Source: Candidatus Woesebacteria bacterium (GTDB lineage Bacteria; Patescibacteriota; Microgenomatia; UBA8517). Taken from it: DNA of 64,000 nucleotides. A program made the position numbers and the translations under genes. Where the stretch lies: assembly GCA_016700095.1 (NCBI GenBank), contig CP065002.1, positions 996,145 to 1,060,144 of the forward strand, read 5' to 3'. Under the pieces are notes generated by a model. That model was not told the origin of the DNA, searched no databases, and was given only the letters and a program-made list of their open reading frames with translations. Below are positions 1 through 64,000 of the stretch, piece after piece; the first letter of the stretch is position 1, and every line of letters begins with the position of its first letter.

Positions 1-306
1 CATAACTTCACTTTCGTTAACGACTTTGGAATTGGGATATATAAAGATTGTCAAATAATTATCGCTTTTAATAGCACCGACTGAAGGTGACGGAGCTTTC
101 GTAATTTGAATTATTTCTCCCTGTGTCGGGTTGACTTCAGTTGTTGGTAGCGGAGTTACACTCTTCTCATTTGTCTTTTCAACTTCTTTTTCGTCTTCGG
201 CTGATAAAGTATCACTCTTGAATTCAATTGTGGGTTTGTTTATTTGATTAAAGTATATTCCGAAAAGCAAAATTCCAAAGGCTACAATTATCGAAACGTT
301 CTTCAT
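1..306 (-). CDS. Partial hypothetical protein with an N-terminal membrane anchor; its C-terminus lies beyond the window edge
   Basis: ATG at 306..304 on the minus strand. Open frame of 102 codons with no stop runs to position 1 (MKNVSIIVAFGILLFGIYFNQ...). Hydrophobic N-terminus. Not in the ORF track because it is truncated. Confidence 0.35.
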   Translation of the reverse strand, partial: MKNVSIIVAFGILLFGIYFNQINKPTIEFKSDTLSAEDEKEVEKTNEKSVTPLPTTEVNPTQGEIIQITKAPSPSVGAIKSDNYLTIFIYPNSKVVNESEVM

Positions 307-325
307 ATGTTGAAATATATCAACT

Positions 326-625
326 TTAGTAGGTAATATCAATTATTTCACCTTTCCTCATATCTTTTCCGTTAACAGGAACTCCCAACACCCATCCAAT
401 AGCACTTGCAACCGTAACTCCAACCCGTAATCCTGTAAATGATCCAGGTCCCATGTTTACTTCAATATATGAGATTTCTTTGATTGAAACATTTTTCTTC
501 AAAAGCATTTCATTAATTACGTAAAGTAACTTTTGCGATTTATCTGTTGTTGCAGTTTCGTATAAATCCTGATCCAAGCCAACTACGATTTTTCTATTGT
601 CAGAGGTGTCAATATATAACTTCAT
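326..625 (-). CDS. tsaB: Short TsaB/YeaZ-like protein, the t6A tRNA threonylcarbamoyladenosine biosynthesis partner
   Basis: 99 aa. YeaZ N-terminal fold motifs (NMGPGSFTGLRVGVTVA). Overlaps the tsaE stop by 4 nt. Confidence 0.6.
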   Translation of the reverse strand: MKLYIDTSDNRKIVVGLDQDLYETATTDKSQKLLYVINEMLLKKNVSIKEISYIEVNMGPGSFTGLRVGVTVASAIGWVLGVPVNGKDMRKGEIIDITY

Positions 626-1059
626 TTTACTCGATAAGAGATTATTCTTCGTTTACTTTCATCGATATAAGAAAATTCAAACCAGGTAGTATTTTTGGTG
701 AATATATCTTTTGTCTTGTCCGCCCATTCAACAACAATTACATTATCACCCGCTTCAACAATCTCACTAAAACCCAGATTGACAATCTCACTTGTTATAT
801 TATTGTCAAGTCGATAGAGATCAATGTGATAAAGCTTATCCAATCCATTTCTGTGAATTCTATATTGACGCATCAGAATAAAAGTTGGCGAAATAAGCGT
901 TTTATCAATACCTAAACCCAATGCCAATCCCTGAACAAAAGTTGTTTTACCTGAACCCAATTCTCCCGTCAATGCAATAATTTGGCCTCTATCTAAATCA
1001 GATCCAATTTTTTGGCCCACTTCTTTAGTTTGCTGGGCATTTTCGGTAATAATATCCAT
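622..1059 (-). CDS. tsaE: tRNA threonylcarbamoyladenosine biosynthesis ATPase TsaE (YjeE)
   Basis: P-loop ALTGELGSGKTTFVQG and TsaE-like layout. The true start is probably an internal Met, since the 5' end overlaps the upstream ORF. Confidence 0.7.
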   Translation of the reverse strand: MDIITENAQQTKEVGQKIGSDLDRGQIIALTGELGSGKTTFVQGLALGLGIDKTLISPTFILMRQYRIHRNGLDKLYHIDLYRLDNNITSEIVNLGFSEIVEAGDNVIVVEWADKTKDIFTKNTTWFEFSYIDESKRRIISYRVK

Positions 1060-1511
1060 AGATTAATCAAGGCCAATATTACACCAATTGTATCAGAAAT
1101 TACATCTAGGTAATCCGAATATCTACCTGGGACAAACGACTGATGATATTCATCAGAAATCGCATACATCAAAGATAGTGTAAAAACCCAAAGCACAATA
1201 TTATTAACTTGCATGAGCTTTAGTGCCCGAAAAAGCAAGGTTGCGAAAATAAAATACTCAGCACTATGGAATACATAATCGGGAAGTGGGAGATCGGATG
1301 TACCCATGGATTTTCCCGACAGATAAAAAATACACAAAGCCCAAAGTACAACCGGAGTCCACGCGTAACCAAGTTTTAACACCATTTCACAAACCAACGA
1401 CCGTGGCGTCTTTTCCGTCTTCGGCGTTGAGACAATTCTTTCTCCACGCGACAAATCGCGTGGTATTACGAAAAGAGAAAATAAAAAGTTACGAGAAAAT
1501 ATTTTTGTCAT
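993..1511 (-). CDS. VanZ-like membrane protein
   Basis: Several TM segments; motifs YSGKSMGTSDLP, HSAEY and DEYHQSFVPGR are typical of the VanZ family. Confidence 0.5.
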   Translation of the reverse strand: MTKIFSRNFLFSLFVIPRDLSRGERIVSTPKTEKTPRSLVCEMVLKLGYAWTPVVLWALCIFYLSGKSMGTSDLPLPDYVFHSAEYFIFATLLFRALKLMQVNNIVLWVFTLSLMYAISDEYHQSFVPGRYSDYLDVISDTIGVILALINLWILLPKMPSKLKKWAKKLDLI

Positions 1512-2257
1512 GTTGACTTTTTGTAAAGCAAATATCCGGAAAACACTATTAATACTAAACCAAAAGAAATTGTAATTATATATCGATAATCAGACTTTCC
1601 GGGTTCACTTTGATCAGTACTTGCTCTTGTTACATTACTTGATTTATCTATCACATTTTGATTAATCGCAATATCATTCGAATAGTCGGGCATATCATCC
1701 TCAACCAAAACACCACTAGTCGGTACGATTTCTTCGGTTTCAGTTATTTTTAGCGAGTCTGTTGGACTCAAGGCACTTGTTGGCACCAAAGTCGCACTTG
1801 GACCGGGAGTATTTCGTTCACACCGGGTTGGTGTAACATCGTTTGAAAACGTGCCTGTTCCGTCAGGATAACGCGCCCATGATTTATCTTCGAGTGTTTC
1901 TTTAAATTCAAATGAGTCGACTATATTGGCTCCGGAATCCTTAAGTGTTACTTTATCACCATTATTATTTAGAGCTAACCCTGTTTCCGATCTTAAAAAA
2001 CAAACAAATCCATATGCGGGTATTTTTTTGTCTTTTATGGTATATGTTTTTGTCTCTTCAATTATGTAATTCGTAATATCCACTTCTTTATCCGAATTAT
2101 TGTATATTTCAATAAATTCAGATCCCTCGGACGAGTCGCCGCTGGGATTTGGAAAAAGCTCATTTAGAAACACCTGCGCATTGGCTGTCGCAGGAAATAT
2201 AAAAAATACTATACATGCAAGAATTGTTATTCGGTACACTATATGTAGTTTACCCAA
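1508..2257 (-). CDS. Secreted lamin-tail-domain (LTD) protein with a C-terminal TM anchor
   Basis: Signal peptide, then FLNELFPNPSGDSSEGSEFIEIYN...NNNGDKVTL (LTD signature), a Thr/Pro-rich linker and a C-terminal hydrophobic segment. Confidence 0.5.
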   Translation of the reverse strand: MGKLHIVYRITILACIVFFIFPATANAQVFLNELFPNPSGDSSEGSEFIEIYNNSDKEVDITNYIIEETKTYTIKDKKIPAYGFVCFLRSETGLALNNNGDKVTLKDSGANIVDSFEFKETLEDKSWARYPDGTGTFSNDVTPTRCERNTPGPSATLVPTSALSPTDSLKITETEEIVPTSGVLVEDDMPDYSNDIAINQNVIDKSSNVTRASTDQSEPGKSDYRYIITISFGLVLIVFSGYLLYKKST

Positions 2258-2277
2258 GTAGTAAGCAAGTTAAAAGT

Positions 2278-3444
2278 TCAATAATTGACGTGTAGATAAT
2301 AAGTGTCAATTCCTTCACTTTGTGAAACTCTTACATAACGCAGTGTTCCTCCGCCACACGCGATAGCACCACGAAAGAGCTTACCATCTTTCACAGCCTT
2401 AACTGTCATATCATTGTTGGCGTTAATCATATCTATTCCGGTATGAGGCGCACCTCCGTAATATCTCAGGTTTACTGCATAATAAGTCATACCATAACCT
2501 TGCGTAATTCTAACGGGGTCATTTATCGGCCATTGCCAATTTCCCGAAAAACCGAACTGGCCATCGGGTGAGTTATCCCAAATCACAGATTTTGGAGTCA
2601 AAAAAGAAGTTGGATTTTGATGGGTGTTACTTTTGACAACTTCAAAATGTAGATGGGCACCACTGGAACATGCCGATGCACCGGGAATCACACTTGCTAT
2701 TCGGCTGCCTTCTTTTATATCGCCTACCTCGGTCTCTTTTCCTTTACCGGCTATAATGTCTTGGATTGCATCCCTTTCCGCTCGTGCTTGGACCAAAAGG
2801 CTTTGGTATTTTTTCTCGTCATTTCTTGTAATATCGAGTAATTTTGCTTTTGCTGTCTTTTGTGTGCCAAGCACCGACTTTTGATTTTCAAGCTCCACAT
2901 GTAAGTCTTCTTGATCAACCTTTTCCTCTTTGTAGTTTGATTGGGCATCTTCCAGTTTAATTAAAAGGTTGCGATCGGCTTCTTGGATTTTTTCAAGATA
3001 ATAAAAATTTGAAACCGCGCCCGACAAACTATTTGAAGATAAAAGGACGATATAAGGATCACTTATCCTACTAAGTTTATAGGACTGATTTACCCGGGAT
3101 GTAAATGCGCTGCTTAAAGAATCAAGCGAGGCTTCTAATTGATCAATTCTACCACCAAGAAGTGAAATCTTTTCCTCGGTTTGAGAAATCTTTAGTGTCG
3201 TTAAATTAATCTGTGCATTATACTGGGCAATTTGATTTGAGAGCGTATTGGCTTCGGCATTTAATCGTAATACTTCCGTCTGGTAATCCTCAATTTGTTT
3301 ATTGAGCTGGTTTAACTTATCTTGAACTTCCTGGGCAAATACATTATTACCGGTAAAAATAATTATTAGAAAGAAGAATAAAACCGCAATGATACTTTTT
3401 GTTATCGGCAGTTTTCGTTTGGAGATATCATGTATTGAAATCAT
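2278..3444 (-). CDS. Coiled-coil M23 family metallopeptidase; EnvC-like partner of FtsEX
   Basis: N-terminal TM, long coiled coil (QLN..QIA..), and a C-terminal M23 domain (HTGIDM, GAHLHFEV). Its stop overlaps the ftsX start. Confidence 0.7.
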   Translation of the reverse strand: MISIHDISKRKLPITKSIIAVLFFFLIIIFTGNNVFAQEVQDKLNQLNKQIEDYQTEVLRLNAEANTLSNQIAQYNAQINLTTLKISQTEEKISLLGGRIDQLEASLDSLSSAFTSRVNQSYKLSRISDPYIVLLSSNSLSGAVSNFYYLEKIQEADRNLLIKLEDAQSNYKEEKVDQEDLHVELENQKSVLGTQKTAKAKLLDITRNDEKKYQSLLVQARAERDAIQDIIAGKGKETEVGDIKEGSRIASVIPGASACSSGAHLHFEVVKSNTHQNPTSFLTPKSVIWDNSPDGQFGFSGNWQWPINDPVRITQGYGMTYYAVNLRYYGGAPHTGIDMINANNDMTVKAVKDGKLFRGAIACGGGTLRYVRVSQSEGIDTYYLHVNY

Positions 3445-4361
3445 CTTCTTTTGCGGCTCGCTCGAGATACTGCAAATACACTTCCTGTTAACGCTAGCGT
3501 GATACCAATTATCAGCTCACCGGCTAAAATTACACCAAAAACGCTCATCAAAGATATGGTATCGCGAGGAAGAACAGGTATCTCGCCAAAGTAGCGAATA
3601 ATTGACGGAGTTGCGTAAAGAACAATTAGCAATGCGGTTATCCAACCTGTTAAAACACCGATTATTGCATAAAACAGTGCCTCTAAAATTATCGGATTGC
3701 GTATAAATCCTTTGGTCGCACCAATCAAATTTAGAATTTCAATTTCTGTTTTCCGAACAGAAAGCCGCATCATAATAATCACGATCAAGACTAAGAAAGA
3801 TGAAATTAGCTGAATTGACACAAAAACTCCACCTCCCAACCTGATATAATTTGTTATATTTTTCAGATTATCCACAACGTCGGAAATTGATTGACCACCG
3901 GGTAAACTTGCCGAATAGCCAACCTCTTCGACAATTGCCTCTGTTTCAACTTTTGCGATAATATCCCCAAGGTACGACAAATCTGCAACCGAAAATTCTA
4001 TACTGGCGGGAAATATAGATGGGCTAACCAATTCCGATAACAGTGGATTGTCGCTTGTTGCTTCCTTATAAATTCCAAGCGCTTCTTCTTTCGAAACGTA
4101 TTTAACATTTTTAACATTTACATCCCTCAAGAGGGTATCCTGAAGAAGGGTCACTTCTTCGAATGGAGCTTCGTCTTTCAGGAATGCAATCACTTGCGGT
4201 CTTGTTTCGTAGTAACTAATCGCTTTCTCCGAAGAGTAAACACTAATTGCAAGTACTGTAACTACAAAAAATGTATTCGCCAACACAAAAATTGCAGCAA
4301 GAGCCTGAAATGGCGATCTGCGAATATAGCTCCAAGTTGTTTTGAAAAATATATGTGACAT
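3441..4361 (-). CDS. ftsX: Cell division permease FtsX
   Basis: 4-TM topology with a periplasmic loop. Lies directly after ftsE with overlapping stop/start. Confidence 0.8.
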   Translation of the reverse strand: MSHIFFKTTWSYIRRSPFQALAAIFVLANTFFVVTVLAISVYSSEKAISYYETRPQVIAFLKDEAPFEEVTLLQDTLLRDVNVKNVKYVSKEEALGIYKEATSDNPLLSELVSPSIFPASIEFSVADLSYLGDIIAKVETEAIVEEVGYSASLPGGQSISDVVDNLKNITNYIRLGGGVFVSIQLISSFLVLIVIIMMRLSVRKTEIEILNLIGATKGFIRNPIILEALFYAIIGVLTGWITALLIVLYATPSIIRYFGEIPVLPRDTISLMSVFGVILAGELIIGITLALTGSVFAVSRASRKRR

Positions 4362-5089
4362 TACTTTTTCTCCTTTGAGTTCTTTTTATTTTTCTTGGTT
4401 TCGCTGTTCTTTGGTTTTTTGTCTTTAGTTTCTTTGGCGGGTATCTTGTTTGTTGGCTTTTCCAAAACAATAACTCGTTTTTTCATACTATCTATCAACC
4501 CCTTATGGTGCGTTGCCATAACAATAGTTTTACCTTCTTTGTTTATATTCTCAAATAAATCCATAAGTTTCTGTGCAGTTTCCCAATCCAAATTCCCCGT
4601 TGGTTCATCGGCTAAAATAATTTTGGGATTAACTACAAGTGCACGCGCGAGAGAAATGCGTTGCAGTTCACCACCCGATAGTTGAGATGGGAAAAATTCC
4701 GATCTGTCTTTTAGTCCAACCAAAGATAAGACGTGGTCAACTCTCTCTTTCCATTCCTTTTGGTCTAATCCAATAACAGCCAACGCAACTTCGACATTTT
4801 CTCTCGCTGTACGCTCCTGGAGAAGTTTGAAATCCTGAAACACAACACCCATTTTTTGTCGGAGTTTGGGAATATTTTTACTTTTAATATTAATAATATT
4901 TTCCTTTGCCAGAAGAATTTCACCCATGTCGGGAATCAAATCACGCATAATCAATCGCAGGAGCGTGGTCTTTCCCGAACCTGACGGTCCGGTCAAAAAA
5001 ACAAATTCACCTTCTTCGATGATGAAAGAAACATCATCCAAAGCTAATGTACTCCCGAATCGTTTAGTGACATTTTTGATTTCAAGCAT
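4361..5089 (-). CDS. ftsE: Cell division ATP-binding protein FtsE, with a Lys-rich C-terminal tail
   Basis: Walker A GPSGSGKTT, ABC signature LSGGELQR, Walker B ILADEPTGNLD. Immediately upstream of ftsX. Confidence 0.85.
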   Translation of the reverse strand: MLEIKNVTKRFGSTLALDDVSFIIEEGEFVFLTGPSGSGKTTLLRLIMRDLIPDMGEILLAKENIINIKSKNIPKLRQKMGVVFQDFKLLQERTARENVEVALAVIGLDQKEWKERVDHVLSLVGLKDRSEFFPSQLSGGELQRISLARALVVNPKIILADEPTGNLDWETAQKLMDLFENINKEGKTIVMATHHKGLIDSMKKRVIVLEKPTNKIPAKETKDKKPKNSETKKNKKNSKEKK

Positions 5090-5139
5090 GGCAGTTTCTG
5101 GCTTAAGGTTACCAAATTATATCAGTTAGGACAATGGTT

Positions 5140-5670
5140 TTATTTAACTACTTTTATTTTCCCGACATCCATCAACCAAGGAGCGTCGATAGCGGCAACG
5201 GTGTTTCCCCAAATCTTGACATTTTTACCCACAAAACTTTGAAGATCCAATACGGTCGATGTCAAATAGACGTTCTTTTCTTCTCCAAGGCCTCTATCCA
5301 GATAATGTGTTCCCTCACCGTTAATTCCACCTTCTTTAAGAATACCCTCAGGTGCTTCTTTCTCGAAGCCACTTTCGTCCATGATTCCCGCTTCATCTTC
5401 ATTGTCTTTCGCACCAGGTGCAACATCGGCAACGACACCGGGTCCACCGGTTGTTTTTGCGTTACTTAAAATCCACCCTGTCCCAACTCCCGCAAGTATT
5501 ATTACAAGAGCACCAACGACAAGCATCATCGTTTGCTTGCCTGTTTTATTTTTAGGAAATTCTTTCATAACCTTTTTTTCAACTACTGTCTGAGACTTGG
5601 GATCAACAACACTTTGTGATGAGATACCCACATCTTTGCCCAACTGACTCACTTCTTCCATAACATTCAC
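5140..5670 (-). CDS. Hypothetical single-pass membrane protein
   Basis: 176 aa. One TM helix (MMLVVGALVIILAGVGTGWIL) followed by an extracytoplasmic domain. No recognisable motif. Confidence 0.4.
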   Translation of the reverse strand: MNVMEEVSQLGKDVGISSQSVVDPKSQTVVEKKVMKEFPKNKTGKQTMMLVVGALVIILAGVGTGWILSNAKTTGGPGVVADVAPGAKDNEDEAGIMDESGFEKEAPEGILKEGGINGEGTHYLDRGLGEEKNVYLTSTVLDLQSFVGKNVKIWGNTVAAIDAPWLMDVGKIKVVK

Positions 5671-5711
5671 TATAACATTGTAAACCCAAAAGAAACAAGT
5701 GAAAAGAATAA

Positions 5712-6788
5712 TTATTTAAGCCTAAGTTCAGCTTCAATAAATTCTTCAAGTTCCCCGTCTAGAACCGAATCGGGATCCGAGCTTTCCACTTTTGTCCGCA
5801 CATCTTTTACCATTTTATAAGGATGTAATACATAAGATCTAATTTGTGTTCCCCAGGACGCAGGTCGATATTCTCCCTTAATATTTTTAGCTTCACTTTT
5901 TTCCTGCTGTTGTTTTAGTAGCCACAACTTAGAACGTAAATGATCAAGCGCATTTTTCCGGTTCTTTTCTTGATAACGCTCCGCTTGCGACGTAACGGTT
6001 ATACCGGTCGGTTTATGAGTAAGTCTTACTGCGGTATTGACCTTGTTTACGTTTTGACCTCCTGCTCCCCCCGAACGATAGAATTGCCATTCGATTTCGT
6101 CATCTTTAATTTCAATATCTGATGCATCCGTTTCCGTTAGTTCGGGCATAACTTCAACTAGCGCAAATGAGGTTTGACGTAATTTGTCGGCATTAAATGG
6201 CGATTGTCGAACCAGCCTGTGTGTTCCTGCTTCATTTCTCAAATAACCATAAGCGAAACTCCCACTTACTTTCATAGTCACTGCTTTCAGTCCTGCTTCT
6301 TCACCTGAGGTCATATCCAGAACTTCGTAATTCCAACCTCTTTTGTCGAAAAACCTTGTATACATCCGATAAAGCATATTTGCCCAATCCATCGCCTCAG
6401 TCCCACCCTGTCCTGCATGAATTCCAAATATAGCGTTGTTCTTGTCATAATGTCCTGATAGAAATGAAGCCATTTCTAGTTTATTTAAAAGCCTTCTTGT
6501 TTTGACAACTTCGTTTTTGAGGTCTTCCGCTAACTCAGATTCTCCCGCCAATCCTGTCAGGGTTGTAATTTCTTTTTCAAGTCTATTTACTTCTTCTATT
6601 TCTTTTTGTAAGTCTGAGAGTTCCTGCATTAAATTTCGTGCTCGTTCCTGGTCGTTCCAAAAATTACTTTCGGCACACATTGACTCCAGCTCCACTATAC
6701 GAGCTTTCTTTTTATCAAGATCAAGTGAAGCTTTGACCTTGTCAAAGTCACTCGCTAAATCTTTAATTGCCTCATCGGTGTCCTGCAT
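5712..6788 (-). CDS. prfB: Peptide chain release factor 2
   Basis: GGQ motif ([20 protein letters not shown]), SPF tripeptide (RQSPFNA) and the RF2 N-terminal coiled coil. A contiguous 358-aa ORF, with no programmed +1 frameshift site. Confidence 0.85.
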
Positions 6789-7047
6789 GCTTGAAGTATA
6801 GCAAATATAGGATTTGAAATATTATTTAAATAACCATAAATGTCTTACTAGACTAGCCAATAGAAGATAATGAATGTAAATGTATAATACAAATATGACT
6901 AAAGTAAAAAAACATAAAAAAGTATTGAGTAATTTAAATAAGGCAAGACTTAATGTAAATATATTTTTACTTGGGCTTGCATTTATTTTGGCTTTCGTGA
7001 TTATTTTTTCAGGACAGAATGATAAGTCAGTTTCAGAAGCTGTATAA

Positions 7048-7569
7048 CTAATTTTCCGGTGAACAGATATTCGTTTTAACCTCATTTGCCTCGTCATCGG
7101 TTAATAAATTGAAGTCTTCAATTACAGACTGAGAAGTCGGAAGTTCACTAGCAACAGAATCAGGAATTTCATTTGCTTGTGTACCCAACACTTTTACTAA
7201 TTTATTTCTACCTTCATCTAGTGCTGTACTTATTGGTTTGGGAGCGTTGTCCCAACCTAATATTTCCGTAAACAAAGTTCTACCTCCGAGAATCATAAAT
7301 CCCTCAAGAATTATTGCCAAGATAAAACCAAAGGCTACAGAAGGAAGATAACTCTTCATATTCCATTTCACATAAAGGTGTCTATATCTTGCGGCAGAAA
7401 TAACGAGAACGAAAACAAGTCCAAGAATTACAATCGCCTGCCAATATTCAGGTTGAAGTTTGGTATCACCAATATTCAAATCAAATGGTGTCCGTAAAAA
7501 CGTCTGACTATCAGGCAATTTGGGTGTTGAGGGAAGAGTCGAAACAACTGTAGATTCCAAGTCTTTCAT
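7048..7569 (-). CDS. Hypothetical membrane protein
   Basis: 173 aa with 2-3 predicted TM helices. No motif recognised. Confidence 0.35.
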   Translation of the reverse strand: MKDLESTVVSTLPSTPKLPDSQTFLRTPFDLNIGDTKLQPEYWQAIVILGLVFVLVISAARYRHLYVKWNMKSYLPSVAFGFILAIILEGFMILGGRTLFTEILGWDNAPKPISTALDEGRNKLVKVLGTQANEIPDSVASELPTSQSVIEDFNLLTDDEANEVKTNICSPEN

Positions 7570-7622
7570 GACTAAATCATATCACACGTAGCGTGCTGGA
7601 TATAAACCGACATCCTGAAGAA

Positions 7623-7889
7623 TCAAAGTGAATCCGCCTCACTATCAAGCTGGTTAAGTTCCGCATCAAGCGATTCCAAGTTAAGGTTGGTTTCATCAAA
7701 CTCTTTTTGTATCGTGGCGACGTCGTCTGTCTGCGAGAGACTATCTGAGACTATAATATCATTTGTCGTTTGTGTAGCTAATTTGTTTGTTCCCATAGTT
7801 TGGTAAGCATAGAATCCAAGAGCGACTATGATAAGCATCACGATAATTACTAGAATAAGACTTATAAATCCCCGTGTTTGTTTATTCAT
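7623..7889 (-). CDS. Small membrane-anchored hypothetical protein
   Basis: 88 aa. N-terminal TM followed by an acidic coiled tail. Abuts the upstream gene (7890). Confidence 0.3.
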   Translation of the reverse strand: MNKQTRGFISLILVIIVMLIIVALGFYAYQTMGTNKLATQTTNDIIVSDSLSQTDDVATIQKEFDETNLNLESLDAELNQLDSEADSL

Positions 7890-8570
7890 TTAATCTTCTA
7901 TGACTTTTAATGCATCAATCGCTATCCGACACGCTTCTCGTGCCTCAACGACTGCCATCTTTACTTTCTCGAGATCTTGCCTTAGTTTGTCAGTCACTAT
8001 TTGCACGTTTGTTTTTATCTCGGCTTCGTCGGATAACTCGATCACATATTCGTTTGCAGCTTGCGTCTCAATTGCTTTCCTGGCTGCAAGAATTTTTGAA
8101 TGTGCATCACTAACCGCAACTCTTACTGCATTTACATCTTTTCCCTCTTCTTCGAGCCTGTCAGCTCTGCTTGACATCTTTGACGCCAATTGGTCGAGCC
8201 GATCTAAAACCAAAGTCCAATGATTTACCCAACGGTCGTTTATCTTATCCAGTTTATCGGCAATAATTTCAAGTGTAAGTTTTTTTCTCTCCACTTTAAT
8301 TTCTTGAAGTTTATTTTTAAATTCTTCTCTTTTTGTCTTATTACTTTCTTTTACTGCTTCTCTAGCAGCTTGTAAACGCAATTTATTTTCCTCCCTCTCC
8401 AATTTAAGTTTTTCAAGCTCTTCTTGGCGTTTCACCTTCGCTTCTGTGCGCAATTTGGCAACGTCGGTACTAACCACATCCGTTGCACCAACTTCAGTAA
8501 CCAAATAAATAGGAGGCACAACCAAAACAAAAAGAAACAAAGAAAATATACACAAAACCAATCGACGCAT
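7890..8570 (-). CDS. Secreted or anchored coiled-coil protein
   Basis: Signal/anchor, then long Lys/Glu-rich heptad-like regions. No catalytic motif. Confidence 0.4.
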   Translation of the reverse strand: MRRLVLCIFSLFLFVLVVPPIYLVTEVGATDVVSTDVAKLRTEAKVKRQEELEKLKLEREENKLRLQAAREAVKESNKTKREEFKNKLQEIKVERKKLTLEIIADKLDKINDRWVNHWTLVLDRLDQLASKMSSRADRLEEEGKDVNAVRVAVSDAHSKILAARKAIETQAANEYVIELSDEAEIKTNVQIVTDKLRQDLEKVKMAVVEAREACRIAIDALKVIED

Positions 8571-8607
8571 TGCATTAATTTAATAGTCTGAAGGTGAAAT
8601 TGTCAAG

Positions 8608-9186
8608 CTATTCCACGTCCAACAATTCCACGTCAAAAACAAGTGTTGCGTTGGGGGGAATACCCTGAGTTCCACTTGGTCCATAGGCCATACTACCTGG
8701 TATAGTAAGTTTTCTTTTACCACCAACTTTCATGCCCTTTACTCCTTCATCCCAACCTTCAATCACTTGTCCCACACCCAAAGTAAATGTAAATGGTTGA
8801 CCTCGGTCAAGAGAGCTGTCGAATTTTTCGCCGTTTGTAAGAGTACCGGTATAATGGACGGTGACTTCTTTGCCTGACACAGCTTCTTCTCCCTCTCCGA
8901 CCACGCTATCTTCGATTATTAATTCATCTGTATTTTTCATATCTCCACCTCCTTCCGATTGATCTACTGTTTTTTCAACTTCGTCAAGTGTATTTGCCGG
9001 CGGTGTGTCTTTCCCGCTAAATACAAATATTGCTACTGCTATTAGAATTAGAGCCAATCCAAAAGTCGCTATTCGCCTAACGTCAAAACCTAAAGAACGC
9101 TCTTCTTTTTGCACACTCTCTTGTGTTTCATTCAAATTTTCTTCCATTATATTTATTCTTCCAGATATACAAGATATGTCAACCAA
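8608..9186 (-). CDS. FKBP-type peptidyl-prolyl cis-trans isomerase, membrane-anchored
   Basis: C-terminal FKBP domain [18 protein letters not shown]...[27 protein letters not shown] with an N-terminal TM. Confidence 0.75.
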
Positions 9187-9190
9187 TTTA

Positions 9191-9868
9191 TTAATTCGGG
9201 GTCGGTGATGCTGTTATTTTTACCGTAGGAGTAGCGGTTACGGTTTTGGTTGGAGTTTCGTCTGTTTTTCCGGTTTGACCTTCTCTTAAGCCAGTTATCA
9301 CTACGACATCATATTCCGTAGTACTAGTTGCTTTTTTAGTCTTAACTGTAATAAATACTTTTTCCAATTCTTCGGTAATTTCGTCGACGAGGGTATCCGG
9401 TAATTCTTTTGAAAAAGTTATTGACGTATCTTCATTGTCCTGATCTTCGGCATTATCAACATCGATGGAAGTATAACCCAAAGCTTCAAATTTGCCCTGC
9501 AGCAAACCGGCTTCACCCGCTATTCCGGTACCGTTGAGAATCTGAACTTGTACATCTTTGCGGTCAACGTCCTCCTTCGGAGCAACTGTGGGAACGGGAG
9601 TCGATGTAGGTGTTCTGGTTTCCGGCATCGTCAAATTTTGTGATGGACTAGATTGGGTGTCAATTTCAGGTTCTCGAAGCAAGTACCAAGCACCACCTGC
9701 GAGTCCTGCAACAATAATTATAATGATAAGAATAAATATTATACTTTTACCCCTTTTTTTACTTCCCCGATCACGCACTTTATTAGGATTGCCACTACTG
9801 GAATCCTGTTCAGATCTTACAACTTGCTGATCTTCTCTTTCCTGGCTGATGTTTGATCCTTCTTCCAT
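9191..9868 (-). CDS. LytR_C-domain (cell-envelope-related) protein with a Pro/Thr-rich linker
   Basis: TM anchor, then a PT-rich region and a LytR C-terminal-like domain ([14 protein letters not shown]...). Confidence 0.45.
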
Positions 9869-10265
9869 TTGTAAAACGAGTATAGTTAAAATACTATATA
9901 CCTGTCAACTCTAGTAATACGAACAAAATAAGTAAATATGAGTTAACCGATCTATCCATAATATCAGTATTATTTATTTTTTCAATCCATTATTACTTAG
10001 TAGATTGGGTTAGCGATAGTCAATCTCTCAGACATGGCAGACACAAAAAATACCTCCTCGACGAATAAGAGAGTATTGTCTTCATACTCACGAACTTGCG
10101 ATGTATAACACAATCTTTGAGACGTTAGGTATATGTGTACCGATTAATAAGGCAAACTTGCCATAACCGTTCCAACGTGTATTTTGTTATATAAAAATTT
10201 CAGTGAGTTTTTTAGTACCTTCTTTTCTTGCTGTAATGCACGGAGTTCGAAAAATAGATTTATGG

Positions 10266-11171
10266 TTATTTTACAATTTGTCTTAGATAGGCAAGTGACC
10301 CATGAAGGCCACCAAAATCGCCCAATTGTGCTTTCACGATAATCGGATGCTCAGGATAAATTTTTAGTATGTTTTTAAGTTCTTCTTTAACTTTGTCAAC
10401 TGAAATGCCTGGAGTTTTCATCATTCCTCCACCCAACACAACGATATCAGGAGTCCAATGAACGATAGTGTTGTTTAGTCCATAAGCGGTGAGTCGTGCA
10501 ATTTCGTCCCAAATTTTTTGATCCGTGATTTCTTTGGGAGATTTACCAAATCGCTGTTGAACCGCGGTCCCCGATATTAAACTCTCCCAAGAGCCGGATC
10601 CGTCGACACTTGAGTTACAACCACAGTCCGGACAAAGTGTCGCATCGGCATCAATTATCTGATGCCCTGGCTCGAAGTTATACGTGCTTTCATCGATTTT
10701 TCCATTTACAATTCTTGCTCCGCCAACTCCGGTACTGATAGTGATATAAGCAACAATTTCATATCCCCTCCCTGCTCCAGCATGAGCTTCACCCAACGCA
10801 ACCATTGTCGTATCGTTTTGAAAATACACTCTGGAACCTACTATCTGCGTCAGAGTTTCATGTATCGGTTTACCCGCCCACCCGCTCAAATGAGGTGATG
10901 TTAATAAATTTATCCTACTTTTATCAAATGCTCCAGCAATCCCTCCTGCCGCCAATTTAATCGTGTCTTCACTCTTACAACCATTTATCGCATCCGCAAA
11001 GACGCGCATACCTTCTTCGAAATTTTCCGGAGTATCGACAATTATCGGCTCATCAAAAGCGATACAATCGTCTGATTTTGCAACACGCATTTTTGTACCA
11101 CCGATATCAAAAACAATATACATATTATTTATTGAGAGAATAGCAGGCTTTGCAGATACCAATTTCCTCAA
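10266..11171 (-). CDS. ROK family sugar kinase (glucokinase-like)
   Basis: N-terminal DIGGTK ATP-binding motif and a ROK Zn motif (CPDCGCNSS). The likely true start is Met17 (around 11123), which removes the overlap with the GH15 stop. Confidence 0.7.
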   Translation of the reverse strand: MRKLVSAKPAILSINNMYIVFDIGGTKMRVAKSDDCIAFDEPIIVDTPENFEEGMRVFADAINGCKSEDTIKLAAGGIAGAFDKSRINLLTSPHLSGWAGKPIHETLTQIVGSRVYFQNDTTMVALGEAHAGAGRGYEIVAYITISTGVGGARIVNGKIDESTYNFEPGHQIIDADATLCPDCGCNSSVDGSGSWESLISGTAVQQRFGKSPKEITDQKIWDEIARLTAYGLNNTIVHWTPDIVVLGGGMMKTPGISVDKVKEELKNILKIYPEHPIIVKAQLGDFGGLHGSLAYLRQIVK

Positions 11172-13140
11172 TCTTCTCCAGGTATTTAATAACGGTTATA
11201 ACGTATTCGGCATGACTCCACGTCAGGGGAGTGGCAGAAAGCGGCACTCCGGTATATGGGTCAAATTGCTCCGGCATTACTCCTGATGGAAGGGATCTGT
11301 CGACAAACCACGAGAATTTATTTACGATATCAGGCAAATCTTCTTCTTTGGTTACAAAATCGATTAAGTATTGTAAATGCCACAGCGAAGTAATAAGCCA
11401 AGGATTACCCGGAATATCCCCACCGGTTCTGTGATACCAATCACCCTCGTAGCGGGCAATACCCCCCAAATCAGTTCGGACGCGTAGCCTTTCAAGTGTA
11501 ACTTCAAACGCTTTTTTAAGTCGTTCGTCGCTACATTCTAATACTTTAAATTTATAAACACCCGCAACACTGGACATATCAACGGTTTCGTCGGGTATCA
11601 TGTCATTTCCTTTTATTTCCAACTGACGGTAAAAAACGTTATTTTTCTTGTCAAATAAATATGTAAGTATTCCTTTCTGGACGTTGTCCGCAGCCCTTTT
11701 ATACCGCTGGGCACTTTGTTCTTTACCAAGAAGTTTGGCGAAATTAGCAGCAACAATTAATGCACCATATACGCTTGATGCCGTGAATGTACTCACTCCA
11801 TATTTTTCCTCCCAAAGGTCGTAACTTGGCTTTGGAAGTCCGGTTTTTTTATCCCGATAATTGACCATAAACTCAGCTGCGTTTTTAATGAGACTGTTGT
11901 ATATACTTTCAATAAACTCGAGGTCTTTCGAAAGCTCATAATGCGACCAGAGCGCGTAAATAACAAGGGCAGTCTCGTCTTCTTGGATAGGAATCTGTTT
12001 TTTCCCATTTCTAATCCACGGATGCCAAGAACTTCCAAGTGAATAATCGGGTAAATATTTGTGCATAAAATAACCTTCTGGAGTTATAACTTTGTTACAG
12101 AAATCATAAAAACGCATCGCCGCATTGAAATCACCTGCTTTATCCAAAGCCAAAGCGCAAAAGGCGGCATCTCTCGGCCAAACGTAACTGTAAGTGTCGC
12201 GGCCATGTTTCAATAAATCCGAATCACTTGAAGCAATAATCGCCCCGTTTCGTGCAACATGACTCCTGATCTGAACTAAAGACGTGTTAAAAAGATCGAT
12301 TACCTTGTCGCTTAAACCATAAAAACTGAAATTCTGATTATGTACCCAAGCTTTCCAGTAATCTTTGGTCGATTTAACCAAAGCATCGGGTCCGCGGTTA
12401 ATAACATAATCATTTAGTTGTTGGGCTTTTATAATAGATTTGGCAACACAAATCCAATAATACAATTTACCTTCACTTTTTGGCGCAATTGCCAAATCAA
12501 TCCGCAATACAGAATCTACTTGCCCGTGCTCGATTGGATTATTGACTAGCTCTCCGTCTTCCGCGTCCTTGTAAGTTCCCTCCTTTCCTTCCAGTCCTAA
12601 TATTCCGGTCGAATATTGTGAAAAAGAATTGTTGGTTTTTGCATTTCTTATAGGATTCTTTACATCAATAATTGCATTAATGAGAAATACTCTTCTTCCT
12701 TTATAATGCACAAGTGTGTGATTTCCCGGGTCAAAATATGCAGTATCTCCCGAACCGGTTTTTATCCGACAAAACTGCTGATTAAAAAATATTCTGATAT
12801 TCCGGTTTCTGTCAAATTTATTTCTAACATGCACTTCGCGGATGAATACATTTTTTTCATTATAAACAACATCGGAAAATAAAAGTTCGAGTCCCAGATT
12901 TGCTGAAGATGCGATAATTTTGCTCGCCATCGTCCCCCGCTCACTATCAATTTCGATTTTCCAACTGCCGTCATCCAACCATGTAAATTGCTCTTCGCAC
13001 CACACTCCGATTTTATGAATTAAACCTTCACTTACATGATTTTCCAAACCGGGATAATGATAGTAAAAATCTTTAACAAGCGCATTTTGGTCAAGACCAA
13101 CCAATATTGATCCGTTTCCGAGAGTTAAGTATTTGGGCAT
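11125..13140 (-). CDS. Glycoside hydrolase family 15 (glucoamylase/glucodextranase-like)
   Basis: 671 aa. An (alpha/alpha)6 GH15 signature including SYVWPRDAAF. Confidence 0.7.
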   Translation of the reverse strand: MPKYLTLGNGSILVGLDQNALVKDFYYHYPGLENHVSEGLIHKIGVWCEEQFTWLDDGSWKIEIDSERGTMASKIIASSANLGLELLFSDVVYNEKNVFIREVHVRNKFDRNRNIRIFFNQQFCRIKTGSGDTAYFDPGNHTLVHYKGRRVFLINAIIDVKNPIRNAKTNNSFSQYSTGILGLEGKEGTYKDAEDGELVNNPIEHGQVDSVLRIDLAIAPKSEGKLYYWICVAKSIIKAQQLNDYVINRGPDALVKSTKDYWKAWVHNQNFSFYGLSDKVIDLFNTSLVQIRSHVARNGAIIASSDSDLLKHGRDTYSYVWPRDAAFCALALDKAGDFNAAMRFYDFCNKVITPEGYFMHKYLPDYSLGSSWHPWIRNGKKQIPIQEDETALVIYALWSHYELSKDLEFIESIYNSLIKNAAEFMVNYRDKKTGLPKPSYDLWEEKYGVSTFTASSVYGALIVAANFAKLLGKEQSAQRYKRAADNVQKGILTYLFDKKNNVFYRQLEIKGNDMIPDETVDMSSVAGVYKFKVLECSDERLKKAFEVTLERLRVRTDLGGIARYEGDWYHRTGGDIPGNPWLITSLWHLQYLIDFVTKEEDLPDIVNKFSWFVDRSLPSGVMPEQFDPYTGVPLSATPLTWSHAEYVITVIKYLEKIEEIGICKACYSLNK

Positions 13141-13149
13141 GGTTATAAA

Positions 13150-14361
13150 TTAATCTTTGTTTTTCGAATTATCTTTTAATCTAAATTCTAAATCTTTAGT
13201 CGCATTCATAAAACTAATAAATGCATCATATGGCGATTCATACGGGCTAAAGTATTTATGCACATCTCCATCAGCAAACCACTTGGTGCACATATAATAA
13301 AAGTGATCTGATGTTTGTAATTTTCGCCAGTCGTTTATTATTTTTTTATCGTTGGATGCCAATACTTTATCTTCGAGGCTATAAATATAATTAAGCGCAG
13401 ATAATTGAATCGAATTGCCTGTCCAAGCCGATAAATCGCGCTCAGTATCTGCCCACGTCACGACACCCGGGACATCCACGACTCCTCGTGCCGGATATCT
13501 TTTTGCCGCCTCCGAAGGTGTAATAAAATCATTATCCGGATGCTTGAGTATTTCTTCGGGCATTTTCATCATAAAATCAAAAATACCGGTGTCTTCCCAT
13601 TGATGTTCACCAAACGTTTCGTAATCCATAAAAAGATTAACCACTTCACCGTTTCCATTTATATTTGATACCCACTGAGCAAATTTCTCCGCTGTCAGTG
13701 GCCATTCTTTCCAGGATTTTTCTGAAAATCTAAAGGCGATGTCATCTGACAGTTTATAATTTTTTAAAAGTAACTTAATGTTTTCTGTCCCACTCGGACT
13801 GTATACGTAATTTGGACTTCTCCATCCCAGAACTGCATCCCATCCTTCTGCAAGGATTGCTTTGTAACCTGCTTTTTCCGCCCATTGGGCAAGGCTGTTG
13901 GTATATGCAAGCTCAGTATTTCTAAAAACTTTGGGTGTTACGCCGAAAAGCTTTTTAATGGTTTTTGTATGTAATTTAACTTGACTTTCAAATTCATCCA
14001 TTGAATAAAAATAAGCAAGTGAGTGATAATATGTTTCCGACAAAATCTCCACCTTTCCCGTGTCGATTAACTCTCTGAATGACTTAAGAACCGAAGGGTC
14101 GTATTCCAAAAGTTGTTCCAAAAAAATTCCGGTAAATGAAAAACTCAATTTAAATTTTGGATATTTTTTTAACAGTTTGAGAAATACTTTGTTTGTGGGG
14201 ATATACGATTTTCGAGCAACCTTTTCAATTATTTTCTTATTATTTAGATCGGATTCTGACGCGTCATTAAAATACTCATGGTCATAACCCACGTCAAATA
14301 TTCGATACTTTTTAATCCTTCTTGGCTGATGAACATGTAAATATAAACAGATTGACGACAT
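13150..14361 (-). CDS. Glycoside hydrolase family 57 (alpha-amylase / branching-enzyme type)
   Basis: Begins with the GH57 hallmark LHVHQP, within a conserved GH57 N-terminal region. Confidence 0.7.
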   Translation of the reverse strand: MSSICLYLHVHQPRRIKKYRIFDVGYDHEYFNDASESDLNNKKIIEKVARKSYIPTNKVFLKLLKKYPKFKLSFSFTGIFLEQLLEYDPSVLKSFRELIDTGKVEILSETYYHSLAYFYSMDEFESQVKLHTKTIKKLFGVTPKVFRNTELAYTNSLAQWAEKAGYKAILAEGWDAVLGWRSPNYVYSPSGTENIKLLLKNYKLSDDIAFRFSEKSWKEWPLTAEKFAQWVSNINGNGEVVNLFMDYETFGEHQWEDTGIFDFMMKMPEEILKHPDNDFITPSEAAKRYPARGVVDVPGVVTWADTERDLSAWTGNSIQLSALNYIYSLEDKVLASNDKKIINDWRKLQTSDHFYYMCTKWFADGDVHKYFSPYESPYDAFISFMNATKDLEFRLKDNSKNKD

Positions 14362-14364
14362 TTT

Positions 14365-15558
14365 TTATTCAAAGATGTGGTAAACATCCAAGCATTTGTT
14401 GGCAGCGCTATCCCAGGTGAGATTTCTCAGTTCTTTTGTACTTTCACACAATAAATCTTTTCTCAGTGAGGAATAGCTAATCGCCGCGAGGATTTTGTTT
14501 GCCATTTCATCCGTATCCCAGAAATCTACTTTCAGAGCGTGACTAATCACTTCAGAAACTCCGGATTGCTTGGAAATTATCACCGGCGTACCGTTGGCAA
14601 TCGCTTCAAGAGTGGTAAGCCCAAACGGTTCGGAAACACTTGAGAGTACAAAAATATCTGCCGACTGATACATCTGGTCTTTTTCTTCACCTCGAAGAAA
14701 TCCAGTAAACATAACATTTTTAATTATTCCCAGGTTAACGGCTTCACTCATCATTTGGCCTTGCATGTCACCCGATCCTGCAACGACAAAAATTACTTTT
14801 TTATCATACTTTAATACCTTTGCGGCTGCTTGGATAAAATATTCCGGGCCCTTCATTAGAGATATTCTTCCCAGAAATAATACTATTTTGTAGCCATATT
14901 TTTTCATATCTCCCAATACCGACGGCATTTTCTTTTTCGTAACCTCATTCACACCATTGTGAATAACTTTAACTTTCTTGGGGTCTACGTTGTACTTTTC
15001 GACCAGAATGTTTTTAGTGAAGTTGCTGACTGTAACTACACAATCGGCTTGCTCGACACCCTCTTTCTCAATAGCGTAAACTGCCGGATTCAGACCAGTT
15101 CCACCTGTCCGGTCGTATTCGGTAGCATGTATGTGTAAAACCAGAGGAATTCCAAGAATTTTTTTAGCTTCGATCGCTGCAGGTGTTGTCAACCAATCGT
15201 GAGCATGAATCACATCGAATTCTCCACTCTTTGTTAATTCAGTTATTAATTCTTTCATTTTATCGGCATATTTCAGCACATTGTCAACGTAATCATGTGG
15301 TGTAAAGTTTAGCTTGCGACCTTGGTATGTCCTATATGAGAGAAGTGTTGTATATGGATTAAGCATTTCTTCACCAAGCGGCATTACGTCCGCAAATACC
15401 AATTTCATAAAATTAGCAATTACATCCACCTTCTTGGGTAAGACAAATGTTATATCGACTCCCTTTTCGGCTAGTGATTTGGCAAGACCAAAACACGCCT
15501 TGCCCAATCCACCACTATTGTGAGGGGGCAACTCCCAACCTATCATTAATACTCGCAT
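14365..15558 (-). CDS. Retaining GT-B glycosyltransferase (GT4/GT5), glycogen/alpha-glucan synthase-like
   Basis: N-terminal MIGWELPPHNSGGLGKA (GT4/GT5 donor-binding region). It is the first gene of the GT-GH57-GH15-ROK operon. Confidence 0.6.
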   Translation of the reverse strand: MRVLMIGWELPPHNSGGLGKACFGLAKSLAEKGVDITFVLPKKVDVIANFMKLVFADVMPLGEEMLNPYTTLLSYRTYQGRKLNFTPHDYVDNVLKYADKMKELITELTKSGEFDVIHAHDWLTTPAAIEAKKILGIPLVLHIHATEYDRTGGTGLNPAVYAIEKEGVEQADCVVTVSNFTKNILVEKYNVDPKKVKVIHNGVNEVTKKKMPSVLGDMKKYGYKIVLFLGRISLMKGPEYFIQAAAKVLKYDKKVIFVVAGSGDMQGQMMSEAVNLGIIKNVMFTGFLRGEEKDQMYQSADIFVLSSVSEPFGLTTLEAIANGTPVIISKQSGVSEVISHALKVDFWDTDEMANKILAAISYSSLRKDLLCESTKELRNLTWDSAANKCLDVYHIFE

Positions 15559-15731
15559 AATATTTTACTCAATACTTCCATTCACGTATGTGTAGGTTAA
15601 ATGATACGACAACAAAGAAGCTGTTTATTGCTCCTTATTCCAGACTATACTTTTTTGAGGGTCTTGGCAACTGATATTATCGACAAGTGCTATGTTGATA
15701 ACACTAAATTAAGAGACTATATATAAGTAAA

Positions 15732-16838
15732 TCAATTCGAATCATTTTCTGGTAAAAGAATTTGCGGAACCGGTATTTGTACTGGCACACCGTAGTCCGA
15801 TAGACCAATTTCGACCTGAATCTCGGAAATTAAATCGGAGTTTTTTACCGGATCGGACACTATATCAAAACTAATCATATATAGAAAGCCATCTTCACCT
15901 ATCCAAGCTTTTCCGTTTCTAATACTGTAACTATCAGTTTGGTAAATTTCTCCAAATATTTCACCGACCAAATTCCTTGCAAGTGGAAATTGTCTGATCA
16001 AATCCGCAACATCACGCATAGTGGTATCAAAAACAAAATAGTTGACGTTTTTCCCGTCAAGAACTTCTTTACGAATTCTTTTTACTTTAACTTCTATATT
16101 TTGTGATTGATCTTCAATTTGAAACGGATTCGAGTTATCAAGATCATTATTTATTAACCAGTTATTGCTCTCATTTTCATCAAAAAAAACTCCTGTTGCT
16201 TCTGGCCAATCAAAGCGATAATAAATTTTATCCTGAACTATTACTGCTTGACCTTTTAACTTGGATGAAGTCACGAGTGGACTTGATAGCTTCAAGTCAA
16301 TATCTGAGGAGATCATCTTTGTTGCTTTGTCGATTTGACCTGTCATTTCAAGAAAATAACTTTGAGTATTATTCGCCAAGTCTACCAAAGCATGTGTAAA
16401 CGACCCAACCGATTCCAGATCATCTTTCCCTATGCTCTTGTCGGTAAATGTTGCATTAACGCGAATCTGATAACTTAATGATGCTGTTTCGGTAATATTT
16501 TTTGAAGCAACATAAAACGCATCCTGAGGATTAGTTATAAAGTTCTCTCGCGCATATCTAATATAAAATACGGACGTCACGAGGAAAAATAATGATCCAA
16601 AGACAAAATAGTAAATTAGCATTTTTGATGCCGATACTTTTTTGCGGGTATACTGTTCTTTCACACTTTCAAACGTATCGGACACGGTCATGAAGTATTT
16701 AGAGTAGATATTATTGAAAGCTTGTTCAACATCTTCGTTTTTCCAACCTGCATTTTTAAGTTTAAGCCTTAATTCGGCAGGAGACGTGTCTTTTGCCATT
16801 TGCTTTCTGATATATACAAGAAGTTCTTTGGTAACCAT
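15732..16838 (-). CDS. Hypothetical bitopic membrane protein immediately downstream of the Clp-like ATPase
   Basis: About 70-aa cytoplasmic N-terminus, one TM helix (LIYYFVFGSLFFLVTSVFYI), and about 270-aa extracytoplasmic domain. Start is 3 nt after the stop of 16841..19324. Confidence 0.4.
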   Translation of the reverse strand: MVTKELLVYIRKQMAKDTSPAELRLKLKNAGWKNEDVEQAFNNIYSKYFMTVSDTFESVKEQYTRKKVSASKMLIYYFVFGSLFFLVTSVFYIRYARENFITNPQDAFYVASKNITETASLSYQIRVNATFTDKSIGKDDLESVGSFTHALVDLANNTQSYFLEMTGQIDKATKMISSDIDLKLSSPLVTSSKLKGQAVIVQDKIYYRFDWPEATGVFFDENESNNWLINNDLDNSNPFQIEDQSQNIEVKVKRIRKEVLDGKNVNYFVFDTTMRDVADLIRQFPLARNLVGEIFGEIYQTDSYSIRNGKAWIGEDGFLYMISFDIVSDPVKNSDLISEIQVEIGLSDYGVPVQIPVPQILLPENDSN

Positions 16839-16840
16839 TG

Positions 16841-19324
16841 TTATTTATTATACTTTCCGAGATTTTCTAAGCTAAATTCTTCCTTGCCACTTCCGGGTAA
16901 TACCCTAATGACATCTCCGCTAACAATTTCCCCTTTTAGAATTGCTCTTCCGAATAAATCTCCCAACGTCAAATTGACGATTCTCGACATAGGCCTTGCA
17001 CCAAAAGCCGGATCAAATCCATCATGAGCAATTTTTTCAAGCAAGCTGTCTGTTATTTCCAGGTAGATATTATGTTCTAGCAGATTTTTTGAGAATTTCG
17101 TCACGAGCATTTTGGCAATTTTCAACAGGTATTCTTCCTTCAACGGTTCATAAACGACCACGCCATCAAAACGATTTAGTAATTCAGGTGAAAATATTCG
17201 TTCTTTTAAGACATAATCAATAACAGAAGTTTGCAGATCTTCACCCTTTATTCCTTGAGCTACCAGTTCACGGATATATTCGGCTCCTGCATTTGAAGTT
17301 CCAATTAAAAATAAATTTCTTCCAATAACAAGTTTCCCAAAGGCATCAGTCATTTGCCCTTCGTCAAGCAAGCGTAAAAACAGATTAAAAATATCATTGC
17401 TTGATTTTTCGAACTCATCAAGAAGCAGTAAACTTGCAGGTCTATTTTTTATGGCGGTAGTCAAAGTTCCGGGTTGATTTCTGTCCACAGAGCCAACCAA
17501 CCTTTCAAAACCTTCTTTGCCGGCATAATCAGCCATGTCAAAACGTAGAATTTTATCTTCCCCGCCGAAATAAACTCGTGACAAAACTTTAGCTGTTTCT
17601 GTTTTTCCTACACCGGTTGGACCAAGAAAAAGAAATGAACCGATTGGTCGTCGGGAGTCTTTGGAAATCGTCCGTGCACGGAGACTTTTTGCAATTAAAT
17701 TAACAGCCATTTCTTGGTTAATAAGTCCCTCGTGGATTATCTCTTCAAGCGAACCCAGTTGTTTTTTCTCGTCGTCAGTTAAACGCGTAAATGATATGCC
17801 GGTTTTTTCTGCCATGACCTTATCGACATCGCCAACAAGAACCGTCTTTTTCCTTTCTATTTGTTCAACATACAAAACAACCGCCTCTAATAGCTCAAGT
17901 GCTTTTTCCGGAAATGGCGTTTCTGTCAGATAATTATCGGATTCGTCCATTATCTTTCTGATTGCCGGAATTGTGATTACCATATTTTTTCTTTTTTCAA
18001 GTTGCACGGCAACATCCAGTGTAATTAAGGTTGCCTCCTCTTTGGTCGGTTCTTTAATTTCAATTGTTTCGAGATACTTTTTGAGTCTGTTATTTCGGAC
18101 TATATATTTCTCGTATTCATCCGGAGTTGTAATTACAATTAACTGCAAATTCTTTTTTTCAAGTAACATTTCAAAAACATCCGTAAAATCAACACCTTCC
18201 GCATCTTTATTTATCAGACGGTGGAAATCTCGAAACATGAGAATAATGTTTCCTGCGTAAGCAACTTCTTTAAGAACCAGAGTTAAGAGAGCTTTCTTGA
18301 AATTAATGTCGGCAGATTCGGACAGTAATGTATTCAAATCAAACCCAAGTATTCTTCGATATGCCATTTTTTGACCCAACTGACCAATTGAAGCTCGTCG
18401 TGCAAATTCCAATACTACCGTCTTTTTTCCGACACCTGGTTGCCCAACCAATACCACACCCGATCCCCCATTTAAAGACCGTTCCATGCGAGAAACTTCC
18501 TGCTCTCTTCCGACCAACCTATAGGAAAAAGATCGGTTTATACCTAAATCTTCAACGTATTTGTTTAAATTCGGAGTATACCCAAACATGGTTTCAAGCC
18601 CCACACTTGCTCTCCCCTCGGTTTGCGAGATAACTACACTTTCATCTTCCCTCATTTTATCCCACAGCGAAGCCGCTAAACACAGATCCTTATCAGTAAA
18701 ACCAAATTCTCTAAAGAATTGATCCGACCATAGTTTTTCGTCAACCAATCGCCTGATAATTTGTTCGAAGTTTGGTACAACCAAATCGCCAAATGCAATT
18801 TCTTTTCGGACTGCATTTTCTAGAATTGTTTTTACATCAACACCAATGTGCTCCAAAACAAATTCACCCGCTTTGCTAACAAATATCGCCTCAATCGGAT
18901 CACTTTGCGAATTTTGTATTTGATTAAGCAAAGCTTGCGCATAACGCACCGGATCTTTTGACCAACGAACGTATATCGGAACACTTAAAAACGGAAGTAC
19001 AAACCAGGCAAAAAGACCAAAGATACCTCCCAAAAAAGTAAGAAAGATAAGAACCAATCCTGCCAAAAACAACGAGATCCTCACAATCGCTCCGATAATC
19101 CTGGAAATTAGATTGAAACTAATTTTTTCAAAAATCTTTTGAAGATCAAAACCGGGAGATTCCTCTAAATCAATCAGTCTTTTCCAGGGAGAAAATGCCG
19201 TACGGATTAAAAATGGAAGCGAAAAATATTGGATGATCGAATCGAAAGAATTAAACCAATTTGTAACATAAATCTCCAACCCCTTTGTGTAATGCCATGG
19301 CAAAAATATCAGAATTTTATCCAT
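16841..19324 (-). CDS. Membrane-anchored double-AAA+ ClpA/ClpB-family ATPase (copy 1)
   Basis: N-terminal ~130 aa with the motif AFSPWKRL and 2 TM helices. AAA-1 Walker A is GQPGVGKKT, AAA-2 Walker A is GPTGVGKTE. A ClpB D2-small-like C-terminus. No Clp N-domain. Confidence 0.7.
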   Translation of the reverse strand: MDKILIFLPWHYTKGLEIYVTNWFNSFDSIIQYFSLPFLIRTAFSPWKRLIDLEESPGFDLQKIFEKISFNLISRIIGAIVRISLFLAGLVLIFLTFLGGIFGLFAWFVLPFLSVPIYVRWSKDPVRYAQALLNQIQNSQSDPIEAIFVSKAGEFVLEHIGVDVKTILENAVRKEIAFGDLVVPNFEQIIRRLVDEKLWSDQFFREFGFTDKDLCLAASLWDKMREDESVVISQTEGRASVGLETMFGYTPNLNKYVEDLGINRSFSYRLVGREQEVSRMERSLNGGSGVVLVGQPGVGKKTVVLEFARRASIGQLGQKMAYRRILGFDLNTLLSESADINFKKALLTLVLKEVAYAGNIILMFRDFHRLINKDAEGVDFTDVFEMLLEKKNLQLIVITTPDEYEKYIVRNNRLKKYLETIEIKEPTKEEATLITLDVAVQLEKRKNMVITIPAIRKIMDESDNYLTETPFPEKALELLEAVVLYVEQIERKKTVLVGDVDKVMAEKTGISFTRLTDDEKKQLGSLEEIIHEGLINQEMAVNLIAKSLRARTISKDSRRPIGSFLFLGPTGVGKTETAKVLSRVYFGGEDKILRFDMADYAGKEGFERLVGSVDRNQPGTLTTAIKNRPASLLLLDEFEKSSNDIFNLFLRLLDEGQMTDAFGKLVIGRNLFLIGTSNAGAEYIRELVAQGIKGEDLQTSVIDYVLKERIFSPELLNRFDGVVVYEPLKEEYLLKIAKMLVTKFSKNLLEHNIYLEITDSLLEKIAHDGFDPAFGARPMSRIVNLTLGDLFGRAILKGEIVSGDVIRVLPGSGKEEFSLENLGKYNK

Positions 19325-19408
19325 ACTTTATGTTATCACAAACACATCATAAGGTACGTGTGTTAAACACGCTTGCATTGAGGTGTACAATATACATATT
19401 CGTAAATT

Positions 19409-20584
19409 ATGAACAAACTAATTTGGATCGACAAAGAAATCGCACGACTTCAAAAAGAAGGTTTAATTACAAAAATTAGAACAATCGAAAGTCCGATCGG
19501 TGGCCACATTCGGATAAACGGCAAAAACCTAATTAATTTTTGCTCAAATAATTATTTAGGTTTAGCAAATAATCCGCGAATAAAAAAAGCGGCAATTAAT
19601 TCAATAAAAAAATACGGAGTTGGTCCGGGAGCCGTCAGAACGATAGCGGGTACAATGTCGCTTCATGATCAACTGGAAAACGCCTTGGCAAAATTTAAAA
19701 AATGTGAAGCGGTTATCGTATTTCAATCAGGGTTTACTGCAAATCTCGCTACCATACCTGCACTTGTTGGCAAAGAAGACACAATATTTTCCGATGAATT
19801 AAATCATGCGAGCATAATTGACGGGTGCCGGTTGAGTGGAGCACAAGTGACTAGATATGCACATAACGATCCGAAAGATTTAGAGGCAAAACTTAAAACA
19901 TGCAAATCCGACAAACGCTTAGTAATAACCGATGGCGTTTTCTCGATGAACGGAGATATCGCACCACTTGATAAATTGCAAAAAATAGCCAATAAATATA
20001 AGGCTTTGATTATGGTTGATGATGCTCACGGCGAAGGTGTACTTGGGAAAAACGGACGTGGTATTGTTGATCATTTTAAATTACATGGAAAAGTTGATGT
20101 CGAAGTTGGAACAATGAGCAAAGCTTTCGGCGTTGTTGGTGGATATGTAGCGGGAAGTAAATCGCTAATTGCATGGTTAAAGCAAAGAGGTAGACCATTC
20201 TTGTTCTCATCGGCATTAACCGTCCCCGATACGGCGGCAAGTATTGAAGCCGTAAAGATACTTCAGAAATCGGATAAGTTGGTAAGTAAACTTTGGAAAA
20301 ATACCAAGTATATGAAAGAGGGCATGGTTAAATTGGGTTTTGATATTGGCAAATCCGAAACACCGATAATTCCCGTTATGCTGGGTGAAGCTAAGGTTGC
20401 ACAAGAATTTAGTAAATTATTGTTTGAAGCTGGTATTTTTGCAATGGCCATTGGTTATCCGACAGTACCTCAGGGCATGGCAAGAATCAGAGTCATGAAT
20501 TCAGCAACACATACCATAGACGATTTAAATAAAGCTTTGCATGCTTTTGACGAAGTCGGCCATAAACTAAAAGTAATTTCATAA
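19409..20584 (+). CDS. kbl: 2-amino-3-ketobutyrate CoA ligase (glycine C-acetyltransferase)
   Basis: PLP-dependent alpha-oxoamine synthase fold, with the Lys-containing MSKAFG region. Followed 1 nt later by the tdh-like gene. Confidence 0.7.
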
Positions 20585-20585
20585 G

Positions 20586-21593
20586 ATGGACAAAATTATT
20601 CTAATAACAGGTGTATCCGGAGAGGTAGGGATAGGCCTTCTGGACAAATTAAGTAAATCGACAACCAAAGTTGTCGGATTGGATGTCAACGAAGTTAACA
20701 AAGATTATCGTAATAAGCTTTTTAAGTTTATTAAACTAGATATCACGGATAGCGGCGAATTAGACAAACTTTTTGCCAAATACAAATTTGATACCATTTA
20801 CCATCTAGCCGCACTTCTTTCCACCTCGGCAGAAAAAAACCCCGAGAATGCTCACAAAATAAATGTCGATGGAACGTTTAACTTACTTACACTCGCCAAT
20901 AAATATGCCCAAAAAAGGAAAAGTGTAACCAAGTTCATCTTTCCTTCAACTATTGCCGTTTACGGTATGGGGAATTTAAAGAACAAAAATAAATTTACGA
21001 GTGTTAAGGAGAATGAATTTTTAACTCCTATTACCATGTATGGTGTAAATAAGTTGTACTGTGAAAGTTTGGGTAATTATATCAGCAATTACTACAAGCT
21101 ACTGGAAAACAACAAACGATATTTGGATTTCCGGGCGGTTCGATTTCCCGGATTACTAAGCGCTCTGACCACGCCAACGGGTGGAACCAGTGATTACGCC
21201 CCCGAGATGATTCACTATGCAGCCAAAGGCGAGAGTTACGCATGTTTTGTAAGAAATACCTCAACAATTGGCTTTATGGCAATGCCGGATGCGGTGAACG
21301 CTTTACTCACTATTGCATCCTCCAGCAAAAACCGTTTAACGCAATATGTTTACAACGTCGCATCATTTAGCGTTTCGGCTGATGAAATCAAAAAACAAGT
21401 CGAAAAGTACTTTCCCGGTGCAAAAATTTCTTATCGAATAGACGCCAAACGCCAGTCGATTGTTGACAGCTGGCCTCAATCAACAAATGATCAAGCAGCA
21501 AGACGCGATTGGAACTGGAAACCAAAATATACTTTCTCAAAAACTTTCGGAGAGTATTTAATTCCAACCATTAAATTAAAATACCAAAAATAA
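20586..21593 (+). CDS. tdh: NAD-dependent epimerase/dehydratase-fold protein; SDR-type L-threonine 3-dehydrogenase inferred from kbl linkage
   Basis: Rossmann motif GVSGEVG and an extended-SDR Y..K region. The tight kbl linkage suggests a GalE-like Tdh. Confidence 0.6.
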   Translation: MDKIILITGVSGEVGIGLLDKLSKSTTKVVGLDVNEVNKDYRNKLFKFIKLDITDSGELDKLFAKYKFDTIYHLAALLSTSAEKNPENAHKINVDGTFNLLTLANKYAQKRKSVTKFIFPSTIAVYGMGNLKNKNKFTSVKENEFLTPITMYGVNKLYCESLGNYISNYYKLLENNKRYLDFRAVRFPGLLSALTTPTGGTSDYAPEMIHYAAKGESYACFVRNTSTIGFMAMPDAVNALLTIASSSKNRLTQYVYNVASFSVSADEIKKQVEKYFPGAKISYRIDAKRQSIVDSWPQSTNDQAARRDWNWKPKYTFSKTFGEYLIPTIKLKYQK

Positions 21594-22049
21594 TTACAAG
21601 CGGTTTAACCACTTATTCCCCAGGTAAATTGAAGCAATGATGCTGATCACCATAATACATTGCCAATATATCTGATACACAAACCAAATTGAATCGTTGT
21701 GAAATATCTTTAGTAATCTCGGAAATCTCTCTACCGGATTTCTCACCTTGTCTGAATATTGCTGATTTAACCAGTAAAGAGTTTCACCTAAACCTCTGAC
21801 ACCCCAAAACACACAATATATCAATAGAAAAAGTATCCAATCTTGTAGTACTAGAGAAATTACAGCACCGATAACCCAAAAAATTCCAAAGACAACCGCA
21901 TCAGCCCATACAAAAGCACCAATAATATTAATAGGCAGAAAGGTTCCATGAGTATTTTTCCGATATTTGCATTCATAATAACCCCTGACAAAAAAGACAA
22001 AGGCAACGAAAGCAAAAATGTATATCAAGACAAATTGCCAGTTAGTCAT
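21594..22049 (-). CDS. Hypothetical polytopic membrane protein
   Basis: 151 aa with about 4 TM helices. No motif. Confidence 0.4.
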   Translation of the reverse strand: MTNWQFVLIYIFAFVAFVFFVRGYYECKYRKNTHGTFLPINIIGAFVWADAVVFGIFWVIGAVISLVLQDWILFLLIYCVFWGVRGLGETLYWLNQQYSDKVRNPVERFPRLLKIFHNDSIWFVYQIYWQCIMVISIIASIYLGNKWLNRL

Positions 22050-22093
22050 AGTTGGTTAATTGAAAAATTATAAATTTGATCATTCCAACATCA

Positions 22094-23437
22094 TCAAACT
22101 CTTCCGCGGAGAATCATTGCATCAATTATTCTTTTGATACCCGAAATATATGCGGCTTTTCGGTACGTGATTTTTTTATCTAGTTTAATGGAATGAATTT
22201 CATTGAAGGATTTAGATAAAATACTTTTGAGTTGTTCATTAACATATTCTTTCGTCCACTTATATCCGTAAAGGTTTTGAACCCATTCAAAATAGCTTAC
22301 CGTTACACCACCGGCATTACTTAGGACATCGGGTAATATATCTATTTTGTTAGTACTTAATATCTCATCAGCTTCAGGAGTCGTCGGCCCATTTGCCAAT
22401 TCGAGAACAACCTTTGCTCTGACACTGCGTGCAGTATGTTCGTTGATGACATTTTCAAGTGCTGCTGGAACTAATACATCAACATCTAATCCGATTAGCT
22501 CTTCATTTGATAAAAGCGTTTTGGAATTTACTTTGCCAACTTCCTGTAAAGATCCTAAAGCTTTTTTACCTTGCATCATTTTTTCCGGATTTAATCCTTT
22601 TTTATCAAATATCGCACCTGAAGAATCGGATACGCACACAATTTTATAACCGGCGGCATACGCAAGTTGAGAAAACCAATATCCGACATTACCAAAACCC
22701 ATAACTGCTATTTTTGTCTCTTGGGCCTTCATTTTGTAGTTACGAACATATTCATCGAGAACAAACAGTCCGCCTTGTCCGGTTGCTTCGTTTCGCCCCA
22801 AGGAACCACCTAAAACAATAGGTTTACCTGTGAAAGCCGCAGGTTCTTGGTGACCCAAGGCTTCTTCGTAACTTTCCAAAAACCATGCCATTGTTTGACT
22901 GTCGGTATTAACATCCGGTGCAGGAACATCAACCCATGCACCAATAAATGACTCCAGCCATTTAGCATATGCTTTTGATAATTTTTCGTTTTCGGACAAA
23001 CTAAGTTTCGAAGGATCAACACAAACACCCCCCTTTCCACCACCAAACGGAATATCAACAACAGCACACTTCGTCGTCATCCACATAGCAAGAGCTTTTA
23101 CCTCGTCTTCATTAACCTTTTCATGAAACCTAACGCCGCCTTTAAACGGACCGCGTGCGTTATTGTGTTGCATTCTGTAAGCTTTGAAACTCTTCGACTT
23201 GCCATTGTCTAATTTAATCGTAAGATTTTTTTTATGTATCTTCTGAGGAACCTTGAGCAGTTTAACAGCATTGGAGAACTTTTTTTTATCTTGATAATCA
23301 TTAGCAATTAAGTCAACGATATCATCCAGTTGTTTTTTAGCAGTATTGTAAGGATTTGAATTAATCATGTGTCCTATTATATACCATTGGAAGTTTATAC
23401 GGATTGTAATATTTCGAATAAATACCCGGGTAGTCAA
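22094..23437 (-). CDS. gdhA: Glu/Leu/Phe/Val dehydrogenase family enzyme, probably glutamate dehydrogenase
   Basis: GDH motifs KGGVRFH and IPFGGGKGG, plus an NAD(P) Rossmann motif GFGNVG. The true start is probably MINSNPY (around 23368). Confidence 0.8.
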   Translation of the reverse strand: MTTRVFIRNITIRINFQWYIIGHMINSNPYNTAKKQLDDIVDLIANDYQDKKKFSNAVKLLKVPQKIHKKNLTIKLDNGKSKSFKAYRMQHNNARGPFKGGVRFHEKVNEDEVKALAMWMTTKCAVVDIPFGGGKGGVCVDPSKLSLSENEKLSKAYAKWLESFIGAWVDVPAPDVNTDSQTMAWFLESYEEALGHQEPAAFTGKPIVLGGSLGRNEATGQGGLFVLDEYVRNYKMKAQETKIAVMGFGNVGYWFSQLAYAAGYKIVCVSDSSGAIFDKKGLNPEKMMQGKKALGSLQEVGKVNSKTLLSNEELIGLDVDVLVPAALENVINEHTARSVRAKVVLELANGPTTPEADEILSTNKIDILPDVLSNAGGVTVSYFEWVQNLYGYKWTKEYVNEQLKSILSKSFNEIHSIKLDKKITYRKAAYISGIKRIIDAMILRGRV

Positions 23438-24245
23438 TCACTTCACCTCCAAAACTTTTTTTGAATCGCGTAAAACCTTTCCATGATTTAAGAGGGTATC
23501 GTTCATCAAATATCCCTTCAAAATCAAAATAATTATTTTGTTTTTCTTTCGAATAAAGAATCGCATTCCAGGCAAGAAATGTAGGTGCAGATAACTTCTT
23601 GCCTTCCTGGGTTGAATACGCATACATGTAATACCCGACCTTGTTTGAAAATATAAGCAATATGCCACCAACATTATTTGTATTTAAGTTTGCGAGTAAC
23701 ACATGTGCACGTTTTCCAAATGATGCATAAATGTTATTTATTTCACGCTTCTGTGAAATCCACATACCCCTTTCTTTGGCGCAATTCTGCCAATTTCGAG
23801 CAAATAATTCGATATCTCGTGAAATACCTAACGACAATCCTTTACGTGTCGACAAGCTGACGTTGTATCTAGTTTTATAATGCATATCGGTAAGCAGTTC
23901 CTTCTCGGATTTATGTAGATTGATTCGTATTGTTTTGGTGGGCAAAGAAGGTGTTTTACACACAACAAATCCATGGTTTAAATAATATACGGATTGCTCT
24001 TTGGTGCGTGGTTCGACATAAACCAAAAAACCACGGCGTTTAACACACACTGAACTTATTGCTTCATTGGGAATGATTTTTGAAGGTCGTTGTATCTTTA
24101 TTATCGACAAACCCAGAAACGGGAGTTTCTTTGAATATATATAGTCGTTACCTATCTCATCAACATTCCAATTAAGAGTCGTTAGATAATTGGCGAATTT
24201 GGCATCTTGTCTTATATCCCACATTAGACAATTGTACAACCTCAA
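23361..24245 (-). CDS. FemAB-like / GNAT-fold peptidoglycan-bridge transferase-like protein (tentative)
   Basis: 294 aa. General resemblance to the FemAB/lipid II aminoacyltransferase family. No catalytic motif could be verified by eye. Confidence 0.35.
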   Translation of the reverse strand: MRLYNCLMWDIRQDAKFANYLTTLNWNVDEIGNDYIYSKKLPFLGLSIIKIQRPSKIIPNEAISSVCVKRRGFLVYVEPRTKEQSVYYLNHGFVVCKTPSLPTKTIRINLHKSEKELLTDMHYKTRYNVSLSTRKGLSLGISRDIELFARNWQNCAKERGMWISQKREINNIYASFGKRAHVLLANLNTNNVGGILLIFSNKVGYYMYAYSTQEGKKLSAPTFLAWNAILYSKEKQNNYFDFEGIFDERYPLKSWKGFTRFKKSFGGEVIDYPGIYSKYYNPYKLPMVYNRTHD

Positions 24246-24263
24246 AAAGTTTATAGTGAAGTA

Positions 24264-24698
24264 TTAGTTAGACAATTCCCCGATCATGAAATTTTTTAGC
24301 GTGTCTTTTGCCCTATCGGAATGAGGAGTGCCTGATCCCATCGGTCTGGTATTAAATAATTGTGTCGCATCAATGCCACACCCTTCTACAATCGCATCGC
24401 CGCCGGGATGTTTTTGGTCGGCGATAAATTTAGTTACATCATAAACGTTATTATCAATTACTAACCAGCAGTCTTGGGGATTATTGTGTTGTTCTATTTG
24501 AGAAATTGTATACACATCAGTTTCACTAGCTTGTTCTTCGTTTTGATCATTGGCTTCCAAGACATTTGTCTGTAACTCCTCGCTTCCTATTTTTTCAGTA
24601 ACAGCCGTGTTGTTTTCATTATCACTATTTACATAATAAAAATATCCCCCAACAACGGTAAGTAGTAATACACCAACGATAACAAGTTTGCTTTTCAT
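24264..24698 (-). CDS. Secreted or anchored cytochrome b5-like heme-binding domain protein
   Basis: N-terminal TM, then HNNPQDCWLVIDNNVYDVTKFIADQKHPGG (cytochrome b5 HPGG signature). Confidence 0.6.
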   Translation of the reverse strand: MKSKLVIVGVLLLTVVGGYFYYVNSDNENNTAVTEKIGSEELQTNVLEANDQNEEQASETDVYTISQIEQHNNPQDCWLVIDNNVYDVTKFIADQKHPGGDAIVEGCGIDATQLFNTRPMGSGTPHSDRAKDTLKNFMIGELSN

Positions 24699-24796
24699 TT
24701 AGATTAGCCATCTTACTGAATGAAAATATCAATTGCAAGTTTCAATTTGATATTCGGAAAGTTAAAATACTATTTTGTGATATGTTATTTATAAAA

Positions 24797-25369
24797 TTAA
24801 TGTACTTGTCTCAGGATGGATACCAGTTCGGCATTAAATACATAACTAATGAAAACAATATAAATTCCCACTACGGGAAATACCAAATACTTCTCCTGCC
24901 ATTTGCCGGTTGTAATTCTTAGTGCACGTATTGGCGGAAAACCCAATTCAAATCCGATCGGAAAAAATAACGGTAGACCTTCTTTTGTCAAACTGTCAGC
25001 AATCAAATGAGATATGTAGCCTATCATGATACTAATCGTAAGCAAATTTACATCCACCATGTGAGAATTAATAAATTTCGGCAATGCATAGTCAAGCAAT
25101 TTATATATCAAAAACATCCCAACCAATGAGTGGGTAAGTGTTCTGTGTTTGTAAAATATTTTTCGAAATACTTTTGCCAGGTGGTCACCAAGAGGCAGTA
25201 AATCCCAAAGTCTGTTCCCTGCTTGATCCATGTCGGGTATAAGCGCACCAACAATATTTCCCACAAGACATGACATTAAAGTTATCAGATTAATCCCACT
25301 TGGCGGGGATATCCCGGCAACCGTTAGAAGTGAAGCAAATGCAAACACATCATGCGTACGAGCAGTCAT
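24797..25369 (-). CDS. Membrane-bound metal-dependent hydrolase (YdjM/DUF457-like)
   Basis: Polytopic, with a conserved H..D metal motif (HLIADSLT) and a YdjM-like layout. Confidence 0.45.
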   Translation of the reverse strand: MTARTHDVFAFASLLTVAGISPPSGINLITLMSCLVGNIVGALIPDMDQAGNRLWDLLPLGDHLAKVFRKIFYKHRTLTHSLVGMFLIYKLLDYALPKFINSHMVDVNLLTISIMIGYISHLIADSLTKEGLPLFFPIGFELGFPPIRALRITTGKWQEKYLVFPVVGIYIVFISYVFNAELVSILRQVH

Positions 25370-25384
25370 GAAAATAGTATAACA

Positions 25385-26395
25385 CTAGCTACGCCACCCG
25401 GTAGGTTGTTTGCCATACCAAGCAATCAAAGATTTAATTGAGTCACTAACATTTCTTTGTGGTTTCCAATTTAGTATTTTTTCTGCCTTTTTGATATCGG
25501 CGATCATTTTGGTTGCCTCACCTTTTCTTTTCTCCCCTGCTTTGAGATCAAATTTTTTTCCTGTCAATTCTTGAACCACCTTGACAATTTCCAATACCGA
25601 ATTCCCCTCACCGGTTCCCAGATTAATAATTTCATTTTTTCCATCCTTCTCTAAATACTCAATTGCCTTTAGATGGGCTTCATTGAGATCAACTACATTC
25701 ACATAATCTCTAATCGGCGTAGAGTCGGGTGTGTCAACTTGTGGACATGTTAACAAAAATTCTTCAATACCTAACGCCCCGCGGACAGCGTTTTGTATTA
25801 ATAGGACAGATGGCTTTTTGGAATCTCCAATCAAACCATCATCGCTTGCACCACAAACATTGAAATACCTTAAAATTACATATTTTAAGCCTCTGGTTTT
25901 TCCATGCCATTCGATTATTTTTTCGGTAATTAATTTTGATTCTCCATATGGACTCTCAGGTCCGGTTGGGTGTTTGTCGTCAATGGGAATATACTGTGCC
26001 GGTGCATATACTGTACATGTTGACGAAAACACAATGTTAGTCACATTATTGGCAAGCATAGTTGTCAACAAATTTTGTGTTCCGCATACGTTATTCGTAA
26101 AGTACATCTCTGGCTTTTCCATTGATTCGCTTACTAAACAATATGCTGCGTAATGGAGGACTGATTTAATTTTATTGTTTTCAAAAATATCCGTTAAATC
26201 ATCGTGCAGATCTCTTTTATAAATCGACAAACTCTCTTTTCCAAACATGTCCTGGAGAAGTTTGAGCGGTTCCTCGTAACCTCGACTAAAATTGTCCAAA
26301 GCGACTACTTTGTAACCTTTTTGTAAAACAAGATAAGTTGCAACACTACCAATATACCCCCCGGCGCCGGTTATGAGAATTTTTGATTTATCCAT
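25385..26395 (-). CDS. galE: UDP-glucose 4-epimerase
   Basis: TGAGGYIGS Rossmann motif, S..YxxxK catalytic region, about 336 aa. Confidence 0.75.
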   Translation of the reverse strand: MDKSKILITGAGGYIGSVATYLVLQKGYKVVALDNFSRGYEEPLKLLQDMFGKESLSIYKRDLHDDLTDIFENNKIKSVLHYAAYCLVSESMEKPEMYFTNNVCGTQNLLTTMLANNVTNIVFSSTCTVYAPAQYIPIDDKHPTGPESPYGESKLITEKIIEWHGKTRGLKYVILRYFNVCGASDDGLIGDSKKPSVLLIQNAVRGALGIEEFLLTCPQVDTPDSTPIRDYVNVVDLNEAHLKAIEYLEKDGKNEIINLGTGEGNSVLEIVKVVQELTGKKFDLKAGEKRKGEATKMIADIKKAEKILNWKPQRNVSDSIKSLIAWYGKQPTGWRS

Positions 26396-26449
26396 AAATT
26401 ATGTTAATAATATGTGCCATTCAAAAAAAACAACATGCTCCGCACGTCG

Positions 26450-26767
26450 TTAATACTTTTTCGAATATTCAAAATACAATTTTTCACGATCATCCTCAAT
26501 TTTTTTTAGTTGTTTTTCCACATTATGTTTGGCAATCTCTAAATTCGGTTTTAGTCTTAAATCAATAGCCCGATCCATTTCCGCCCATTGCATTAACAAT
26601 TGCTTCCTTCTATTGTCTAATCCTTCTTTAATATACTGTAATTGTGCATGGTAACTAAGACCACTCCATTCCTTACACAAGGACAGTACTTCGGGGTCAT
26701 ATTCACCCAGATCAACAGCTTTTTGAATTGACATGTTCTCACTATTGTCTTTCCTTTTGGTTGTCAT
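26450..26767 (-). CDS. Hypothetical small cytoplasmic protein
   Basis: 105 aa, charged and helical. No motif. Confidence 0.3.
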   Translation of the reverse strand: MTTKRKDNSENMSIQKAVDLGEYDPEVLSLCKEWSGLSYHAQLQYIKEGLDNRRKQLLMQWAEMDRAIDLRLKPNLEIAKHNVEKQLKKIEDDREKLYFEYSKKY

Positions 26768-26773
26768 AAAAAC

Positions 26774-29614
26774 TCATAAATTATGATACGGTGCATTGAT
26801 TAGACCGCATTTTTTATATTTATATGGTTTTCCCGTATTTGGATTAATAGCTCCACATGGACATGGATCATTTCTACCTGGAGCCTTTGAGCTAACTTTT
26901 TTGTTCTCATGCGATTTGTTGGCAAGTGCATTTTGTATCTGCTTTGAAGAACTTGGTCTGAAAGCTGGTTTTCCCGCCAGTGCTGTGAAATCGGCATCTC
27001 CCGACAAACCGGTATTGTCCGAAGCATCGACATTTGTCCTCGCCATTTCAAGCGGAATCTCGGACTGGAAACGTGACGTAACTTGCGTCCTAAACAATCT
27101 GTTTGTTAATTCAGCATCGATACGATCAATTAAACCTTCAAAGGCACTGAAGGCTTCATTTTTAAATTCTGCCTTTGGATCCCTTTGAGCCGCACCTCGA
27201 AGTCCAACCGCCGTCCTTAAACCATCAATAAAGTCTATATGCTCTATCCACAAGTGGTCGATTGAACTAAGATAGGAATACTTTTCGATTTGGCGCATTA
27301 CCTTGTCACTAACTTGTTTTTCCCGCGAGGAGTATACATCGGATACGACTTTCATGATAAGTTCTTTTCTGTCATTGTCCGATTTCCTTTTTTCAAGTTC
27401 CATTTTCACCCTATCTCGCGATGCTTCATCAAAAGGAATGATATCAAGTAAATTTACAACCGCTTTTTCGCTGTCAAATTTTCCGGAGCTTGACGATAGA
27501 ACAATAATTTTTTCAATTTGCTTTTCTAGTTTCTCATAAATTTCATCTTTTATATTTTCCGATTCAAGAATCTTGTTTCTCAGTTTATACACAATGTCGC
27601 GTTGCTGGTTTGCCACATCGTCATACTCAACCACATTTTTGCGGGTATCAAAATGGGAACCTTCCACTTTTACCTGAGCCTGTTCGATTGCACGAGAGAT
27701 AAGCTTGTTTTCAATTGGCTGATCATCCGGCAATTTTAATCTATCCATTAATGACCTGATTTGATCTCCGCCAAAAACCCTCATCAAGTCATCCTCTAAA
27801 GATAAATAAAATCTCGTAGATCCTGGGTCACCCTGCCTTCCCGACCGACCTCGCAACTGATTGTCTATTCTTCTTGATTCATGCCTTTCCGTCCCAATCA
27901 CATGTAGTCCACCTGCCTTAATAACTTTCTCGTGGTCTTGTTTCCATTTTTTGTAGGCTTTAGATTCTTTATAAACACTCTCGTTCTGATTATCTTGTCT
28001 TTCTGGTTTTGAACCTCCGAGCACAATATCGACACCGCGTCCCGCCATATTAGTTGCAACAGTAATCGCTCCCGGCTTACCGGCACCTGAAATAATCAAG
28101 GCTTCTTTCTCGTGGTTTTTCGCATTTAAAACATTATGGTCGATTTTTTTTCTTTTTAAGTAAAGACTAATGATTTCGTTTTTTTCAATCGACGTTGTTC
28201 CGACCAAAACAGGCTGACCGATTTTTCTTTTCATCTCTATTTCTTCCACGATCGCTTGGTGCTTTGCCTTCAAAGTTTTATACACCAAGTCCGACATATC
28301 TTCTCGTGCAACCGGTTCGTTTGTCGGAACGACAACTACATCACGATTATAAATTTTCCTAAATTCTTCAGCCTCAGTTGCGGCAGTTCCGGTCATTCCC
28401 GATAACACCTCATACATACGAAAATAATTCTGGAATGATATTGTTGCCAATGTCTTGCTTTCTTGTTGAATATGCACCTTTTCTTTTGCTTCAACAGCTT
28501 GATGCATGCCATCATTCCAACGCCTTCCGGGCATCAAGCGACCCGTAAATTCATCAACTATCACCACTTGACCTTCCTGAATAACATACTCTTTATCCAG
28601 ACGATAAAGGGATTTTGCCCGAAGCGCGTTTTCAATATGATGAATCGTTGTATAATCATTTTCGTACAAATTATCGACACCCATCAGTTTTTCTACTTTA
28701 GTAATTCCCTGCTCGGTTAAACTGGCACTTCTCGTTTTTTCGTCAACCAAGTAATCAACATCCGGTTTCAATTTGTCGACCATGCCGGCAAATTGCACAT
28801 ACTTTTCAGTAGGCTCGGTGTCAGGAGCTGAAATAATTAAGGGGGTTCTAGCCTCATCGATTAGGACAGAATCAACCTCGTCAACGACTGCATAATAATG
28901 GCCACGCTGAACCTTGTCTTCCAAGCTTTGAACCATATTGTCACGTAAGTAATCAAATCCAAATTCATTATTTGTTCCATATGTGATATCTGCAGCATAA
29001 GCTTCTTTTCGCCCACAAGGTTTCAAGTGCTGAAGTCTTTCGTCACCATGAGTTTTGTCAATAAAATTGATATCAAAAATAAGTGATTTTCCTTCCTGAA
29101 CAATTACCCCCACACTTTGCCCCAACAAGTGAAACGCAGGAGCATTCCAACCAGCATCACGTCTGGCAAGGTAATCGTTAACAGTCACAAGATGAACACC
29201 CTTGCCGGCTAAAGCTCGCAAATACAAAGCGGGAACCGCAGCAAGTGTTTTGCCTTCACCGGTTTTTTGCTCGATTATTTTTCCCTGGAAAAGTGCTACA
29301 GCGGCCATCATTTGCACGTCGTAAGGATATAAACCGATTCTACGCAAAGAAGCTTCTCTTGCAAGCGCCATCCCTTCAACAACAATACTCTCGAGGGATT
29401 CACCTTTGTCTAATCTGTTTTTGAATTCTAATGTTTTTCTGGGAAAGTCGCTATCTTTAAGTTTTTTACAATCGCTTGACAGTTTATTTATCTCGTCGAC
29501 CGTTTTCTGTAATTTATCTAATTCCTTTTTATTTACATCCAGAAATTTGCTGAAAACATTTGTAAACATAACAATACATTGTACCAAATCATTTGGTGCG
29601 TGGCTATTGACCAA
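26774..29614 (-). CDS. secA: Preprotein translocase ATPase SecA
   Basis: DEAD-like motor motifs and a C-terminal Zn-finger (CPCGAINPNTGKPYKYKKCG). The true start is likely the MFTNVFSKFL Met. Confidence 0.9.
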   Translation of the reverse strand: MVNSHAPNDLVQCIVMFTNVFSKFLDVNKKELDKLQKTVDEINKLSSDCKKLKDSDFPRKTLEFKNRLDKGESLESIVVEGMALAREASLRRIGLYPYDVQMMAAVALFQGKIIEQKTGEGKTLAAVPALYLRALAGKGVHLVTVNDYLARRDAGWNAPAFHLLGQSVGVIVQEGKSLIFDINFIDKTHGDERLQHLKPCGRKEAYAADITYGTNNEFGFDYLRDNMVQSLEDKVQRGHYYAVVDEVDSVLIDEARTPLIISAPDTEPTEKYVQFAGMVDKLKPDVDYLVDEKTRSASLTEQGITKVEKLMGVDNLYENDYTTIHHIENALRAKSLYRLDKEYVIQEGQVVIVDEFTGRLMPGRRWNDGMHQAVEAKEKVHIQQESKTLATISFQNYFRMYEVLSGMTGTAATEAEEFRKIYNRDVVVVPTNEPVAREDMSDLVYKTLKAKHQAIVEEIEMKRKIGQPVLVGTTSIEKNEIISLYLKRKKIDHNVLNAKNHEKEALIISGAGKPGAITVATNMAGRGVDIVLGGSKPERQDNQNESVYKESKAYKKWKQDHEKVIKAGGLHVIGTERHESRRIDNQLRGRSGRQGDPGSTRFYLSLEDDLMRVFGGDQIRSLMDRLKLPDDQPIENKLISRAIEQAQVKVEGSHFDTRKNVVEYDDVANQQRDIVYKLRNKILESENIKDEIYEKLEKQIEKIIVLSSSSGKFDSEKAVVNLLDIIPFDEASRDRVKMELEKRKSDNDRKELIMKVVSDVYSSREKQVSDKVMRQIEKYSYLSSIDHLWIEHIDFIDGLRTAVGLRGAAQRDPKAEFKNEAFSAFEGLIDRIDAELTNRLFRTQVTSRFQSEIPLEMARTNVDASDNTGLSGDADFTALAGKPAFRPSSSKQIQNALANKSHENKKVSSKAPGRNDPCPCGAINPNTGKPYKYKKCGLINAPYHNL

Positions 29615-29644
29615 ACTAAGTATTCTAAATAAAATGATAACTAT

Positions 29645-30793
29645 ATGAAAAAATTCAGGTTATTTATCGTCCTTTTACTTTTATCACTGGTCGTGCCAAT
29701 TACTACCACCGCTATTTACGCCCGTGATCATTCGGAGTCTCCTAAAATTACCTCACTTTCTCAGGATAAGGTAATAGATGGTGACTATTTGGCATTTGGT
29801 GAGCGTGTAGAAATATATGGTACGGTAAATGGTGATGTATATGCAGCCGGAGGAATAGTAATAGTACAAGGAAAAATAAACGGAGATGTTCTCGTCGCCG
29901 GTGGCGAAGTTATCATTGGAGGAAGTGTGAGTCAAAACGTTAGAGTACTCGGTGGAAACGTTAGTGTAACAGGTGACGTAGGGCGCAATCTATCTTTTGG
30001 AGCAGGAAATGTTAATGTGACTGAATCCGCACATATACTTGGAAATATAGTCGGGGCAAGTGGAAATACATATTTGTCGGGTCGTATCGATGGTGACATA
30101 AAAACTGGTAACGGAACTCTCACGCTGTCAAATGTTGTTGGTGGTAATGTGGAATCAAATGTCGAAGACTTAAGACTTACCTCAAAAGCTTCTGTTACCG
30201 GAGATCTGACTTACTGGAGCTACTATGACGCTTCAATTGACGAAACTGCAACAGTAGGCGGTACGGTTACGAAAAAAGTATCCATTGTTCCATCCACACC
30301 ACAAGACGACCTTGCAATAGCAAAAACGGTTAATCATGGATTTCGCGTTTATTGGTTTGTTAGTACATTCTTGTTTGGCATAATATTTGTAAAATTGTTC
30401 TCAAAATGCATATCAAATATAGCTAATGTAATTGATAAAAAGCCTTGGCTTAGTTTGGGGTATGGTTTCGTGTCTTTTATTATGCTTCCAATATTAATTA
30501 TATTAGTTTTTATCACCATCGTCGGCATACCAACGGCAACATTTTTAATGTTTGCTTATTTCATGGCACTTTACCTTGCTAAATTCTTTACAATGACGTG
30601 GGTTGGGGCACTTATTTTGAAGAAAATAAATAAAGCACAAACACCAATGAAAATGTTTGTAGTAGGTTTTCTCGTTTATTCGATTCTTAAGGTTATTCCT
30701 GTTGTTGGATTTTTATCATCCCTTGGTTTCCTGCTCGTTGGCTTAGGGTCACTGCTACTTTATTTCAAACAAACACACTTTGAGAAGAAGTAA
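29645..30793 (+). CDS. Secreted bactofilin-like beta-helix repeat protein with a C-terminal 4-TM anchor
   Basis: Signal peptide, then repeated GDV..GG..I.G.V pseudo-repeats (GDVYAAGGIVIVQGKINGDVLVAGGEVIIGG...), and four C-terminal TM helices. Confidence 0.5.
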   Translation: MKKFRLFIVLLLLSLVVPITTTAIYARDHSESPKITSLSQDKVIDGDYLAFGERVEIYGTVNGDVYAAGGIVIVQGKINGDVLVAGGEVIIGGSVSQNVRVLGGNVSVTGDVGRNLSFGAGNVNVTESAHILGNIVGASGNTYLSGRIDGDIKTGNGTLTLSNVVGGNVESNVEDLRLTSKASVTGDLTYWSYYDASIDETATVGGTVTKKVSIVPSTPQDDLAIAKTVNHGFRVYWFVSTFLFGIIFVKLFSKCISNIANVIDKKPWLSLGYGFVSFIMLPILIILVFITIVGIPTATFLMFAYFMALYLAKFFTMTWVGALILKKINKAQTPMKMFVVGFLVYSILKVIPVVGFLSSLGFLLVGLGSLLLYFKQTHFEKK

Positions 30794-30794
30794 A

Positions 30795-31316
30795 TCAGGG
30801 AAGATATTTAAATGATTTAGCGATTCGGTCAAGATCCTCATACATTTCTTCATCCTCGGTGGATAGGATATATACATCACTATTTATAAATATAAAATAT
30901 GACTTAACATGTTTATCAATATCTGTATAATGACTAATTCTCGCAGCACTTTCGTATCCGTCTATCATTTCTTCAATAGTAAGTGTATTTTCAATATTTC
31001 TAAGTGAATCATGGTACGACAGATAGTCAATTAAGTTCGCATGATTAGTGCTATTTCGAATTATCGATATTTTATTATTACTATTTATTATATCTACACT
31101 TGCTACGGATTCAGTTACATCATATTCGCTAGGTACCACTATGCTGAAATTTAAAACATTTGACGATGTAAAGGTTTTTGTTTCTTTCCCGGATGACACC
31201 TCACGCGTTGGTGAAATGTTGTTTTCGTTGTTTTTGTTTGTATCAAATAAATGAAAACTAAATACCAAAACGGAAGTAACAATAATTGAAAGGGCTAGTA
31301 AAATTCTTTTGTTCAT
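30795..31316 (-). CDS. Small secreted hypothetical protein
   Basis: Signal peptide. 173 aa. Start overlaps the stop of the 959-aa gene by 4 nt. Confidence 0.4.
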   Translation of the reverse strand: MNKRILLALSIIVTSVLVFSFHLFDTNKNNENNISPTREVSSGKETKTFTSSNVLNFSIVVPSEYDVTESVASVDIINSNNKISIIRNSTNHANLIDYLSYHDSLRNIENTLTIEEMIDGYESAARISHYTDIDKHVKSYFIFINSDVYILSTEDEEMYEDLDRIAKSFKYLP

Positions 31317-34192
31317 TCTCTTTCAACTTTTAAACTACCATTATTAGAAGTTATTGACAACATCGACAAACCATCGTTCGTCTCGATTTTACTTGAAACA
31401 GATGTGTCAATTACCAAAGTCTTGTTTTTAAGCGGTTGATATACTAATTTAATTAGATTGTTACCCAACAACCACGATTGGCCAAAAACAATGATCTTTC
31501 CCTTTTTTGTATCGTACACAGTTGAGAAATAATTATTATTGATGTTTACTGTCTCTTCGTGATCATATGTAATTGTATCTATACTAAAACCATGAATTAA
31601 TAGTAGGTTCATTTCATATACATCGACTTCGATAAAATTACCGGCAATGTCTGTTGCCCGATATCTAGCTTTTCCAAATTTTTTGTTTTCTCTGATTATT
31701 TGATCATTTCCGCCAGTCGGAATAACCTTGATTCTTTCAGTTATCCGATCGAAATATACTCTTATTTCGGGATTGGTTTTGTCGATATTAAATTCAATTA
31801 TTTTACTCTCCTCGACATTACCCGCTTTATCGACCGAGTAATACTCAATTACATAATGGCTTTCGCTATCAAATTCCATTTCACCAACATACTCTTTCCA
31901 ATCACCGTCGTTTAGCTTATAGGCTGTATAATCCACCCCCGAAAAGTTATCGGTTGCATCTAATTGCACTCTTACGTTTGAGGAATACCAATTCCCCTCT
32001 CCTTTTTCACCCACGATGTCAATCGCTGTTTGTGGTTTATCGATATCGTTTTTATCTCCCATAAGTGCAAAGTACGTTAAATGATTTATCTCGATCCACG
32101 CAATTTTCTCATTCTGGTTTATCTGTGTAACTTCTTTATCCCAGTTGGTTCCGTCATTACTTGAGTAAATTGCAAGAGTATCTAAATTGTAATCCGTGGT
32201 ATCAAAACTACTGAAATCAAAATATATTTTAAACGGACTATCAAAGTGAGTAATACTATCTCCTTCTTGTGTTATTGCAACCAAGCTAACTGCCGGGCCG
32301 ATTGATTCTGTTGTTTGTGACAATACGACTATCGGAGATGAATTCATATTCAAACGAAAGTTAGTCGAATACGAATTCTCCGGGAACACAACTTTAATTT
32401 GTTCCATCTGAACTTCTTTTCCTGTCGATGGAACATTTTCTTTCTTACCAGTCAAATCGTGCGACCATAAATATTCACTTGCTATTCCAGTTTTGACAAC
32501 TCCATTTAGTGTAAATGTGTAATTTGTCCATGGGTCAGGTATGTCTCCCAACCAACCAAAGGGATCAACAATACCATCGGGAATATTGTCATTAAACTGT
32601 CCGTCGGCATTTTTATCTTTGATTACCATGAAATGAATATGTGCTCCATTTTGACCCACCGGCATGGTGTTTCCACTAAAACCGACTTGTCCAATTTTTT
32701 GTCCTTTTATAACACGCACGCCTTCTTGTAGGTTACTGGTGATTAATCCTTCGTCCATCAGATGATAGTATCGGGACTGATAGCCGTTTTCATGGTCGAT
32801 GTAAACCGCATTGCCGCAAGCCGCACAGGAATTTGTATATGTAGCTATTCCACCCGCTGCTGCAAGTATATTATCACCGTAATGAGCACCGGCTTTTCTA
32901 CCCCAATCATAACCGTCATGACTTGAATAGTTGATATTGAGATCAATCGATGACCTGAAAAACGGCAGAACTGAAGATCTTGCGCTTAAAGGTTCCTCCA
33001 ACACATGTCTCACACTTAATAACGGGTATTCATGATCGAAGTAAGAATTTATTGCAAGAGCTGCTTGCGAAAAACTTAAATTATCGCTTGTGTAGTCCCA
33101 CGGTAAATCCATAAAACCTGGTGTATTATCCGGTGGTGTTTCCATACCTTCAAACTTGAGAGCAGTTACCCCTCCATTTGTGTTTACTCCAAAAATTAAC
33201 CCCTTTCCTAAAGCTAACTTTTGAAATTTTGCACCATCCTGAAGATATGTATCAACTAATTGCGGATCGAATGGGTTAGTTACATCAACAGCAGTTATTC
33301 CATATCTTGTCGATGCAACAAATACAAAATTATCTAATCCTTCTATATATCTTGAATCTGACGGAATAGTTAACGATGATACTTGACTTATATTCCCAAA
33401 ATCAGATAAGTCATAAACTCTCAAGGCACTCTCTTGTATCGGTATATACCCATAATTGCCAATTTTATAAATACCGACAGGATGATGATTAGCTAATTGA
33501 CCAGGTGGCAAATCTTTAGTCGTTACAACAAAAGGCATTGCAGGATTGGAAATATTTATAACATAAAAACCACCGGTCGCACTTGTAATAATCACCAAAT
33601 CCCCCAATACCTCCAGGTCATTAAAGGTAAGTCCATTTCTTGGAGTGTATTTTGGATAAACAACCGGGTCATGAATATCTGAAAAATCAACAATTGAAAG
33701 GTTGCCCACAGTATAAACCATATTTCCTACAACTTTTATTTCTTGCGTACCAATTGCGCCTCGGGGGAGTGATTCATCGAGCAACTTGTGGGGATTTGCA
33801 AATTCAGAAAAATCGATTATATCCATGCTGTAATTACAATCGTAATCACCCTGAGTTACATAAGCCCTTTTACCTACAGCATCTATCGCTTTAAAGCTAC
33901 ACCCTGGCTCTACGTACTCTGCTACTTTTGTAATCTGATCCTCGTTGTGGATTTGGAATACCTCTATTTTTTCAACCGCCGCAACATACAGATATTCTCC
34001 TTCAACGTCAGCATCATTTACATTGGTCGAATACTCACCTATATATGTAAACGGGGATGCTTCAACCGATGTCGGTGTAAGTAATGCAAAAGAAACTTGA
34101 AGCAATAAAAAGAAAATATATACAAGCGGTGTATCCCACAATATCTTCCATACATGCCACAAGGTGGCAAACATTTGTCTCTTTGGTTTCAT
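31313..34192 (-). CDS. Large multidomain envelope protein: beta-propeller-like N-terminus, internal M23 peptidase domain, C-terminal Ig-like domain
   Basis: N-terminal TM/signal. LVIVD-like repeats. M23 motifs (GAHYGDN...YIDHENGYQSRYYHL...GAHIHFMV). A C-terminal Big/Ig-like segment (DNFSGVDYTAYKLNDGDW...DKAGN). Confidence 0.6.
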   Translation of the reverse strand: MKPKRQMFATLWHVWKILWDTPLVYIFFLLLQVSFALLTPTSVEASPFTYIGEYSTNVNDADVEGEYLYVAAVEKIEVFQIHNEDQITKVAEYVEPGCSFKAIDAVGKRAYVTQGDYDCNYSMDIIDFSEFANPHKLLDESLPRGAIGTQEIKVVGNMVYTVGNLSIVDFSDIHDPVVYPKYTPRNGLTFNDLEVLGDLVIITSATGGFYVINISNPAMPFVVTTKDLPPGQLANHHPVGIYKIGNYGYIPIQESALRVYDLSDFGNISQVSSLTIPSDSRYIEGLDNFVFVASTRYGITAVDVTNPFDPQLVDTYLQDGAKFQKLALGKGLIFGVNTNGGVTALKFEGMETPPDNTPGFMDLPWDYTSDNLSFSQAALAINSYFDHEYPLLSVRHVLEEPLSARSSVLPFFRSSIDLNINYSSHDGYDWGRKAGAHYGDNILAAAGGIATYTNSCAACGNAVYIDHENGYQSRYYHLMDEGLITSNLQEGVRVIKGQKIGQVGFSGNTMPVGQNGAHIHFMVIKDKNADGQFNDNIPDGIVDPFGWLGDIPDPWTNYTFTLNGVVKTGIASEYLWSHDLTGKKENVPSTGKEVQMEQIKVVFPENSYSTNFRLNMNSSPIVVLSQTTESIGPAVSLVAITQEGDSITHFDSPFKIYFDFSSFDTTDYNLDTLAIYSSNDGTNWDKEVTQINQNEKIAWIEINHLTYFALMGDKNDIDKPQTAIDIVGEKGEGNWYSSNVRVQLDATDNFSGVDYTAYKLNDGDWKEYVGEMEFDSESHYVIEYYSVDKAGNVEESKIIEFNIDKTNPEIRVYFDRITERIKVIPTGGNDQIIRENKKFGKARYRATDIAGNFIEVDVYEMNLLLIHGFSIDTITYDHEETVNINNNYFSTVYDTKKGKIIVFGQSWLLGNNLIKLVYQPLKNKTLVIDTSVSSKIETNDGLSMLSITSNNGSLKVERE

Positions 34193-34269
34193 AAGAAAAG
34201 TTTGGTTACCTCTAGTCTAAGCACTAAAAATAATCCGTGTCAATAATTAAAATTTATGTATATGAAGAT

Positions 34270-34932
34270 TTAAACTATGTTGCTACAAATAAACATTATA
34301 TTTGCTTCTGGCCGAACAGCACGAACTTTTGAGAATACATTTTGTAAAATCTTTTTAAATTTATCGGCAATCTCTCGATTGTTTTTTCCATATAATCTGT
34401 TAAAAACACTAATACCTTCATTGCTCATAATTGCTTTAACACTTTTTACAAACTTTAATGTATTGAATTGCTCGGGAACGCTTGCACCAACATACATATC
34501 AACACATATCAGGTCGTACTTATTGCCATTTTTTTTCGTCTCTTCAATAAATGAAATCGCATCTTTGATCCTTACTTTCGCCCCACTTTCCTCCCAATTC
34601 AAATATTTTTTTCCAAATTTTACCATGATCGGATCAATGTCAATTCCAATAATCTCTGCCTTTGGCCAATGCTTACGGACCATATGCGACATTCCTCCTC
34701 CTGCAAATCCAAGTATCAAAACATTTTTGGGCGGATTTGATTTGGTAATCTTTTTGACTTCCACAAGCGGCTTCATCCAGATTTTTTTGGCAAGACCTCC
34801 TGATTGTGGTAAGCCACCTGCAAAGATACTTACTCCCCAGAGCAATTCTTTAACAACAGTTATTTCACCATTAACTTTTGAATTTTCTTTCTCGAGTATT
34901 TTTCTACCTGCCAAATAATCAATTGCACTCAT
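34270..34932 (-). CDS. Spermidine-synthase-like class I SAM-dependent methyltransferase-fold protein
   Basis: VLILGFAGGG (motif I) and DLICVDMY (post-II acidic residue), a spermine/spermidine synthase-like arrangement. Confidence 0.5.
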   Translation of the reverse strand: MSAIDYLAGRKILEKENSKVNGEITVVKELLWGVSIFAGGLPQSGGLAKKIWMKPLVEVKKITKSNPPKNVLILGFAGGGMSHMVRKHWPKAEIIGIDIDPIMVKFGKKYLNWEESGAKVRIKDAISFIEETKKNGNKYDLICVDMYVGASVPEQFNTLKFVKSVKAIMSNEGISVFNRLYGKNNREIADKFKKILQNVFSKVRAVRPEANIMFICSNIV

Positions 34933-34940
34933 ATTACTAT

Positions 34941-36761
34941 TTACATTTTGTAACTATCAGCCTGTAATTTAAAAAGTCTAGCATATTTACCATTTTTAGC
35001 CATTAAGAAACTATGCGTCCCCTTTTCAATAATTCTCCCATCATCTAGTACAAATATCCTGTCGGCTATCTTTACAGTAGAAAATCTCTGTGTCACAAAG
35101 ATTAATATCTTCCCTTTGGTTGATTCCTTTAATTCTTGAAATATTTTTTCCTCGGCTTCCGGATCTACATTACTAGTCGGTTCATCAAGTATGATTACAT
35201 CGGCATTTTTTCTAAACAACATTCTGGCAATACCAAATCTTTGCCATTGTCCAATCGACGGCTGCACACCGTGCTCAAATTCAGGTGATACAGGATTATT
35301 GTATTTTAAAGGTAATTTTTCGATAAACCTGTCAATTCCCGACTTTTCGGCAGCTTTTTTAATTTCGTCGATGTTGTCGATATTTTCGATGTCACCAAAT
35401 CCAATCGCTTCTTTGGCAGAAAATGGATAAAGTTCAAACATTTGAAATAAGATGGCTAGCCTTTTACGCCAGCTGGTTAAGTCAATATTTTTTATATTCT
35501 CTCCGGAGATAAGCACTTGACCTTTTTGAGGATCGTAAAATCTTCCAAGAAGTTTGATTAAAGTAGTTTTTCCGGCACCATTTTCACCTACTATCGCGAT
35601 TTTCTCCCCAGCTTTTATATGAAAGTCAATGTCTTTTAATATCCAATCGGAGCTTTTCTTATATCTAAAAGAAACGTTATTAAATTCGATTTTGTTTACC
35701 GTATCAATTTTTATAGCGTCGGGATTATCCTTCTCTATCTTGGGTTCTAGATTCAAAAACCAAACCAGGTCTTTCACGTAAATATAATTTTCAAAAATAT
35801 CAAGGAAGGCATATACCAGACCGGATAAGTTTGAACGTGCGGATCTGAAAGATTGTATATAGAGCTGAAAGCTACCTAGAGTAATGGTCGATACTAATAC
35901 AAGTATTGCCAGATATATATAAGTCACGAACTCCACTATAATTAAGGGAATATCTGTATATGACCGCGCTTTTTCGCGTTTGGTTGAATGATCAATTTCC
36001 TTCTGCAATACGAAGTTAAAAATGTTATGCAATTTGTTTGATAGATGGTCAGACAAATTGAGAACTTTTAATTCCATGTAGTTATTGTTCCCTGATAGAT
36101 AATATTCGAGCTTTCCCCAAATTCTCCTGTGATAGGATAATTCTTTGTGTAATTCATAATCTTTCTTGATATATTTCGAATGGGCGAAAAACTTCGGTAA
36201 TGAAAACACGACTATCGCCAAAGAAACAATGGGATTTACAACTAACAAAACAACAAGTGCCGTAATAAAACCTACAAGGTAATTAGGAATATCGGAAAAG
36301 GCAAACATCAAACCCCAAGCCCTCCTTCCCGCCTCTTTCTGAATCCTCTCAAAACGATCCCGATATTTCGGACTCTCGATCATCGACATATCAATTTGGG
36401 TAAGTTTCTTCCCAATTAAGGCTGTCAATTCAACGTCCAATATTCTTGATAAATTTCTCTGGAACAATCTATTAAATCCACTAAGTGTATTTCTGGTTAA
36501 TTCAAGTACAAGATAAGCGAAAATAATAAATCCGATCGGTATCAAAACGGCTTGAAGATTACCGTTTCCAATACCCTTAATTAGGTTATCGATCATTAAT
36601 TTTTCTAAATAAAATCCTGGAACTGACGAGAAACCCCACAAAGCGTTAAGGAGTATTACACTGACAAACATTTTCGGCCGTGTTCGGTACACGATTATAG
36701 CTATGTTTTTGAGTGTAAATATTATTTGAGAAAATCTGCTACTTATATGTCGGCTTGCCAT
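34941..36761 (-). CDS. Fused ABC exporter (TM domain plus ATPase; MsbA/ABCB-like)
   Basis: 6-TM N-terminal half. C-terminal Walker A GENGAGKTT, signature QWQRFGIARM, Walker B ILDEPTS. Confidence 0.75.
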   Translation of the reverse strand: MASRHISSRFSQIIFTLKNIAIIVYRTRPKMFVSVILLNALWGFSSVPGFYLEKLMIDNLIKGIGNGNLQAVLIPIGFIIFAYLVLELTRNTLSGFNRLFQRNLSRILDVELTALIGKKLTQIDMSMIESPKYRDRFERIQKEAGRRAWGLMFAFSDIPNYLVGFITALVVLLVVNPIVSLAIVVFSLPKFFAHSKYIKKDYELHKELSYHRRIWGKLEYYLSGNNNYMELKVLNLSDHLSNKLHNIFNFVLQKEIDHSTKREKARSYTDIPLIIVEFVTYIYLAILVLVSTITLGSFQLYIQSFRSARSNLSGLVYAFLDIFENYIYVKDLVWFLNLEPKIEKDNPDAIKIDTVNKIEFNNVSFRYKKSSDWILKDIDFHIKAGEKIAIVGENGAGKTTLIKLLGRFYDPQKGQVLISGENIKNIDLTSWRKRLAILFQMFELYPFSAKEAIGFGDIENIDNIDEIKKAAEKSGIDRFIEKLPLKYNNPVSPEFEHGVQPSIGQWQRFGIARMLFRKNADVIILDEPTSNVDPEAEEKIFQELKESTKGKILIFVTQRFSTVKIADRIFVLDDGRIIEKGTHSFLMAKNGKYARLFKLQADSYKM

Positions 36762-36928
36762 ATATTGATAATATCATTATCTCAACGTAAACACCTTAAG
36801 TGTTGATTATAATTTTTGACTAGCATCACAGTTAAAATCGGACGTTTAAATTTAGAAAAGGTATTGTGCGTATTTAGTGAATCGAGATAATTATTTACTT
36901 CGGTATTTATTCGGATTATAATTTTTAC

Positions 36929-38113
36929 ATGGACAATACCCCACTTCCCGAAAAACTTAGACCAAAGTCGCTTAGACACTACATCGGTCAGAAAAATATT
37001 GTGGGTAAAGACAAGATTATTAATAATTTAATTAAGAACGCCAATAAAACCAACTTTTTCCCCTCTCTCGTTTTTTGGGGACCTCCAGGATCAGGGAAAA
37101 CTACACTTGCAAGAATTATTGCCAATGAACTCGATCGTGAGTTTATCGAGTTTTCTGCTGTAAACACATCGGTCAAAGATATTCAAAAGGTGGTAAGAGA
37201 TGAGAAGACGAAACATAACCAGTCTTCTATTTTTGCGTCACCGGTTGTTTTTTTGGATGAAATCCACCGCTTTAACAAAGCCCAACAGGACAGATTATTA
37301 CCTCACGTGGAGAAAGGTGAAATTGTTTTAATCGGAGCTACAACCGAAAATCCGTCGTTTGAGGTCATTGGTCCGCTTCTATCAAGGTGCCGCGTATTAG
37401 TCCTAGAACAGCTTGGGGAAAAAGATATTAGAAAAATTATACGAAACGGAGAAAAATTTTTACATATAACAATGGAATCTAACGCCAGAAAATTTCTCAC
37501 AACCTCTGCAAACGGTGATGCAAGGGTAGCTTTAAATGTACTAGAAATTGCAGCTAATATTGGAAAATCGGAGTCGATTAAACTCACGGAGATAGAAAAT
37601 GCTCTCCAAAAACGGCAATATACTTTCGACAAAAATGGTGAAGATTTTTACAATATAATTTCAGCATATATAAAATCAATGCGCGCGAGTAATGTAAATG
37701 CTGCGCTTTATTATCTGGCTCGCATGGTAGAAGCGGGACAGGATCCTTTGTTTATTGCCAGAAGAATGGTAGTTTTTGCCTCAGAAGATGTTGCCTCCCC
37801 AACTGCACTTGTGGTTGCAAACGCAGTCTTCCAAGCTTGCCAGCAAATTGGCTATCCCGAATGTCAGGAAAATTTAGCGGCAGGTACGGTCTATCTGGCT
37901 CAATCTCCAAAAGACCGCAGGGCGTACAATGCCTACATGAAAGCTTTAGAAGATGTTAGAAAACATGGAAATTTGCCAATTCCTCTTAATCTTCGTAATG
38001 CTCCAACTGAATTAATGAAAAAGTTAAAGTATGGAGAGGGATACAAGCCTTATACGCAAGAAAGTTTATTGCCCGAAAAAATTAAGGGGAAGAAATACTA
38101 CATAAACAAATGA
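36929..38113 (+). CDS. rarA: Replication-associated recombination protein A (MgsA/WRNIP AAA+)
   Basis: Walker A GPPGSGKTT, Walker B FLDEIHR, and the RarA C-terminal region (ALYYLARMVEAGQDPLFIARRM). Confidence 0.8.
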   Translation: MDNTPLPEKLRPKSLRHYIGQKNIVGKDKIINNLIKNANKTNFFPSLVFWGPPGSGKTTLARIIANELDREFIEFSAVNTSVKDIQKVVRDEKTKHNQSSIFASPVVFLDEIHRFNKAQQDRLLPHVEKGEIVLIGATTENPSFEVIGPLLSRCRVLVLEQLGEKDIRKIIRNGEKFLHITMESNARKFLTTSANGDARVALNVLEIAANIGKSESIKLTEIENALQKRQYTFDKNGEDFYNIISAYIKSMRASNVNAALYYLARMVEAGQDPLFIARRMVVFASEDVASPTALVVANAVFQACQQIGYPECQENLAAGTVYLAQSPKDRRAYNAYMKALEDVRKHGNLPIPLNLRNAPTELMKKLKYGEGYKPYTQESLLPEKIKGKKYYINK

Positions 38114-38526
38114 AAATTAGTAACTACATAAAAAATTACACTGCAGGAAACCGTATTACCGTTAAACACATAATTGCCGAAATAAATGAGTATCTTCACG
38201 AGGTTGTTAGATTTAACAAATCAGGTATGAAGGAAGAATTGCATGACATTTTTCATTTCCTTCAACTTTGGCTTTACTGGAGAGTTGGTTTGGATGGCAA
38301 AGTATGGAAAATTACACAAGACTCAGTAGACAAGTTTATCAAAAGAAGAAAAGTGTGGGAAAATATCTACGAATATGTTGGACTGGACAAAAACATATCA
38401 AAATATTGCGGTAACTATAAAAGAAAGGAAAAGGTTATAAAACATTTGTCTGAATATAAAGTTAGTCGAGAAAAATCATTAGCTGCTTATAAGAAAATCG
38501 TTCTAAACAACTTTAAACATAAATGA
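38110..38526 (+). CDS. Hypothetical all-alpha protein; MazG-like nucleotide pyrophosphohydrolase fold is possible but tentative
   Basis: 138 aa. EINEYLHEV / EELHDIF acidic helix pattern. Translationally coupled to rarA and the glycosylase (ATGA overlaps). Confidence 0.3.
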   Translation: MKISNYIKNYTAGNRITVKHIIAEINEYLHEVVRFNKSGMKEELHDIFHFLQLWLYWRVGLDGKVWKITQDSVDKFIKRRKVWENIYEYVGLDKNISKYCGNYKRKEKVIKHLSEYKVSREKSLAAYKKIVLNNFKHK

Positions 38527-39491
38527 AATTAACACTAGTCGAAACTGCAATAATCACGCCAACAACTCCATTTAATTTTGATGCCACATTTCATAAACCT
38601 GATCATTTCACCAGTGGTGATAATTATTGGGAAAAAGGAGTTAAATGGCAGACTTTTGTTTGGCAAAACAAGACTTTGGGTCTTAAGTTCGTAAATATCA
38701 AAAGTGTGCAAACACCTAAAATTCAAGTTGAAATTTATTATTCCCGTAAACTGTCAAAATCATTTATTGCCACTTTAATTAAAGAAATTACATACAGATA
38801 CAACCTCAATCTAGACCTTAGCGGTTTTTATACACATTTCAAGAAAGACAAAGTACTTCAACCAATTATTACTAAATTTTACGGTATGAGACCGGGACAT
38901 CCCAGTTCTTTGTACGAATACTTGATTATCGGAATAGTACTTCAAAATGCAACAGTCAAAAGATCTATGCAAATGTTTACTGCTTTACTTGAAAACTACG
39001 GAACAAAACTAGAGTACGACAACAAAGAACTTTGGTGTTTCTGGAATGAGGGAGATTTGCAAAACGCAACTGAACAAGAATTAAGGAATTTGAAGGTAGG
39101 CTACCGCGCAAAATCACTTAAAAAAATTGACGATTATTTCGCCAACGGCACTATTAATGAAATGGAACTAAGAAAAAAAGACAGAGAATTTCAGAGGACT
39201 GAGCTTCTTAAGCTCTATGGTGTCGGACCGGCTACTGTTTGGTATCTTTTATTTGACGTATTTCATCATTGGGATTTCTTCAATCACATATCTCCCTGGG
39301 AACAAAAAATATACTCTAAAGTATTTTTTGATCAAGACCCGGAAACACCAATCCCTGTTGAAAAACTCTTAAGTCATTTTGAAAAATATGGAATGTTTAA
39401 ACAGCTGGCGGTTCATTATATTTGGGAAGATCTGTGGTGGAAAAGAAAAAATGAGAACATTCCCTGGTTGGAAAAATTGATACGGGTATAG
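38523..39491 (+). CDS. HhH-GPD superfamily DNA glycosylase (AlkA/Ogg-like)
   Basis: Helix-hairpin-helix motif LKLYGVGPATVWYLL followed by the Gly/Pro-Asp region. Confidence 0.55.
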   Translation: MKLTLVETAIITPTTPFNFDATFHKPDHFTSGDNYWEKGVKWQTFVWQNKTLGLKFVNIKSVQTPKIQVEIYYSRKLSKSFIATLIKEITYRYNLNLDLSGFYTHFKKDKVLQPIITKFYGMRPGHPSSLYEYLIIGIVLQNATVKRSMQMFTALLENYGTKLEYDNKELWCFWNEGDLQNATEQELRNLKVGYRAKSLKKIDDYFANGTINEMELRKKDREFQRTELLKLYGVGPATVWYLLFDVFHHWDFFNHISPWEQKIYSKVFFDQDPETPIPVEKLLSHFEKYGMFKQLAVHYIWEDLWWKRKNENIPWLEKLIRV

Positions 39492-39935
39492 TATTGACAT
39501 AATTAATACATATTAAAATTATAATCACTAATATTACTTTTCAATTTACAGGACGGCGTAATTCGCAATTATAAATTAATGCGCTAAAAGATTACATCCA
39601 ATCCTTAATGCCACCTCCAAACATGAGGGCAAATCACCAATCTCAGAGAGTTTCATTAGATGTTGTAAATTATCCACCAAATATGTCAAGTTTTACTCAA
39701 ACTTAATTTGGTACATTTATTTAAACGTGCTCACAACATTAACGCCAACTAATTTCAAAATCGTTATACCATTTCTGGATCCACCTCGAGCCTGATATAA
39801 TAGTTTTAACATTTTAATTCATTCACAAAAAGTGAATAAGTCACGGACGAATTGAATTAACCTAATCTCGTCAAAGACTGAATTTGATAAGTAACAACCG
39901 AAAGGTCGTGAATAATTTTTTTATTAACCGAAAAT

Positions 39936-42368
39936 ATGGAATTTGTCAGATGGCATTACAGTAAGGGAATTAGTCATTACCTAAAAAGCTGGGAAAATAT
40001 ATTTGAGTCCACGCTCAAATACTTTTCCTTTCCTATTCTTTTTAGAACACTCTTCTCACCATGGAAGAGACTCGGCAAAACGCAAAAAAGTTCTGGGTTC
40101 AATTGGGACAAATTCAAAGATGATTTAAGCTTCAATTTTGCTTCCCGAGTCGTAGGTTTTCTTACTCGCACATCACTTATTGTGACTGCTGTAATTGTAC
40201 TGATGTTTTTAATGACTTTCGGGGTATTTGGTCTACTTATGTGGATAATGTTTCCGATAGCAAGTTATTCTAAATATAAAAGTGTACAAAAAAGACCTGA
40301 GTATTTCGTAGCGGACATCGTCGACAAAGCCTTCAAATCCGATAATCCGACAAAAAATATTTTCGACAATCAAGCCGGAAAATTTGTTTTAGATCATTTG
40401 GGATTGGATATCGAAACCGTACTGACAAGCTCGTCATCACACATTGCTCTTGATTATTCAAATAAGTACGTAGGATATGCACAACTACTTGCTCATTTAA
40501 TCCAGGGTGGGTTATTTTCTCAAAATTTCTGGCGCGACAATGATATACACTCCGATGACATGTTGCTTGCCGCAGAGATTTGGGATACACGTAGACTAAT
40601 TGAATCCGGTGACAATTCCAATTCAACTACCTACATAAAAGGCATCGGTGCTAATTTATTGTTTGGTTATACTCCCGTCATTGACCAGATAGGAAGCGAT
40701 TTAATATATGAAAGAAGTAAAGCTCCCATGCTTCGAGGTAGAGATGATGTTATGGCGCGAATAGATCGCATCCTTTCCTCAAAATCTAGCATGTTACTTG
40801 TGGGAATGCCGGGAGTTGGGAAAAAAACTTTATTACTTGAACTTGCAAAAAAACTCGACAAGCAGTATCAACGTTTGGTCGAGGTAAGCATTGTGAAACT
40901 TACTCAAGGAATTGCCGACAACAATGATAAAAAAGTAGCAATCCAAAATATGTTATCCGAGGGAGCCAGTGCGGGAAATGTTGTAATCGTACTAAAAAAC
41001 TTGGAACGCATAACGAATTTGGAATTTGAAGGAGTCGATTATACCGATGTTTTCGAAGAGTATTTATCCAAAAAAAATATTGTGTTAATTGCCATATCTA
41101 CACCTGAGGAATACGAGAAATATTTATCAAGGAATTATCGACTTATGAATTATTTTGAGAAAGTTGACCTGGAACCCTTAAGCCCGGAATTTGCAACCCA
41201 GGTACTTATTGATCGGGCTGCGGAATTAGAAAGCACTCAAGGTGTTACGATTCCGATTCCCGTATTGAGGAAAATGGTAATAACAGCCGATAATTTTTCC
41301 AGCTATTCTCCGTTCCCACAAAAAGCTCTGGAATTATTAGAAGCAAGTGTTTTGTACACTAAACAAAACAATTCAAAAATTGTCACGAGCGAAGATGTTA
41401 TCACGGTTACATCTGAAAAAACCGGCATACCAACCATCGCATTAACCTCTCAACATAAACATAAATTGGCAAACATGGAAAGCCATTTGAAAGAAAAATT
41501 AATAGGTCAGGACAGTGCAATTAGAATGATTTCCCAAAGTCTTAGATCACGCGCCATGGATGTCTCAACCGGCAACAAACCAATCGGAACCTTTTTGTTT
41601 CTTGGTCCAACAGGTGTGGGAAAAACAGAAACCGCAAAAGTTTTATCGAATGTCTACTACGGTCACGATGACATTATGCGTTTTGATATGGGGGAATATA
41701 TCGGCATGGAAGGACTTATTAAATTAATCGGTTCATTGCAGATGAATCAACCCGGAATATTAACGACTGCAATTAGAAACAAACCCGCGGGAATGATTTT
41801 ATTTGATGAATTGGAAAAAGCCTCAAAAGAAGTATTCAATGTTCTTCTTCCGCTCATAGATGAAGGGTACATCGTAGATGCTTTTGGAAGAAAAGTAGAT
41901 TGTCGCAATACCTTTGTCATTTCAACATCAAATGCCGGATCGGATTTGATAAACCAACTTATTGCACAAGGTACAACCGGTGATGAATTAAACGAACAGG
42001 TATTAGATTATATAATCAGAGAAAGAATTTTTTCACCCGAATTCATTAACCGCTTCGATGGCGTCGTTGTCTACCAACCTTTGACGTACGAAGAATTAAC
42101 CAAAGTAGCAAGTATAAAGTTAAATATTTTAAAAAGTCGCATGGCTGAGAAAAACATTTTTGTCGAGCTTCACGAAAGTCTACCGCAAAAAGTGGCTATC
42201 GACGGATACCATCCAACTTACGGAGCAAGGCCGATGAACAGAGTGGTAAATATGACAATCGCTGATTTGATTTCCCAGGCGATGCTGTCTGAACAAGTTA
42301 AGCCAGGTGATAGAGTAATTTTACTTCCGGGAAACGAGAAACTAGAATACAGACTGCAAAAGATTTAA
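39936..42368 (+). CDS. Membrane-anchored double-AAA+ ClpA/ClpB-family ATPase (copy 2, divergent paralog of 16841..19324)
   Basis: Same N-terminal LFSPWKRL motif and 2 TM helices. AAA-1 Walker A is GMPGVGKKT, AAA-2 Walker A is GPTGVGKTE. ClpB D2-small-like tail. Confidence 0.7.
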   Translation: MEFVRWHYSKGISHYLKSWENIFESTLKYFSFPILFRTLFSPWKRLGKTQKSSGFNWDKFKDDLSFNFASRVVGFLTRTSLIVTAVIVLMFLMTFGVFGLLMWIMFPIASYSKYKSVQKRPEYFVADIVDKAFKSDNPTKNIFDNQAGKFVLDHLGLDIETVLTSSSSHIALDYSNKYVGYAQLLAHLIQGGLFSQNFWRDNDIHSDDMLLAAEIWDTRRLIESGDNSNSTTYIKGIGANLLFGYTPVIDQIGSDLIYERSKAPMLRGRDDVMARIDRILSSKSSMLLVGMPGVGKKTLLLELAKKLDKQYQRLVEVSIVKLTQGIADNNDKKVAIQNMLSEGASAGNVVIVLKNLERITNLEFEGVDYTDVFEEYLSKKNIVLIAISTPEEYEKYLSRNYRLMNYFEKVDLEPLSPEFATQVLIDRAAELESTQGVTIPIPVLRKMVITADNFSSYSPFPQKALELLEASVLYTKQNNSKIVTSEDVITVTSEKTGIPTIALTSQHKHKLANMESHLKEKLIGQDSAIRMISQSLRSRAMDVSTGNKPIGTFLFLGPTGVGKTETAKVLSNVYYGHDDIMRFDMGEYIGMEGLIKLIGSLQMNQPGILTTAIRNKPAGMILFDELEKASKEVFNVLLPLIDEGYIVDAFGRKVDCRNTFVISTSNAGSDLINQLIAQGTTGDELNEQVLDYIIRERIFSPEFINRFDGVVVYQPLTYEELTKVASIKLNILKSRMAEKNIFVELHESLPQKVAIDGYHPTYGARPMNRVVNMTIADLISQAMLSEQVKPGDRVILLPGNEKLEYRLQKI

Positions 42369-42580
42369 CGGTTACCTATTTTATGAGGACAATTAGTACA
42401 TTTTCTTGCTTCAATCTCCAGATTTAACATTCGTGTGAAAACAAGTTGTCTACCCAGCGGTCCCAAGAGGTTGGTCAAAATATTTTCTTCAGGTTTGGCT
42501 AATGCATTTTTATGATCAAGCATTTGCTGCCAAGCACAGCCACCTCCTATGAAAGACTTACATTTATACTCTTTTCCCAT
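42365..42580 (-). CDS. Small Cys-containing protein (possible zinc ribbon)
   Basis: 71 aa. Cys at 6, 15, 61 and 64 (C..C...CTNC). Confidence 0.2.
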   Translation of the reverse strand: MGKEYKCKSFIGGGCAWQQMLDHKNALAKPEENILTNLLGPLGRQLVFTRMLNLEIEARKCTNCPHKIGNR

Positions 42581-42637
42581 AATAAATAATCCGCAATAAT
42601 ATTGGAGAATTAATTATAGGGTATTATATCATTTATT

Positions 42638-42832
42638 CTAATTCTTATTCAAACCTTCAGGCTTTGTTACTACTATCTTGCTTGTAATATCCGTATCATA
42701 TCGAATAATTGTAGACTCGCCTACTCCGGGGCCTGTTACGACAATATTTCCACTACTTCCTTTTCTTTGTTTACTTTCTGCCAACTTTAACGCGGCGTTC
42801 AGTCTATCTTTATATGGGCGATCAGGAGTCAT
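42638..42832 (-). CDS. Small hypothetical protein
   Basis: 64 aa ORF immediately 3' of serS on the same strand. No motif. Confidence 0.2.
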   Translation of the reverse strand: MTPDRPYKDRLNAALKLAESKQRKGSSGNIVVTGPGVGESTIIRYDTDITSKIVVTKPEGLNKN

Positions 42833-42833
42833 G

Positions 42834-44066
42834 TCATTTAATCCTCTCCTTCCCCATCCATTTCTGAAGCGCTTTGGGGATTAGAACGCTTCCGTCCTTT
42901 TGCTGATTGTTTTCAATTATTGCAATTGGCGTACGCGAGGTTGCAATTGCTGTGCCATTTAACATATGTACATATTCATTTTTGCCTCCCTTTGCCTGAT
43001 ATTTAATATTTAAATTTCTTGCCTGATAATCGGTACAGTTTGATGTGGAGGTTACTTCGCCATAATCGTTTCTTCCCGGCATCCAGGCTTCTATATCATA
43101 TTTCCTGGCAGCCATAGCCCCCAGATCTCCAGTGCATTGTTTCAAAACTCGATATGGCAAACCCAATTCTTGGTAGATTGCTTCTTCCATAGCCAATAAG
43201 TAATCGTGCATCTTATTTGACTCTTTAGGTTCACAGTAAATAAACATCTCAGCTTTTGTAAATTGATGTACCCGATACATTCCTCTCGAATACTTGCCAT
43301 ACGCTCCTGCCTCTTGCCTGAAACAATGCGAATAACCGATATATTTGATCGGTAATTTGTTTGCGGGAATAATTTCGTCTGCATGTTTACCTGCCAATGT
43401 AACCTCAGCAGTTGCAATAAGACCCAAGTCTTCTCCTTCAATCATATAAGTTTGAGCTTCATCGCCACGCGGAGCGTATCCAGTTCCTAAATAAAATCTT
43501 GATTTAGCCAAATCCGGAGTAATAACAGGAGTAAACCCTTCTTTTCTTAATTTCTCGAAAACGTATTGTACGAGCGCCAATTCGAGCATTGCACCATCAC
43601 CATAAAGATAATAAAACTGAGATCCTGCAACTTTTGCGCCATCCTCGAGACTGAGTATCCCGAGTTTTTCACCCAACTCTAAATGATCTTTAGGTTCAAA
43701 ATCAAATTTTGGAATTTCTCCCCATTTTTTAATTACTTCATTTTCCTCCTCACCCTTACCCACCTTTACATCACTGGAAGCGGGATTGGGTATCAGATTA
43801 AGTGCATCATTAAACTCCCTTTCGGCCCTTTCAAGATCCGGTTCGATTAGTTTTAATTTTTCTTTAATTTCTTTGCCTTTTTTAATATTTTTCTCTTTGG
43901 CAATTTTATTCCTATCGGCACGAAGAACTTCAATTTCCTTAAGTATATTTCTACGCTTTTCATCCAGGGCTAAAACTTTGTCAACCAAGGACGCATCCAT
44001 CTGCTTATCAGCAGTACCTTTTTTAACTAAGTCTTTATTTTCTCTAATAAATTTAATATCTAGCAT
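42834..44066 (-). CDS. serS: Seryl-tRNA synthetase
   Basis: N-terminal coiled-coil arm and class II motifs (FRQEAG, GYSHCFRQE, GLPYRVL). 410 aa. Confidence 0.85.
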   Translation of the reverse strand: MLDIKFIRENKDLVKKGTADKQMDASLVDKVLALDEKRRNILKEIEVLRADRNKIAKEKNIKKGKEIKEKLKLIEPDLERAEREFNDALNLIPNPASSDVKVGKGEEENEVIKKWGEIPKFDFEPKDHLELGEKLGILSLEDGAKVAGSQFYYLYGDGAMLELALVQYVFEKLRKEGFTPVITPDLAKSRFYLGTGYAPRGDEAQTYMIEGEDLGLIATAEVTLAGKHADEIIPANKLPIKYIGYSHCFRQEAGAYGKYSRGMYRVHQFTKAEMFIYCEPKESNKMHDYLLAMEEAIYQELGLPYRVLKQCTGDLGAMAARKYDIEAWMPGRNDYGEVTSTSNCTDYQARNLNIKYQAKGGKNEYVHMLNGTAIATSRTPIAIIENNQQKDGSVLIPKALQKWMGKERIK

Positions 44067-44090
44067 ATTTTATTTTCGCTTATTATAACA

Positions 44091-44732
44091 TCACAAAGCA
44101 TGTGAACTTAAATCGGAACGCAGTTTGGTCAAATGCTCAGTGTCGTTTAACTTGACGAGTTTTAGTTCTTTACTGCCATTTACTCCAACGATATCAAATT
44201 CGGTCACAGCAGCAGGATCAAGTTTAAATTTCCATAAATCGTCAATTGGCCTTTTTTCGGCCATACATACCATGACACGCACAATGTTATCGTGAGTAAT
44301 TAGCAAAGAATTTCCCTGCCACGTTTTACCCATAATATAATTTCTCACTCTACCTGCTGTTTCAACAAACTTCTCACCAAAGGGAAAAACAGCTTTTGAT
44401 GGCATATTTTGCCATAAATCAAATACCTCGGGATAATTGTTTTTGATCCATTTAATGTTTTTTCCCTCCCATTCGCCGTGATTGGTTTCGATTATTGCGT
44501 GTTCATAGACAACTTCAACGCCGATTTTTTGGGAAACGATTCGTGCGGTTTCCATGGTTCGTTTTAATGGACTGGATATTATTTGGTCTATATCCCGTGT
44601 CAAACTTTCCGCAAGTGCTTTTGCTTGTTTTTTGCCAAGCGGAGAAAGCCCAGTGTTATAAGTCTGGCCTTGATAAATCCCTTTTGTGTTTGCAATACTT
44701 TCAGCGTGTCTTGCCACTAATATTTTTGCCAT
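44091..44732 (-). CDS. Histidine phosphatase family protein (phosphoglycerate-mutase-like)
   Basis: RHAES motif at the N-terminus (LVARHAESIAN) and a downstream His (ITHDNIVR). Confidence 0.65.
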   Translation of the reverse strand: MAKILVARHAESIANTKGIYQGQTYNTGLSPLGKKQAKALAESLTRDIDQIISSPLKRTMETARIVSQKIGVEVVYEHAIIETNHGEWEGKNIKWIKNNYPEVFDLWQNMPSKAVFPFGEKFVETAGRVRNYIMGKTWQGNSLLITHDNIVRVMVCMAEKRPIDDLWKFKLDPAAVTEFDIVGVNGSKELKLVKLNDTEHLTKLRSDLSSHAL

Positions 44733-44803
44733 ATTTTTAATGATTAATTCCTGTATACCTTTACGTAAGAGTGTTTTGTTATTTCACACTTTTTGGTTCA
44801 GAA

Positions 44804-44836
44804 ATAAAAAAACACCTTCCAATCAGGTAAGGTGTT
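44804..44836 (-). terminator. Intrinsic terminator of the candidate sRNA
   Basis: Minus-strand 5'-AACACCTT-ACCTGATTGG-AAGGTGTT-TTTTTAT: an 8-bp stem followed by a U-tract. Confidence 0.6.
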
Positions 44837-44996
44837 GTGCCCCCGTATGATGGGGAGGTGCCAGCTCAACTTTGCTTGAAAAGTTAATTTCAAGTCTACT
44901 TTATTAACGCTGTTACGGGCTAACCCGTGTCGGTTATTACCCCGACAAGCTCCGTTGGTGGAATCCGACAGTATCGGGCCAACATCAATGCTATTA
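44806..44996 (-). ncRNA. Candidate stand-alone small RNA (~190 nt), family unknown
   Basis: Bounded by a consensus sigma70-type promoter (TTGACA-17-TAAAAT) and a canonical intrinsic terminator. It contains several local hairpins (GTCGG-GGTAATAA-CCGAC; ACGGG-TTAG-CCCGT; CCCC-ATCATAC-GGGG), is GC-richer than its flanks, and has no ORF. Confidence 0.4.
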
Positions 44997-45003
44997 TGTG
45001 AGT

Positions 45004-45032
45004 ATTTTATGTAAGATTGACTGTTGTGTCAA
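45004..45032 (-). promoter_or_regulatory. Consensus sigma70-like promoter driving the candidate sRNA
   Basis: Minus strand: TTGACA (plus-strand 45027..45032), a 17-nt spacer, then TAAAAT (45004..45009). Confidence 0.5.
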
Positions 45033-45138
45033 ACAGTGAAATTTTACATAATAACTTTTCTTTGTTATAAATATATAATGACAATTTTGTTGCCTTTAAA
45101 TACTTGTCTAATCTTTCGTATATGATTTCATTCACTCT

Positions 45139-45348
45139 ATGAGGGAACGAAAAGAAGAACCAATGCAAACTGAGTTTTACGCCGTGTGTCCTGGAAAAAA
45201 TGGGTTGAATTCCCATATAGTTCCGATAACAAACGGTGCTCAGCAAGGTGACAAAGTGTCATGTCTCACACATGGAACAACATTAACTGTTGAAGCAAAT
45301 GAAGATTGGGGTAGATTGTCAGTAGAAGTTACAGTAATACCTGTTTAA
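45139..45348 (+). CDS. Small hypothetical protein
   Basis: 69 aa (or 61 aa from the internal Met), beta-rich composition. Sits alone in a 750-bp low-density region. Confidence 0.25.
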   Translation: MRERKEEPMQTEFYAVCPGKNGLNSHIVPITNGAQQGDKVSCLTHGTTLTVEANEDWGRLSVEVTVIPV

Positions 45349-45487
45349 CCATAAATAACCATAAACTTTTTTTCTTTACCTATGGTTTTTGTCCCCATAC
45401 CTTATATAACAAACTAAACTCGCGGTTTACAAATATCCACAGACTTCTATGTAGAATCTTGATCATATGAGAATAAAAACTAACCCA

Positions 45488-46054
45488 TCACAGGCCCAAA
45501 TCTTCATGGATATTTTGCATTGAAGTTAATGCGATCTCGATAAATTCCTCCAGTGCAATACCGAGTCTTTCCTCACACATTTTTATCTGCTGTCTATCAA
45601 CTCCGGCTGCAAATGCTTTTTGTTTCCATTTACTTTGAATTGACCCAACAGTGACGGCTGATAGTTTCTTCTCGGGTTTAACCAGAGCAACCGCAACGAT
45701 TAACCCGGTAAGTTCATCACATGTATACAAACTCCATGCCATACGTGTACTTGGTTGAGGAGCACCGTCTACATAATTCCATGCATGCTCAGCGACTGCC
45801 GATTTAACATCCGAGTGAGCTTCCAGTTCATCAAGCCATTTCAGAGCTCTTATTGTATGTTCTTTTTTTGCAGTTTCTTTTGTTTCTTCATAATCAACAT
45901 CGTGAATCAGTCCCGCCAAACCCCATATATCCTCATCTTCACCAAATCTTTTAGCAAGAGAACGCATGACGGCTTCCACAGCATAGCAATGTCTACGCAA
46001 GTTAATGTTTGTAATATGCTTATGAAGTAAATTTATTGCTTGATCTCTCGTCAT
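45488..46054 (-). CDS. HD-domain phosphohydrolase
   Basis: H...HD motif (RRHCYAVEAVMR...AGLIHDVDYE). Start overlaps the lysS stop. Confidence 0.65.
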   Translation of the reverse strand: MTRDQAINLLHKHITNINLRRHCYAVEAVMRSLAKRFGEDEDIWGLAGLIHDVDYEETKETAKKEHTIRALKWLDELEAHSDVKSAVAEHAWNYVDGAPQPSTRMAWSLYTCDELTGLIVAVALVKPEKKLSAVTVGSIQSKWKQKAFAAGVDRQQIKMCEERLGIALEEFIEIALTSMQNIHEDLGL

Positions 46055-47559
46055 TTCTCTTGTTTTTTTACTTTCTTAATGCTTTCGGGTTTGAGCAAAG
46101 GAAAAAGAACTGCTTCACGGACAGGTAAATCGGCTAGAAATGAAAACAATCTCTCACTAACACCAAAACCGGTAACAGGAGGCATACCAAATTCGAGTGC
46201 TTGCACGAAATCATAATCATGCATCTGCGCTTCTTTGTCGCCTTCATCGCGCATGCCTTGCTGCGCCTTAAATCTTTCTTGTTGGTCAACCGGATCGTTT
46301 AACTCACTATAGCCATTCCCCATCTCACTTCCAGCTAATATTATCTGATACCTTTGGGTAAATTCAGGTCGATCTTCCAATCGCTTTGATAAGGGCGACA
46401 CTAAAACCGGATGCCCAACGAGAAAAACAGGACCGCCAATTTCTTTTCTTACCTGTTTCCACAATAAATCAATTAATCTCCCCTGTGTATCACTTTTTTC
46501 AAATCTAATCTTTAATTCGTTAAGCTTGTTTTTGAGATCATCTATGCTTGCCACCGATACATCAATCCCCATCTTTGCCTTGATTGAATCTACATAATCG
46601 ATTTTTTCCCATTTGGTATCCAAATTAATCGAAAATCCATTTATTTTAAATTTAAGACTACCAAAAACTTTTTGCGCAACGTACTTATACATTTCTTCGA
46701 CAAGTTGCATCGAATCAACATAACTGGCATAAGCCCAGTAAAATTCCATTTGCGTATAATCCTGAAGATGCTCACGGCTTAATCCTTCGTTTCTAAATTG
46801 TCTACCTATCTCGAATGTTTTTTCAAAGCCGGCGACCATCAATCTTTTTTGCCACAGTTCTCCCATAGAAATCCTTAAATAAAGATTGATATCAAAAGCG
46901 GCATGGTGGGTTACAAACGGATTAGCATCGGCACCGCCTGCGGTATTTTCCAAAACCGGAGTCTCGACCTCAAGAAAACCTTTATCGATCATGAAGTTTC
47001 TGATACTCTGCCAAAACATGGCTTTTTTTCTAAACAGATCCTTCAGGTCGTCGTTAACCAATAAATCGATATATCTTTGCCTATATCGCAATTCTTCATC
47101 TTTGATGCCGTGCCATTTTTCGGGAAGAGGCCGTACTGATTTGGTCAATATTTTTATTTCGCTAGGTATTAGCGATATTTCACCGCGGACTGTTTTCCCG
47201 ACCACACCATTAACCTCCAAAAAGTCTCCGACATCAGTCAACTTTATAAAATCGGTAAAACCTAAGTTTTGTTTTTCACGAGATGTTTCATGTAATGTCT
47301 TTTTTTGTACAAATACTTGCAATTTTCCCGTTTCATCCTGAATATGACCAAAGGCAATATTTCCATGCTCACGCAATCCAACCAATCGCCCCGCAAGCGA
47401 AATTTCTTTGCCTTCAAACTTCGAGTAGTTATTTAATATATAAGAATTCGAAAAATCTTTCTTAGCGCTTGCCGGATAAGGATCAATGCCCATCTCACGC
47501 AATTTAGCTACTTTTGCAAGTTTTATTGATCTAATTTCTTCTAATCTACTATTTTTCAT
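46051..47559 (-). CDS. lysS: Lysyl-tRNA synthetase, class II
   Basis: OB-fold anticodon-binding N-terminus and class II motifs (FRNEG, GGADANPF, GFGVSERLFSFL). 502 aa. Confidence 0.85.
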   Translation of the reverse strand: MKNSRLEEIRSIKLAKVAKLREMGIDPYPASAKKDFSNSYILNNYSKFEGKEISLAGRLVGLREHGNIAFGHIQDETGKLQVFVQKKTLHETSREKQNLGFTDFIKLTDVGDFLEVNGVVGKTVRGEISLIPSEIKILTKSVRPLPEKWHGIKDEELRYRQRYIDLLVNDDLKDLFRKKAMFWQSIRNFMIDKGFLEVETPVLENTAGGADANPFVTHHAAFDINLYLRISMGELWQKRLMVAGFEKTFEIGRQFRNEGLSREHLQDYTQMEFYWAYASYVDSMQLVEEMYKYVAQKVFGSLKFKINGFSINLDTKWEKIDYVDSIKAKMGIDVSVASIDDLKNKLNELKIRFEKSDTQGRLIDLLWKQVRKEIGGPVFLVGHPVLVSPLSKRLEDRPEFTQRYQIILAGSEMGNGYSELNDPVDQQERFKAQQGMRDEGDKEAQMHDYDFVQALEFGMPPVTGFGVSERLFSFLADLPVREAVLFPLLKPESIKKVKKQEK

Positions 47560-47591
47560 TTATTATTTAGGATGCTTCTAGTTTAACAAAC

Positions 47592-48647
47592 TTATGTGTT
47601 TATGGAAACATAAGCATTATACAATTCACCCAGTTGAATTAGTTTACTTATCTCTACTGATTCGCTTGTTGTATGCGCATCTTTGCTTCCATCGCCAATA
47701 TTAATTACTTTTATACCATTTTTAATAAAGGCGTTAGCATCACTACCACCAAACGAATTTTTGTATTTCGGTTTTATTCCCAGTTTAGCAAATGCTTTTT
47801 TTACATCTCCCAAACACCTATCGTTTTTGGCTAAACGATACCCTTCACTATATGGTTTTTCCTCATATATTAATTTGACACCACTGCTTACTTGTGCTTC
47901 GAAAACATTGCGGGTTTTTACCAATGTCTCGTTAAATGTCGCGAATGAAAAGCTTCGTATTTCACCTTCAATACTAATACTTCCGGGTATAGTATTTGTT
48001 GCGGTTCCTCCTTTTATTAGTCCGATATTACACGTAGTTAATTTGTCGACTCTTCCAATGGTCATTAACGACAAAGCATCAATAGTCGGAATAAGCACAT
48101 TTCTTCCTTTCTCTGGAATAGATGAATGTGCCAGTTTTCCGACAAACTCCATTTTTAAATCAGTAATCCAAGGTGAGGCAGTAATTATAGTACCCAATTC
48201 GGAAGAGCTGTCGGCAACAATTCCGCTTGTAGCGTGTAATTGACGAAAATCAAACTTACTTATTCCACTATCCGTTTCTTCCCTGACACTAAAAACCAAC
48301 TCAAGTGGTCGATGGTTGAGCTGCAAATTATCAAGGGTCTCTAAAATCGCTGCGATACACACTTTGTTATCCGCACCCAATATCGTTTTTCCACCACTTG
48401 TAATAATGCCGTTATTAACTACCGGTTTAATACCGCGTCCGGGTTCCACCGTATCCATATGACATGAAAGCACCACCGGTTTACGACCTTCACCGATTTT
48501 TGCAAACACATTACCCTCCTCATCAACCCTGAAATTCACATCGAGTTTGGTTAATCTGTTGGTAATATATTTTCGTATTTCCTCTTCGTGACCCGACGGG
48601 CTATCAATCCGTACCAAGTCGCAAAAAGTATCAATAATTTTATTCAT
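47592..48647 (-). CDS. M20/M42 family metallopeptidase (peptidase T / aminopeptidase-like)
   Basis: HMDTV metal-binding motif, GADNK, and downstream E/H ligands. 351 aa. Confidence 0.6.
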   Translation of the reverse strand: MNKIIDTFCDLVRIDSPSGHEEEIRKYITNRLTKLDVNFRVDEEGNVFAKIGEGRKPVVLSCHMDTVEPGRGIKPVVNNGIITSGGKTILGADNKVCIAAILETLDNLQLNHRPLELVFSVREETDSGISKFDFRQLHATSGIVADSSSELGTIITASPWITDLKMEFVGKLAHSSIPEKGRNVLIPTIDALSLMTIGRVDKLTTCNIGLIKGGTATNTIPGSISIEGEIRSFSFATFNETLVKTRNVFEAQVSSGVKLIYEEKPYSEGYRLAKNDRCLGDVKKAFAKLGIKPKYKNSFGGSDANAFIKNGIKVINIGDGSKDAHTTSESVEISKLIQLGELYNAYVSINT

Positions 48648-48648
48648 A

Positions 48649-49497
48649 TTAGTTTATTAAATTTCCAAAGAATTCCCCGATTTTTCCAAAAGCATCTAGT
48701 GAGATACTGCTTTCTCCCGGTTCGATAGGCACTCTCCCTTGTGACGCATGCAATTGGCGACACCTTTCCTCAAAACACTCTGCTTTGATGGTATTGGTAG
48801 CAATTAAGGTACATGGTATTCTTCTTGGACCCTGACTCCGATCTAAAACATGCTCTAAGCCTTCTTTATCCGACTGGTTATGCCTTCTTCGATAGCCGCA
48901 TGTTAAACCCACTCTTTCCGAACAATTAATACATGAACAGGTCAAATAAGACAAATAGGGATGTGTGGAAAAATTAAGTGGTTCCATTTCGGCTCCTTTG
49001 TTAAATGCCCATGCAGTCACAGCTTGTTTTATTGTCGCTATTCCCAACATTTCTCCCCACATTTGACCAGCTTTTTGTTTAATTTGTTTTCCACCCAGTG
49101 ATCCTATACTGCAACCCCGGTAATTTGGGTGTGTTATAGCAGATCCAAACTCGACAACTTGCATGCCAATTTCAGCAACTCCCCGAGTATTTAATGCCGG
49201 ATACATCGTTCCATGATATAGAACTGTCCACTCGCCACTGGCACCAGGATGATCTTTCGTTATCATCATGACCGTTTCTCCTGCTTTGAATTGATCCAAT
49301 AACGCTTCAGGCGACTTTGGCAGCATTTCACCGGGGTTAACATTGTTATAACCGACAATCATGTCGGATACTTGCGCAGTCATTGCCATTAAAGCATCGT
49401 GTGGTATGCGATGCATCGTCAAATCACCTGATCCGGTAATTGTGGTTGCACTGGTTACTACATTTTGTAACTCGGTGTTTCGTACTAATATTTCCAT
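48649..49497 (-). CDS. GNAT-like acetyltransferase-fold protein with a Cys-rich C-terminal extension
   Basis: HPNYRGCSIGSLGG resembles the GNAT motif-A pyrophosphate-binding loop. The C-terminus has about 9 Cys (CSCINC...CGY...C...C..C). Local GC is visibly higher than the window average. Only 1 nt separates it from the M20 peptidase gene. Confidence 0.4.
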   Translation of the reverse strand: MEILVRNTELQNVVTSATTITGSGDLTMHRIPHDALMAMTAQVSDMIVGYNNVNPGEMLPKSPEALLDQFKAGETVMMITKDHPGASGEWTVLYHGTMYPALNTRGVAEIGMQVVEFGSAITHPNYRGCSIGSLGGKQIKQKAGQMWGEMLGIATIKQAVTAWAFNKGAEMEPLNFSTHPYLSYLTCSCINCSERVGLTCGYRRRHNQSDKEGLEHVLDRSQGPRRIPCTLIATNTIKAECFEERCRQLHASQGRVPIEPGESSISLDAFGKIGEFFGNLIN

Positions 49498-49519
49498 GAT
49501 AGTAAAAGGTTTTAACCAT

Positions 49520-49545
49520 AAAAAAAACTCCCTTTCGGGAGTTTC
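49520..49545 (-). terminator. Intrinsic terminator downstream of greA
   Basis: Minus strand GAAACTCCC-GAAA-GGGAGTTT followed by TTTTTTT. A second, weaker hairpin plus T-tract lies at about 49551..49595. Confidence 0.6.
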
Positions 49546-49664
49546 TCAACGCAAAAAAGACAAACTCCCGTCAGGAAGATGTCTTGTCCTTAGATTGTGA
49601 GTTTATTATATTTAACATTCAGGGTAATTTACATAAAAAATGATCTAGCGTCAACCGCCTAAAA

Positions 49665-50135
49665 TTAATCAATTGCCAGAACTTCATAGACGACTTTGCC
49701 TGCCGGTGCATCAACATCAACTTTTTCTCCGACTTTCCGACCAACCAAGGCTTGGCCAAGAGGAGACGCGTGAGAAATTTTTTTCTGCATCGGATCCGCT
49801 TCCCATTCTCCGACGATATGAAAGACCACTTCTTTTTCGTTAACTTTAAGTTTGACGCTCGTTCCAATAGCAACTCCATTAGTAATCGCCGAATCATCAA
49901 TAATGCTTGCGTTTTTTATCACATACTCTAATTCCTCGATTCTTCCGTCTAAAAACCCAAGCTCTTCCCGTGCGCTGTGATAGTTACTATTTTCTTTCAA
50001 ATCACCATCTGCACGCGCACCAGCCAATCTCTCGACCAATTTTGGACGTTTGAGATTTACTAATTCATTCAGTTCTTTTTTAAGCGAACTTAGACCTTTG
50101 TCGGTCAATTGTATATTTTGATTATTTTGATTCAT
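49665..50135 (-). CDS. greA: Transcription elongation factor GreA
   Basis: N-terminal coiled coil (LTDKGLSSLKKELNEL) and a C-terminal FKBP-like domain. 156 aa. Confidence 0.8.
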   Translation of the reverse strand: MNQNNQNIQLTDKGLSSLKKELNELVNLKRPKLVERLAGARADGDLKENSNYHSAREELGFLDGRIEELEYVIKNASIIDDSAITNGVAIGTSVKLKVNEKEVVFHIVGEWEADPMQKKISHASPLGQALVGRKVGEKVDVDAPAGKVVYEVLAID

Positions 50136-50225
50136 ATATTTCTCTTCATACCACCTTACAAAGCATCCATATGCTTAATGTTGGAATAATAAGAGGGGGG
50201 TTAATTTTTTACTTCTGTTATTAAA

Positions 50226-50252
50226 CCAAGCAAATCATTAAATTTTGCTTGG
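50226..50252 (-). terminator. Strong hairpin between carD-like and greA (possible terminator or attenuator)
   Basis: CCAAGCAAA-tcattaaat-TTTGCTTGG: a 9-bp stem. The minus-strand downstream sequence is T-rich but is not a clean U-tract. Confidence 0.35.
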
Positions 50253-50319
50253 ATTTAGTCTGATTAATAACTTTGGGCATAGCAGGTATTCTACTACCTA
50301 TATATGGTATTTGTCAATA

Positions 50320-50832
50320 CTACGCGGCTAATTTTTCAAGTGCAGCGCGTATTTTACTGTCCGTTTTTTCAGGTGTTATGTCAATAACGAGCGCCAATTC
50401 CTCAACAAGTCTCGATGTAGACAATTCAAACATATCTTTTTTACTTTTACTAAACGTCTCACTTGTTACCTTCTCCATCCAAAGGCTCCTGAGTATCCGT
50501 ACCGTAGTATGTGGATCATTTTCACCCAAAGCTTGCTTTACAGTATCTATGTCTGTTGCAATTTGGTCATCAAGTGCTTCGGAAAGTTTTTTCATTATCA
50601 TTTTTGCATCATCCCGCGACATAGGTTCTCTGATATTCGTTTGTCCGATGCTGTTTTCCGGAATGGAGCAAATCATGCCTTTGTTCTCAGGCGATTTATA
50701 GTAAGGTCTAAAATGCAAAATGCGAATCGGTTGTCCTTCGGAATCAGTTTTATTCTCAATTTTAAATATTCTAAAAACTTGACCAAATTCTACCAGCTTA
50801 TCACCCACCTTATAATGTTTAACTTCACTCAT
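50320..50832 (-). CDS. CarD/CdnL-family RNA-polymerase-interacting transcription regulator
   Basis: N-terminal YKVGDKLVEFGQVFRI matches the CarD_CdnL_TRCF Tudor-like domain. 170 aa. Confidence 0.55.
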   Translation of the reverse strand: MSEVKHYKVGDKLVEFGQVFRIFKIENKTDSEGQPIRILHFRPYYKSPENKGMICSIPENSIGQTNIREPMSRDDAKMIMKKLSEALDDQIATDIDTVKQALGENDPHTTVRILRSLWMEKVTSETFSKSKKDMFELSTSRLVEELALVIDITPEKTDSKIRAALEKLAA

Positions 50833-51009
50833 GGTAACTCAACAAAAATCACATTCTTTCCAACTAATTTCTCAATGAACAAGTACATTATAGCACATTT
50901 TGATCACATCTGTTTGGTCCAAACTGATACATCTAACTAAGGTACTCATGTGAACACACAAAGGTTTTAGTAAGTTTTTTGTAAATATATAAATACTGTA
51001 AAATAAATT

Positions 51010-51513
51010 ATGAAAATAACCGTTAGTGTAAATGATAATATGCAAAAAAATTACACATATTATCTAACCGAGCCTGTTGGGAAAAATTTTGATCCCGATT
51101 TTACACCGGAATTGACACCCAAAGACATGTTGGAGCTAGGAGTATTTGGGGGCAAATATATGACCGACTGTACAGACGAATTTCCGCAAGATTGGTTTAT
51201 CAAAGCAAAACTATCACCTCACAAAAAAGATATCTCACTAAATTACTTTGGAGTCGATGCCAGTCAATCACTTGCATTTTGGCAACGAAAGGGCTGGATA
51301 AACAAAAATGACCCACGGGGTTGGTTTCAGTGGTACTGCAGATATTACATGGGCCGGAGAACTTTAGACGACGATAGGCAAATCAAAAGATGGAAAGCCG
51401 TTAAACGCCATATCGCTCAGCTTAAGAAAAATTGCGCCAAACACAATTTGTCATGCCGCCCGCGACAACGACAAGCACTACTCCATTGGGCGTATGATTC
51501 AAGAAAGTTATGA
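51010..51513 (+). CDS. Hypothetical Trp/Tyr/Arg-rich protein of unknown function
   Basis: 167 aa. Distinctive GWINKNDPRGWFQWYCRYYMGRR...RQIKRWKAVKRH segment. No family recognised. Confidence 0.45.
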   Translation: MKITVSVNDNMQKNYTYYLTEPVGKNFDPDFTPELTPKDMLELGVFGGKYMTDCTDEFPQDWFIKAKLSPHKKDISLNYFGVDASQSLAFWQRKGWINKNDPRGWFQWYCRYYMGRRTLDDDRQIKRWKAVKRHIAQLKKNCAKHNLSCRPRQRQALLHWAYDSRKL

Positions 51514-51652
51514 TGATTCACATACACAAAATGTTTGGTAGCTTCAAGAAGTATTGTTTTTTATCTACAGATAATTATTGGCTCGCCTTTATTGGAATTA
51601 ATTTGATGCAACAAACACCTATGCGGTTACAAAACTAATCATCAAATGACGT

Positions 51653-51748
51653 CCTCTACCGACAATAGTCGGTAGCATCCGTCTTCTATTAAGGATTCGA
51701 TCTACAACCACTGATTGAAATCAGTGGTTGTAGACTTAACGAGAATAA
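51653..51748. repeat. Structured ~95-nt repeat element, copy 1
   Basis: CTCTACCGAC-aata-GTCGGTAG hairpin, then TCTACAACCACTGATT-gaa-AATCAGTGGTTGTAGA (16-bp stem), then GACTTAACGAGAATAA. About 90% identical to copy 2. Confidence 0.7.
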
Positions 51749-51857
51749 CCAAATATTAAATTAAGTCGATTAATCAACCAAGGTGACATCTGGTCACAGA
51801 TGACAAAATACGGTAACGGGTTTATAATCAAATCTCTATTTGCTTTAGAGTTTTACC

Positions 51858-53129
51858 ATGTCAATCGCACTATTGTCGCTTGCGGCTTTGTTGTTCGTAA
51901 TAATAATAAGCTGTGTAATTCAAAGGTTAAATCCCGGATTGTTATCATTATTGGCTACTTTAATTATTGGCACGTATGTAGCAAAACTGCCGCTCAATGA
52001 TTTAATTAAAACTTTCCCCATCTATTTATTTTTATTACTCATTTCAATGGGTATAATATTCGGGGTTGCTCAAAGCAATAAAAGCATGCACGTGCTTACT
52101 TTTAAAGCAATAAATTTGATACGGGGGAGAACCTTACTTTTACCGATTCTTTTTTTTCTTCTAGCTTTTGGTATTTCGGCTGCTGGTCCTGGAAATATCG
52201 CAAGTGTTGCTCTACTTGCTCCACTTGCCCTACCACTTGCAAAACAATACAAGGTTTCATCTTTGATAACCACAATCATGATCTGCACCGGTGCAAATGC
52301 AGGAGCGTTTTCTCCATTTTCGCCAACGGGTATTGTTGCTATTGGTTTAATGCATAAAATCAGTATTGACGAACAACTAATCTGGGTCGTGTTTATCGCT
52401 GCAGCTTTATTACAAAGCGTCTCAGCATTAGTCGCGTATTCTTTTTTCCTATTACGATCAAAAAGGCGTGGATTTAAAGAAACAGAGAACGAAAACACAA
52501 CAAACAACAACGCTAAATTAGACAAACGACAAAAAATGACTTTAGGGTTTATCGCCTTATTAATTATTTTGGTAACAGTTTTCAAAGTACAACTTCTTAT
52601 TGCTTCCGTATCGATTGCGGTACTTATGTTTATTTTTGATCTTGCCGACGAAGAGAAAGTGCTTAAAAAACTTCCTTGGAGTACGATTTTAATGGTAACG
52701 GGAATTGCAATTCTAATTGGTTTGCTTGAAAAAACCGGCGGTTTAGATATTGCAACAACGTTTATTGCAACAAATACCAATCCCAAAATGGTTAATGGTG
52801 TCTTGGCAACAGTCACCGGAGTTGTTTCTGCTTACAGTTCATCTTCCGGAGTGGTAATGCCGGCCTTCATTCCATTGATTCCCAAACTTGCAATGCAAAT
52901 GGGCATTATCAACATGGTTCCAATGGTTATTGCAGTCGCCGTAGGATCACATATGGTTGACGTTAGTCCACTATCCACGCTTGGAGCTTTATGTATTGCA
53001 GCGATTGACTCAAAGACTGAACGTACACGAGTTTTTAGATTGGTAATGATGTGGGGACTTGCGATGTCTTTAGTTGGCGGATTACTTGCCTATCTTTTTC
53101 TCGACATCGGGTATAACTTAATCTTCTAA
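51858..53129 (+). CDS. Polytopic ion-transporter-superfamily permease (ArsB/NhaD/CitMHS-like; family uncertain)
   Basis: 423 aa with about 11-12 TM helices and Gly/Pro-rich re-entrant-loop-like segments (GPGNIASVALLAPLALPLA; SSSGVVMPAFIPLIP). Confidence 0.5.
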   Translation: MSIALLSLAALLFVIIISCVIQRLNPGLLSLLATLIIGTYVAKLPLNDLIKTFPIYLFLLLISMGIIFGVAQSNKSMHVLTFKAINLIRGRTLLLPILFFLLAFGISAAGPGNIASVALLAPLALPLAKQYKVSSLITTIMICTGANAGAFSPFSPTGIVAIGLMHKISIDEQLIWVVFIAAALLQSVSALVAYSFFLLRSKRRGFKETENENTTNNNAKLDKRQKMTLGFIALLIILVTVFKVQLLIASVSIAVLMFIFDLADEEKVLKKLPWSTILMVTGIAILIGLLEKTGGLDIATTFIATNTNPKMVNGVLATVTGVVSAYSSSSGVVMPAFIPLIPKLAMQMGIINMVPMVIAVAVGSHMVDVSPLSTLGALCIAAIDSKTERTRVFRLVMMWGLAMSLVGGLLAYLFLDIGYNLIF

Positions 53130-53177
53130 TTAATCTTATTATCCGTGGATATCGAAAGTAATTTAAACAATACTACT

Positions 53178-54302
53178 TTATGCCTTAGAAGTGTTAACGA
53201 TACTTTGACGCTTTGAATGTTTCAATCCATTTGAGCCATTCTTTTCTTCCCAATCACCCGACTGTTGCGAGAGAATTGAAAAAAGCGAACATTCCCTTAT
53301 GTCTTTTGCATTTAAGATAAATTGCATCACCCTCTCACTCCCAATTCCGTACCCCGCGTGCGGTTTTGTTTTTCCCGCCATAATAATGTCTTCCAAATAC
53401 CAGGTAAAATCGCTATATGTTCCGCCTCTTTTTTTGTGAAGATCAAACATTGTTGAGGTGATTAATCTTTCCTTGAGTTTTTTCCCATCATGTTCGCGCA
53501 CCGCAGACCCGACCGCTTCACCGGCGTTTGGTAAAATTAGATCTGCGCTAAGGACAACCTTGGGATCGTCCTGCGATACTTTCATGTTAAAAAATTTAAT
53601 TTCTTTCGGATAATGTGTAATAAATACCGGAATCTGTCGCCCACTTTCTTTCTGGTTACCGTTTAATATATCGACTACTTTTTGCTCATGTTCCGCTTTT
53701 AAATCATCGCCAAAAGCTAAACTTGTAAATCCTGACCATTTAAGTAAAATAACCGCCTCCGAATAAGGAATTTGATAAAAGGGTTTTTGTGTTACTGTCT
53801 TTAACCAACCAGTATCCAGATTGTAGACAGTCTCAAGTTCGTGAGAGCACGACGCAACTACATTTGATACTAGTGCTTTGACAGCCGACTCCACATGCGA
53901 TAAAAGTGTTGTAAACATTTTATTCTCACTGTAATTTGCCAAACTCATTCCCGCTATCGTGCAATCAAATTCCTCCTCCACTAATCTAAACTGCCTCAAA
54001 TGCCTTACGTCTTCTGTTTCTTCGTCACGACCACTGTGGATTATCGTATAAACTCCGGGGAAATATTGTAGCGACTGTTCCAATGATAACTGTCCTGTCT
54101 GTGTAAAAAACAATGGAAGGTTTAGTCTATTTCCAACTTTAAATAGTGTATCGACATTTTCGCAAGCTCCCGTAATTCCCACAATTTCGGGGACATCTAC
54201 ATATGTAAGCCCTGTTTTTCGATAATGATCATGAATTGCATAATTGATACTGGAGTTTATTTTTATCAGAGTGGGCAGTTTACAGCTTACTTTATTCGAC
54301 AT
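53178..54302 (-). CDS. Stand-alone class II aminoacyl-tRNA-synthetase-like catalytic core (AsnA-type asparagine synthetase / AsxRS paralog)
   Basis: Motif-2-like LRQFRLVEEEF and motif-3-like AGYGIGSERVMQFIL. No anticodon-binding domain. 374 aa. Confidence 0.45.
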   Translation of the reverse strand: MSNKVSCKLPTLIKINSSINYAIHDHYRKTGLTYVDVPEIVGITGACENVDTLFKVGNRLNLPLFFTQTGQLSLEQSLQYFPGVYTIIHSGRDEETEDVRHLRQFRLVEEEFDCTIAGMSLANYSENKMFTTLLSHVESAVKALVSNVVASCSHELETVYNLDTGWLKTVTQKPFYQIPYSEAVILLKWSGFTSLAFGDDLKAEHEQKVVDILNGNQKESGRQIPVFITHYPKEIKFFNMKVSQDDPKVVLSADLILPNAGEAVGSAVREHDGKKLKERLITSTMFDLHKKRGGTYSDFTWYLEDIIMAGKTKPHAGYGIGSERVMQFILNAKDIRECSLFSILSQQSGDWEEKNGSNGLKHSKRQSIVNTSKA

Positions 54303-54312
54303 GTTTTAGTTC

Positions 54313-54340
54313 AAAAAAAAAGAGCCATCGGCTCTTTTTA
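54313..54340 (-). terminator. Intrinsic terminator, bidirectional in form
   Basis: AAAAAAAA-AGAGCC-atc-GGCTCT-TTTTAT. On the minus strand the hairpin is followed by T9. It lies downstream of 54505..56856. Confidence 0.55.
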
Positions 54341-54504
54341 TATACGACTATTATTAATAGTCCAAAAGTTATCTTTCTTCAAAATCTTTTTCATCTTTCC
54401 TAACTATTAAATTTATCAACACACCATATAAATTGTCAACTATGTAAATTAACTTGAACAAATTTAAATACACAAGATTTTAAATGGAGAAATAACTTAG
54501 AAAT

Positions 54505-56856
54505 TTAATTTACACATTTACATCTAGTCCAGTCCGCCACAATTCCGGAGCAGGTATTTGATCCGGCAGAGTACATGATTTGCGTACACGTAGCAATACC
54601 GCCAGACAGCGGGAGTAACTGACAACCTTGCGATGTACGATCGTAGTACTTTCCATTTATTCCCAGGGAGTCAGTACCAATAGACGTACACGTCAGTCCT
54701 ATCGAATTACACCTGGTGTTGCAGTTCTGATTAGTGCCGGAATTCAATATGACTTGCGGTTGCGGTGTTGGCGGAACCGGTGTTAACGTTGGGGGAACTG
54801 GAGTCAATGTGGGCGGTACTGGTGTTAACGTTGGGGGGATTGGAGTTGGGGTTTGGTTGTCATCAACTGTTACTCTGAATGTTGCCGTATCAAACTGTCC
54901 AAATTCATCGGTCACTTTTACTACAAAAGTATTCAAGCCAACAGCTGACAAAGGTACCGACGAAGAAACCATCAATCCATTACTGCTTCCATCCAAAGTC
55001 AACCAACTTGGGCCAGACACAATACTATAAATGTCGGTATACGGATTCTCATCTATTACATGAGGCACTAAGTAATATGAGTAGAAACTTCCAACTGTAC
55101 CATTGTATGAGGATATAATTGGATCAGCATTGAAATATGGTGCAGCATTAGGCACAGTGGTTGGAGTAGGAGTAGGAGTAATAGGACTTGGTGCAACATT
55201 ACATTTCGCACCAAGATTGTAGGTATGAATAGCGGAGGGTTGTGGATTAGCAGCCGGGGACAAATTTATGTCCAAATTCAGTTGCTGATAAATATTATAA
55301 GTATTATACGGCGGATAACTTAAGTCTGTGTAAGATCTCAAATTACTTGCGTAGTATGTTGAACCATCCCTGGCAACATAAAAAGTAATAATTGCGTTAC
55401 GATAATTATCAATAGAAATTCTTGGCACATTCACGGTGTATTGTGTATTTGAAGTTTGAATCACAACTTGACTGGGATCCAACACGAGATCAGGATGAGC
55501 ACCATCATTGTAAGTTCTAAAACTAAGTGTTAGATAGTTTGTCGATGCATTGGTAATCAATGGGGTATAAACACCGTTATAATAATCTCCATATACTTTA
55601 TCAGTACCCTCAAGGAAGGTGCTGTTGTCGCTCATTTTTCCACCAACGAAAATGCGAACTCCCTGATAATTTGCAGGATTAACAGGATACACGTTTACCA
55701 CATTATTCAATGCCAGAGAAACTTGTGAAGCAACAGTTGCATGACATGTGTTTTCTGCAGGAGGTGCTATCACACTAATATTTGTCGGTGAAACGACTGA
55801 GTAATCTACTAAATCAATCTCGTTACAAACACTTCCATTGCAACTGGCTTCTTTTAAATAATGACTAGACCCTGTAGAAAAATTTGTATCCAAACTTATA
55901 GGATAACTTCCCGGAGTTGCATTATTGGCATTGAGAAAGTAATAAATGATTGGATCTGCCTCTACATCGTAAAGATTTAAATATCCAGAATCAACATAAG
56001 CTGATGTGAGAATTTTCGACACCTCAGGGGTAACACTGTAATGCATACTACCATTTATATAATTTTTTGTACCTGCATATGACATGTAAGTAAATGCGTT
56101 TGTATTTATGTTGAAATGGTCGACAAATCTTGTAACTCTATGGGCACTAGTTCCAGGCTCGGTAATATAGAGAGGAATATGAAACCGATCACCTTGCGCG
56201 ATCGTAACTCCCCTGACTCCCAGCTGTACAGTAGCATTAGGCTGTTTAGTTAAAACTAACTGTGGAGCTGTTTTTGTCTCTCGTGAAGAGTAAGTCGCAC
56301 TACCGTTTGACAGTGTCTCAAGTAAAAAGATCACTCTAAAGGCATCATTTTTTTGTACAACCTCGGATACATCCAATTCAACATAACCGTCGACACTCTT
56401 TTTAGTGTTATCAATAGTTCCGATTAATTTTACCGGATAGGAATCAATTACCTTTAAATTATTGTCTGTTTCTTTCACGCTCCCACCTAATTCATATACG
56501 TTAACAGTTGCAAGATCTGATTTGACTAGCTTAAGACGAAGTACGGCTGTAGTTTTTTGGTCACCGGTTGGCACATCGAATCCGATGACTACTTTTGATT
56601 TCGCATAGGCTGTTGATGATACAACCAAAGTAGTCGATGTCCCGGAATTTATTTTAGGTGGATTGTTATATAAAGTTACATCAAACTTGGGATTATACTT
56701 GCCAGCCAGAGCGGCACGTGTTGATAAATCTGTTGGACGAGATACTATCCATACTGAAACAAACAATGAAAAAATCAGAAGAAATGGCGTAACCAATTTC
56801 AGGTATTTGGATTTGTTAATCCATTCACCAGAAAAAAATACGCCTAACCGCTTCAT
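54505..56856 (-). CDS. Large surface protein A: N-terminal signal-anchor, beta-rich body, (PTLTPVP)n linker, C-terminal Cys-rich domain
   Basis: 783 aa. Its N-terminus (MKRLGVFFSGEWINKSKYLKLVTPFLLIFSLFVSVW) is paralogous to that of 57291..59189. The C-terminal domain has about 12 Cys. Confidence 0.6.
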   Translation of the reverse strand: MKRLGVFFSGEWINKSKYLKLVTPFLLIFSLFVSVWIVSRPTDLSTRAALAGKYNPKFDVTLYNNPPKINSGTSTTLVVSSTAYAKSKVVIGFDVPTGDQKTTAVLRLKLVKSDLATVNVYELGGSVKETDNNLKVIDSYPVKLIGTIDNTKKSVDGYVELDVSEVVQKNDAFRVIFLLETLSNGSATYSSRETKTAPQLVLTKQPNATVQLGVRGVTIAQGDRFHIPLYITEPGTSAHRVTRFVDHFNINTNAFTYMSYAGTKNYINGSMHYSVTPEVSKILTSAYVDSGYLNLYDVEADPIIYYFLNANNATPGSYPISLDTNFSTGSSHYLKEASCNGSVCNEIDLVDYSVVSPTNISVIAPPAENTCHATVASQVSLALNNVVNVYPVNPANYQGVRIFVGGKMSDNSTFLEGTDKVYGDYYNGVYTPLITNASTNYLTLSFRTYNDGAHPDLVLDPSQVVIQTSNTQYTVNVPRISIDNYRNAIITFYVARDGSTYYASNLRSYTDLSYPPYNTYNIYQQLNLDINLSPAANPQPSAIHTYNLGAKCNVAPSPITPTPTPTTVPNAAPYFNADPIISSYNGTVGSFYSYYLVPHVIDENPYTDIYSIVSGPSWLTLDGSSNGLMVSSSVPLSAVGLNTFVVKVTDEFGQFDTATFRVTVDDNQTPTPIPPTLTPVPPTLTPVPPTLTPVPPTPQPQVILNSGTNQNCNTRCNSIGLTCTSIGTDSLGINGKYYDRTSQGCQLLPLSGGIATCTQIMYSAGSNTCSGIVADWTRCKCVN
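54765..54862 (-). repeat. About 4 tandem copies of a 24-nt unit encoding the PTLTPVPP linker
   Basis: Plus strand: ggcggaaccggtgttaacgttggg repeated with minor variation. The mirror ORF reads GGTGVNVGG x3. Confidence 0.7.
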
Positions 56857-57191
56857 ATATTACTAATAATGATTTGTCGTTTAATTAATGTCAATGGTTC
56901 ATTTAATTTGCACCTTAAGAAATATAGGTTGAACAATAGATGGGCATGCCACAAGAATCTGTGTTTTTCTGAAAGATGTTTCAAAAGAGTTTATTCACTC
57001 CTTCGCGTAAATCACACTTATAGGCACAATTTTTTTACGAAGTATGTACAAAAATCCATCAACGTTAACCACATCAATTTGGATATATATTTAATCAAAC
57101 TCTAAGGGGATATTATTTTCAACCCCATTAAACTACCAAGGTGTCACAAAAACAACGCTACCCCAAAATGAGAAATATTGTTAGGAATGAT

Positions 57192-57287
57192 TCTCTACCG
57201 ACTTTAGTCGGTAGTATCCGTCTTATGTTAAAGATTCGATCTAAAACCACTGATTGAAATCAGTGGTTTTAGACTTAACGAGAATAA
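57192..57287. repeat. Structured ~95-nt repeat element, copy 2
   Basis: Same two hairpins and tail as copy 1. The long stem carries a compensatory change (5' arm CTAAAACC / 3' arm GGTTTTAG, versus CTACAACC / GGTTGTAG in copy 1). It ends 3 nt before the stop codon of 57291..59189. Confidence 0.7.
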
Positions 57288-57290
57288 AAA

Positions 57291-59189
57291 TTATTGACAA
57301 CAAAGTTCAAAGGTCGAATTAACGTTACACGATTCATGATTTGGAAGACCACACCTTCCCGTTCTGGTTTTACCAAGATAACATACTAAACCAGCTCGGC
57401 AATCGGTCGTCTCTCGGCATAATCCATAACATGAACCAAAAGCAGGAGTGGCGGTGGGTGGTACCGGTGTCGCAGTTGGTGGTACTGGTGTCGCGGTGGG
57501 TGGTACTGGTGTTAGTGTTGGCGTAATTGACGGTGTTGGGAATACAGGTTGATCACCAAACACACATTCTCTAGCGCGCCACGCATTGTTGAACGATTCT
57601 ATTGAATAGGCAAACGATAAGGTTGCAACTTTGTTCAAAGCACTGACTCCGGTACTCGGATACACATCAATCTGATGTGTCGTCGATGTAACGTTATTAG
57701 CATGATACGAAGAACCATCTGTCGTGGGATAAAAAGCCATCCATTCATCATGTGTGGAATTATTGTATATTTGCACGGGAGGTACATAAATTGTTTTTTG
57801 TTCACCATCTATCATCAAAGAAAGAGTTCGTGGTTCAAAATTATGAGTAATTGCTTGAGGACTTGTTGGTCCATGAAATGCGAGTATTAAATGCTGACTT
57901 GCACCAGTTTGTAGCTGTGTATAAGTCGTGTTTTCGAGTGTTCCGTAATGTATCGTATTTGCCGACGTGGGTGGGATCGTGTTATTTGTCACTCCATAAA
58001 TTTCAATCTTAGCAAACAGTCCGGTAGGCCCGCCTGTATCAATTTCTGCATACGGAATATTTGCTTGCACATTTGTTACGGCATTGCTTACCGTAAGGCT
58101 TCTATGGCTTTCTGAATAAGGCAAATTGCAATACGGTACATTGTTTGTGATAGAAATCTGACTAGAACCGTTTACTGTTGCGTCTGTAATTGGAACAGTA
58201 TAAGGATTGATCAGTAAACTTCCACTTACCAAATTGTTGTTATATACAGTACCCACTGTTGCATTATCAGGAACCTTATACCACAGCTCAACCATATCGC
58301 CATCAATTTCCAAGGGACTAGTCGCTTGATTTGCCGTAATACCAAGAATTGGCGGAGTCAGAAAAGTTAGGTAGCAATTATGATTAGTTACTATACACGT
58401 ACTCTTTTTAATAAACCCCAAATAACTTAGTCTGGAGTCGGGATTTATCTGAAATTCGATATAACTAATAGTATCCTGTGGTGAAACAATATTTGATTTG
58501 AGTGGTACATAATCACCCGGCCTTGCTACTACATTTCCGTTTTTGACAAGCGTAAAGACGGTGCTTGTCGAAGTCGGAGAATTTAACACTAACTGCGGTT
58601 TAGTAGACGATTCTCGTGAATAATACGTATTTGTTCCCGTAACTAAGTTTTCAAGTAGAAAATATATCTTCACATTATCAACGCTATTTACCGTTTCGGT
58701 GACATTTATTTCCAAATATCCGTCAGACGATTTTTTCGAATTCGACATTTTTCCAATTAATTTTGTCGGATATGTGTCCAATACTTTCAAACTAACATCC
58801 GTCTCGCCTATCTCACCCATTAACAAATATACATTTACATCAGGAGTAACTGTTTTTTGTGGTTTTATTCTAAAAACAGCAGATTCATAGTTTCCATTTC
58901 CCGGGAAATCAAAACCAACAACTACCTTGGATTTTGCAGTTTTGGAAATTGAGGAAACAAGTGTTGTCGACTTATTCGGATCAATCTTTACTGCAGAACT
59001 ATATAAAGTCGTGTCAATTCTCGGGTAATAAATATTTACAGAAGAAGCCTTCGGTCTAAGCATACTCGGGCGAGATACAGCCCAAACCGATATGAAAAGT
59101 GAAAAAATTAATAGAAAGGGAGCAACCAGTTTTAAATACTTATTCTTTACTATCCATTCACCAGCAATAAACGCGTTTATACGCTTCAT
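57291..59189 (-). CDS. Large surface protein B: paralog of 54505..56856 with a (PTATPVP)n linker and a different Cys-rich C-terminal domain
   Basis: 632 aa. Its N-terminus (MKRINAFIAGEWIVKNKYLKLVAPFLLIFSLFISVW) matches that of protein A, and the body is alignable (KSKVV[IV]GFD...). C-terminus: AFGSCYGLCRETTDCRAGLVCY...CCQ. Confidence 0.6.
   Translation of the reverse strand: MKRINAFIAGEWIVKNKYLKLVAPFLLIFSLFISVWAVSRPSMLRPKASSVNIYYPRIDTTLYSSAVKIDPNKSTTLVSSISKTAKSKVVVGFDFPGNGNYESAVFRIKPQKTVTPDVNVYLLMGEIGETDVSLKVLDTYPTKLIGKMSNSKKSSDGYLEINVTETVNSVDNVKIYFLLENLVTGTNTYYSRESSTKPQLVLNSPTSTSTVFTLVKNGNVVARPGDYVPLKSNIVSPQDTISYIEFQINPDSRLSYLGFIKKSTCIVTNHNCYLTFLTPPILGITANQATSPLEIDGDMVELWYKVPDNATVGTVYNNNLVSGSLLINPYTVPITDATVNGSSQISITNNVPYCNLPYSESHRSLTVSNAVTNVQANIPYAEIDTGGPTGLFAKIEIYGVTNNTIPPTSANTIHYGTLENTTYTQLQTGASQHLILAFHGPTSPQAITHNFEPRTLSLMIDGEQKTIYVPPVQIYNNSTHDEWMAFYPTTDGSSYHANNVTSTTHQIDVYPSTGVSALNKVATLSFAYSIESFNNAWRARECVFGDQPVFPTPSITPTLTPVPPTATPVPPTATPVPPTATPAFGSCYGLCRETTDCRAGLVCYLGKTRTGRCGLPNHESCNVNSTFELCCQ
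57453..57525 (-). repeat. About 3 tandem copies of a 24-nt unit encoding the PTATPVPP linker
   Basis: Plus strand: ggtggtaccggtgtcgcagttggt repeated. Confidence 0.7.
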
Positions 59190-59392
59190 ATATTAATAAT
59201 GATTTGGTATCAAGCCAATGTCAATGACTCATTTTGAGCATAGTAATATGTCACTATCCAATATTTTTCATGCCTATCAGACAAAAGTTTATTTTCCGAC
59301 AAGGTACTTAATCTACGGCAATAAAACACGTGGCATTGAAATTAACAACTAAGTGTATTTAGTATTCAAGCTATGGATAAAAGTCTTATAAT

Positions 59393-60328
59393 ATGAGAAT
59401 GTCGCTGCAAACCACATCCTCGCCTGGAAAAATAATTCTCTCAGGAGAACATGCAGTCGTTTACGGACATCCGGCACTTTTAGCGGCGGTTAACAAAACA
59501 CTTAGTATCACCGCCTTGGACGATAGGTTGTTACATACAATATATAAAAGCATTGACAATTTACAAAGTACCGACAGCCTTCCTTATATTTTCAATCAGC
59601 AATTTATACATAAACATAAATTAACAATACAATCCAATATTCCGATCGGTTGCGGGATGGGGTCCTCCGCCGCCTACTCAACAGCTTTATCGATGCTTAT
59701 TTATAGTAGTGATAAACACGAAATAGAAGACAAAGTCGAACGACTTTCTTATCTTTTCGAAAAGCAAAAACATAATAACTCAAGCGGTGCCGACACCGCA
59801 GTATGTCAAAGGGGTGGTTTTTTGTGGTACAGAAAAGAGTCTGAAAATTTTAAAATATTTAAAAGCCTGACCCCCAATAGTTCATTTCCGAAGTTCTCAA
59901 TACTCAATACCGGTACACCCAAAGAATCAACCGGTGACATGGTAAATTTGGTTTCAGAAAAATATAAAATAAAAAAAAGCCAGACACATAAACTTCTAAA
60001 TAATATTGCCGATACAACAAAATGTTTCCTTGAATTTTTCTTGGGCAATAAAAAATATCAAATCAAGGAACTGATAAGAGAAAATGAAATATTACTTGAA
60101 AAACTTGGTGTTGTTTCTACGAGTACTGCTAGTTTAATTCGTCAAATCGAAAAAATTGGCGGTGTGGCAAAAATTTGCGGTGCGGGAGGATTTAAGGGAG
60201 ATTCGGGAATATTGCTTTGTTATCACACGGATTTAGAAATTATTAAAGAATTTGCACAAAGCCACAACATTAGTTTACTAAAGGGCATTAAACTCGGCAT
60301 GCCAGGAGCCCGCATAACAAACAATTAG
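59393..60328 (+). CDS. mvk: GHMP kinase, mevalonate-kinase-like
   Basis: N-terminal SPGKIILSGEHAVVYG and GHMP motif PIGCGMGSSAA. 311 aa. Confidence 0.6.
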   Translation: MRMSLQTTSSPGKIILSGEHAVVYGHPALLAAVNKTLSITALDDRLLHTIYKSIDNLQSTDSLPYIFNQQFIHKHKLTIQSNIPIGCGMGSSAAYSTALSMLIYSSDKHEIEDKVERLSYLFEKQKHNNSSGADTAVCQRGGFLWYRKESENFKIFKSLTPNSSFPKFSILNTGTPKESTGDMVNLVSEKYKIKKSQTHKLLNNIADTTKCFLEFFLGNKKYQIKELIRENEILLEKLGVVSTSTASLIRQIEKIGGVAKICGAGGFKGDSGILLCYHTDLEIIKEFAQSHNISLLKGIKLGMPGARITNN

Positions 60329-60421
60329 ATAAATATATATCTAATCATTTTCGTGGAAATAACAATACTATATTAATAATCCACCTTTATTCATGGTGTT
60401 AATTAAAGTAAAATACTATAC

Positions 60422-61159
60422 ATGGAATTGAAAGATAAAATCGTAGTTATTACTGGTTCCTCAAGTGGTATTGGGAGAACCACAGCTATCAGATTTGCTC
60501 AAGAAGGAGCAAGGGTTGTCGTTAATTACAATATCAATAAAAAAGGTGGAGAAGAAACACTTAGAGATGTGAAAAAATATTCTGAAGGTTTATTAATTCA
60601 AGCTGATGTTTCAAAACCAGACGATATAAAACGATTATTTCAAAAGATTGAAAAAAAGTATGGAACAGTTCATATTTTAATAAACAACGCTGCAATTCCT
60701 AACGACAAAGTGCCCTACCTCGAGGCGTCTTACGAAGATATTGTTGAACTAGTTCACACTGACTTAATCGGGCCTATGCTCTGCTCCCAAATTGCAATTG
60801 GGTATATGCAGAAGCAAGGATTTGGTAAGATCTTAAACACAAGCTCAATTAGAGGCGCTGAACACGGTGGCAGGTCAATAGTTTATGCAGCTTCAAAATC
60901 CGGTATAAATAGTTTTAGTAAAACACTGGCAAAAATGGTTTCTCCAATAATTCAAGTTAACGCAGTTGCTCCAGGTTTTGTCAAAACTAGAAATTACGAC
61001 AAAATGACCAAGGAACAAACGGATATGTTTATAGAACAAACTTATTTGAAAAGATGGGTAACGGAACATGAAATCGCCGATGCATTTGTGTTCCTTGCAA
61101 AAAATGATGCAATGACTGGGCAGGTCATTTATGTTGATGCAGGGTTTACTTTGAAATAG
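60422..61159 (+). CDS. Short-chain dehydrogenase/reductase (classical SDR)
   Basis: TGSSSGIG cofactor motif, NNAA, and a YAASK catalytic Tyr-Lys. Confidence 0.75.
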   Translation: MELKDKIVVITGSSSGIGRTTAIRFAQEGARVVVNYNINKKGGEETLRDVKKYSEGLLIQADVSKPDDIKRLFQKIEKKYGTVHILINNAAIPNDKVPYLEASYEDIVELVHTDLIGPMLCSQIAIGYMQKQGFGKILNTSSIRGAEHGGRSIVYAASKSGINSFSKTLAKMVSPIIQVNAVAPGFVKTRNYDKMTKEQTDMFIEQTYLKRWVTEHEIADAFVFLAKNDAMTGQVIYVDAGFTLK

Positions 61160-61160
61160 C

Positions 61161-61796
61161 ATGAAACTGTTTTTGGCGTCAGAAGCAAAACACCCCCAAA
61201 GCATTGAAAAAATGAACGAATTCATTGGTGGTTTTGAAGGAAAATCTATTGCCTATATTCCCACAGCCGCTAACGGTGAAAATCCATATGGAGAATGGGA
61301 GAAAGAAAGCTCAACTTGGAAATTAGTAAATACGTTAGGTGCAAAAGTAACGCCCGTCGTACTTGAAGATTACAAAGACAAAAGTGTTGTCGAAATATTA
61401 AAGGGCAAAGATATTATATGGTTTCACGGAGGTGCGTGTGGTTACCTCATGTATTGGATTAGAAGATGTGAACTAGATAAACATTTACCTAAATTATTAG
61501 AAGAAGGTAGCATGTATGTCGGATCAAGTGCGGGAAGCATGATTACAGCTTCAACATTAAAAGTAACCGAGTGGTATTTGGGAGAATCCGAACCCGGAGC
61601 TAGTATTTTCCCAGGCTTTGGTTTTGTTGATTTTGAGATCTATCCTCATTTTGAAGATGGCATGCTTCCTGAAATTAAAAAACATTGGAACGGGGGAAAA
61701 ATATGTTTACTGAAAAATGGAGAAGTAATTACTGTTGTTGATGGCAAAGTTACGATTCTGGGTGAAAAAAGATTTCTGGAAGGAGAAACAAAATGA
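61161..61796 (+). CDS. Peptidase S51 (dipeptidase E / cyanophycinase-like) family protein
   Basis: Class I GATase-like fold with the VGSSAGSMI Ser nucleophile motif and an upstream FHGG segment. Confidence 0.55.
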   Translation: MKLFLASEAKHPQSIEKMNEFIGGFEGKSIAYIPTAANGENPYGEWEKESSTWKLVNTLGAKVTPVVLEDYKDKSVVEILKGKDIIWFHGGACGYLMYWIRRCELDKHLPKLLEEGSMYVGSSAGSMITASTLKVTEWYLGESEPGASIFPGFGFVDFEIYPHFEDGMLPEIKKHWNGGKICLLKNGEVITVVDGKVTILGEKRFLEGETK

Positions 61797-62389
61797 AAAA
61801 TGCAATAATATTTCACGGAACTGGGTGTACACCTAAATCTTATTGGTTTCCAAAGACCAAAGAGCATTTAGAAAAATTAGGTTTCGATGTATGGGTTCCT
61901 CAACTTCCGGATGCAAATAACCCCGATATATCAAAATGGCTACCTATTGCGTTGAGTGGAAAATACACAAGAGACACTGTCGTTATTGGCCATTCAGCAG
62001 GTGGTCCTTTGGTGTTAAGTGTTCTGGAAAATATTGATGTTACTATTCATAAGGCAGTAATTGTTGCTGGATTTGCAAGAAAATTAAGGTACGATAAAGA
62101 ACATAAAACTAAACAACTAATATTACAGTCAAGGTACAATTGGAAGAAAATTAAATCCTCAGCAAAAGATATTATTTACATTAATTCAGATAACGATCCT
62201 TGGACCATTGACGATGAAGAGGGTTTGTATATGTGGAGAAAAACTGGAGGCACTCTTATACTTCGGTCTGATGAAGGGCATATGGGATCAGATAGATTTA
62301 AACAGCCTTATACCAGATTTCCATTAATTGAAAGGTTATTAGAGATTAAGTATACACGTTCATCAGTTGATGGATCAGACAAAAAATGA
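61793..62389 (+). CDS. Alpha/beta hydrolase (YdeN/RBBP9-like serine hydrolase)
   Basis: GHSAGG nucleophile elbow, a downstream Asp (NSDNDPW) and a His (DEGHM). 198 aa. Confidence 0.55.
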   Translation: MKNAIIFHGTGCTPKSYWFPKTKEHLEKLGFDVWVPQLPDANNPDISKWLPIALSGKYTRDTVVIGHSAGGPLVLSVLENIDVTIHKAVIVAGFARKLRYDKEHKTKQLILQSRYNWKKIKSSAKDIIYINSDNDPWTIDDEEGLYMWRKTGGTLILRSDEGHMGSDRFKQPYTRFPLIERLLEIKYTRSSVDGSDKK

Positions 62390-62937
62390 AAAATCATATC
62401 GAATTATTAGTTGTTGAAAAATTAACTGCTGATCAACAACGAGATGTTGCTTATTTACAAAAAATAGCATTTCCGGACGTAAGTGACGAGGAAGACGAGG
62501 AAGATTTTTATCATCATAAATCAGCGCATATACTAGCATATTTGGACGGTAAACTGGTTGGGTGGGCAGGTATACACGAAACAGAACAAATCTTTGAGGA
62601 AAAAAGGATTAAACTTGGAGGTTATGGAATCTGTACCCATCCTAATTATTGGGGGAAAGGAATAGCTGGAAAAGTTTCTCAAAAAGCAATGGACTATCTA
62701 ACAAACAAGAGGTGTGAAGTAGGATTTTTATCAGTCGATTTTAACAACGAAGTATCATTAAGACTTCACAAAAAACACGACTTCGTTATGTTGCATAGAA
62801 AGTTTTCTTGGACTAATTCTAAAGGCGAACTCAAGAAAGATACAGGAGGAATGATTGCCCCAATAAGTTCTCGGGAACTTTTTAAATACATACTTGAGGG
62901 TAAAGACACTCTTTATGTGGGTAATGGTTATTGGTAA
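62386..62937 (+). CDS. GNAT family N-acetyltransferase
   Basis: Motif A HPNYWGKGIAGKV. 183 aa. Confidence 0.6.
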   Translation: MKNHIELLVVEKLTADQQRDVAYLQKIAFPDVSDEEDEEDFYHHKSAHILAYLDGKLVGWAGIHETEQIFEEKRIKLGGYGICTHPNYWGKGIAGKVSQKAMDYLTNKRCEVGFLSVDFNNEVSLRLHKKHDFVMLHRKFSWTNSKGELKKDTGGMIAPISSRELFKYILEGKDTLYVGNGYW

Positions 62938-63192
62938 ATAAGATCTATTATATATATTTTAAGGAGACAAAATGAAAAATGCAATTGCAAAAAAAACGAT
63001 CACGATCAGTGGGGTCATTTAGAAAAAGCGATTAAGATAGCATATAAAGTCGGATGTGAGTTTTTGTTATTTAATGGCAATTTAATAGTTCCTCCCGACT
63101 TAACAGGGCAGAATAAATTAACGGTATTGCACCATTGTTATCCTAATACAAAAGACTTAAAATCCTAAAAAAGTTACACTTAAAATAAGTAT

Positions 63193-63777
63193 ATGGTTAT
63201 CCCCAAACCCAAATCAAAACAGCCGCTACCGAAAAACGCTTCGAGGGTTTTTAAGGGCGTAATATTTGATGTATATCAGTGGAAACAAAAAATGTTTGAC
63301 GGTTCAATTGAAACATACGAAAAATTAAAAAGACAAGATACGGTAATTGTTTTCCCTATCATGCATGACGGTAAAATTCTTTTAACCAAACAAGAACAAC
63401 CCGGTAAAAAACCGTTTATTGGCGCTACCGGCGGAAGAGTTGAAAAAGGGGAAGAAATTATCGATGCCGCCAAAAGAGAATTACTCGAAGAAAGCGGTTA
63501 CGAAGCCGATGAATATATTTTTTGGAAATCAGTACAACCAATTAGCAAAATTGAGTGGTCAGTTTATATCTTTATTGCTAGAAATTTAAAAAAAGTTGCA
63601 CCCCCCAAATTGGATTCGGGTGAAAAAATTGAACTGATGCCCGTTAATTTCGATGAATTTTTGGAAGTTGCACTTCAACCAAATTTTTATGAACAAGAAA
63701 TCTATCGCGACGCAGTGGAGGCAAAATTGGATGAAAGAAAAAAAGAAGAGCTTAAGAAGCTTTTTTGGGGGATGTAG
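63193..63777 (+). CDS. NUDIX hydrolase
   Basis: Nudix box GGRVEKGEEIIDAAKRELLEESG. Confidence 0.7.
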   Translation: MVIPKPKSKQPLPKNASRVFKGVIFDVYQWKQKMFDGSIETYEKLKRQDTVIVFPIMHDGKILLTKQEQPGKKPFIGATGGRVEKGEEIIDAAKRELLEESGYEADEYIFWKSVQPISKIEWSVYIFIARNLKKVAPPKLDSGEKIELMPVNFDEFLEVALQPNFYEQEIYRDAVEAKLDERKKEELKKLFWGM

Positions 63778-63813
63778 TAGGTATACTTGTTTAATGAATT
63801 AAAGTATATGTAC

Positions 63814-64000
63814 TTCAAGTATTATGTACATGAAACAACATAAAGTGCCTTTTATTGTAATTATGAATTTTACGCCGACTACTTTGATGAATTTCAGGAC
63901 TAAATATTTCCGTCAGAAGCCGTTCAACTTTGAAAAATCTTGCAAAACCGATAATTAATAAACTAATCCCCAGGAAAATAAGAGCAAATCCCCCAAAGTA
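63814..64000 (-). CDS. Partial C-terminal fragment of a membrane protein whose start lies beyond the window
   Basis: Minus-strand frame is open from position 64000 down to a TGA stop at 63816..63814 (...YFGGFALIFLGISLLIIGFARFF...). Confidence 0.25.

Follow-up and report, generated by a model that had tools for sequence, protein, structure and literature searches.

T-box riboswitches of the classical transcriptional kind, represented by Rfam family RF00230 and by leaders of Firmicutes (B. subtilis tyrS and glyQS; the serine T-boxes of serS and serA), are stated in a review to need, in general, a long Stem I platform, a short Stem I being associated with translational control (PMC7583486). The latter arrangement is that of the actinobacterial ileS T-boxes of M. 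tuberculosis and N. farcinica (TBDB 'class II', translational; PDB 6UFG and 6UFM, cited in PMC7583486), which have a truncated (ultrashort or intermediate) Stem I that presents the codon within its apical loop or adjacent to it, an S-turn in a long Stem II and specificity for isoleucine, and which act by hiding the Shine-Dalgarno sequence. In the ileS T-box of M. tuberculosis, shortening of Stem II abolished tRNA binding (PMC11297988). TBDB searched for the short-Stem-I class in Actinobacteria only (PMC7778990). Among serine-specific T-boxes, serS and serine-biosynthesis genes are known members of the regulon and UCC is a known serine specifier (PMC8002221). In the literature that we searched, no paper linked T-boxes to the Candidate Phyla Radiation, Patescibacteria or Microgenomates, which in itself is not proof of novelty. 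Genomes of the Candidate Phyla Radiation are tiny and few of their regulators are known; a tRNA-sensing switch on serS and an adjacent phosphatase gene would be one of the few circuits that can be inferred for them.

Here we analyse an element of about 190 nt in a 64-kb stretch (the window) of a genome of Candidatus Woesebacteria, which belong to the Microgenomates within the Candidate Phyla Radiation, which a preliminary description had listed as a stand-alone sRNA candidate of unrecognised family. Based on its anatomy, its conservation and comparisons to described T-boxes, we propose with high confidence that 44997-44806 (-) forms the 5' leader of an operon of phosphatase gene and serS and represents a serine-specific T-box riboswitch, most likely operating through transcription attenuation. 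This confidence applies to the T-box identity and is lower for the exact switching geometry. The orphan sRNA is most likely a stripped-down T-box leader that senses uncharged tRNA-Ser and that has diverged too far to be flagged by the Rfam model in standard use.

A discrete transcription unit ahead of phosphatase and serS genes

The minus-strand order is lysS, an HD-domain gene, a gap of 455 nt, a promoter, the element of about 190 nt, a 72-nt spacer, a phosphatase gene and serS. The features that delimit the unit and its operon are as follows.

45004..45032 (-): sigma-70-type promoter; -35 TTGACA 45032-45027, 17-nt spacer, -10 TAAAAT 45009-45004
44806..44836 (-): intrinsic terminator; hairpin 44836-44811, AACACCUU-ACCUGAUUGG-AAGGUGUU, then T7 run 44812-44806
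44091..44732 (-): histidine-phosphatase family protein, 213 aa, first gene of the operon; Pfam PF00300 in all homologues
42834..44066 (-): serS, seryl-tRNA synthetase, 410 aa, second gene of the operon; TIGR00414 at 465 bits (cut-off 302)

The promoter agrees with the consensus at 11/12 positions and is the top promoter-like site in the 6 kb scanned (42000-48000); in the same scan, no further promoter-like site appeared in the stretch from the terminator to the start codon of the phosphatase gene. Judging from the sequence, transcription probably starts near A44997, which would give a terminated RNA of about 190 nt, the distance from the -10 box to the end of the T-run being about 198 nt. The terminator hairpin folds at -11.5 kcal/mol, and the first two T of the T7 run also close its stem. 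It is absent from a simple terminator scan, since its loop exceeds 8 nt, and was recovered by folding. The bases AAC (44836-44834) belong both to its 5' arm and to the 3' strand of helix A1, described below. The same terminator/antiterminator layout as in the window was observed at the related locus L008.

The GC content is 0.45 over 44800-44999 compared to 0.30-0.41 in the adjacent 200-nt windows, and the element has a minimum free energy of -60.8 kcal/mol (z = -3.05), with 0/200 shuffles folding as well. The sole ORF within it is a 31-codon TTG ORF; a small-peptide gene was considered and rejected, as there is nothing beyond this frame. The preliminary description was accurate in all of these respects, having reported the minus-strand promoter, a stem with a T7 run about 190 nt downstream of it, a GC content above the surroundings, the lack of an ORF and several tight hairpins. 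Its interpretation stands only in part: the element does form a discrete non-coding unit that is structured and is delimited by a strong promoter and an intrinsic terminator of its own, but the label of a stand-alone sRNA is most likely wrong, as it is located 72 nt 5' of the phosphatase-serS operon, in a position that is conserved. A promoter followed by a structured leader, a terminator and the operon is the layout of a transcription-attenuating leader rather than of an independent gene.

Over the whole 64-kb window, searches with Rfam gave no match that reached the gathering score. At E<=10, the interval 44600-45200 returned no T-box and just two chance-level matches, mir-4766 and enod40. 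The families 6S, SRP, tmRNA, RNase P and 5S, which the preliminary description had already failed to recognise in the element, were rejected, with no model match at gathering score in the window or at E<=10 in 44600-45200. ARAGORN detected no tmRNA in the window. No tRNA genes are present in the 64 kb either, and the 42 Microgenomates loci introduced below yielded only a tRNA-Glu and no tRNA-Ser.

Architecture of the leader

The elements of the leader, given in 5' to 3' order, are the following.

44832..44995 (-): core of the T-box leader, K-turn through 3' strand of helix A1; extent of the match to covariance model R1
44948..44992 (-): Stem I with basal K-turn, read from the sequence
44992-44985 and 44952-44948 (-): K-turn; C-stem AGC/GCU, AUU bulge, tandem G.A/A.G, NC stem
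44984-44979 with 44958-44953 (-): Stem I proximal helix, 6 bp
44977-44965 (-): Stem I distal mini-hairpin, 4 bp
44964-44959 (-): specifier loop on the 3' side of Stem I, A-U-UCC-A; UCC at 44962-44960 (Ser codon), then A44959
44929..44946 (-): shortened Stem II, GUCGG-GGUAAUAA-CCGAC; 5 bp and an 8-nt loop
44909..44928 (-): Stem IIA hairpin ACGGG-UUAG-CCCGU with F-box-like CCGUAACAGC; from RNAalifold and the model alignment
44905-44896 (-): purine-rich linker AAUAAAGUAG, upstream of Stem III
44894-44875 (-): Stem III hairpin CUUGAAA-UUAAC-UUUUCAAG, then CAAA
44834..44870 (-): antiterminator, consisting of helix A1, a 7-nt bulge and helix A2
44870-44864 with 44840-44834 (-): helix A1, GUUGAGC with GCACAAC, one A.A mismatch
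44863-44857 (-): T-box bulge UGGCACC, 7 nt
44855-44841 (-): helix A2, CCCC-AUCAUAC-GGGG

This order of elements is that of the T-box riboswitch as described in a review (PMC7583486). Stem I rises from a K-turn with the GA motif, as read from the sequence, in which the C-stem pairs A44992-U44948, G44991-C44949 and C44990-G44950 are followed by the 3-nt bulge AUU and the tandem pairs G44986.A44951 and A44985.G44952. Several relatives have a non-consensus AA in place of GA, and the K-turn motif is hence not uniform in the family; a C-stem pair switches from GC to AU in 4 sequences. The 8-nt loop of Stem II, GGUAAUAA, contains no recognisable S-turn. Downstream, the F-box-like CCGUAA is present, and a box AAAUUAAGUA / AAAUUGAGUA is conserved among the leaders. 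Stem III is an optional insertion, found in the window and in L003 and L007. The leader contains the discriminator domain expected of a T-box, with a purine-flanked Stem III, helix A1, a UGGNACC bulge and helix A2; the wobble pair at the base of A2 departs from the canonical G.U orientation.

Conservation and covariation in Microgenomates

Using an alignment of phosphatase homologues, 64 loci were fetched from representative genomes, 42 of them from Microgenomates. In 40/42 Microgenomates loci, serS is located 3' of the phosphatase gene. An nhmmer search with the window element matched directly 5' of the phosphatase gene in about 20 loci, and the same leader design was read in 38 loci by inspecting the upstream regions (about 38/42 Microgenomates). 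Across these approximately 38 genomes, the leader keeps its position and orientation before the operon while the other flanking genes vary. A promoter matching at least 10/12 consensus positions is found at the equivalent place upstream in 23/39 homologous leaders.

A covariance model, R1, was then built from 7 leaders of other genomes, with the window left out. MAFFT seed alignments that included the insertion-bearing leaders (window, L005, L007 and L026) or L012 had split or shifted helices and were dropped. R1 matched the window at 44832-44995 (-) with 81.2 bits (E 3.8e-16 / 5.6e-17) and with all 130 model positions, and a filters-off search of the 64 kb revealed no second copy, the next best match reaching 15.8 bits within AT-rich sequence. 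That a model derived from other genomes picks exactly this site indicates that the feature is not a chance combination. In total, R1 yielded 37 matches, all of them 5' of the orthologous phosphatase gene except for a leader before thrS in L012; 36 match sites lie in the fetched loci, where L014 was matched and L017 was not. There was no match in the Chloroflexi loci.

The helices were assessed in two ways. On a plain MAFFT alignment of 22 leaders, RNAalifold predicts Stem II, with compensatory changes in 6/6 pairs, and Stem IIA. For the Stem I segments, the plain MAFFT alignment gave no predicted pairs, as unequal loop lengths throw the arms out of register, and Stem I was assessed on the model-fitted alignment instead. 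In this alignment of 37 sequences, 94.5% of cells are paired, compared to 67.8% in shuffled controls, and changes on both sides occur in 22/25 pairs. The covariation score is 0.629, a value reached by 0/500 shuffles, against 0.174 for shuffled alignments, and controls in which the partners were slid by 1-3 columns scored at most 0.098; these figures lean towards the structure to which the alignment was fitted, but they exceed the controls by a large margin, and for Stem II and Stem IIA there is confirmation without such fitting.

For the individual helices, Stem I is 95.7% paired, each of its 5 modelled pairs showing double changes, and Stem II (helix 3) is 93.3% paired with double changes in 6/6 pairs. 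Stem IIA has 4 pairs, 2 of which show double changes, with CG/GC invariant; CGU.A is invariant in the alignment. The pairs of A1 and A2 are 89-100% paired, with double changes in all 8 modelled pairs. The IIB pseudoknot is weakly supported, its helix being 54% paired overall and weak in the window; 1-2 pairs are supported, the first of them well (GC 24, UA 4). Comparison of homologous loci, which the preliminary description had named as a way to check the structure, hence supports the helices and shows the leader to be conserved in Microgenomates.

Probable T-box identity and serine specificity

The triplet UCC occupies the Stem I loop position in 39/39 leaders and is the only triplet common to all of them. 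In T-boxes a conserved base, usually a purine, comes after the specifier; here, 27 leaders continue with A and 12 with C. The specifier thus matches the amino-acid class of the regulated gene, serS. The bulge reads UGGCACC in 34/39 leaders. In L012, a second and smaller leader of the same design precedes thrS, with ACC in the columns where the serine leaders have UCC and with UGGAACC as its bulge. Such agreement between the loop codon and the synthetase encoded downstream is the signature of the T-box mechanism.

The Rfam model offers a more distant view of the same relationship. At gathering score, no T-box was detected in 20 related loci. RF00230 could, however, be aligned over its full length to the orthologous leaders of L014 (57.1 bits, E 8.8e-10) and L017 (53.3 bits, E 8.6e-9), which lie at the same place, 5' of the same operon, and weaker matches were obtained for L030 and L035. 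These best scores are well short of the gathering threshold of 93 bits, and the alignments delete about 74-80 positions of the Stem I interior. In the window, the canonical 14-nt T-box sequence is matched at just 8/13 specified positions, as counted by eye. The preliminary description of an unrecognised family is therefore right to the extent that Rfam is silent on the window copy at any threshold tried, but the parts list of a T-box is present and orthologues match RF00230 below threshold.

We also considered that the element is another kind of cis-regulatory leader, e.g. a small-molecule riboswitch or a protein-binding attenuator that resembles a T-box only superficially. The failure of the Rfam T-box model on the window copy and the atypically small Stem I and Stem II would fit such a leader. 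It would nevertheless have to reproduce many independent elements in the right order, from the K-turn, codon loop, F-box and purine box to a UGGNACC bulge between two helices and competition with a terminator; moreover, the loop codon becomes ACC before thrS and orthologues match RF00230 at E of about 1e-9, and we give this explanation almost no credence. A cobalamin riboswitch in particular was considered because the phosphatase also resembles CobC; it was rejected, as there is no Rfam match and the element is instead linked to a serine codon and serS.

A stand-alone, trans-acting sRNA of an unknown family, next to the operon only incidentally, would account for the strong promoter and the terminator, the high predicted stability and the absence of a recognised Rfam family, and a terminated RNA of about 190 nt would indeed accumulate and appear sRNA-like in RNA-seq. 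Terminated riboswitch leaders are seen as 'sRNAs' in transcriptomes in the same manner, and the window has the corresponding arrangement of a promoter, about 190 nt and an intrinsic terminator. Position and orientation before the same operon are fixed in about 38 genomes with varying flanking genes, the loop carries an invariant serine codon, the UGGNACC bulge lies in a helix that competes with the terminator, orthologues give significant T-box matches and no separate promoter-like site for the operon appeared in the 6 kb scanned. All of this argues against an independent sRNA, which we regard as very improbable. In the T-box reading, the RNA of about 190 nt noted in the preliminary description would be the expected OFF-state (terminated) product of such a leader; compared to independent sRNAs, it would be a by-product, and nothing points to a function in trans.

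Bacterial tRNA-Ser is expected to carry G73, with which the UGGC of the bulge would pair. A characterised serine T-box uses UGGU (PMC8002221), and complementarity between UGGN and the discriminator base is hence not a strict rule.

Serine specificity also bears on the first gene of the operon. The best NCBIfam match of the phosphatase is the PspA phosphoserine phosphatase NF045917, at 133 bits and thus under the cut-off of 350, which is a hint that the 213-aa protein is possibly a PspA-type phosphoserine phosphatase. Control by a serine-specific leader would be a further functional hint, towards serine metabolism. If the minimised T-box lineage suggested below is real, its serine specificity would also mark this histidine phosphatase, regulated together with serS, as the phosphoserine phosphatase of such reduced genomes.

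Proposed switching mechanism

Folded alone, the antiterminator has an energy of -8.4 kcal/mol and the terminator of -11.5 kcal/mol. The two are mutually exclusive, and as the terminator is the more stable, the default state is OFF (termination), as in T-boxes. Their overlap comprises 3 nt only, which is small compared to classical examples; once A1 takes the three shared bottom pairs (AAC), the terminator is reduced to -6.3 kcal/mol. The 3' arm of the terminator has an alternative partner of about equal strength in the T-box bulge region (-11.5 compared to -11.6 kcal/mol).

We propose that the leader would operate as follows, with tRNA binding, sensing of charging and read-through all modelled on described T-boxes. 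Transcription would begin at the 45032 promoter. As in T-box-tRNA complexes of known structure (PMC7583486), uncharged tRNA-Ser would then engage UCC through its anticodon. The 3' GCCA of the uncharged tRNA would pair with UGGC (44863-44860) and stack on A1, stabilizing the antiterminator (44870-44834). A1 would then hold the AAC (44836-44834) that is needed for the three bottom pairs of the terminator beside the U-run. Weakened and displaced from the U-run, the terminator would let RNA polymerase continue through the phosphatase gene and serS. If the Ser-tRNA is charged, or if tRNA is absent, the terminator, as the more stable of the two structures, would form instead, and the RNA of about 190 nt would be released.

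Alternatively, the T-box leader may act mainly on translation or mRNA stability, or have a dual output, or the window copy may be a partly decayed relic with a constitutive terminator. The actinobacterial translational T-boxes have this architecture, their Stem I being short and devoid of an elbow platform (PMC7583486). Many relatives have GGAGG in the 3' arm of a hairpin directly before the start codon; at many related loci the arm reads GGAGGU(G) and is followed by U5-7 and the start codon, such that the ribosome binding site is hidden too, and in many of them pairing with the bulge region provides the only 5' arm for the hairpin covering GGAGG. In the window itself, the mere 3 nt shared between antiterminator and terminator, and the near-isoenergetic pairing of the terminator 3' arm with the bulge region, are compatible with such a reading. 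However, the window hairpin lies 72 nt 5' of the ATG and includes no ribosome binding site of the gene, so that sequestration cannot act there, and a hairpin with U7 behind it has the textbook form of an intrinsic terminator. A relic is further disfavoured by the intact state of all T-box elements and by L008, which retains the layout. We therefore consider these variants unlikely, and given the distance of the hairpin from the ATG, termination is the sole plausible output for the window copy.

Relation to described T-boxes

Compared to classical transcriptional T-boxes, the window leader shares the order of elements, the default-OFF energetics and the regulation of an aminoacyl-tRNA synthetase together with a plausible gene of the cognate amino-acid pathway. 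It differs in lacking the platform at the far end of Stem I (AG bulge plus distal loop, forming interdigitated T-loops), a class I feature that stacks on the tRNA elbow, most relatives likewise having a plain Stem I hairpin of 5-7 bp, and in the reduction of Stem II to a 5-bp hairpin. The T-box sequence reads GAGC-UGGCACC-UCC against AGGG-UGGNACC-GCG, and A1 of these leaders has a conserved internal purine mismatch. Further differences are the 3-nt overlap with the terminator, Rfam scores far below gathering and the Candidate Phyla Radiation host.

With the actinobacterial ileS T-boxes, the window leader has in common the truncated Stem I with the codon in or beside the apical loop, the absence of an elbow-binding platform and C at the third codon position. 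The ileS leaders hide the Shine-Dalgarno sequence, whereas the window element has none inside its competing helix and ends in a hairpin and U7, 72 nt before the start codon. Furthermore, the long Stem II with S-turn and the isoleucine specificity of the former contrast with the short Stem II hairpin and serine specificity of the latter. Most of the testable defining parts of a T-box are thus shared, but the Rfam score stays below threshold, the long Stem I platform is absent and the ribosome binding site is not sequestered; the leader hence represents a variant rather than a textbook member.

On this basis we tentatively suggest, as a possibility that we would not yet favour, that Microgenomates carry a distinct, minimised T-box lineage, with a 5-7-bp Stem I that carries the codon in its apical loop or next to it, no elbow platform, a Stem II that is often a small hairpin, an A2 that is sometimes absent, and wiring to an intrinsic terminator. 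A minimised T-box wired in this manner implies a co-transcriptional, kinetically limited decision. If correct, the lineage would contradict the generalisation that transcriptional T-boxes need a long Stem I platform, and would provide the smallest natural example of a transcriptional T-box. A short-Stem-I T-box combined with a terminator would also constitute a natural test of the need for the elbow platform in co-transcriptional tRNA sensing, and the leader, of about 165 nt, a compact scaffold for engineering. The basic mechanism is well known, and the leader would accordingly extend a known system rather than represent a new one. For annotation, the locus would be described as a cis-regulatory leader in place of an orphan sRNA, and Rfam at gathering thresholds misses the T-box leaders 5' of this Microgenomates operon.

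As regards Stem II in the related leaders, L002, L010, L011 and L014 retain a long form with GAAA...UAAG.

Terminator of the probable serine T-box leader and its surroundings

The terminator of the leader, located on the minus strand of the window 5' of the histidine-phosphatase gene and serS, involves three segments:

44811-44821, terminator 3' arm, UGGAAGGUGUU
44826-44836, local 5' arm pairing with the 3' arm, AACACCUUACC
44853-44862, T-box bulge region, alternative partner of the 3' arm, GGCACCUCC

Pairing of the 3' arm with the local 5' arm or with the T-box bulge region is near-equal in energy (-11.6 and -11.5 kcal/mol). The local 5' arm resembles a decoy made by duplication of the T-box sequence, and a three-state switch is therefore conceivable at this terminator.

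The surroundings of the leader comprise:

45033-45487, 455-nt gap separating the promoter from the HD-domain gene
45139-45348, plus strand, 69-codon ORF inside this gap

The gap holds no long minus-strand ORF, and the 69-codon ORF has no NCBIfam match. Across the window (1-64000), ARAGORN detected zero tRNA genes, and no Rfam family was found at gathering score.

Leader variants at homologous loci

Among the loci fetched around phosphatase homologues (L-numbers), two further leader types were identified:

The ~50 nt immediately 5' of the start codon (L002, L007, L010, L011, L014, L022-L024, L026, L031, L036, L041, L042), GGAGGU(G) terminator 3' arm
Just 5' of position 3001 (L020, L028, L034) or of about 1120 (L033), antiterminators without helix A2

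In the loci of the first type, the GGAGGU(G) arm is followed by U5-7 and then the start codon, and the terminator 5' arm is the T-box bulge, CACCUCC, which mimics the anti-Shine-Dalgarno sequence. Here, a single hairpin could both terminate transcription and sequester the ribosome-binding site.

In the loci of the second type, a 12-nt loop, UGGCACCUGAAA or UGGCACCUGAGA, closes antiterminator helix A1 directly. Steric sensing of the aminoacyl group has been ascribed to a wobble pair in A2; lacking A2, these leaders may sense charging differently, or not at all.

The T-box motif is absent upstream of the phosphatase gene in L004, L006 and L019, though the phosphatase-serS pair is present. L004 and L006 instead carry another GC-rich stretch and a small ORF at this position.

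A second leader and a second phosphatase in L012

Two further features were identified in L012 (Candidatus Woesebacteria GW2011_GWB1_39_10):

L012:5634-5753, plus strand, smaller T-box-like leader directly 5' of thrS
L012:4943-5626, plus strand, SerB-like HAD phosphatase gene 3' of serS

The thrS leader displays ACC (Thr) in the Stem I loop, at the place of the UCC of the serine leaders, and a UGGAACC bulge followed by a hairpin and U-run, with both Stem II and Stem IIA missing. Thus, within this lineage, the minimal design is not confined to a single synthetase. The SerB-like gene matches TIGR00338 at 120.9 bits, slightly below the cut-off of 144; with its location 3' of serS, the serine cluster of this genome therefore includes a SerB-like gene in addition to the PspA-like histidine phosphatase.

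Follow-up and report, generated by a model that had tools for sequence, protein, structure and literature searches.

Two intergenic sites in the window, the 64,000-nt stretch of Candidatus Woesebacteria DNA that was analysed, carry copies of a discrete 95-nt non-coding unit made up of two hairpins, a 25-nt linker and an invariant tail. Most probably it is a small palindromic intergenic repeat of an ordinary class and not a new RNA gene. The more specific reading that we tentatively favour is a lineage-specific palindromic repeat of REP/MITE-like type that was copied as a unit; this role had been listed among several candidates in the initial annotation, and the sharp borders, the intergenic position and the occurrence in both orientations to transcription point to it.

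Two copies of a discrete intergenic unit

Both copies point the same way, as direct repeats with a spacing of 5,539 bp, and they are identical at 87 of 95 positions (92%), with eight substitutions and no gaps. The initial annotation had located both copies to within one base (Table 1 gives the shifted positions) with an identity of about 90%, and had described two hairpins followed by a conserved tail; all of this was recovered in both copies, the tail being identical. The borders of the element are sharp, since local alignment of the 300-nt flanks scored at the level of shuffled sequences (231/500 and 202/500), and the repeat itself is far above chance, the expected number of matches to its 24-nt and 32-nt sub-patterns being 0 in shuffles. 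The copy count proposed in that annotation was performed with nhmmer --max and a covariance model (CM) over 67 kb of the 1,274,238-bp contig and gave just these two copies, with no third copy in this part of the Candidatus Woesebacteria (CPR) genome. The remainder of the window contains few repeats.

Both copies are strictly intergenic and have no ORF in common, the sole open frame having a start codon in copy 2 but none in copy 1. The NCBI locus tags on the two sides of each site are consecutive, so that nothing is annotated at either of them. Each copy follows a stop codon and precedes a promoter-like site, and no other strong hairpin or canonical terminator was found between either upstream gene and the next promoter. 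Copy 1 lies 140 nt beyond the stop codon of the 167-aa gene and precedes the permease gene, and copy 2 lies in the immediate 3' region of surface-protein gene B and ends 3 nt from its TAA (57293-57291), which agrees with the placements given initially; the promoter-like site of gene A follows about 300 nt past copy 2, counted along transcription. Relative to local transcription copy 1 is therefore sense and copy 2 antisense, and this opposite orientation argues against a strand-specific RNA.

Table 1. Coordinates of the element, its parts and the neighbouring features in the window.
Feature	Position	Strand	Remarks
Copy 1, 95-nt element	51654..51748	+	repeat alignment; CM 129.9 bits
Hairpin 1, copy 1	51656..51675	+	CTACCGAC-AATA-GTCGGTAG, 8 bp
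Hairpin 2, copy 1	51701..51734	+	TCTACAACCACTGATT-GA-AATCAGTGGTTGTAGA, 16-nt arms, 100% complementary
Tail, copy 1	51735..51748	+	CTTAACGAGAATAA; invariant between copies; element border
Copy 2, 95-nt element	57193..57287	+	repeat alignment; CM 131.6 bits
Hairpin 1, copy 2	57195..57214	+	CTACCGACT-TT-AGTCGGTAG; loop A to T gives ninth complementary position
Hairpin 2, copy 2	57240..57273	+	TCTAAAACCACTGATT-GA-AATCAGTGGTTTTAGA; core flanked by AAAA/TTTT
Tail, copy 2	57274..57287	+	invariant; ends 3 nt short of the gene B stop codon
Gene 5' of copy 1, 167 aa	51010..51513	+	IPM62_05195; no Pfam match
Promoter-like site 3' of copy 1	51800..51828	+	ATGACA-17-TATAAT (11/12), for the permease gene
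MatC/CitMHS permease gene	51858..53129	+	
Surface-protein gene A	54505..56856		
Promoter-like site of gene A	56866..56894	-	TTGACA-17-CATTAT
Surface-protein gene B, 632 aa	57291..59189	-	IPM62_05215

Folding and the compensated base pair

Hairpin 2 consists of 16-nt arms with 2 nt between them, corresponding to 15 bp and a 4-nt loop when folded. At the DNA level the hairpins are near-perfect palindromes (9-2-9 and 16-2-16), and no perfect long palindromes other than the copies of hairpin 2 occur in the 64 kb. Both strands fold with comparable stability (z-scores of -8.6 and -5.8 for the plus strand, -8.0 and -6.9 for the minus strand).

Despite the eight substitutions, 23/23 pairs are Watson-Crick in both copies, which random substitution achieved in 0.47% of simulations. 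One stem pair was changed on both sides (C51705/G51730 in copy 1, A57244/T57269 in copy 2). This C-G to A-T double change, which preserves pairing, was correctly described in the initial annotation, but calling it direct evidence of structural selection, as was done there, claims too much for a single pair in two sequences. When covariation was examined, the intact pairing proved to be rare at random as given above, but the formal covariation count was reached by 229 of 500 shuffles and has no power with a single event in two sequences. Furthermore, template switching during replication of a perfect palindrome yields a C-G to A-T double transversion in one step (PMC8794818), so that one compensated pair in such a palindrome does not prove selection on RNA structure. 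The single compensatory change is suggestive of structural selection, the support for which is thin, and the same caution applies to a lone compensated palindrome pair whatever the copy number of the element.

Proposed origin of the repeat

We suggest that the 95-nt unit, comprising both hairpins and the invariant tail, was copied as a discrete module into the two intergenic sites, a behaviour that would resemble that of REP/BIME-, PATE- or MITE-like dispersed repeats. It may be tolerated only between genes, in the stretch that leads from a stop codon to the following promoter and in either orientation, and its stems could have been kept perfect through palindrome-templated replication repair (template switching), possibly with the help of selection. 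The likeliest phenotypic effect would be independent of orientation: the upstream transcripts (those of the 167-aa gene at copy 1 and of surface-protein gene B at copy 2) would end in stable hairpins that impede 3' exonucleases or read-through. The hairpins probably act only as such transcript 3'-end structures.

This reading is favoured by the sharp borders and random flanks, the strictly intergenic location in either orientation, the folding of both strands, the lack of a shared ORF, of an Rfam family and of any tRNA or tmRNA match, the near absence of the exact core elsewhere, and the pairing that stayed intact as in only 0.47% of simulations. Against it, only two copies were found in 67 kb, the window otherwise containing few repeats; these have no terminal inverted repeats (TIR), target-site duplication or shared target motif, and no transposase or integrase was found in window ORFs of at least 80 aa. 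A terminating role of the hairpins is also weakly supported, given the missing U-run next to the full stems and the canonical terminators present elsewhere in the window. Two same-orientation copies 5.5 kb apart also fit a single local duplication.

Possible cis-acting RNA role

Alternatively, though this seems unlikely, the element could be a selected cis-acting 3'-UTR double hairpin that stabilises the upstream transcripts, has them processed (by RNase III, for example) or terminates them weakly, and its duplication would then reflect usefulness and not mobility. A stable stem-loop is indeed present at the gene 3' end at both copies, past the stop codon and before a promoter-like site, and it is the only strong structure there, with its pairing fully kept and one pair compensated. 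The changed pair converts ACAA/TTGT round the core into AAAA/TTTT, so that copy 2 has CCACTGAT-TGAA-ATCAGTGG between an A-tract and a T-tract, as in a bidirectional intrinsic terminator, and in an unrelated metagenomic contig (L008) the same hairpin is used as a clear A6/T-tract terminator. However, the scan detected neither promoter nor terminator in the conserved unit and listed neither copy on either strand as having a U-run; the core stem is followed by 4 U in copy 2 and by UUGU in copy 1 (TTGT in the DNA). The earlier statement that no U-tract follows either copy thus holds as far as the U-run rule is concerned, but does not cover the AAAA...TTTT lower stem of copy 2, which has the shape of a weak bidirectional terminator. 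A role in termination is weak because no U-run adjoins the full stems. In addition, the element contains a second hairpin, a linker and a conserved tail that termination does not need, and the genuine terminators of this genome look different, canonical hairpin-plus-U-run structures being present elsewhere in the window (49521-49547 and 54312-54338). The transcribed strand also differs between the two sites, and the unpaired tail and linker would therefore be read as complements and yet are conserved, while perfect stems of 15-16 bp are atypical of evolved RNA elements.

The bracketed 5.4-kb block

The initial annotation had regarded the copies as bracketing a 5.4-kb block. That this arrangement is meaningful was not borne out: the enclosed genes are ordinary (a permease, an AsnRS-like gene and the CBM96 surface-protein gene A), and neither a recombinase, a tRNA target nor homology of the flanks was found. 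Among the window ORFs of at least 80 aa there was no Pfam match to a transposase, integrase, recombinase, reverse transcriptase (RT) or Y1 transposase, and the contig L013 likewise contained no Pfam match to Y1_Tnp or another transposase.

It is quite improbable that the copies are the remnant of a local duplication, or recombination substrates bounding a 5.4-kb cassette that is inserted, excised or amplified by att-like recombination or unequal crossing-over. The copies are the only ones in 67 kb and directly repeated at a spacing of 5,539 bp, one border has tandem, distantly related surface genes whose promoter and N-terminal regions are shared, and in copy 2 the centre of hairpin 2 is where Logan contigs from the same sample break. 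On the other hand, neither the block nor its neighbourhood yielded an integrase or recombinase, no tRNA/tmRNA target was found, and the copies are 8% diverged although att repeats are usually identical; the GC content of the block is the same as that of its surroundings, and the lack of flank homology speaks against a larger duplicated segment. The Logan contig L007 crosses copy 1 unbranched, and there is therefore no sign of a deletion junction. In surface-protein genes A and B, initially described as paralogous, the similarity is limited to a promoter/N-terminal stretch (about 71% DNA identity; 27% protein identity over 159 aa).

Two specific candidates were rejected. The copies are not attL/attR of an integrated element, since the block contains no recombinase and no tRNAs, and they are not the template/variable pair of a DGR, since of the 8 differences no more than 3-4 affect an A, whichever direction or strand is considered, no RT Pfam match was obtained and the copies lie outside ORFs.

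Distribution outside the window

The exact 20-nt core was found in one unrelated genome, together with two likely chance matches, among 185,579 GTDB species representatives (a set without the source genome), a 22-mer matched one unrelated terminator in the JGI metagenomes, and nothing was found in viral contigs, phages and plasmids. This near absence argues that the element is not a conserved RNA. The one genome, Anaerolineales bacterium HSG25 (JAUCGA01), has the identical core CCACTGATTGAAATCAGTGG at four intergenic sites, located 3' of housekeeping genes within composite multi-hairpin repeats. All sequence beyond the core is unlike the element, and HSG25 belongs to an unrelated phylum with a GC content of 43-51%, compared with 37-38% in the host of the element. 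Given that chance alone would produce 1 to 7 identical 9-2-9 palindromes in 596 Gb, the shared core does not establish homology.

We consider it doubtful that the element is a functional CPR-specific module, either a strand-independent 3'-end/processing signal or the site of a cassette-moving machinery, with the HSG25 core resulting from shared mobile ancestry. In the cassette-moving variant an undescribed copying or recombination machinery would move, e.g., the surface-protein block in a genome that is otherwise almost repeat-free.

Possible small RNA or DNA-binding sites

A small structured ncRNA, another of the initially proposed roles, is disfavoured, as is a cis-regulatory RNA, by the lack of a promoter or terminator in the unit, by the opposite orientations, by the absence of an Rfam family at threshold and by the near absence of the exact core from the other GTDB representatives. 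A search of Rfam 15, which had also been proposed, gave 0 matches at the gathering score in the whole window, and the element matches no tRNA or tmRNA. The resemblance to psRNA14 (RF02351) is sub-threshold on both strands (35.2 and 34.2 bits on the plus strand, 31.2 and 27.7 on the minus strand; gathering score 60). Hairpin 2 has ACAACCAC/GUGGUUGU and an A-rich tetraloop as in the first hairpin of that model, but the second hairpin of the model is unmatched, and membership was rejected on these grounds.

That the copies encode a trans-acting small RNA of about 95 nt, as a pair of paralogous genes, is very unlikely. Both are on the plus strand, with a very stable fold, an invariant tail, one compensated pair and the 35-bit likeness to psRNA14 hairpin 1, but conservation is confined to the element and does not extend to a promoter before it or a terminator after it, GTDB representatives of other Patescibacteria lack the exact hairpin core, and copy 2 would be antisense to the last 3 nt past the stop of its neighbouring gene, with no obvious target. 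Least probable of all is a role as protein-binding sites on double-stranded DNA (palindromes of operator, nucleoid or partition type), unconnected with RNA: palindromy is kept on both strands and gene orientation and GC skew switch close by at about 59.3 kb, but a 34-bp perfect palindrome far exceeds usual operators, and no canonical parS, DnaA-box cluster near the copies or adjacent regulator gene was found.

Comparison with known repeats

With respect to IS200/IS605 and PATE features, the two hairpins of the element are unrelated in sequence save for the CTAC foot, and no tnpA or tnpB was found in the window ORFs. Like MITEs, including the nested-hairpin Correia, RUP and Nezha elements, the element is about 100 nt, non-coding and intergenic, contains a long hairpin, and is discrete, with sharp borders and a lineage-restricted distribution. 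It differs from them in having no parent IS, no target-site duplication (the flanks GACGTC...CCAAAT and AATGATT...AAATTA contain no direct repeat) and no TIR beyond 5-6 nt partly in the flank. Between the ends CTCTACCGAC... and ...CGAGAATAA the most that matches is ATTCTC/GAGAAT, imperfect in copy 1 and, in copy 2, reaching beyond the conserved unit.

REPs are known stabilisers of mRNA 3' ends. REP/BIME and REPIN sequences are extragenic palindromic repeats that RAYT Y1 transposases mobilise (Nunvar 2010, Bertels & Rainey 2011, Ton-Hoang 2012). Like these, the element is short, non-coding, strictly extragenic and a composite of stable palindromic hairpins, lies just past stop codons in either orientation, and has neither TIR nor target-site duplication. 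CTAC...GTAG stands at the foot of hairpin 1 in both copies and of hairpin 2 in copy 1, inside the stem, and hairpin 2 of copy 2 has CTAA...TTAG instead. In contrast to REPs, its stems are perfect over 15-16 bp rather than imperfect, two copies and no RAYT gene were found in the 67 kb, compared with tens to hundreds of copies per genome, and the host is a 1.27-Mb CPR genome. The literature searched contained no description of REP- or MITE-type repeats in CPR, an absence that applies to that literature only. As a repeat with truly only two copies, the element would be of minor, local interest; if there are many genome-wide, it would document a REP/MITE-like family in a tiny CPR (Patescibacteria) genome, and the question would become which agent mobilises it.

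Structure and setting of the two copies

The two copies of the 95-nt double-hairpin element lie on the same strand and are identical at 87 of 95 positions, without gaps. The eight differences fall in the loop of hairpin 1 (two), the 25-nt linker (four) and one stem pair (two), and the loop change in copy 2 extends the stem of hairpin 1 to give a 9-2-9 palindrome. Folding z-scores were between -5.8 and -8.6 on both strands, the hairpin 2 palindromes of copies 1 and 2 were the sole long perfect palindromes within the 64 kb, and 0 matches to 24-nt and 32-nt sub-patterns of the element were expected from shuffled sequence. The borders of the element are sharp, local alignment of the 300-nt flanks being not above that of shuffles.

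Copy 1 is located 140 nt past the stop codon of the 167-aa protein gene and 52 nt ahead of a strong promoter-like site of the MatC/CitMHS permease gene, and copy 2 is located 3 nt past the stop codon of surface gene B and about 300 nt ahead of the promoter-like site of surface gene A. Both copies therefore come after one gene's stop codon and before the promoter that follows, and their orientations relative to the direction of transcription are opposite. The locus tags of the neighbouring proteins are consecutive across both sites, so that there is no annotation at either copy. A terminator scan of the element rejected a canonical terminator, and such terminators are present elsewhere in the window. 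The initial annotation was thus correct in its description of the repeat (identity, hairpins, identical tail and double change), in placing the end of copy 2 at 3 nt from a stop codon, and in stating that the copies are not simple intrinsic terminators.

The gene content of the window is that of an ordinary chromosome (SecA, RF-1, FtsEX, ClpB-like proteins, aminoacyl-tRNA ligases, GreA and glycogen enzymes), and neither a transposase, an integrase, a reverse transcriptase nor a Y1 transposase was found in it. Logan contigs of run SRR11674018 matched the window at 100%. The contig across copy 1 is unbroken; two others both terminate at the centre of hairpin 2 in copy 2, with an overlap of 4 nt, and this break could represent a fall in coverage over the palindrome, a sequence variant or some rearrangement. 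A motif, ACCAAGGTG(A/T)CAC, follows copy 1 after 30 nt and precedes copy 2 by 55 nt, just within both ends of the block between the copies. The site on the copy 1 side lies within a small palindrome (GTGAC-N5-GTCAC) adjoining the permease promoter, and the recurrence is possibly a matter of chance.

Positions of the repeat, its neighbours and other features (window coordinates; HSG25 sites in the coordinates of each locus)
Feature	Position	Strand	Description
Element, copy 1	51654-51748	+	
Element, copy 2	57193-57287	+	
Hairpin 1	both copies		arms CTACCGAC / GTCGGTAG
Hairpin 2	both copies		16-nt arms, 100% complementary, 2 nt in between
Tail	both copies		CTTAACGAGAATAA, copy 1 = copy 2
Altered stem pair	51705/51730; 57244/57269		C-G in copy 1; A-T in copy 2
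psRNA14 match	51698-51768; 57234-57314	both	
167-aa protein gene	51010-51513	+	IPM62_05195, identical to Candidatus Woesebacteria bacterium MAG
Permease gene	51858-53129	+	MatC/CitMHS
AsnRS-like gene	53178-54302	-	374 aa; IPM62_05205, identical to the same MAG
Its upstream region	54312-54440	-	promoter-like site at 54439..54410
Mini-ORF	54394-54338	-	18 codons, MKKILKKDNFWTINNSRI*
Surface gene A	54505-56856	-	
Surface gene B	57291-59189	-	632 aa; IPM62_05215, identical to the same MAG
Canonical terminators	49521-49547; 54312-54338		
ACCAAGGTG(A/T)CAC	51778-51789; 57124-57137		
Logan contig ends	57259-57262		L016 (= 54406-57262), L013 (= 57259-67200)
21-nt periodic repeats	54759-54863; 57448-57529	+	near 3' ends of surface genes A and B
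Similar 5' stretches	56735-56904; 59068-59234		surface genes A and B
ClpB-like paralogues	16841-19324; 39936-42368	-; +	aligned parts 17131-17648 and 41579-42096 (inverted)
HSG25 core sites	L001 5251-5375; L002 5715-5839; L004 300-410; L006 6530-6580		

Maintenance of pairing

The change at the altered stem pair consists of two transversions with no wobble intermediate. When eight random substitutions were simulated, all 23 pairs were still Watson-Crick in 0.47% of the trials, and in 0.09% the 23 pairs were intact with at least one of them compensated. Since intact pairing is so rare under random substitution, the palindromy of the element is being maintained. The double change had been put forward as direct evidence of structural selection, which is overstated: it concerns a single pair, the observed value of the formal covariation pair count for two sequences was reached in 229 of 500 shuffles and thus has no power, and there is a one-step alternative, in that replication template switching inside a hairpin can restore pairing in one mutational event (Monttinen & Loytynoja 2022, PMC8794818). 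The lengthening of hairpin 1 in copy 2 fits template switching. Intact pairing together with a compensated pair is not proof of selection on RNA, and a selected 3'-UTR or processing element, with which the maintained stems and the position behind stop codons would agree, is in our judgement unlikely.

Tests of other kinds of element

The copies had also been described as bracketing a 5.4-kb block; no meaning of this bracketing was demonstrated, neither a recombinase in the block nor significant flank homology having been found. A local duplication, or a recombination boundary of this block, would account for two similar copies at its ends and is on these grounds quite improbable. A larger segmental duplication was rejected by the non-significant flank alignments and an att pair by the lack of a recombinase in the window. 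For a MITE with terminal inverted repeats (TIR) and target site duplications (TSD), both features were tested and absent, and of the defining features of IS200/605 neither tnpA nor tnpB was found within the window. A DGR pair was rejected because the differences are not adenine-specific, no reverse transcriptase is encoded in the window and both copies are outside ORFs.

A pair of paralogous sRNA genes is very unlikely. No Rfam family was found in the whole window at the gathering score and no promoter inside the element, and in permissive mode the two loci gave sub-threshold generic hairpin matches only. The best of these, psRNA14, scored 35 bits (gathering score 60), had matches on both strands and aligned to hairpin 2 only. 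The similarity is real at the sequence level and is a curious one, ACAACCAC/GUGGUUGU and an A-rich tetraloop being common to both and the differences at the stem top being complementary; no papers on psRNA14 were found in the literature searched. A tRNA-like T-arm resemblance (GGATTCGATC) was rejected, as there was no T-arm fold and ARAGORN detected no tRNA or tmRNA. A small ORF was likewise rejected: a 20-codon open frame is common to both copies, with a start codon in copy 2 only and, in copy 1, an in-frame TGA three codons upstream.

Perfect palindromes could serve as double-stranded DNA protein-binding sites, which we regard as the least probable reading, an origin or partition site having been rejected since neither a DnaA-box cluster nor parS adjoins the element. 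Window-wide, 42 DnaA-box-like 9-mers (at most one mismatch) were counted (22 expected), without clustering, and parS was not found.

Other features of the window

The region upstream of the AsnRS-like/asparagine-synthetase-like gene contains a promoter-like site, a mini-ORF with three Asn codons (two of them adjacent) and then a canonical terminator, AAAAAGAGCCGATGGCTCTTTTTTTTT, which ends about 10 nt ahead of the ATG; the arrangement looks like an Asn-codon leader-peptide attenuator. The protein has a class II aaRS catalytic core, its best NCBIfam matches being AsnRS and AsnA, all far under cutoff. Most of its homologues carry an N-terminal MGS domain (PF02142) and are about 500 aa long; the domain is missing from the window version and a minority of the others. 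The 167-aa protein belongs to no Pfam or NCBIfam family and has more than 70% identity to all 120 matches listed, out of 8000 proteins at E <= 0.001, the sources of the few listed matches with a source name being in different phyla (Woesebacteria, Pacebacteria, Acidobacteria, Magnetospira). This conservation is unusually strong for an unnamed protein.

Surface genes A and B both carry 21-nt periodic repeats and share a stretch of about 170 nt (71% identity) covering promoter, start codon and N-terminus; apart from this, identity between the two proteins is just 27% over 159 aa. Gene orientation flips from mostly minus to plus at about 59190-59392, in the gap from which surface gene B and a GHMP kinase gene diverge, and the GC skew changes sign at about 54-60 kb (44000-64000 examined). 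Two ClpB-like AAA+ paralogues in opposite orientation are 67% identical over 526 nt.

Distribution of the element

No third or degenerate copy was found with nhmmer (--max) and a two-copy covariance model (R1) in the window and the 3.2 kb of the same genome to its right, obtained from Logan contigs, which gave no extension to the left. A 121-nt element query against plasmid and phage collections in distant mode gave no match, nor did three pattern scans of viral contigs. Among GTDB representatives, exact matches to the 20-nt hairpin 2 core were confined to four sites in Anaerolineales bacterium HSG25, of an unrelated phylum, and two in coding DNA that seem due to chance. In JGI metagenomes, scanned with a 22-mer, the one match was an unrelated A-tract/T-tract terminator. 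Both scans returned neither window copy, the source genome being outside these collections. Homologues of the 167-aa and AsnRS-like proteins had only 68-78% identity among the closest available relatives, and none of the contigs bearing them was syntenic with the window, which precluded a comparative alignment of the element. Surface protein B matched only itself.

Discussion

We tentatively favour, at somewhat below even likelihood, a discrete, lineage-specific palindromic repeat of the REP/BIME/PATE/MITE kind, membership of a REP/REPIN or MITE family being not established. Such an element would have reached intergenic sites that tolerate it by being copied whole, mutational mechanics would largely account for its stems staying perfect, and its sole likely effect would be to give upstream transcripts stable hairpins at their 3' ends.

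The HSG25 core sites are composite intergenic repeats, each following a housekeeping gene, and repeats of the nested-hairpin type are abundant in that genome. Three of them (L001, L002 and L004) contain three perfect or near-perfect 9-2-9 palindromes each at a spacing of exactly 30 nt; in L006 the core is nested within a longer stem, and the pairs that this stem adds are G.T when read on the TGAA-loop strand. Also present at these loci are several further families of nested-hairpin repeats, whose stems are perfect over 15 bp. Neither L004 nor L006 could be aligned with the window by BLAST. Perfect 9-2-9 palindromes occur at about 4-25 per Mb, and 1-7 identical ones are therefore expected by chance in 596 Gb. 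Given this expectation, the difference in GC content and the fact that only the 20-nt core is common, homology of the HSG25 repeats with the window element was not counted; they show how modules of such a kind behave. That a CPR genome contains the element is of mild interest; nothing found sets it apart from small intergenic palindromic repeats of known kinds.

Follow-up and report, generated by a model that had tools for sequence, protein, structure and literature searches.

Two adjacent genes on the minus strand of the 64-kb stretch of DNA analyzed here (the window) are true paralogues, and their locus is best read as an old tandem duplication of an ordinary kind, with modules that have been shuffled. 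With moderate confidence, we regard the two products as most likely cell-surface proteins for glycan binding or adhesion, directed at a host or a matrix, in which Pro/Thr repeats would act as spacers and modules would have been shuffled at the linkers.

Results

A pair of old tandem paralogues

Gene A (54505..56856, minus strand; 783 aa; IPM62_05210, QQS38755.1) encodes a predicted modular surface protein, and gene B (57291..59189, minus strand; 632 aa; IPM62_05215, QQS39597.1) encodes its paralogue. The two ORFs, which are the pair of adjoining genes described in the initial annotation, matched their NCBI proteins exactly, and both are listed at NCBI as hypothetical proteins of a Candidatus Woesebacteria MAG. 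The paralogy proposed for them was confirmed by tblastn, which aligned about 570-596 aa at 32.5% identity (E 1e-70). The term "giant" does not suit proteins of 632-783 aa. Shuffle tests of A against B gave z values of 27 for aa 1-40, 50 for aa 41-205 and 8.8 for the region called domain 3 below. Shared body blocks were thus found at aa 1-205 and in domain 3, but not in domain 2 (aa about 205-365), where the pairwise z was -0.2. Over aa 1-202 the identity was 54% at the amino acid level and 56% at the nucleotide level, with the same codon at 48 of the 110 identical residues. Because even the best-conserved domain is only 56% identical in nucleotides, there has been no recent conversion between the two genes. 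The flanking genes are unrelated housekeeping genes and offer no functional context.

Each gene is preceded on the minus strand by a conserved block with a promoter-like TTGACA-17-CATTAT arrangement. This arrangement ends 9 nt before the ATG in the block of A (56861..56904) and 6 nt before the ATG in that of B (59191..59234); the two blocks are 75% identical. A terminator-like perfect 16-nt inverted repeat was located just 3' of the stop codon of B (57240..57273, no strand assigned); its Rfam match was sub-threshold only.

Predicted N-terminal anchor

The first 40 residues of A (56737..56856, minus strand) consist of a basic tail and a hydrophobic helix (aa about 22-38; Kyte-Doolittle peak 2.4) that we read as a signal-anchor. 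An equivalent tail and helix were assigned to aa 1-40 of B (59070..59189, minus strand) from the identity to A, the hydropathy and the AF2 model, in which the helix at aa 18-39 was the best-scoring block. In both proteins residues 1-20 are rich in Lys and Arg, and the hydrophobic stretch that comes next is 18 residues long. The two N-termini, which had been described as near-identical, share 30 of 40 residues (75%; 68% in nucleotides). The predicted helix may be retained as an anchor or may be cleaved as part of a signal peptide. Each whole protein contains 12 Cys, every one of them after the N-terminal anchor and 8 of them in the C-terminal module. The anchor with its preceding basic residues, the extracellular-type domains and the even Cys numbers agree with the earlier surface-protein reading, and A and B are probably exposed on the cell surface, given this predicted topology.

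A CBM96/DNRLRE-type domain follows the predicted anchor

Residues 54-203 of A (56248..56697, minus strand) belong to the CBM96/DNRLRE family by a whole-domain sequence match above the curated score: Pfam PF24517 gave 39.5 bits with the full protein and 43.9 bits with the excised segment (cut-off, 26 bits), covering profile positions 5-163 of 164. The homologous domain of B (aa 54-203; 58581..59030, minus strand) is about 50% identical to that of A (z 50) and had no direct match in Pfam. A joint profile matched PDB entries 8wab and 7vbo; a phmmer search with A gave no direct match in PDB. AF2 modeled this part of B mostly as beta-strand, at a pLDDT of only about 50-63, which was too low for a fold search.

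The DNRLRE domain was described from proteins of the cell surface (PMC2447325). CBM96, a beta-sandwich of two antiparallel sheets, binds chains of alginate, and the basic binding groove of TM6-N4 is formed by Lys10, 22, 25, 27 and 31, Arg36 and Tyr159 (PMC9971899). Besides the end-to-end fit of A to the family model, A and B both align with the DNRLRE-repeat motifs D..V, NYG-like, F-D, LRL, E.DV and Y.SRE...PQLV. Members of the family typically occur in multidomain proteins that are secreted or located at the surface (PMC2447325, PMC9971899). A and B differ from known members in that they lack both an attached catalytic domain (lyase or phosphoesterase) and the conserved tryptophans of W.E..ITW; for this domain, moreover, B alone scores in no Pfam model.

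A borderline cohesin-like domain, domain 3 and He_PIG

Residues 218-344 of B (58158..58538, minus strand) gave a borderline match to the cohesin family (PF00963, profile positions 6-138 of 139; cut-off, 24.1 bits). The score was 25.6, 25.0, 24.4 or 23.5 bits depending on the segment chosen, so that the match was stable to segment boundaries, although it was absent from the Pfam scan of the full-length protein. The best PDB matches of this domain were to the 'autonomous cohesin' 4wkz/4n2o (E 0.04). Cohesins fold as a nine-stranded jelly-roll beta-sandwich; the AF2 model had a pLDDT of 20-30 in this region, and AF2 modeling overall gave pLDDT values of 33.8 and 33.9, so that the folds named here are predicted ones. 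Judged by its position, aa 205-365 of A (55762..56244, minus strand) would be the diverged counterpart (the domain 2 pairwise z is given above). This segment had no match in Pfam, cohesin included, and reads 'DPIIYYFLNANNATPGSYPISL' where the cohesin-like domain of B reads 'GDMVELWYKVPDNATVGTVYN'.

Domain 3, which belongs to an unnamed family, is bracketed by two Cys in each protein: Cys371 and Cys552 in A (aa 366-555; 55192..55761, minus strand) and Cys354 and Cys542 in B (aa 351-546; 57552..58139, minus strand). In both proteins it was recognized from the profile search, an alignment and the z value between A and B; protein P0004 matched profile positions 419-523 at E 1.9e-4 in 1.84e9 proteins. 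A He_PIG Ig-like domain was found in A and not in B (aa 580-664; 54865..55119, minus strand): the excised segment matched PF05345 over profile positions 7-95 of 96 with 27.8 bits (cut-off, 24 bits).

Pro/Thr repeats of 21 nt

Gene A encodes two Pro/Thr stretches. The first, PSPITPTPTPTTVP (aa 556-569; 55150..55191, minus strand), was recognized from its translation and a 6-nt TRF array at 55163-55180, and the second is a linker with three TLTPVPP units (aa 669-700; 54757..54852, minus strand; units at 54769-54831). The single linker of B (aa 547-583; 57441..57551, minus strand; units at 57456-57518) contains one TLTPVPP, two TATPVPP and a partial TATP. Both TRF and the listing of units gave a period of 21 nt, or 7 aa (T[L/A]TPVPP), and not the 24 nt reported earlier. 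TRF counted 3.2 copies in A and 2.8 in B (89% matches in B). Of the three to four perfect or near-perfect repeats claimed, three full units were present in each gene, but none was perfect in DNA (15-18 of 21 nt identical, 71-86%), and the longest exact direct repeats were 17 and 14 nt. In gene A the units differed at every third codon position; these were all seven of the variable positions, and all the changes were synonymous, leaving the encoded peptides identical. The TLTPVPP-type heptad is kept in both paralogues, whose linker DNA shows 75% identity across 76 nt. The purely synonymous differences among the units of A indicate that the repeat is old and its peptide under purifying selection, and that it has not recently expanded or contracted. 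As judged from these substitutions, the 21-nt repeat looks like an old, conserved structural spacer and not a slippage tract.

Orphan C-terminal modules

The module at the C-terminus of A (aa 701-783; 54508..54756, minus strand) and that of B (aa 584-632; 57294..57440, minus strand) showed no detectable similarity to each other (z -0.05). They are Cys-rich and mutually unrelated, as had been noted, and are placed right after the Pro/Thr repeat; the Cys counts are 8 and 8 instead of about 12 and about 10. Neither matched Pfam or NCBIfam, and no relatives were present among 5.8e9 clusters, in which B retrieved only itself. The disulfides of A and B are predicted ones.

The He_PIG domain of A is placed between its two Pro/Thr stretches, and the linker of B reads like the start of the first of these stretches joined to the heptads of A. 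Module content thus differs exactly at the Pro/Thr linkers, which fits the exchange proposed in the initial annotation, or gain or loss. These linker-bounded differences, the unrelated tips and the extra He_PIG domain of A, support evolutionary domain shuffling, and the putative recombination would have taken place at the linkers.

Relatives and similarly built clusters

Neither the 1.84 billion representative proteins, which were searched exhaustively, nor 5.8 billion clusters contained a further family member, and no relatives were found in GTDB-species or JGI-metagenome contigs. The collections searched also contained no second copy of gene A or gene B. A genome-wide search for more paralogues was among the checks proposed with the initial annotation, which had named the lack of further members, together with a fixed repeat number, as evidence against its own reading. 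In these collections A and B are without other family members, and their C-terminal modules are orphans.

Two metagenomic contigs, L001 and L002 (Logan SRR22388125 and SRR22388241), carry three-gene surface-protein clusters in which adjacent membrane-anchored genes encode He_PIG, cohesin, dockerin, a PT linker, Cys-rich stretches and domain 3. The toolkit in common with A and B comprises the N-terminal membrane helix, PT-rich linkers, a He_PIG-like domain, domain 3 (P0004), Cys-rich stretches and cohesin. In these clusters, too, a '[D/E/M]-[I/L]-[R/S]-x-[R/K]-A' stretch comes after the helix, and neighboring genes combine a homologous N-terminal anchor with differing ectodomains. Unlike in A and B, the modules there are divided among three small genes and include a dockerin; the CBM96-type domain is absent, and the Cys-rich stretches resemble those of neither A nor B.

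Discussion

In the explanation that we favor, an old tandem duplication in this uncultured member of Candidatus Woesebacteria (Patescibacteria/CPR) would have left each copy with its own promoter-like block. The N-terminal signal-anchor would fix each protein in the cytoplasmic membrane, with the rest projecting outward. The first ectodomain would be the CBM96/DNRLRE-type beta-sandwich, a probable glycan binder, followed by the cohesin-like beta-sandwich, the disulfide-bracketed domain 3 and, in A alone, the added He_PIG domain. A stiff Pro/Thr heptad spacer would then lead to the distal tip, a small orphan module with four disulfides. The 21-nt repeats would encode this structural, possibly O-glycosylated, spacer and would not be a mutational switch; the paralogues would have become different as modules were gained, lost or replaced at linker-coding DNA. 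Glycan binding and adhesion by A and B are putative functions suggested by this domain content. Epibiotic growth of Saccharibacteria requires envelope proteins with glycan-binding and dockerin domains (PMC10633639).

The initial annotation had viewed the pair as a system of variable surface adhesins: slippage or recombination at the repeats would actively make variants, and the C-terminal binding modules would be swapped between copies. In-frame tandem repeats do lie directly 5' of unrelated C-terminal modules in both genes, and the linker DNA, 75% identical between them, could be a recombination substrate. We nevertheless consider such a system very improbable. Contingency loci of phase- or antigenically variable adhesins also encode surface proteins whose tandem repeats are in frame, but their units are numerous and near-perfect, and polymorphism in copy number is documented for them, whereas A and B have three imperfect units each, without exact repeats beyond 17 and 14 nt and with saturated synonymous differences. 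This third-position saturation indicates an old, stable repeat. The unit is a multiple of 3 nt, so no on/off switching is possible, and it sits within the coding sequence and a long way from the promoter, where a change in repeat number would alter neither frame nor promoter spacing. Only two copies exist, none of the databases searched yielded silent cassettes or further members, and at 56% nucleotide identity the two are too diverged for ongoing conversion. Still less credible is a polymorphic-toxin or bacteriocin-like role, in which a conserved N-terminal delivery part would carry swapped disulfide-rich payloads to be released against competitors or hosts. The conserved N-terminal half, the unrelated modules behind a flexible linker and the knottin- or defensin-like size and Cys density of the B module (49 aa, 8 Cys, read from the sequence) would suit such a role. 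Against it, the 434-nt and 202-nt spacers hold only unsupported ORFs of at most 78 aa and no credible immunity ORF downstream, neither module falls in a known toxin or bacteriocin family (Pfam, NCBIfam) or has relatives in the 5.8e9 clusters, neither a pre-toxin demarcation motif nor cognate secretion genes were found nearby, and no other family members with further C-terminal variants were retrieved.

A third proposal, compatible with the favored explanation and a refinement of it, is that the proteins act like anchoring scaffoldins: the cohesin-like domain would recruit the organism's own dockerin-bearing secreted proteins, while the CBM96-type domain and the Cys-rich tip would target a substrate or host. 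Cellulosomal and cellulase proteins classically have Pro/Thr linkers between their modules. B resembles cohesin-bearing anchoring scaffoldins and non-cellulosomal cohesin proteins (PF00963) in combining one borderline cohesin-like module with a predicted cell anchor, a CBM and a richness in linkers; its Pfam match lies at the gathering score, and its best PDB matches are cohesins. Domain 3 is common to P0004, which has a dockerin (E 5e-4) and adjoins a gene with a weak Cohesin match, and L001 has a paralogous arrangement. We rate this proposal as rather unlikely: the cohesin match is borderline in B and undetectable in A, each protein has one such module at most, neither a dockerin partner nor a dockerin-like Ca-binding motif was found within the 64-kb window (of a 1.27-Mb genome), and comparing profiles with the cohesins of L001/L002 gave no information. 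A and B also differ from the known scaffoldins in that multiple cohesins and a cellulolytic context are absent and anchoring would be by an N-terminal membrane helix and not by a C-terminal SLH or sortase signal.

The fullest version of this proposal, which we consider quite doubtful, is that A and B serve an episymbiotic CPR bacterium as scaffoldin-like adhesins anchored in the membrane, in which a genuine cohesin recruits dockerin-tipped partners like P0004 and P0008 of other contigs, and lineage-specific disulfide-knot tips on Pro/Thr stalks give host or substrate specificity. If this were true, sorting could possibly proceed via the shared post-anchor motif, and such adhesins would constitute a cohesin-dockerin-based surface attachment apparatus in Patescibacteria.

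Two adjacent paralogous genes and their family size

Two neighbouring minus-strand genes, gene A (54505–56856, a 783-aa ORF identical to QQS38755.1, IPM62_05210) and gene B (57291–59189, a 632-aa ORF identical to QQS39597.1, IPM62_05215), with B lying upstream in the reading direction, are annotated by NCBI as 'hypothetical protein' in a Candidatus Woesebacteria bacterium MAG (contig of 1,274,238 bp). Sequence comparison showed true paralogy between A and B (tblastn with composition correction switched off, E 1e-70, 32.5% identity across ~570–596 aa), although their likeness varied strongly from region to region. In aa 1–40, 30 residues were identical (75% at the amino acid and 68% at the nucleotide level, z 27), and aa 41–205 were ~50% identical (z 50). 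The unnamed domain 3 retained a z of 8.8, whereas the preceding domain 2 (aa ~205–365) showed no significant pairwise similarity (z −0.2). Homology between the C-terminal Cys-rich modules was rejected, as local alignment against 2000 shuffles revealed no similarity (z −0.05 to −1.3). The best-conserved domain showed 56% nucleotide identity between the genes, and the same codon was used at 48 of the 110 residues conserved between A and B.

The core of the initial annotation held, namely a paralogous pair with a common N-terminus, Pro/Thr (PT) repeats and differing Cys-rich ends. Its details required correction: 'giant' overstates proteins of this length, 'almost identical' overstates the match of the first 40 residues, and the counts of about 12 and 10 Cys were wrong, since each protein contains 12 Cys, 8 of them in its C-terminal module.

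The initial annotation had also called for a search for additional family members. When 1.84 billion representative proteins were searched exhaustively with HMMER, using an aa 1–560 profile, only A and B were found below E 1e-10, together with five weak matches. A search with an alignment of the N-termini recovered no protein at all, A and B included, and carries no weight. Both proteins were in singleton 90% clusters, and a whole-protein search with A returned A alone among the matches listed (best 8000 candidates, probably filled by Pro/Thr words). Alignments of the N-terminal region and domain 3 detected no relatives in GTDB-species contigs, a collection that evidently excludes the source genome, or in JGI metagenome contigs. 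No relative of either Cys-rich module was found among 5.8 billion clusters with a chimeric query of both modules and the outside protein P0004, A itself being absent from the list, and no other ORF in the window combined a PT linker with a Cys-rich end. The public data searched therefore contain no paralogue or orthologue beyond A and B.

Domain organization

The first 40 residues of A and B comprise a Lys/Arg-rich tail followed by an 18-residue hydrophobic stretch. Because the basic residues precede this stretch and every Cys follows it, the N-terminus fits a predicted N-in/C-out signal-anchor, which may be cleaved. Residues 54–203 of A matched Pfam CBM96 (PF24517) end to end (39.5–43.9 bits, cut-off 26), and the conserved motifs of DNRLRE/CBM96 repeats, to which the weak matches of the exhaustive search belong, could be aligned with both proteins. 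A joint profile matched 8wab (a DNRLRE domain protein, 2e-16) and 7vbo (an alginate lyase, 3e-12) in the PDB, the latter of which we take to be the founding structure of CBM96. DNRLRE was originally recognized in proteins of the cell surface (PMC2447325), and CBM96 is a type B carbohydrate-binding module that binds alginate chains (PMC9971899).

Residues 218–344 of B, within domain 2, matched Pfam Cohesin at profile positions 6–138/139 with 23.5–25.6 bits (cut-off 24.1) over the four segment boundaries tried; no Cohesin match was obtained for B in the full-length scan or for the domain-2 counterpart in A. Against the PDB, B domain 2 gave E < 0.1 solely for two 'autonomous cohesin' entries, 4wkz and 4n2o, both weak matches, with which it shares a motif (GDMVELWYKVPDNATVGTVYN / GDMATFRFKVPDNAEPGAVYN); the equivalent place in A reads DPIIYYFLNANNATPGSYPISL. 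PDB sequence searches with complete A and B and with domains 2 and 3 yielded nothing suggestive beyond these matches, and hhalign comparison of A and B domain 2 with the cohesins of two Logan metagenomic contigs gave a probability of ~1% with very shallow profiles. We treat domain 2 as probably cohesin-like, at little better than even confidence.

Domain 3 (aa 366–555 in A, 351–546 in B) has one Cys near either end, and its sole outside relative among 1.84e9 proteins was P0004 (E 1.9e-4). An Ig-like He_PIG domain (PF05345, 27.8 bits, cut-off 24) is present only in A. In both proteins, a Pro/Thr heptad linker precedes the C-terminal module (83 aa in A, 49 aa in B), for which no Pfam or NCBIfam match was found; the NCBIfam scan as a whole gave 0 matches. 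AF2 models of full-length B (two-sequence alignment, pLDDT 33.8) and of domain 3 (three-sequence alignment, pLDDT 33.9) were too low in confidence for fold searches, and the structure-based tests thus had no usable outcome because of too few homologues.

The Pro/Thr repeat and module differences

Tandem PT repeats are present as initially described, but neither the 24-nt unit length nor their perfection held. Analysis by TRF showed a period of 21 nt, that is, 7 aa, with 3.2 copies in A (74% matches) and 2.8 copies in B (89% matches). The units are three TLTPVPP in A, and one TLTPVPP, two TATPVPP and a partial TATP in B. Pairwise, units shared 15–18 of 21 nt, and the longest exact direct repeats were 17 nt in A and 14 nt in B. 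All seven variable positions among the three units of A were third codon positions, leaving the peptide invariant (by our own calculation, a chance of ~(1/3)^7 = 5e-4), and the same heptad was retained in A and B despite the divergence of even their best domain. For these reasons, the pattern, as read from the sequence, is the signature of an old structural spacer whose peptide is under purifying selection. Pro/Thr linkers between modules are classical in extracellular proteins and are often O-glycosylated. A 98-aa, GGTGVNV-rich ORF antisense to the PT repeat of A (54734–55030, plus strand) was dismissed as a mirror-image artefact of the repeat and not a gene.

The points at which A and B differ in their modules lie exactly at PT-coding DNA. 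The He_PIG domain of A lies between two PT stretches, the single linker of B (PVFPTPSITP-TLTPVPP...) resembles the start of the first stretch of A joined to the heptads of A, and the unrelated Cys modules follow the heptads in both proteins. From this placement, we infer that, over evolution, recombination inside linker-coding DNA caused modules to be gained, lost or replaced.

Upstream sequences and genomic neighbourhood

A 44-nt block on the minus strand precedes each gene (56861–56904 for A, 59191–59234 for B). The blocks are 75% identical and both contain TTGACA-17-CATTAT, which ends 9 nt upstream of the ATG in A and 6 nt upstream in B; the -35 and -10 parts are conserved but not the spacer. 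No Shine-Dalgarno-like sequence was visible by eye between this motif and the ATG. The conserved -35 and -10 parts so close to the ATG suggest that A and B have separate transcripts, which may be leaderless or near-leaderless. At 57240–57273, 18 nt downstream of the stop codon of B, two perfectly matched 16-nt arms form an inverted repeat around a 2-nt loop, without a clear T-run, and a second hairpin (ACTACCGACT/AGTCGGTAG) is present in the 434-nt B–A intergenic spacer. An Rfam scan of the locus gave only a sub-threshold hairpin match, for the inverted repeat (psRNA14, 34 bits vs 60).

The flanking genes are unrelated to A and B and have housekeeping or metabolic products (GreA, a CitMHS/MatC-type transporter, a class II aaRS-like protein, a GHMP kinase, an SDR, an S51 peptidase, a serine hydrolase and a GNAT). 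The 374-aa protein encoded at 53178–54302 (minus strand) matched solely the catalytic core of class II aaRSs (tRNA-synt_2), and an anticodon-binding domain was not detected. Instead of a complete synthetase, this protein could be an aaRS paralogue, AsnA-like or other. The window has a G+C content of ~37% and yielded no tRNA gene; most of it shows negative GC skew, and the genes there are mainly on the minus strand.

Putative cohesin-dockerin clusters and the domain 3 relative

P0004 and its relative P0008 are encoded on the two Logan contigs, L002 (SRR22388241) and L001 (SRR22388125), respectively, each in a three-gene cluster (L002:2–2422, L001:1–2399) beside ribosomal-protein genes. The product of the first gene is small and comprises a membrane helix, a PT linker and a He_PIG-like domain. 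In the second, a membrane helix is followed by domain 3 or, alternatively, by three Cys-rich stretches, then by another Cys-rich stretch and a dockerin. In the third, a signal peptide and a cohesin are joined through a PT/S linker to a C-terminal membrane helix. The cluster has the appearance of a compact, non-cellulosomal surface module based on cohesin and dockerin. Like A and B, these neighbouring genes share a homologous N-terminal anchor and differ in their ectodomains.

A loosely similar stretch followed the helix in all five N-termini compared, A and B included. Within aa 39–50, it reads DLSTRA in A (SRPTDLSTRA, 56730–56745) and MLRPKA in B (SRPSMLRPKA, 59063–59078); the proteins of the Logan contigs (genes at L001:1–489, 534–1370 and 1380–2399; L002:378–1406 and 1421–2422) show FDIRERA, FDIRRRA and QEIREKA. 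The stretches in A and B resemble 'Q(R/N)FDIR(E/K/R)RA' and 'EKQEIREKA' of three adjacent surface-protein genes on unrelated contigs, and within the window they occurred only in A and B. They may represent a shared sorting or processing motif, which we regard as a lead and not a finding.

Discussion

We consider it fairly likely that A and B are a membrane-tethered modular surface pair functioning in glycan binding or adhesion, in which the PT repeat serves as a spacer and divergence occurred by module shuffling. The cohesin-like domain 2 would also allow a scaffoldin-like role, a refinement compatible with the surface-protein reading but rather unlikely. The initial annotation, regarding such repeats as prone to slippage and recombination, read the pair as a variable surface-adhesin system with exchanged C-terminal binding modules. 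Tandem units do exist; however, they number only three per gene, are imperfect and in-frame, and being 21 nt long they cannot switch the reading frame. The third-position-only changes in A, with an invariant peptide, fit an old repeat. Repeat-driven variability was unsupported, and we judge an actively variable system improbable.

The differing C-terminal modules could alternatively be read as those of polymorphic toxins. This reading, which we judge very improbable, was rejected because neither downstream spacer (434 and 202 nt) contains a credible ORF for an immunity gene. As matters stand, the A/B locus is a lineage-specific yet conventional modular surface-protein pair.

Patescibacteria rely on contact with matrices or with other cells. 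Most of their surface proteins are unannotated 'hypothetical proteins'. The A/B pair now has a usable map, consisting of a CBM96/DNRLRE-type domain, a cohesin-like domain, domain 3, He_PIG, a Pro/Thr stalk and orphan Cys-rich tips, and illustrates, on a small scale, how modules can be gained, lost or replaced at linker-coding DNA. Modest leads come from the orphan tips, domain 3 and what may be a cohesin in a CPR surface protein; if true, the cohesin assignment would suggest cohesin-dockerin assembly on the CPR cell surface.
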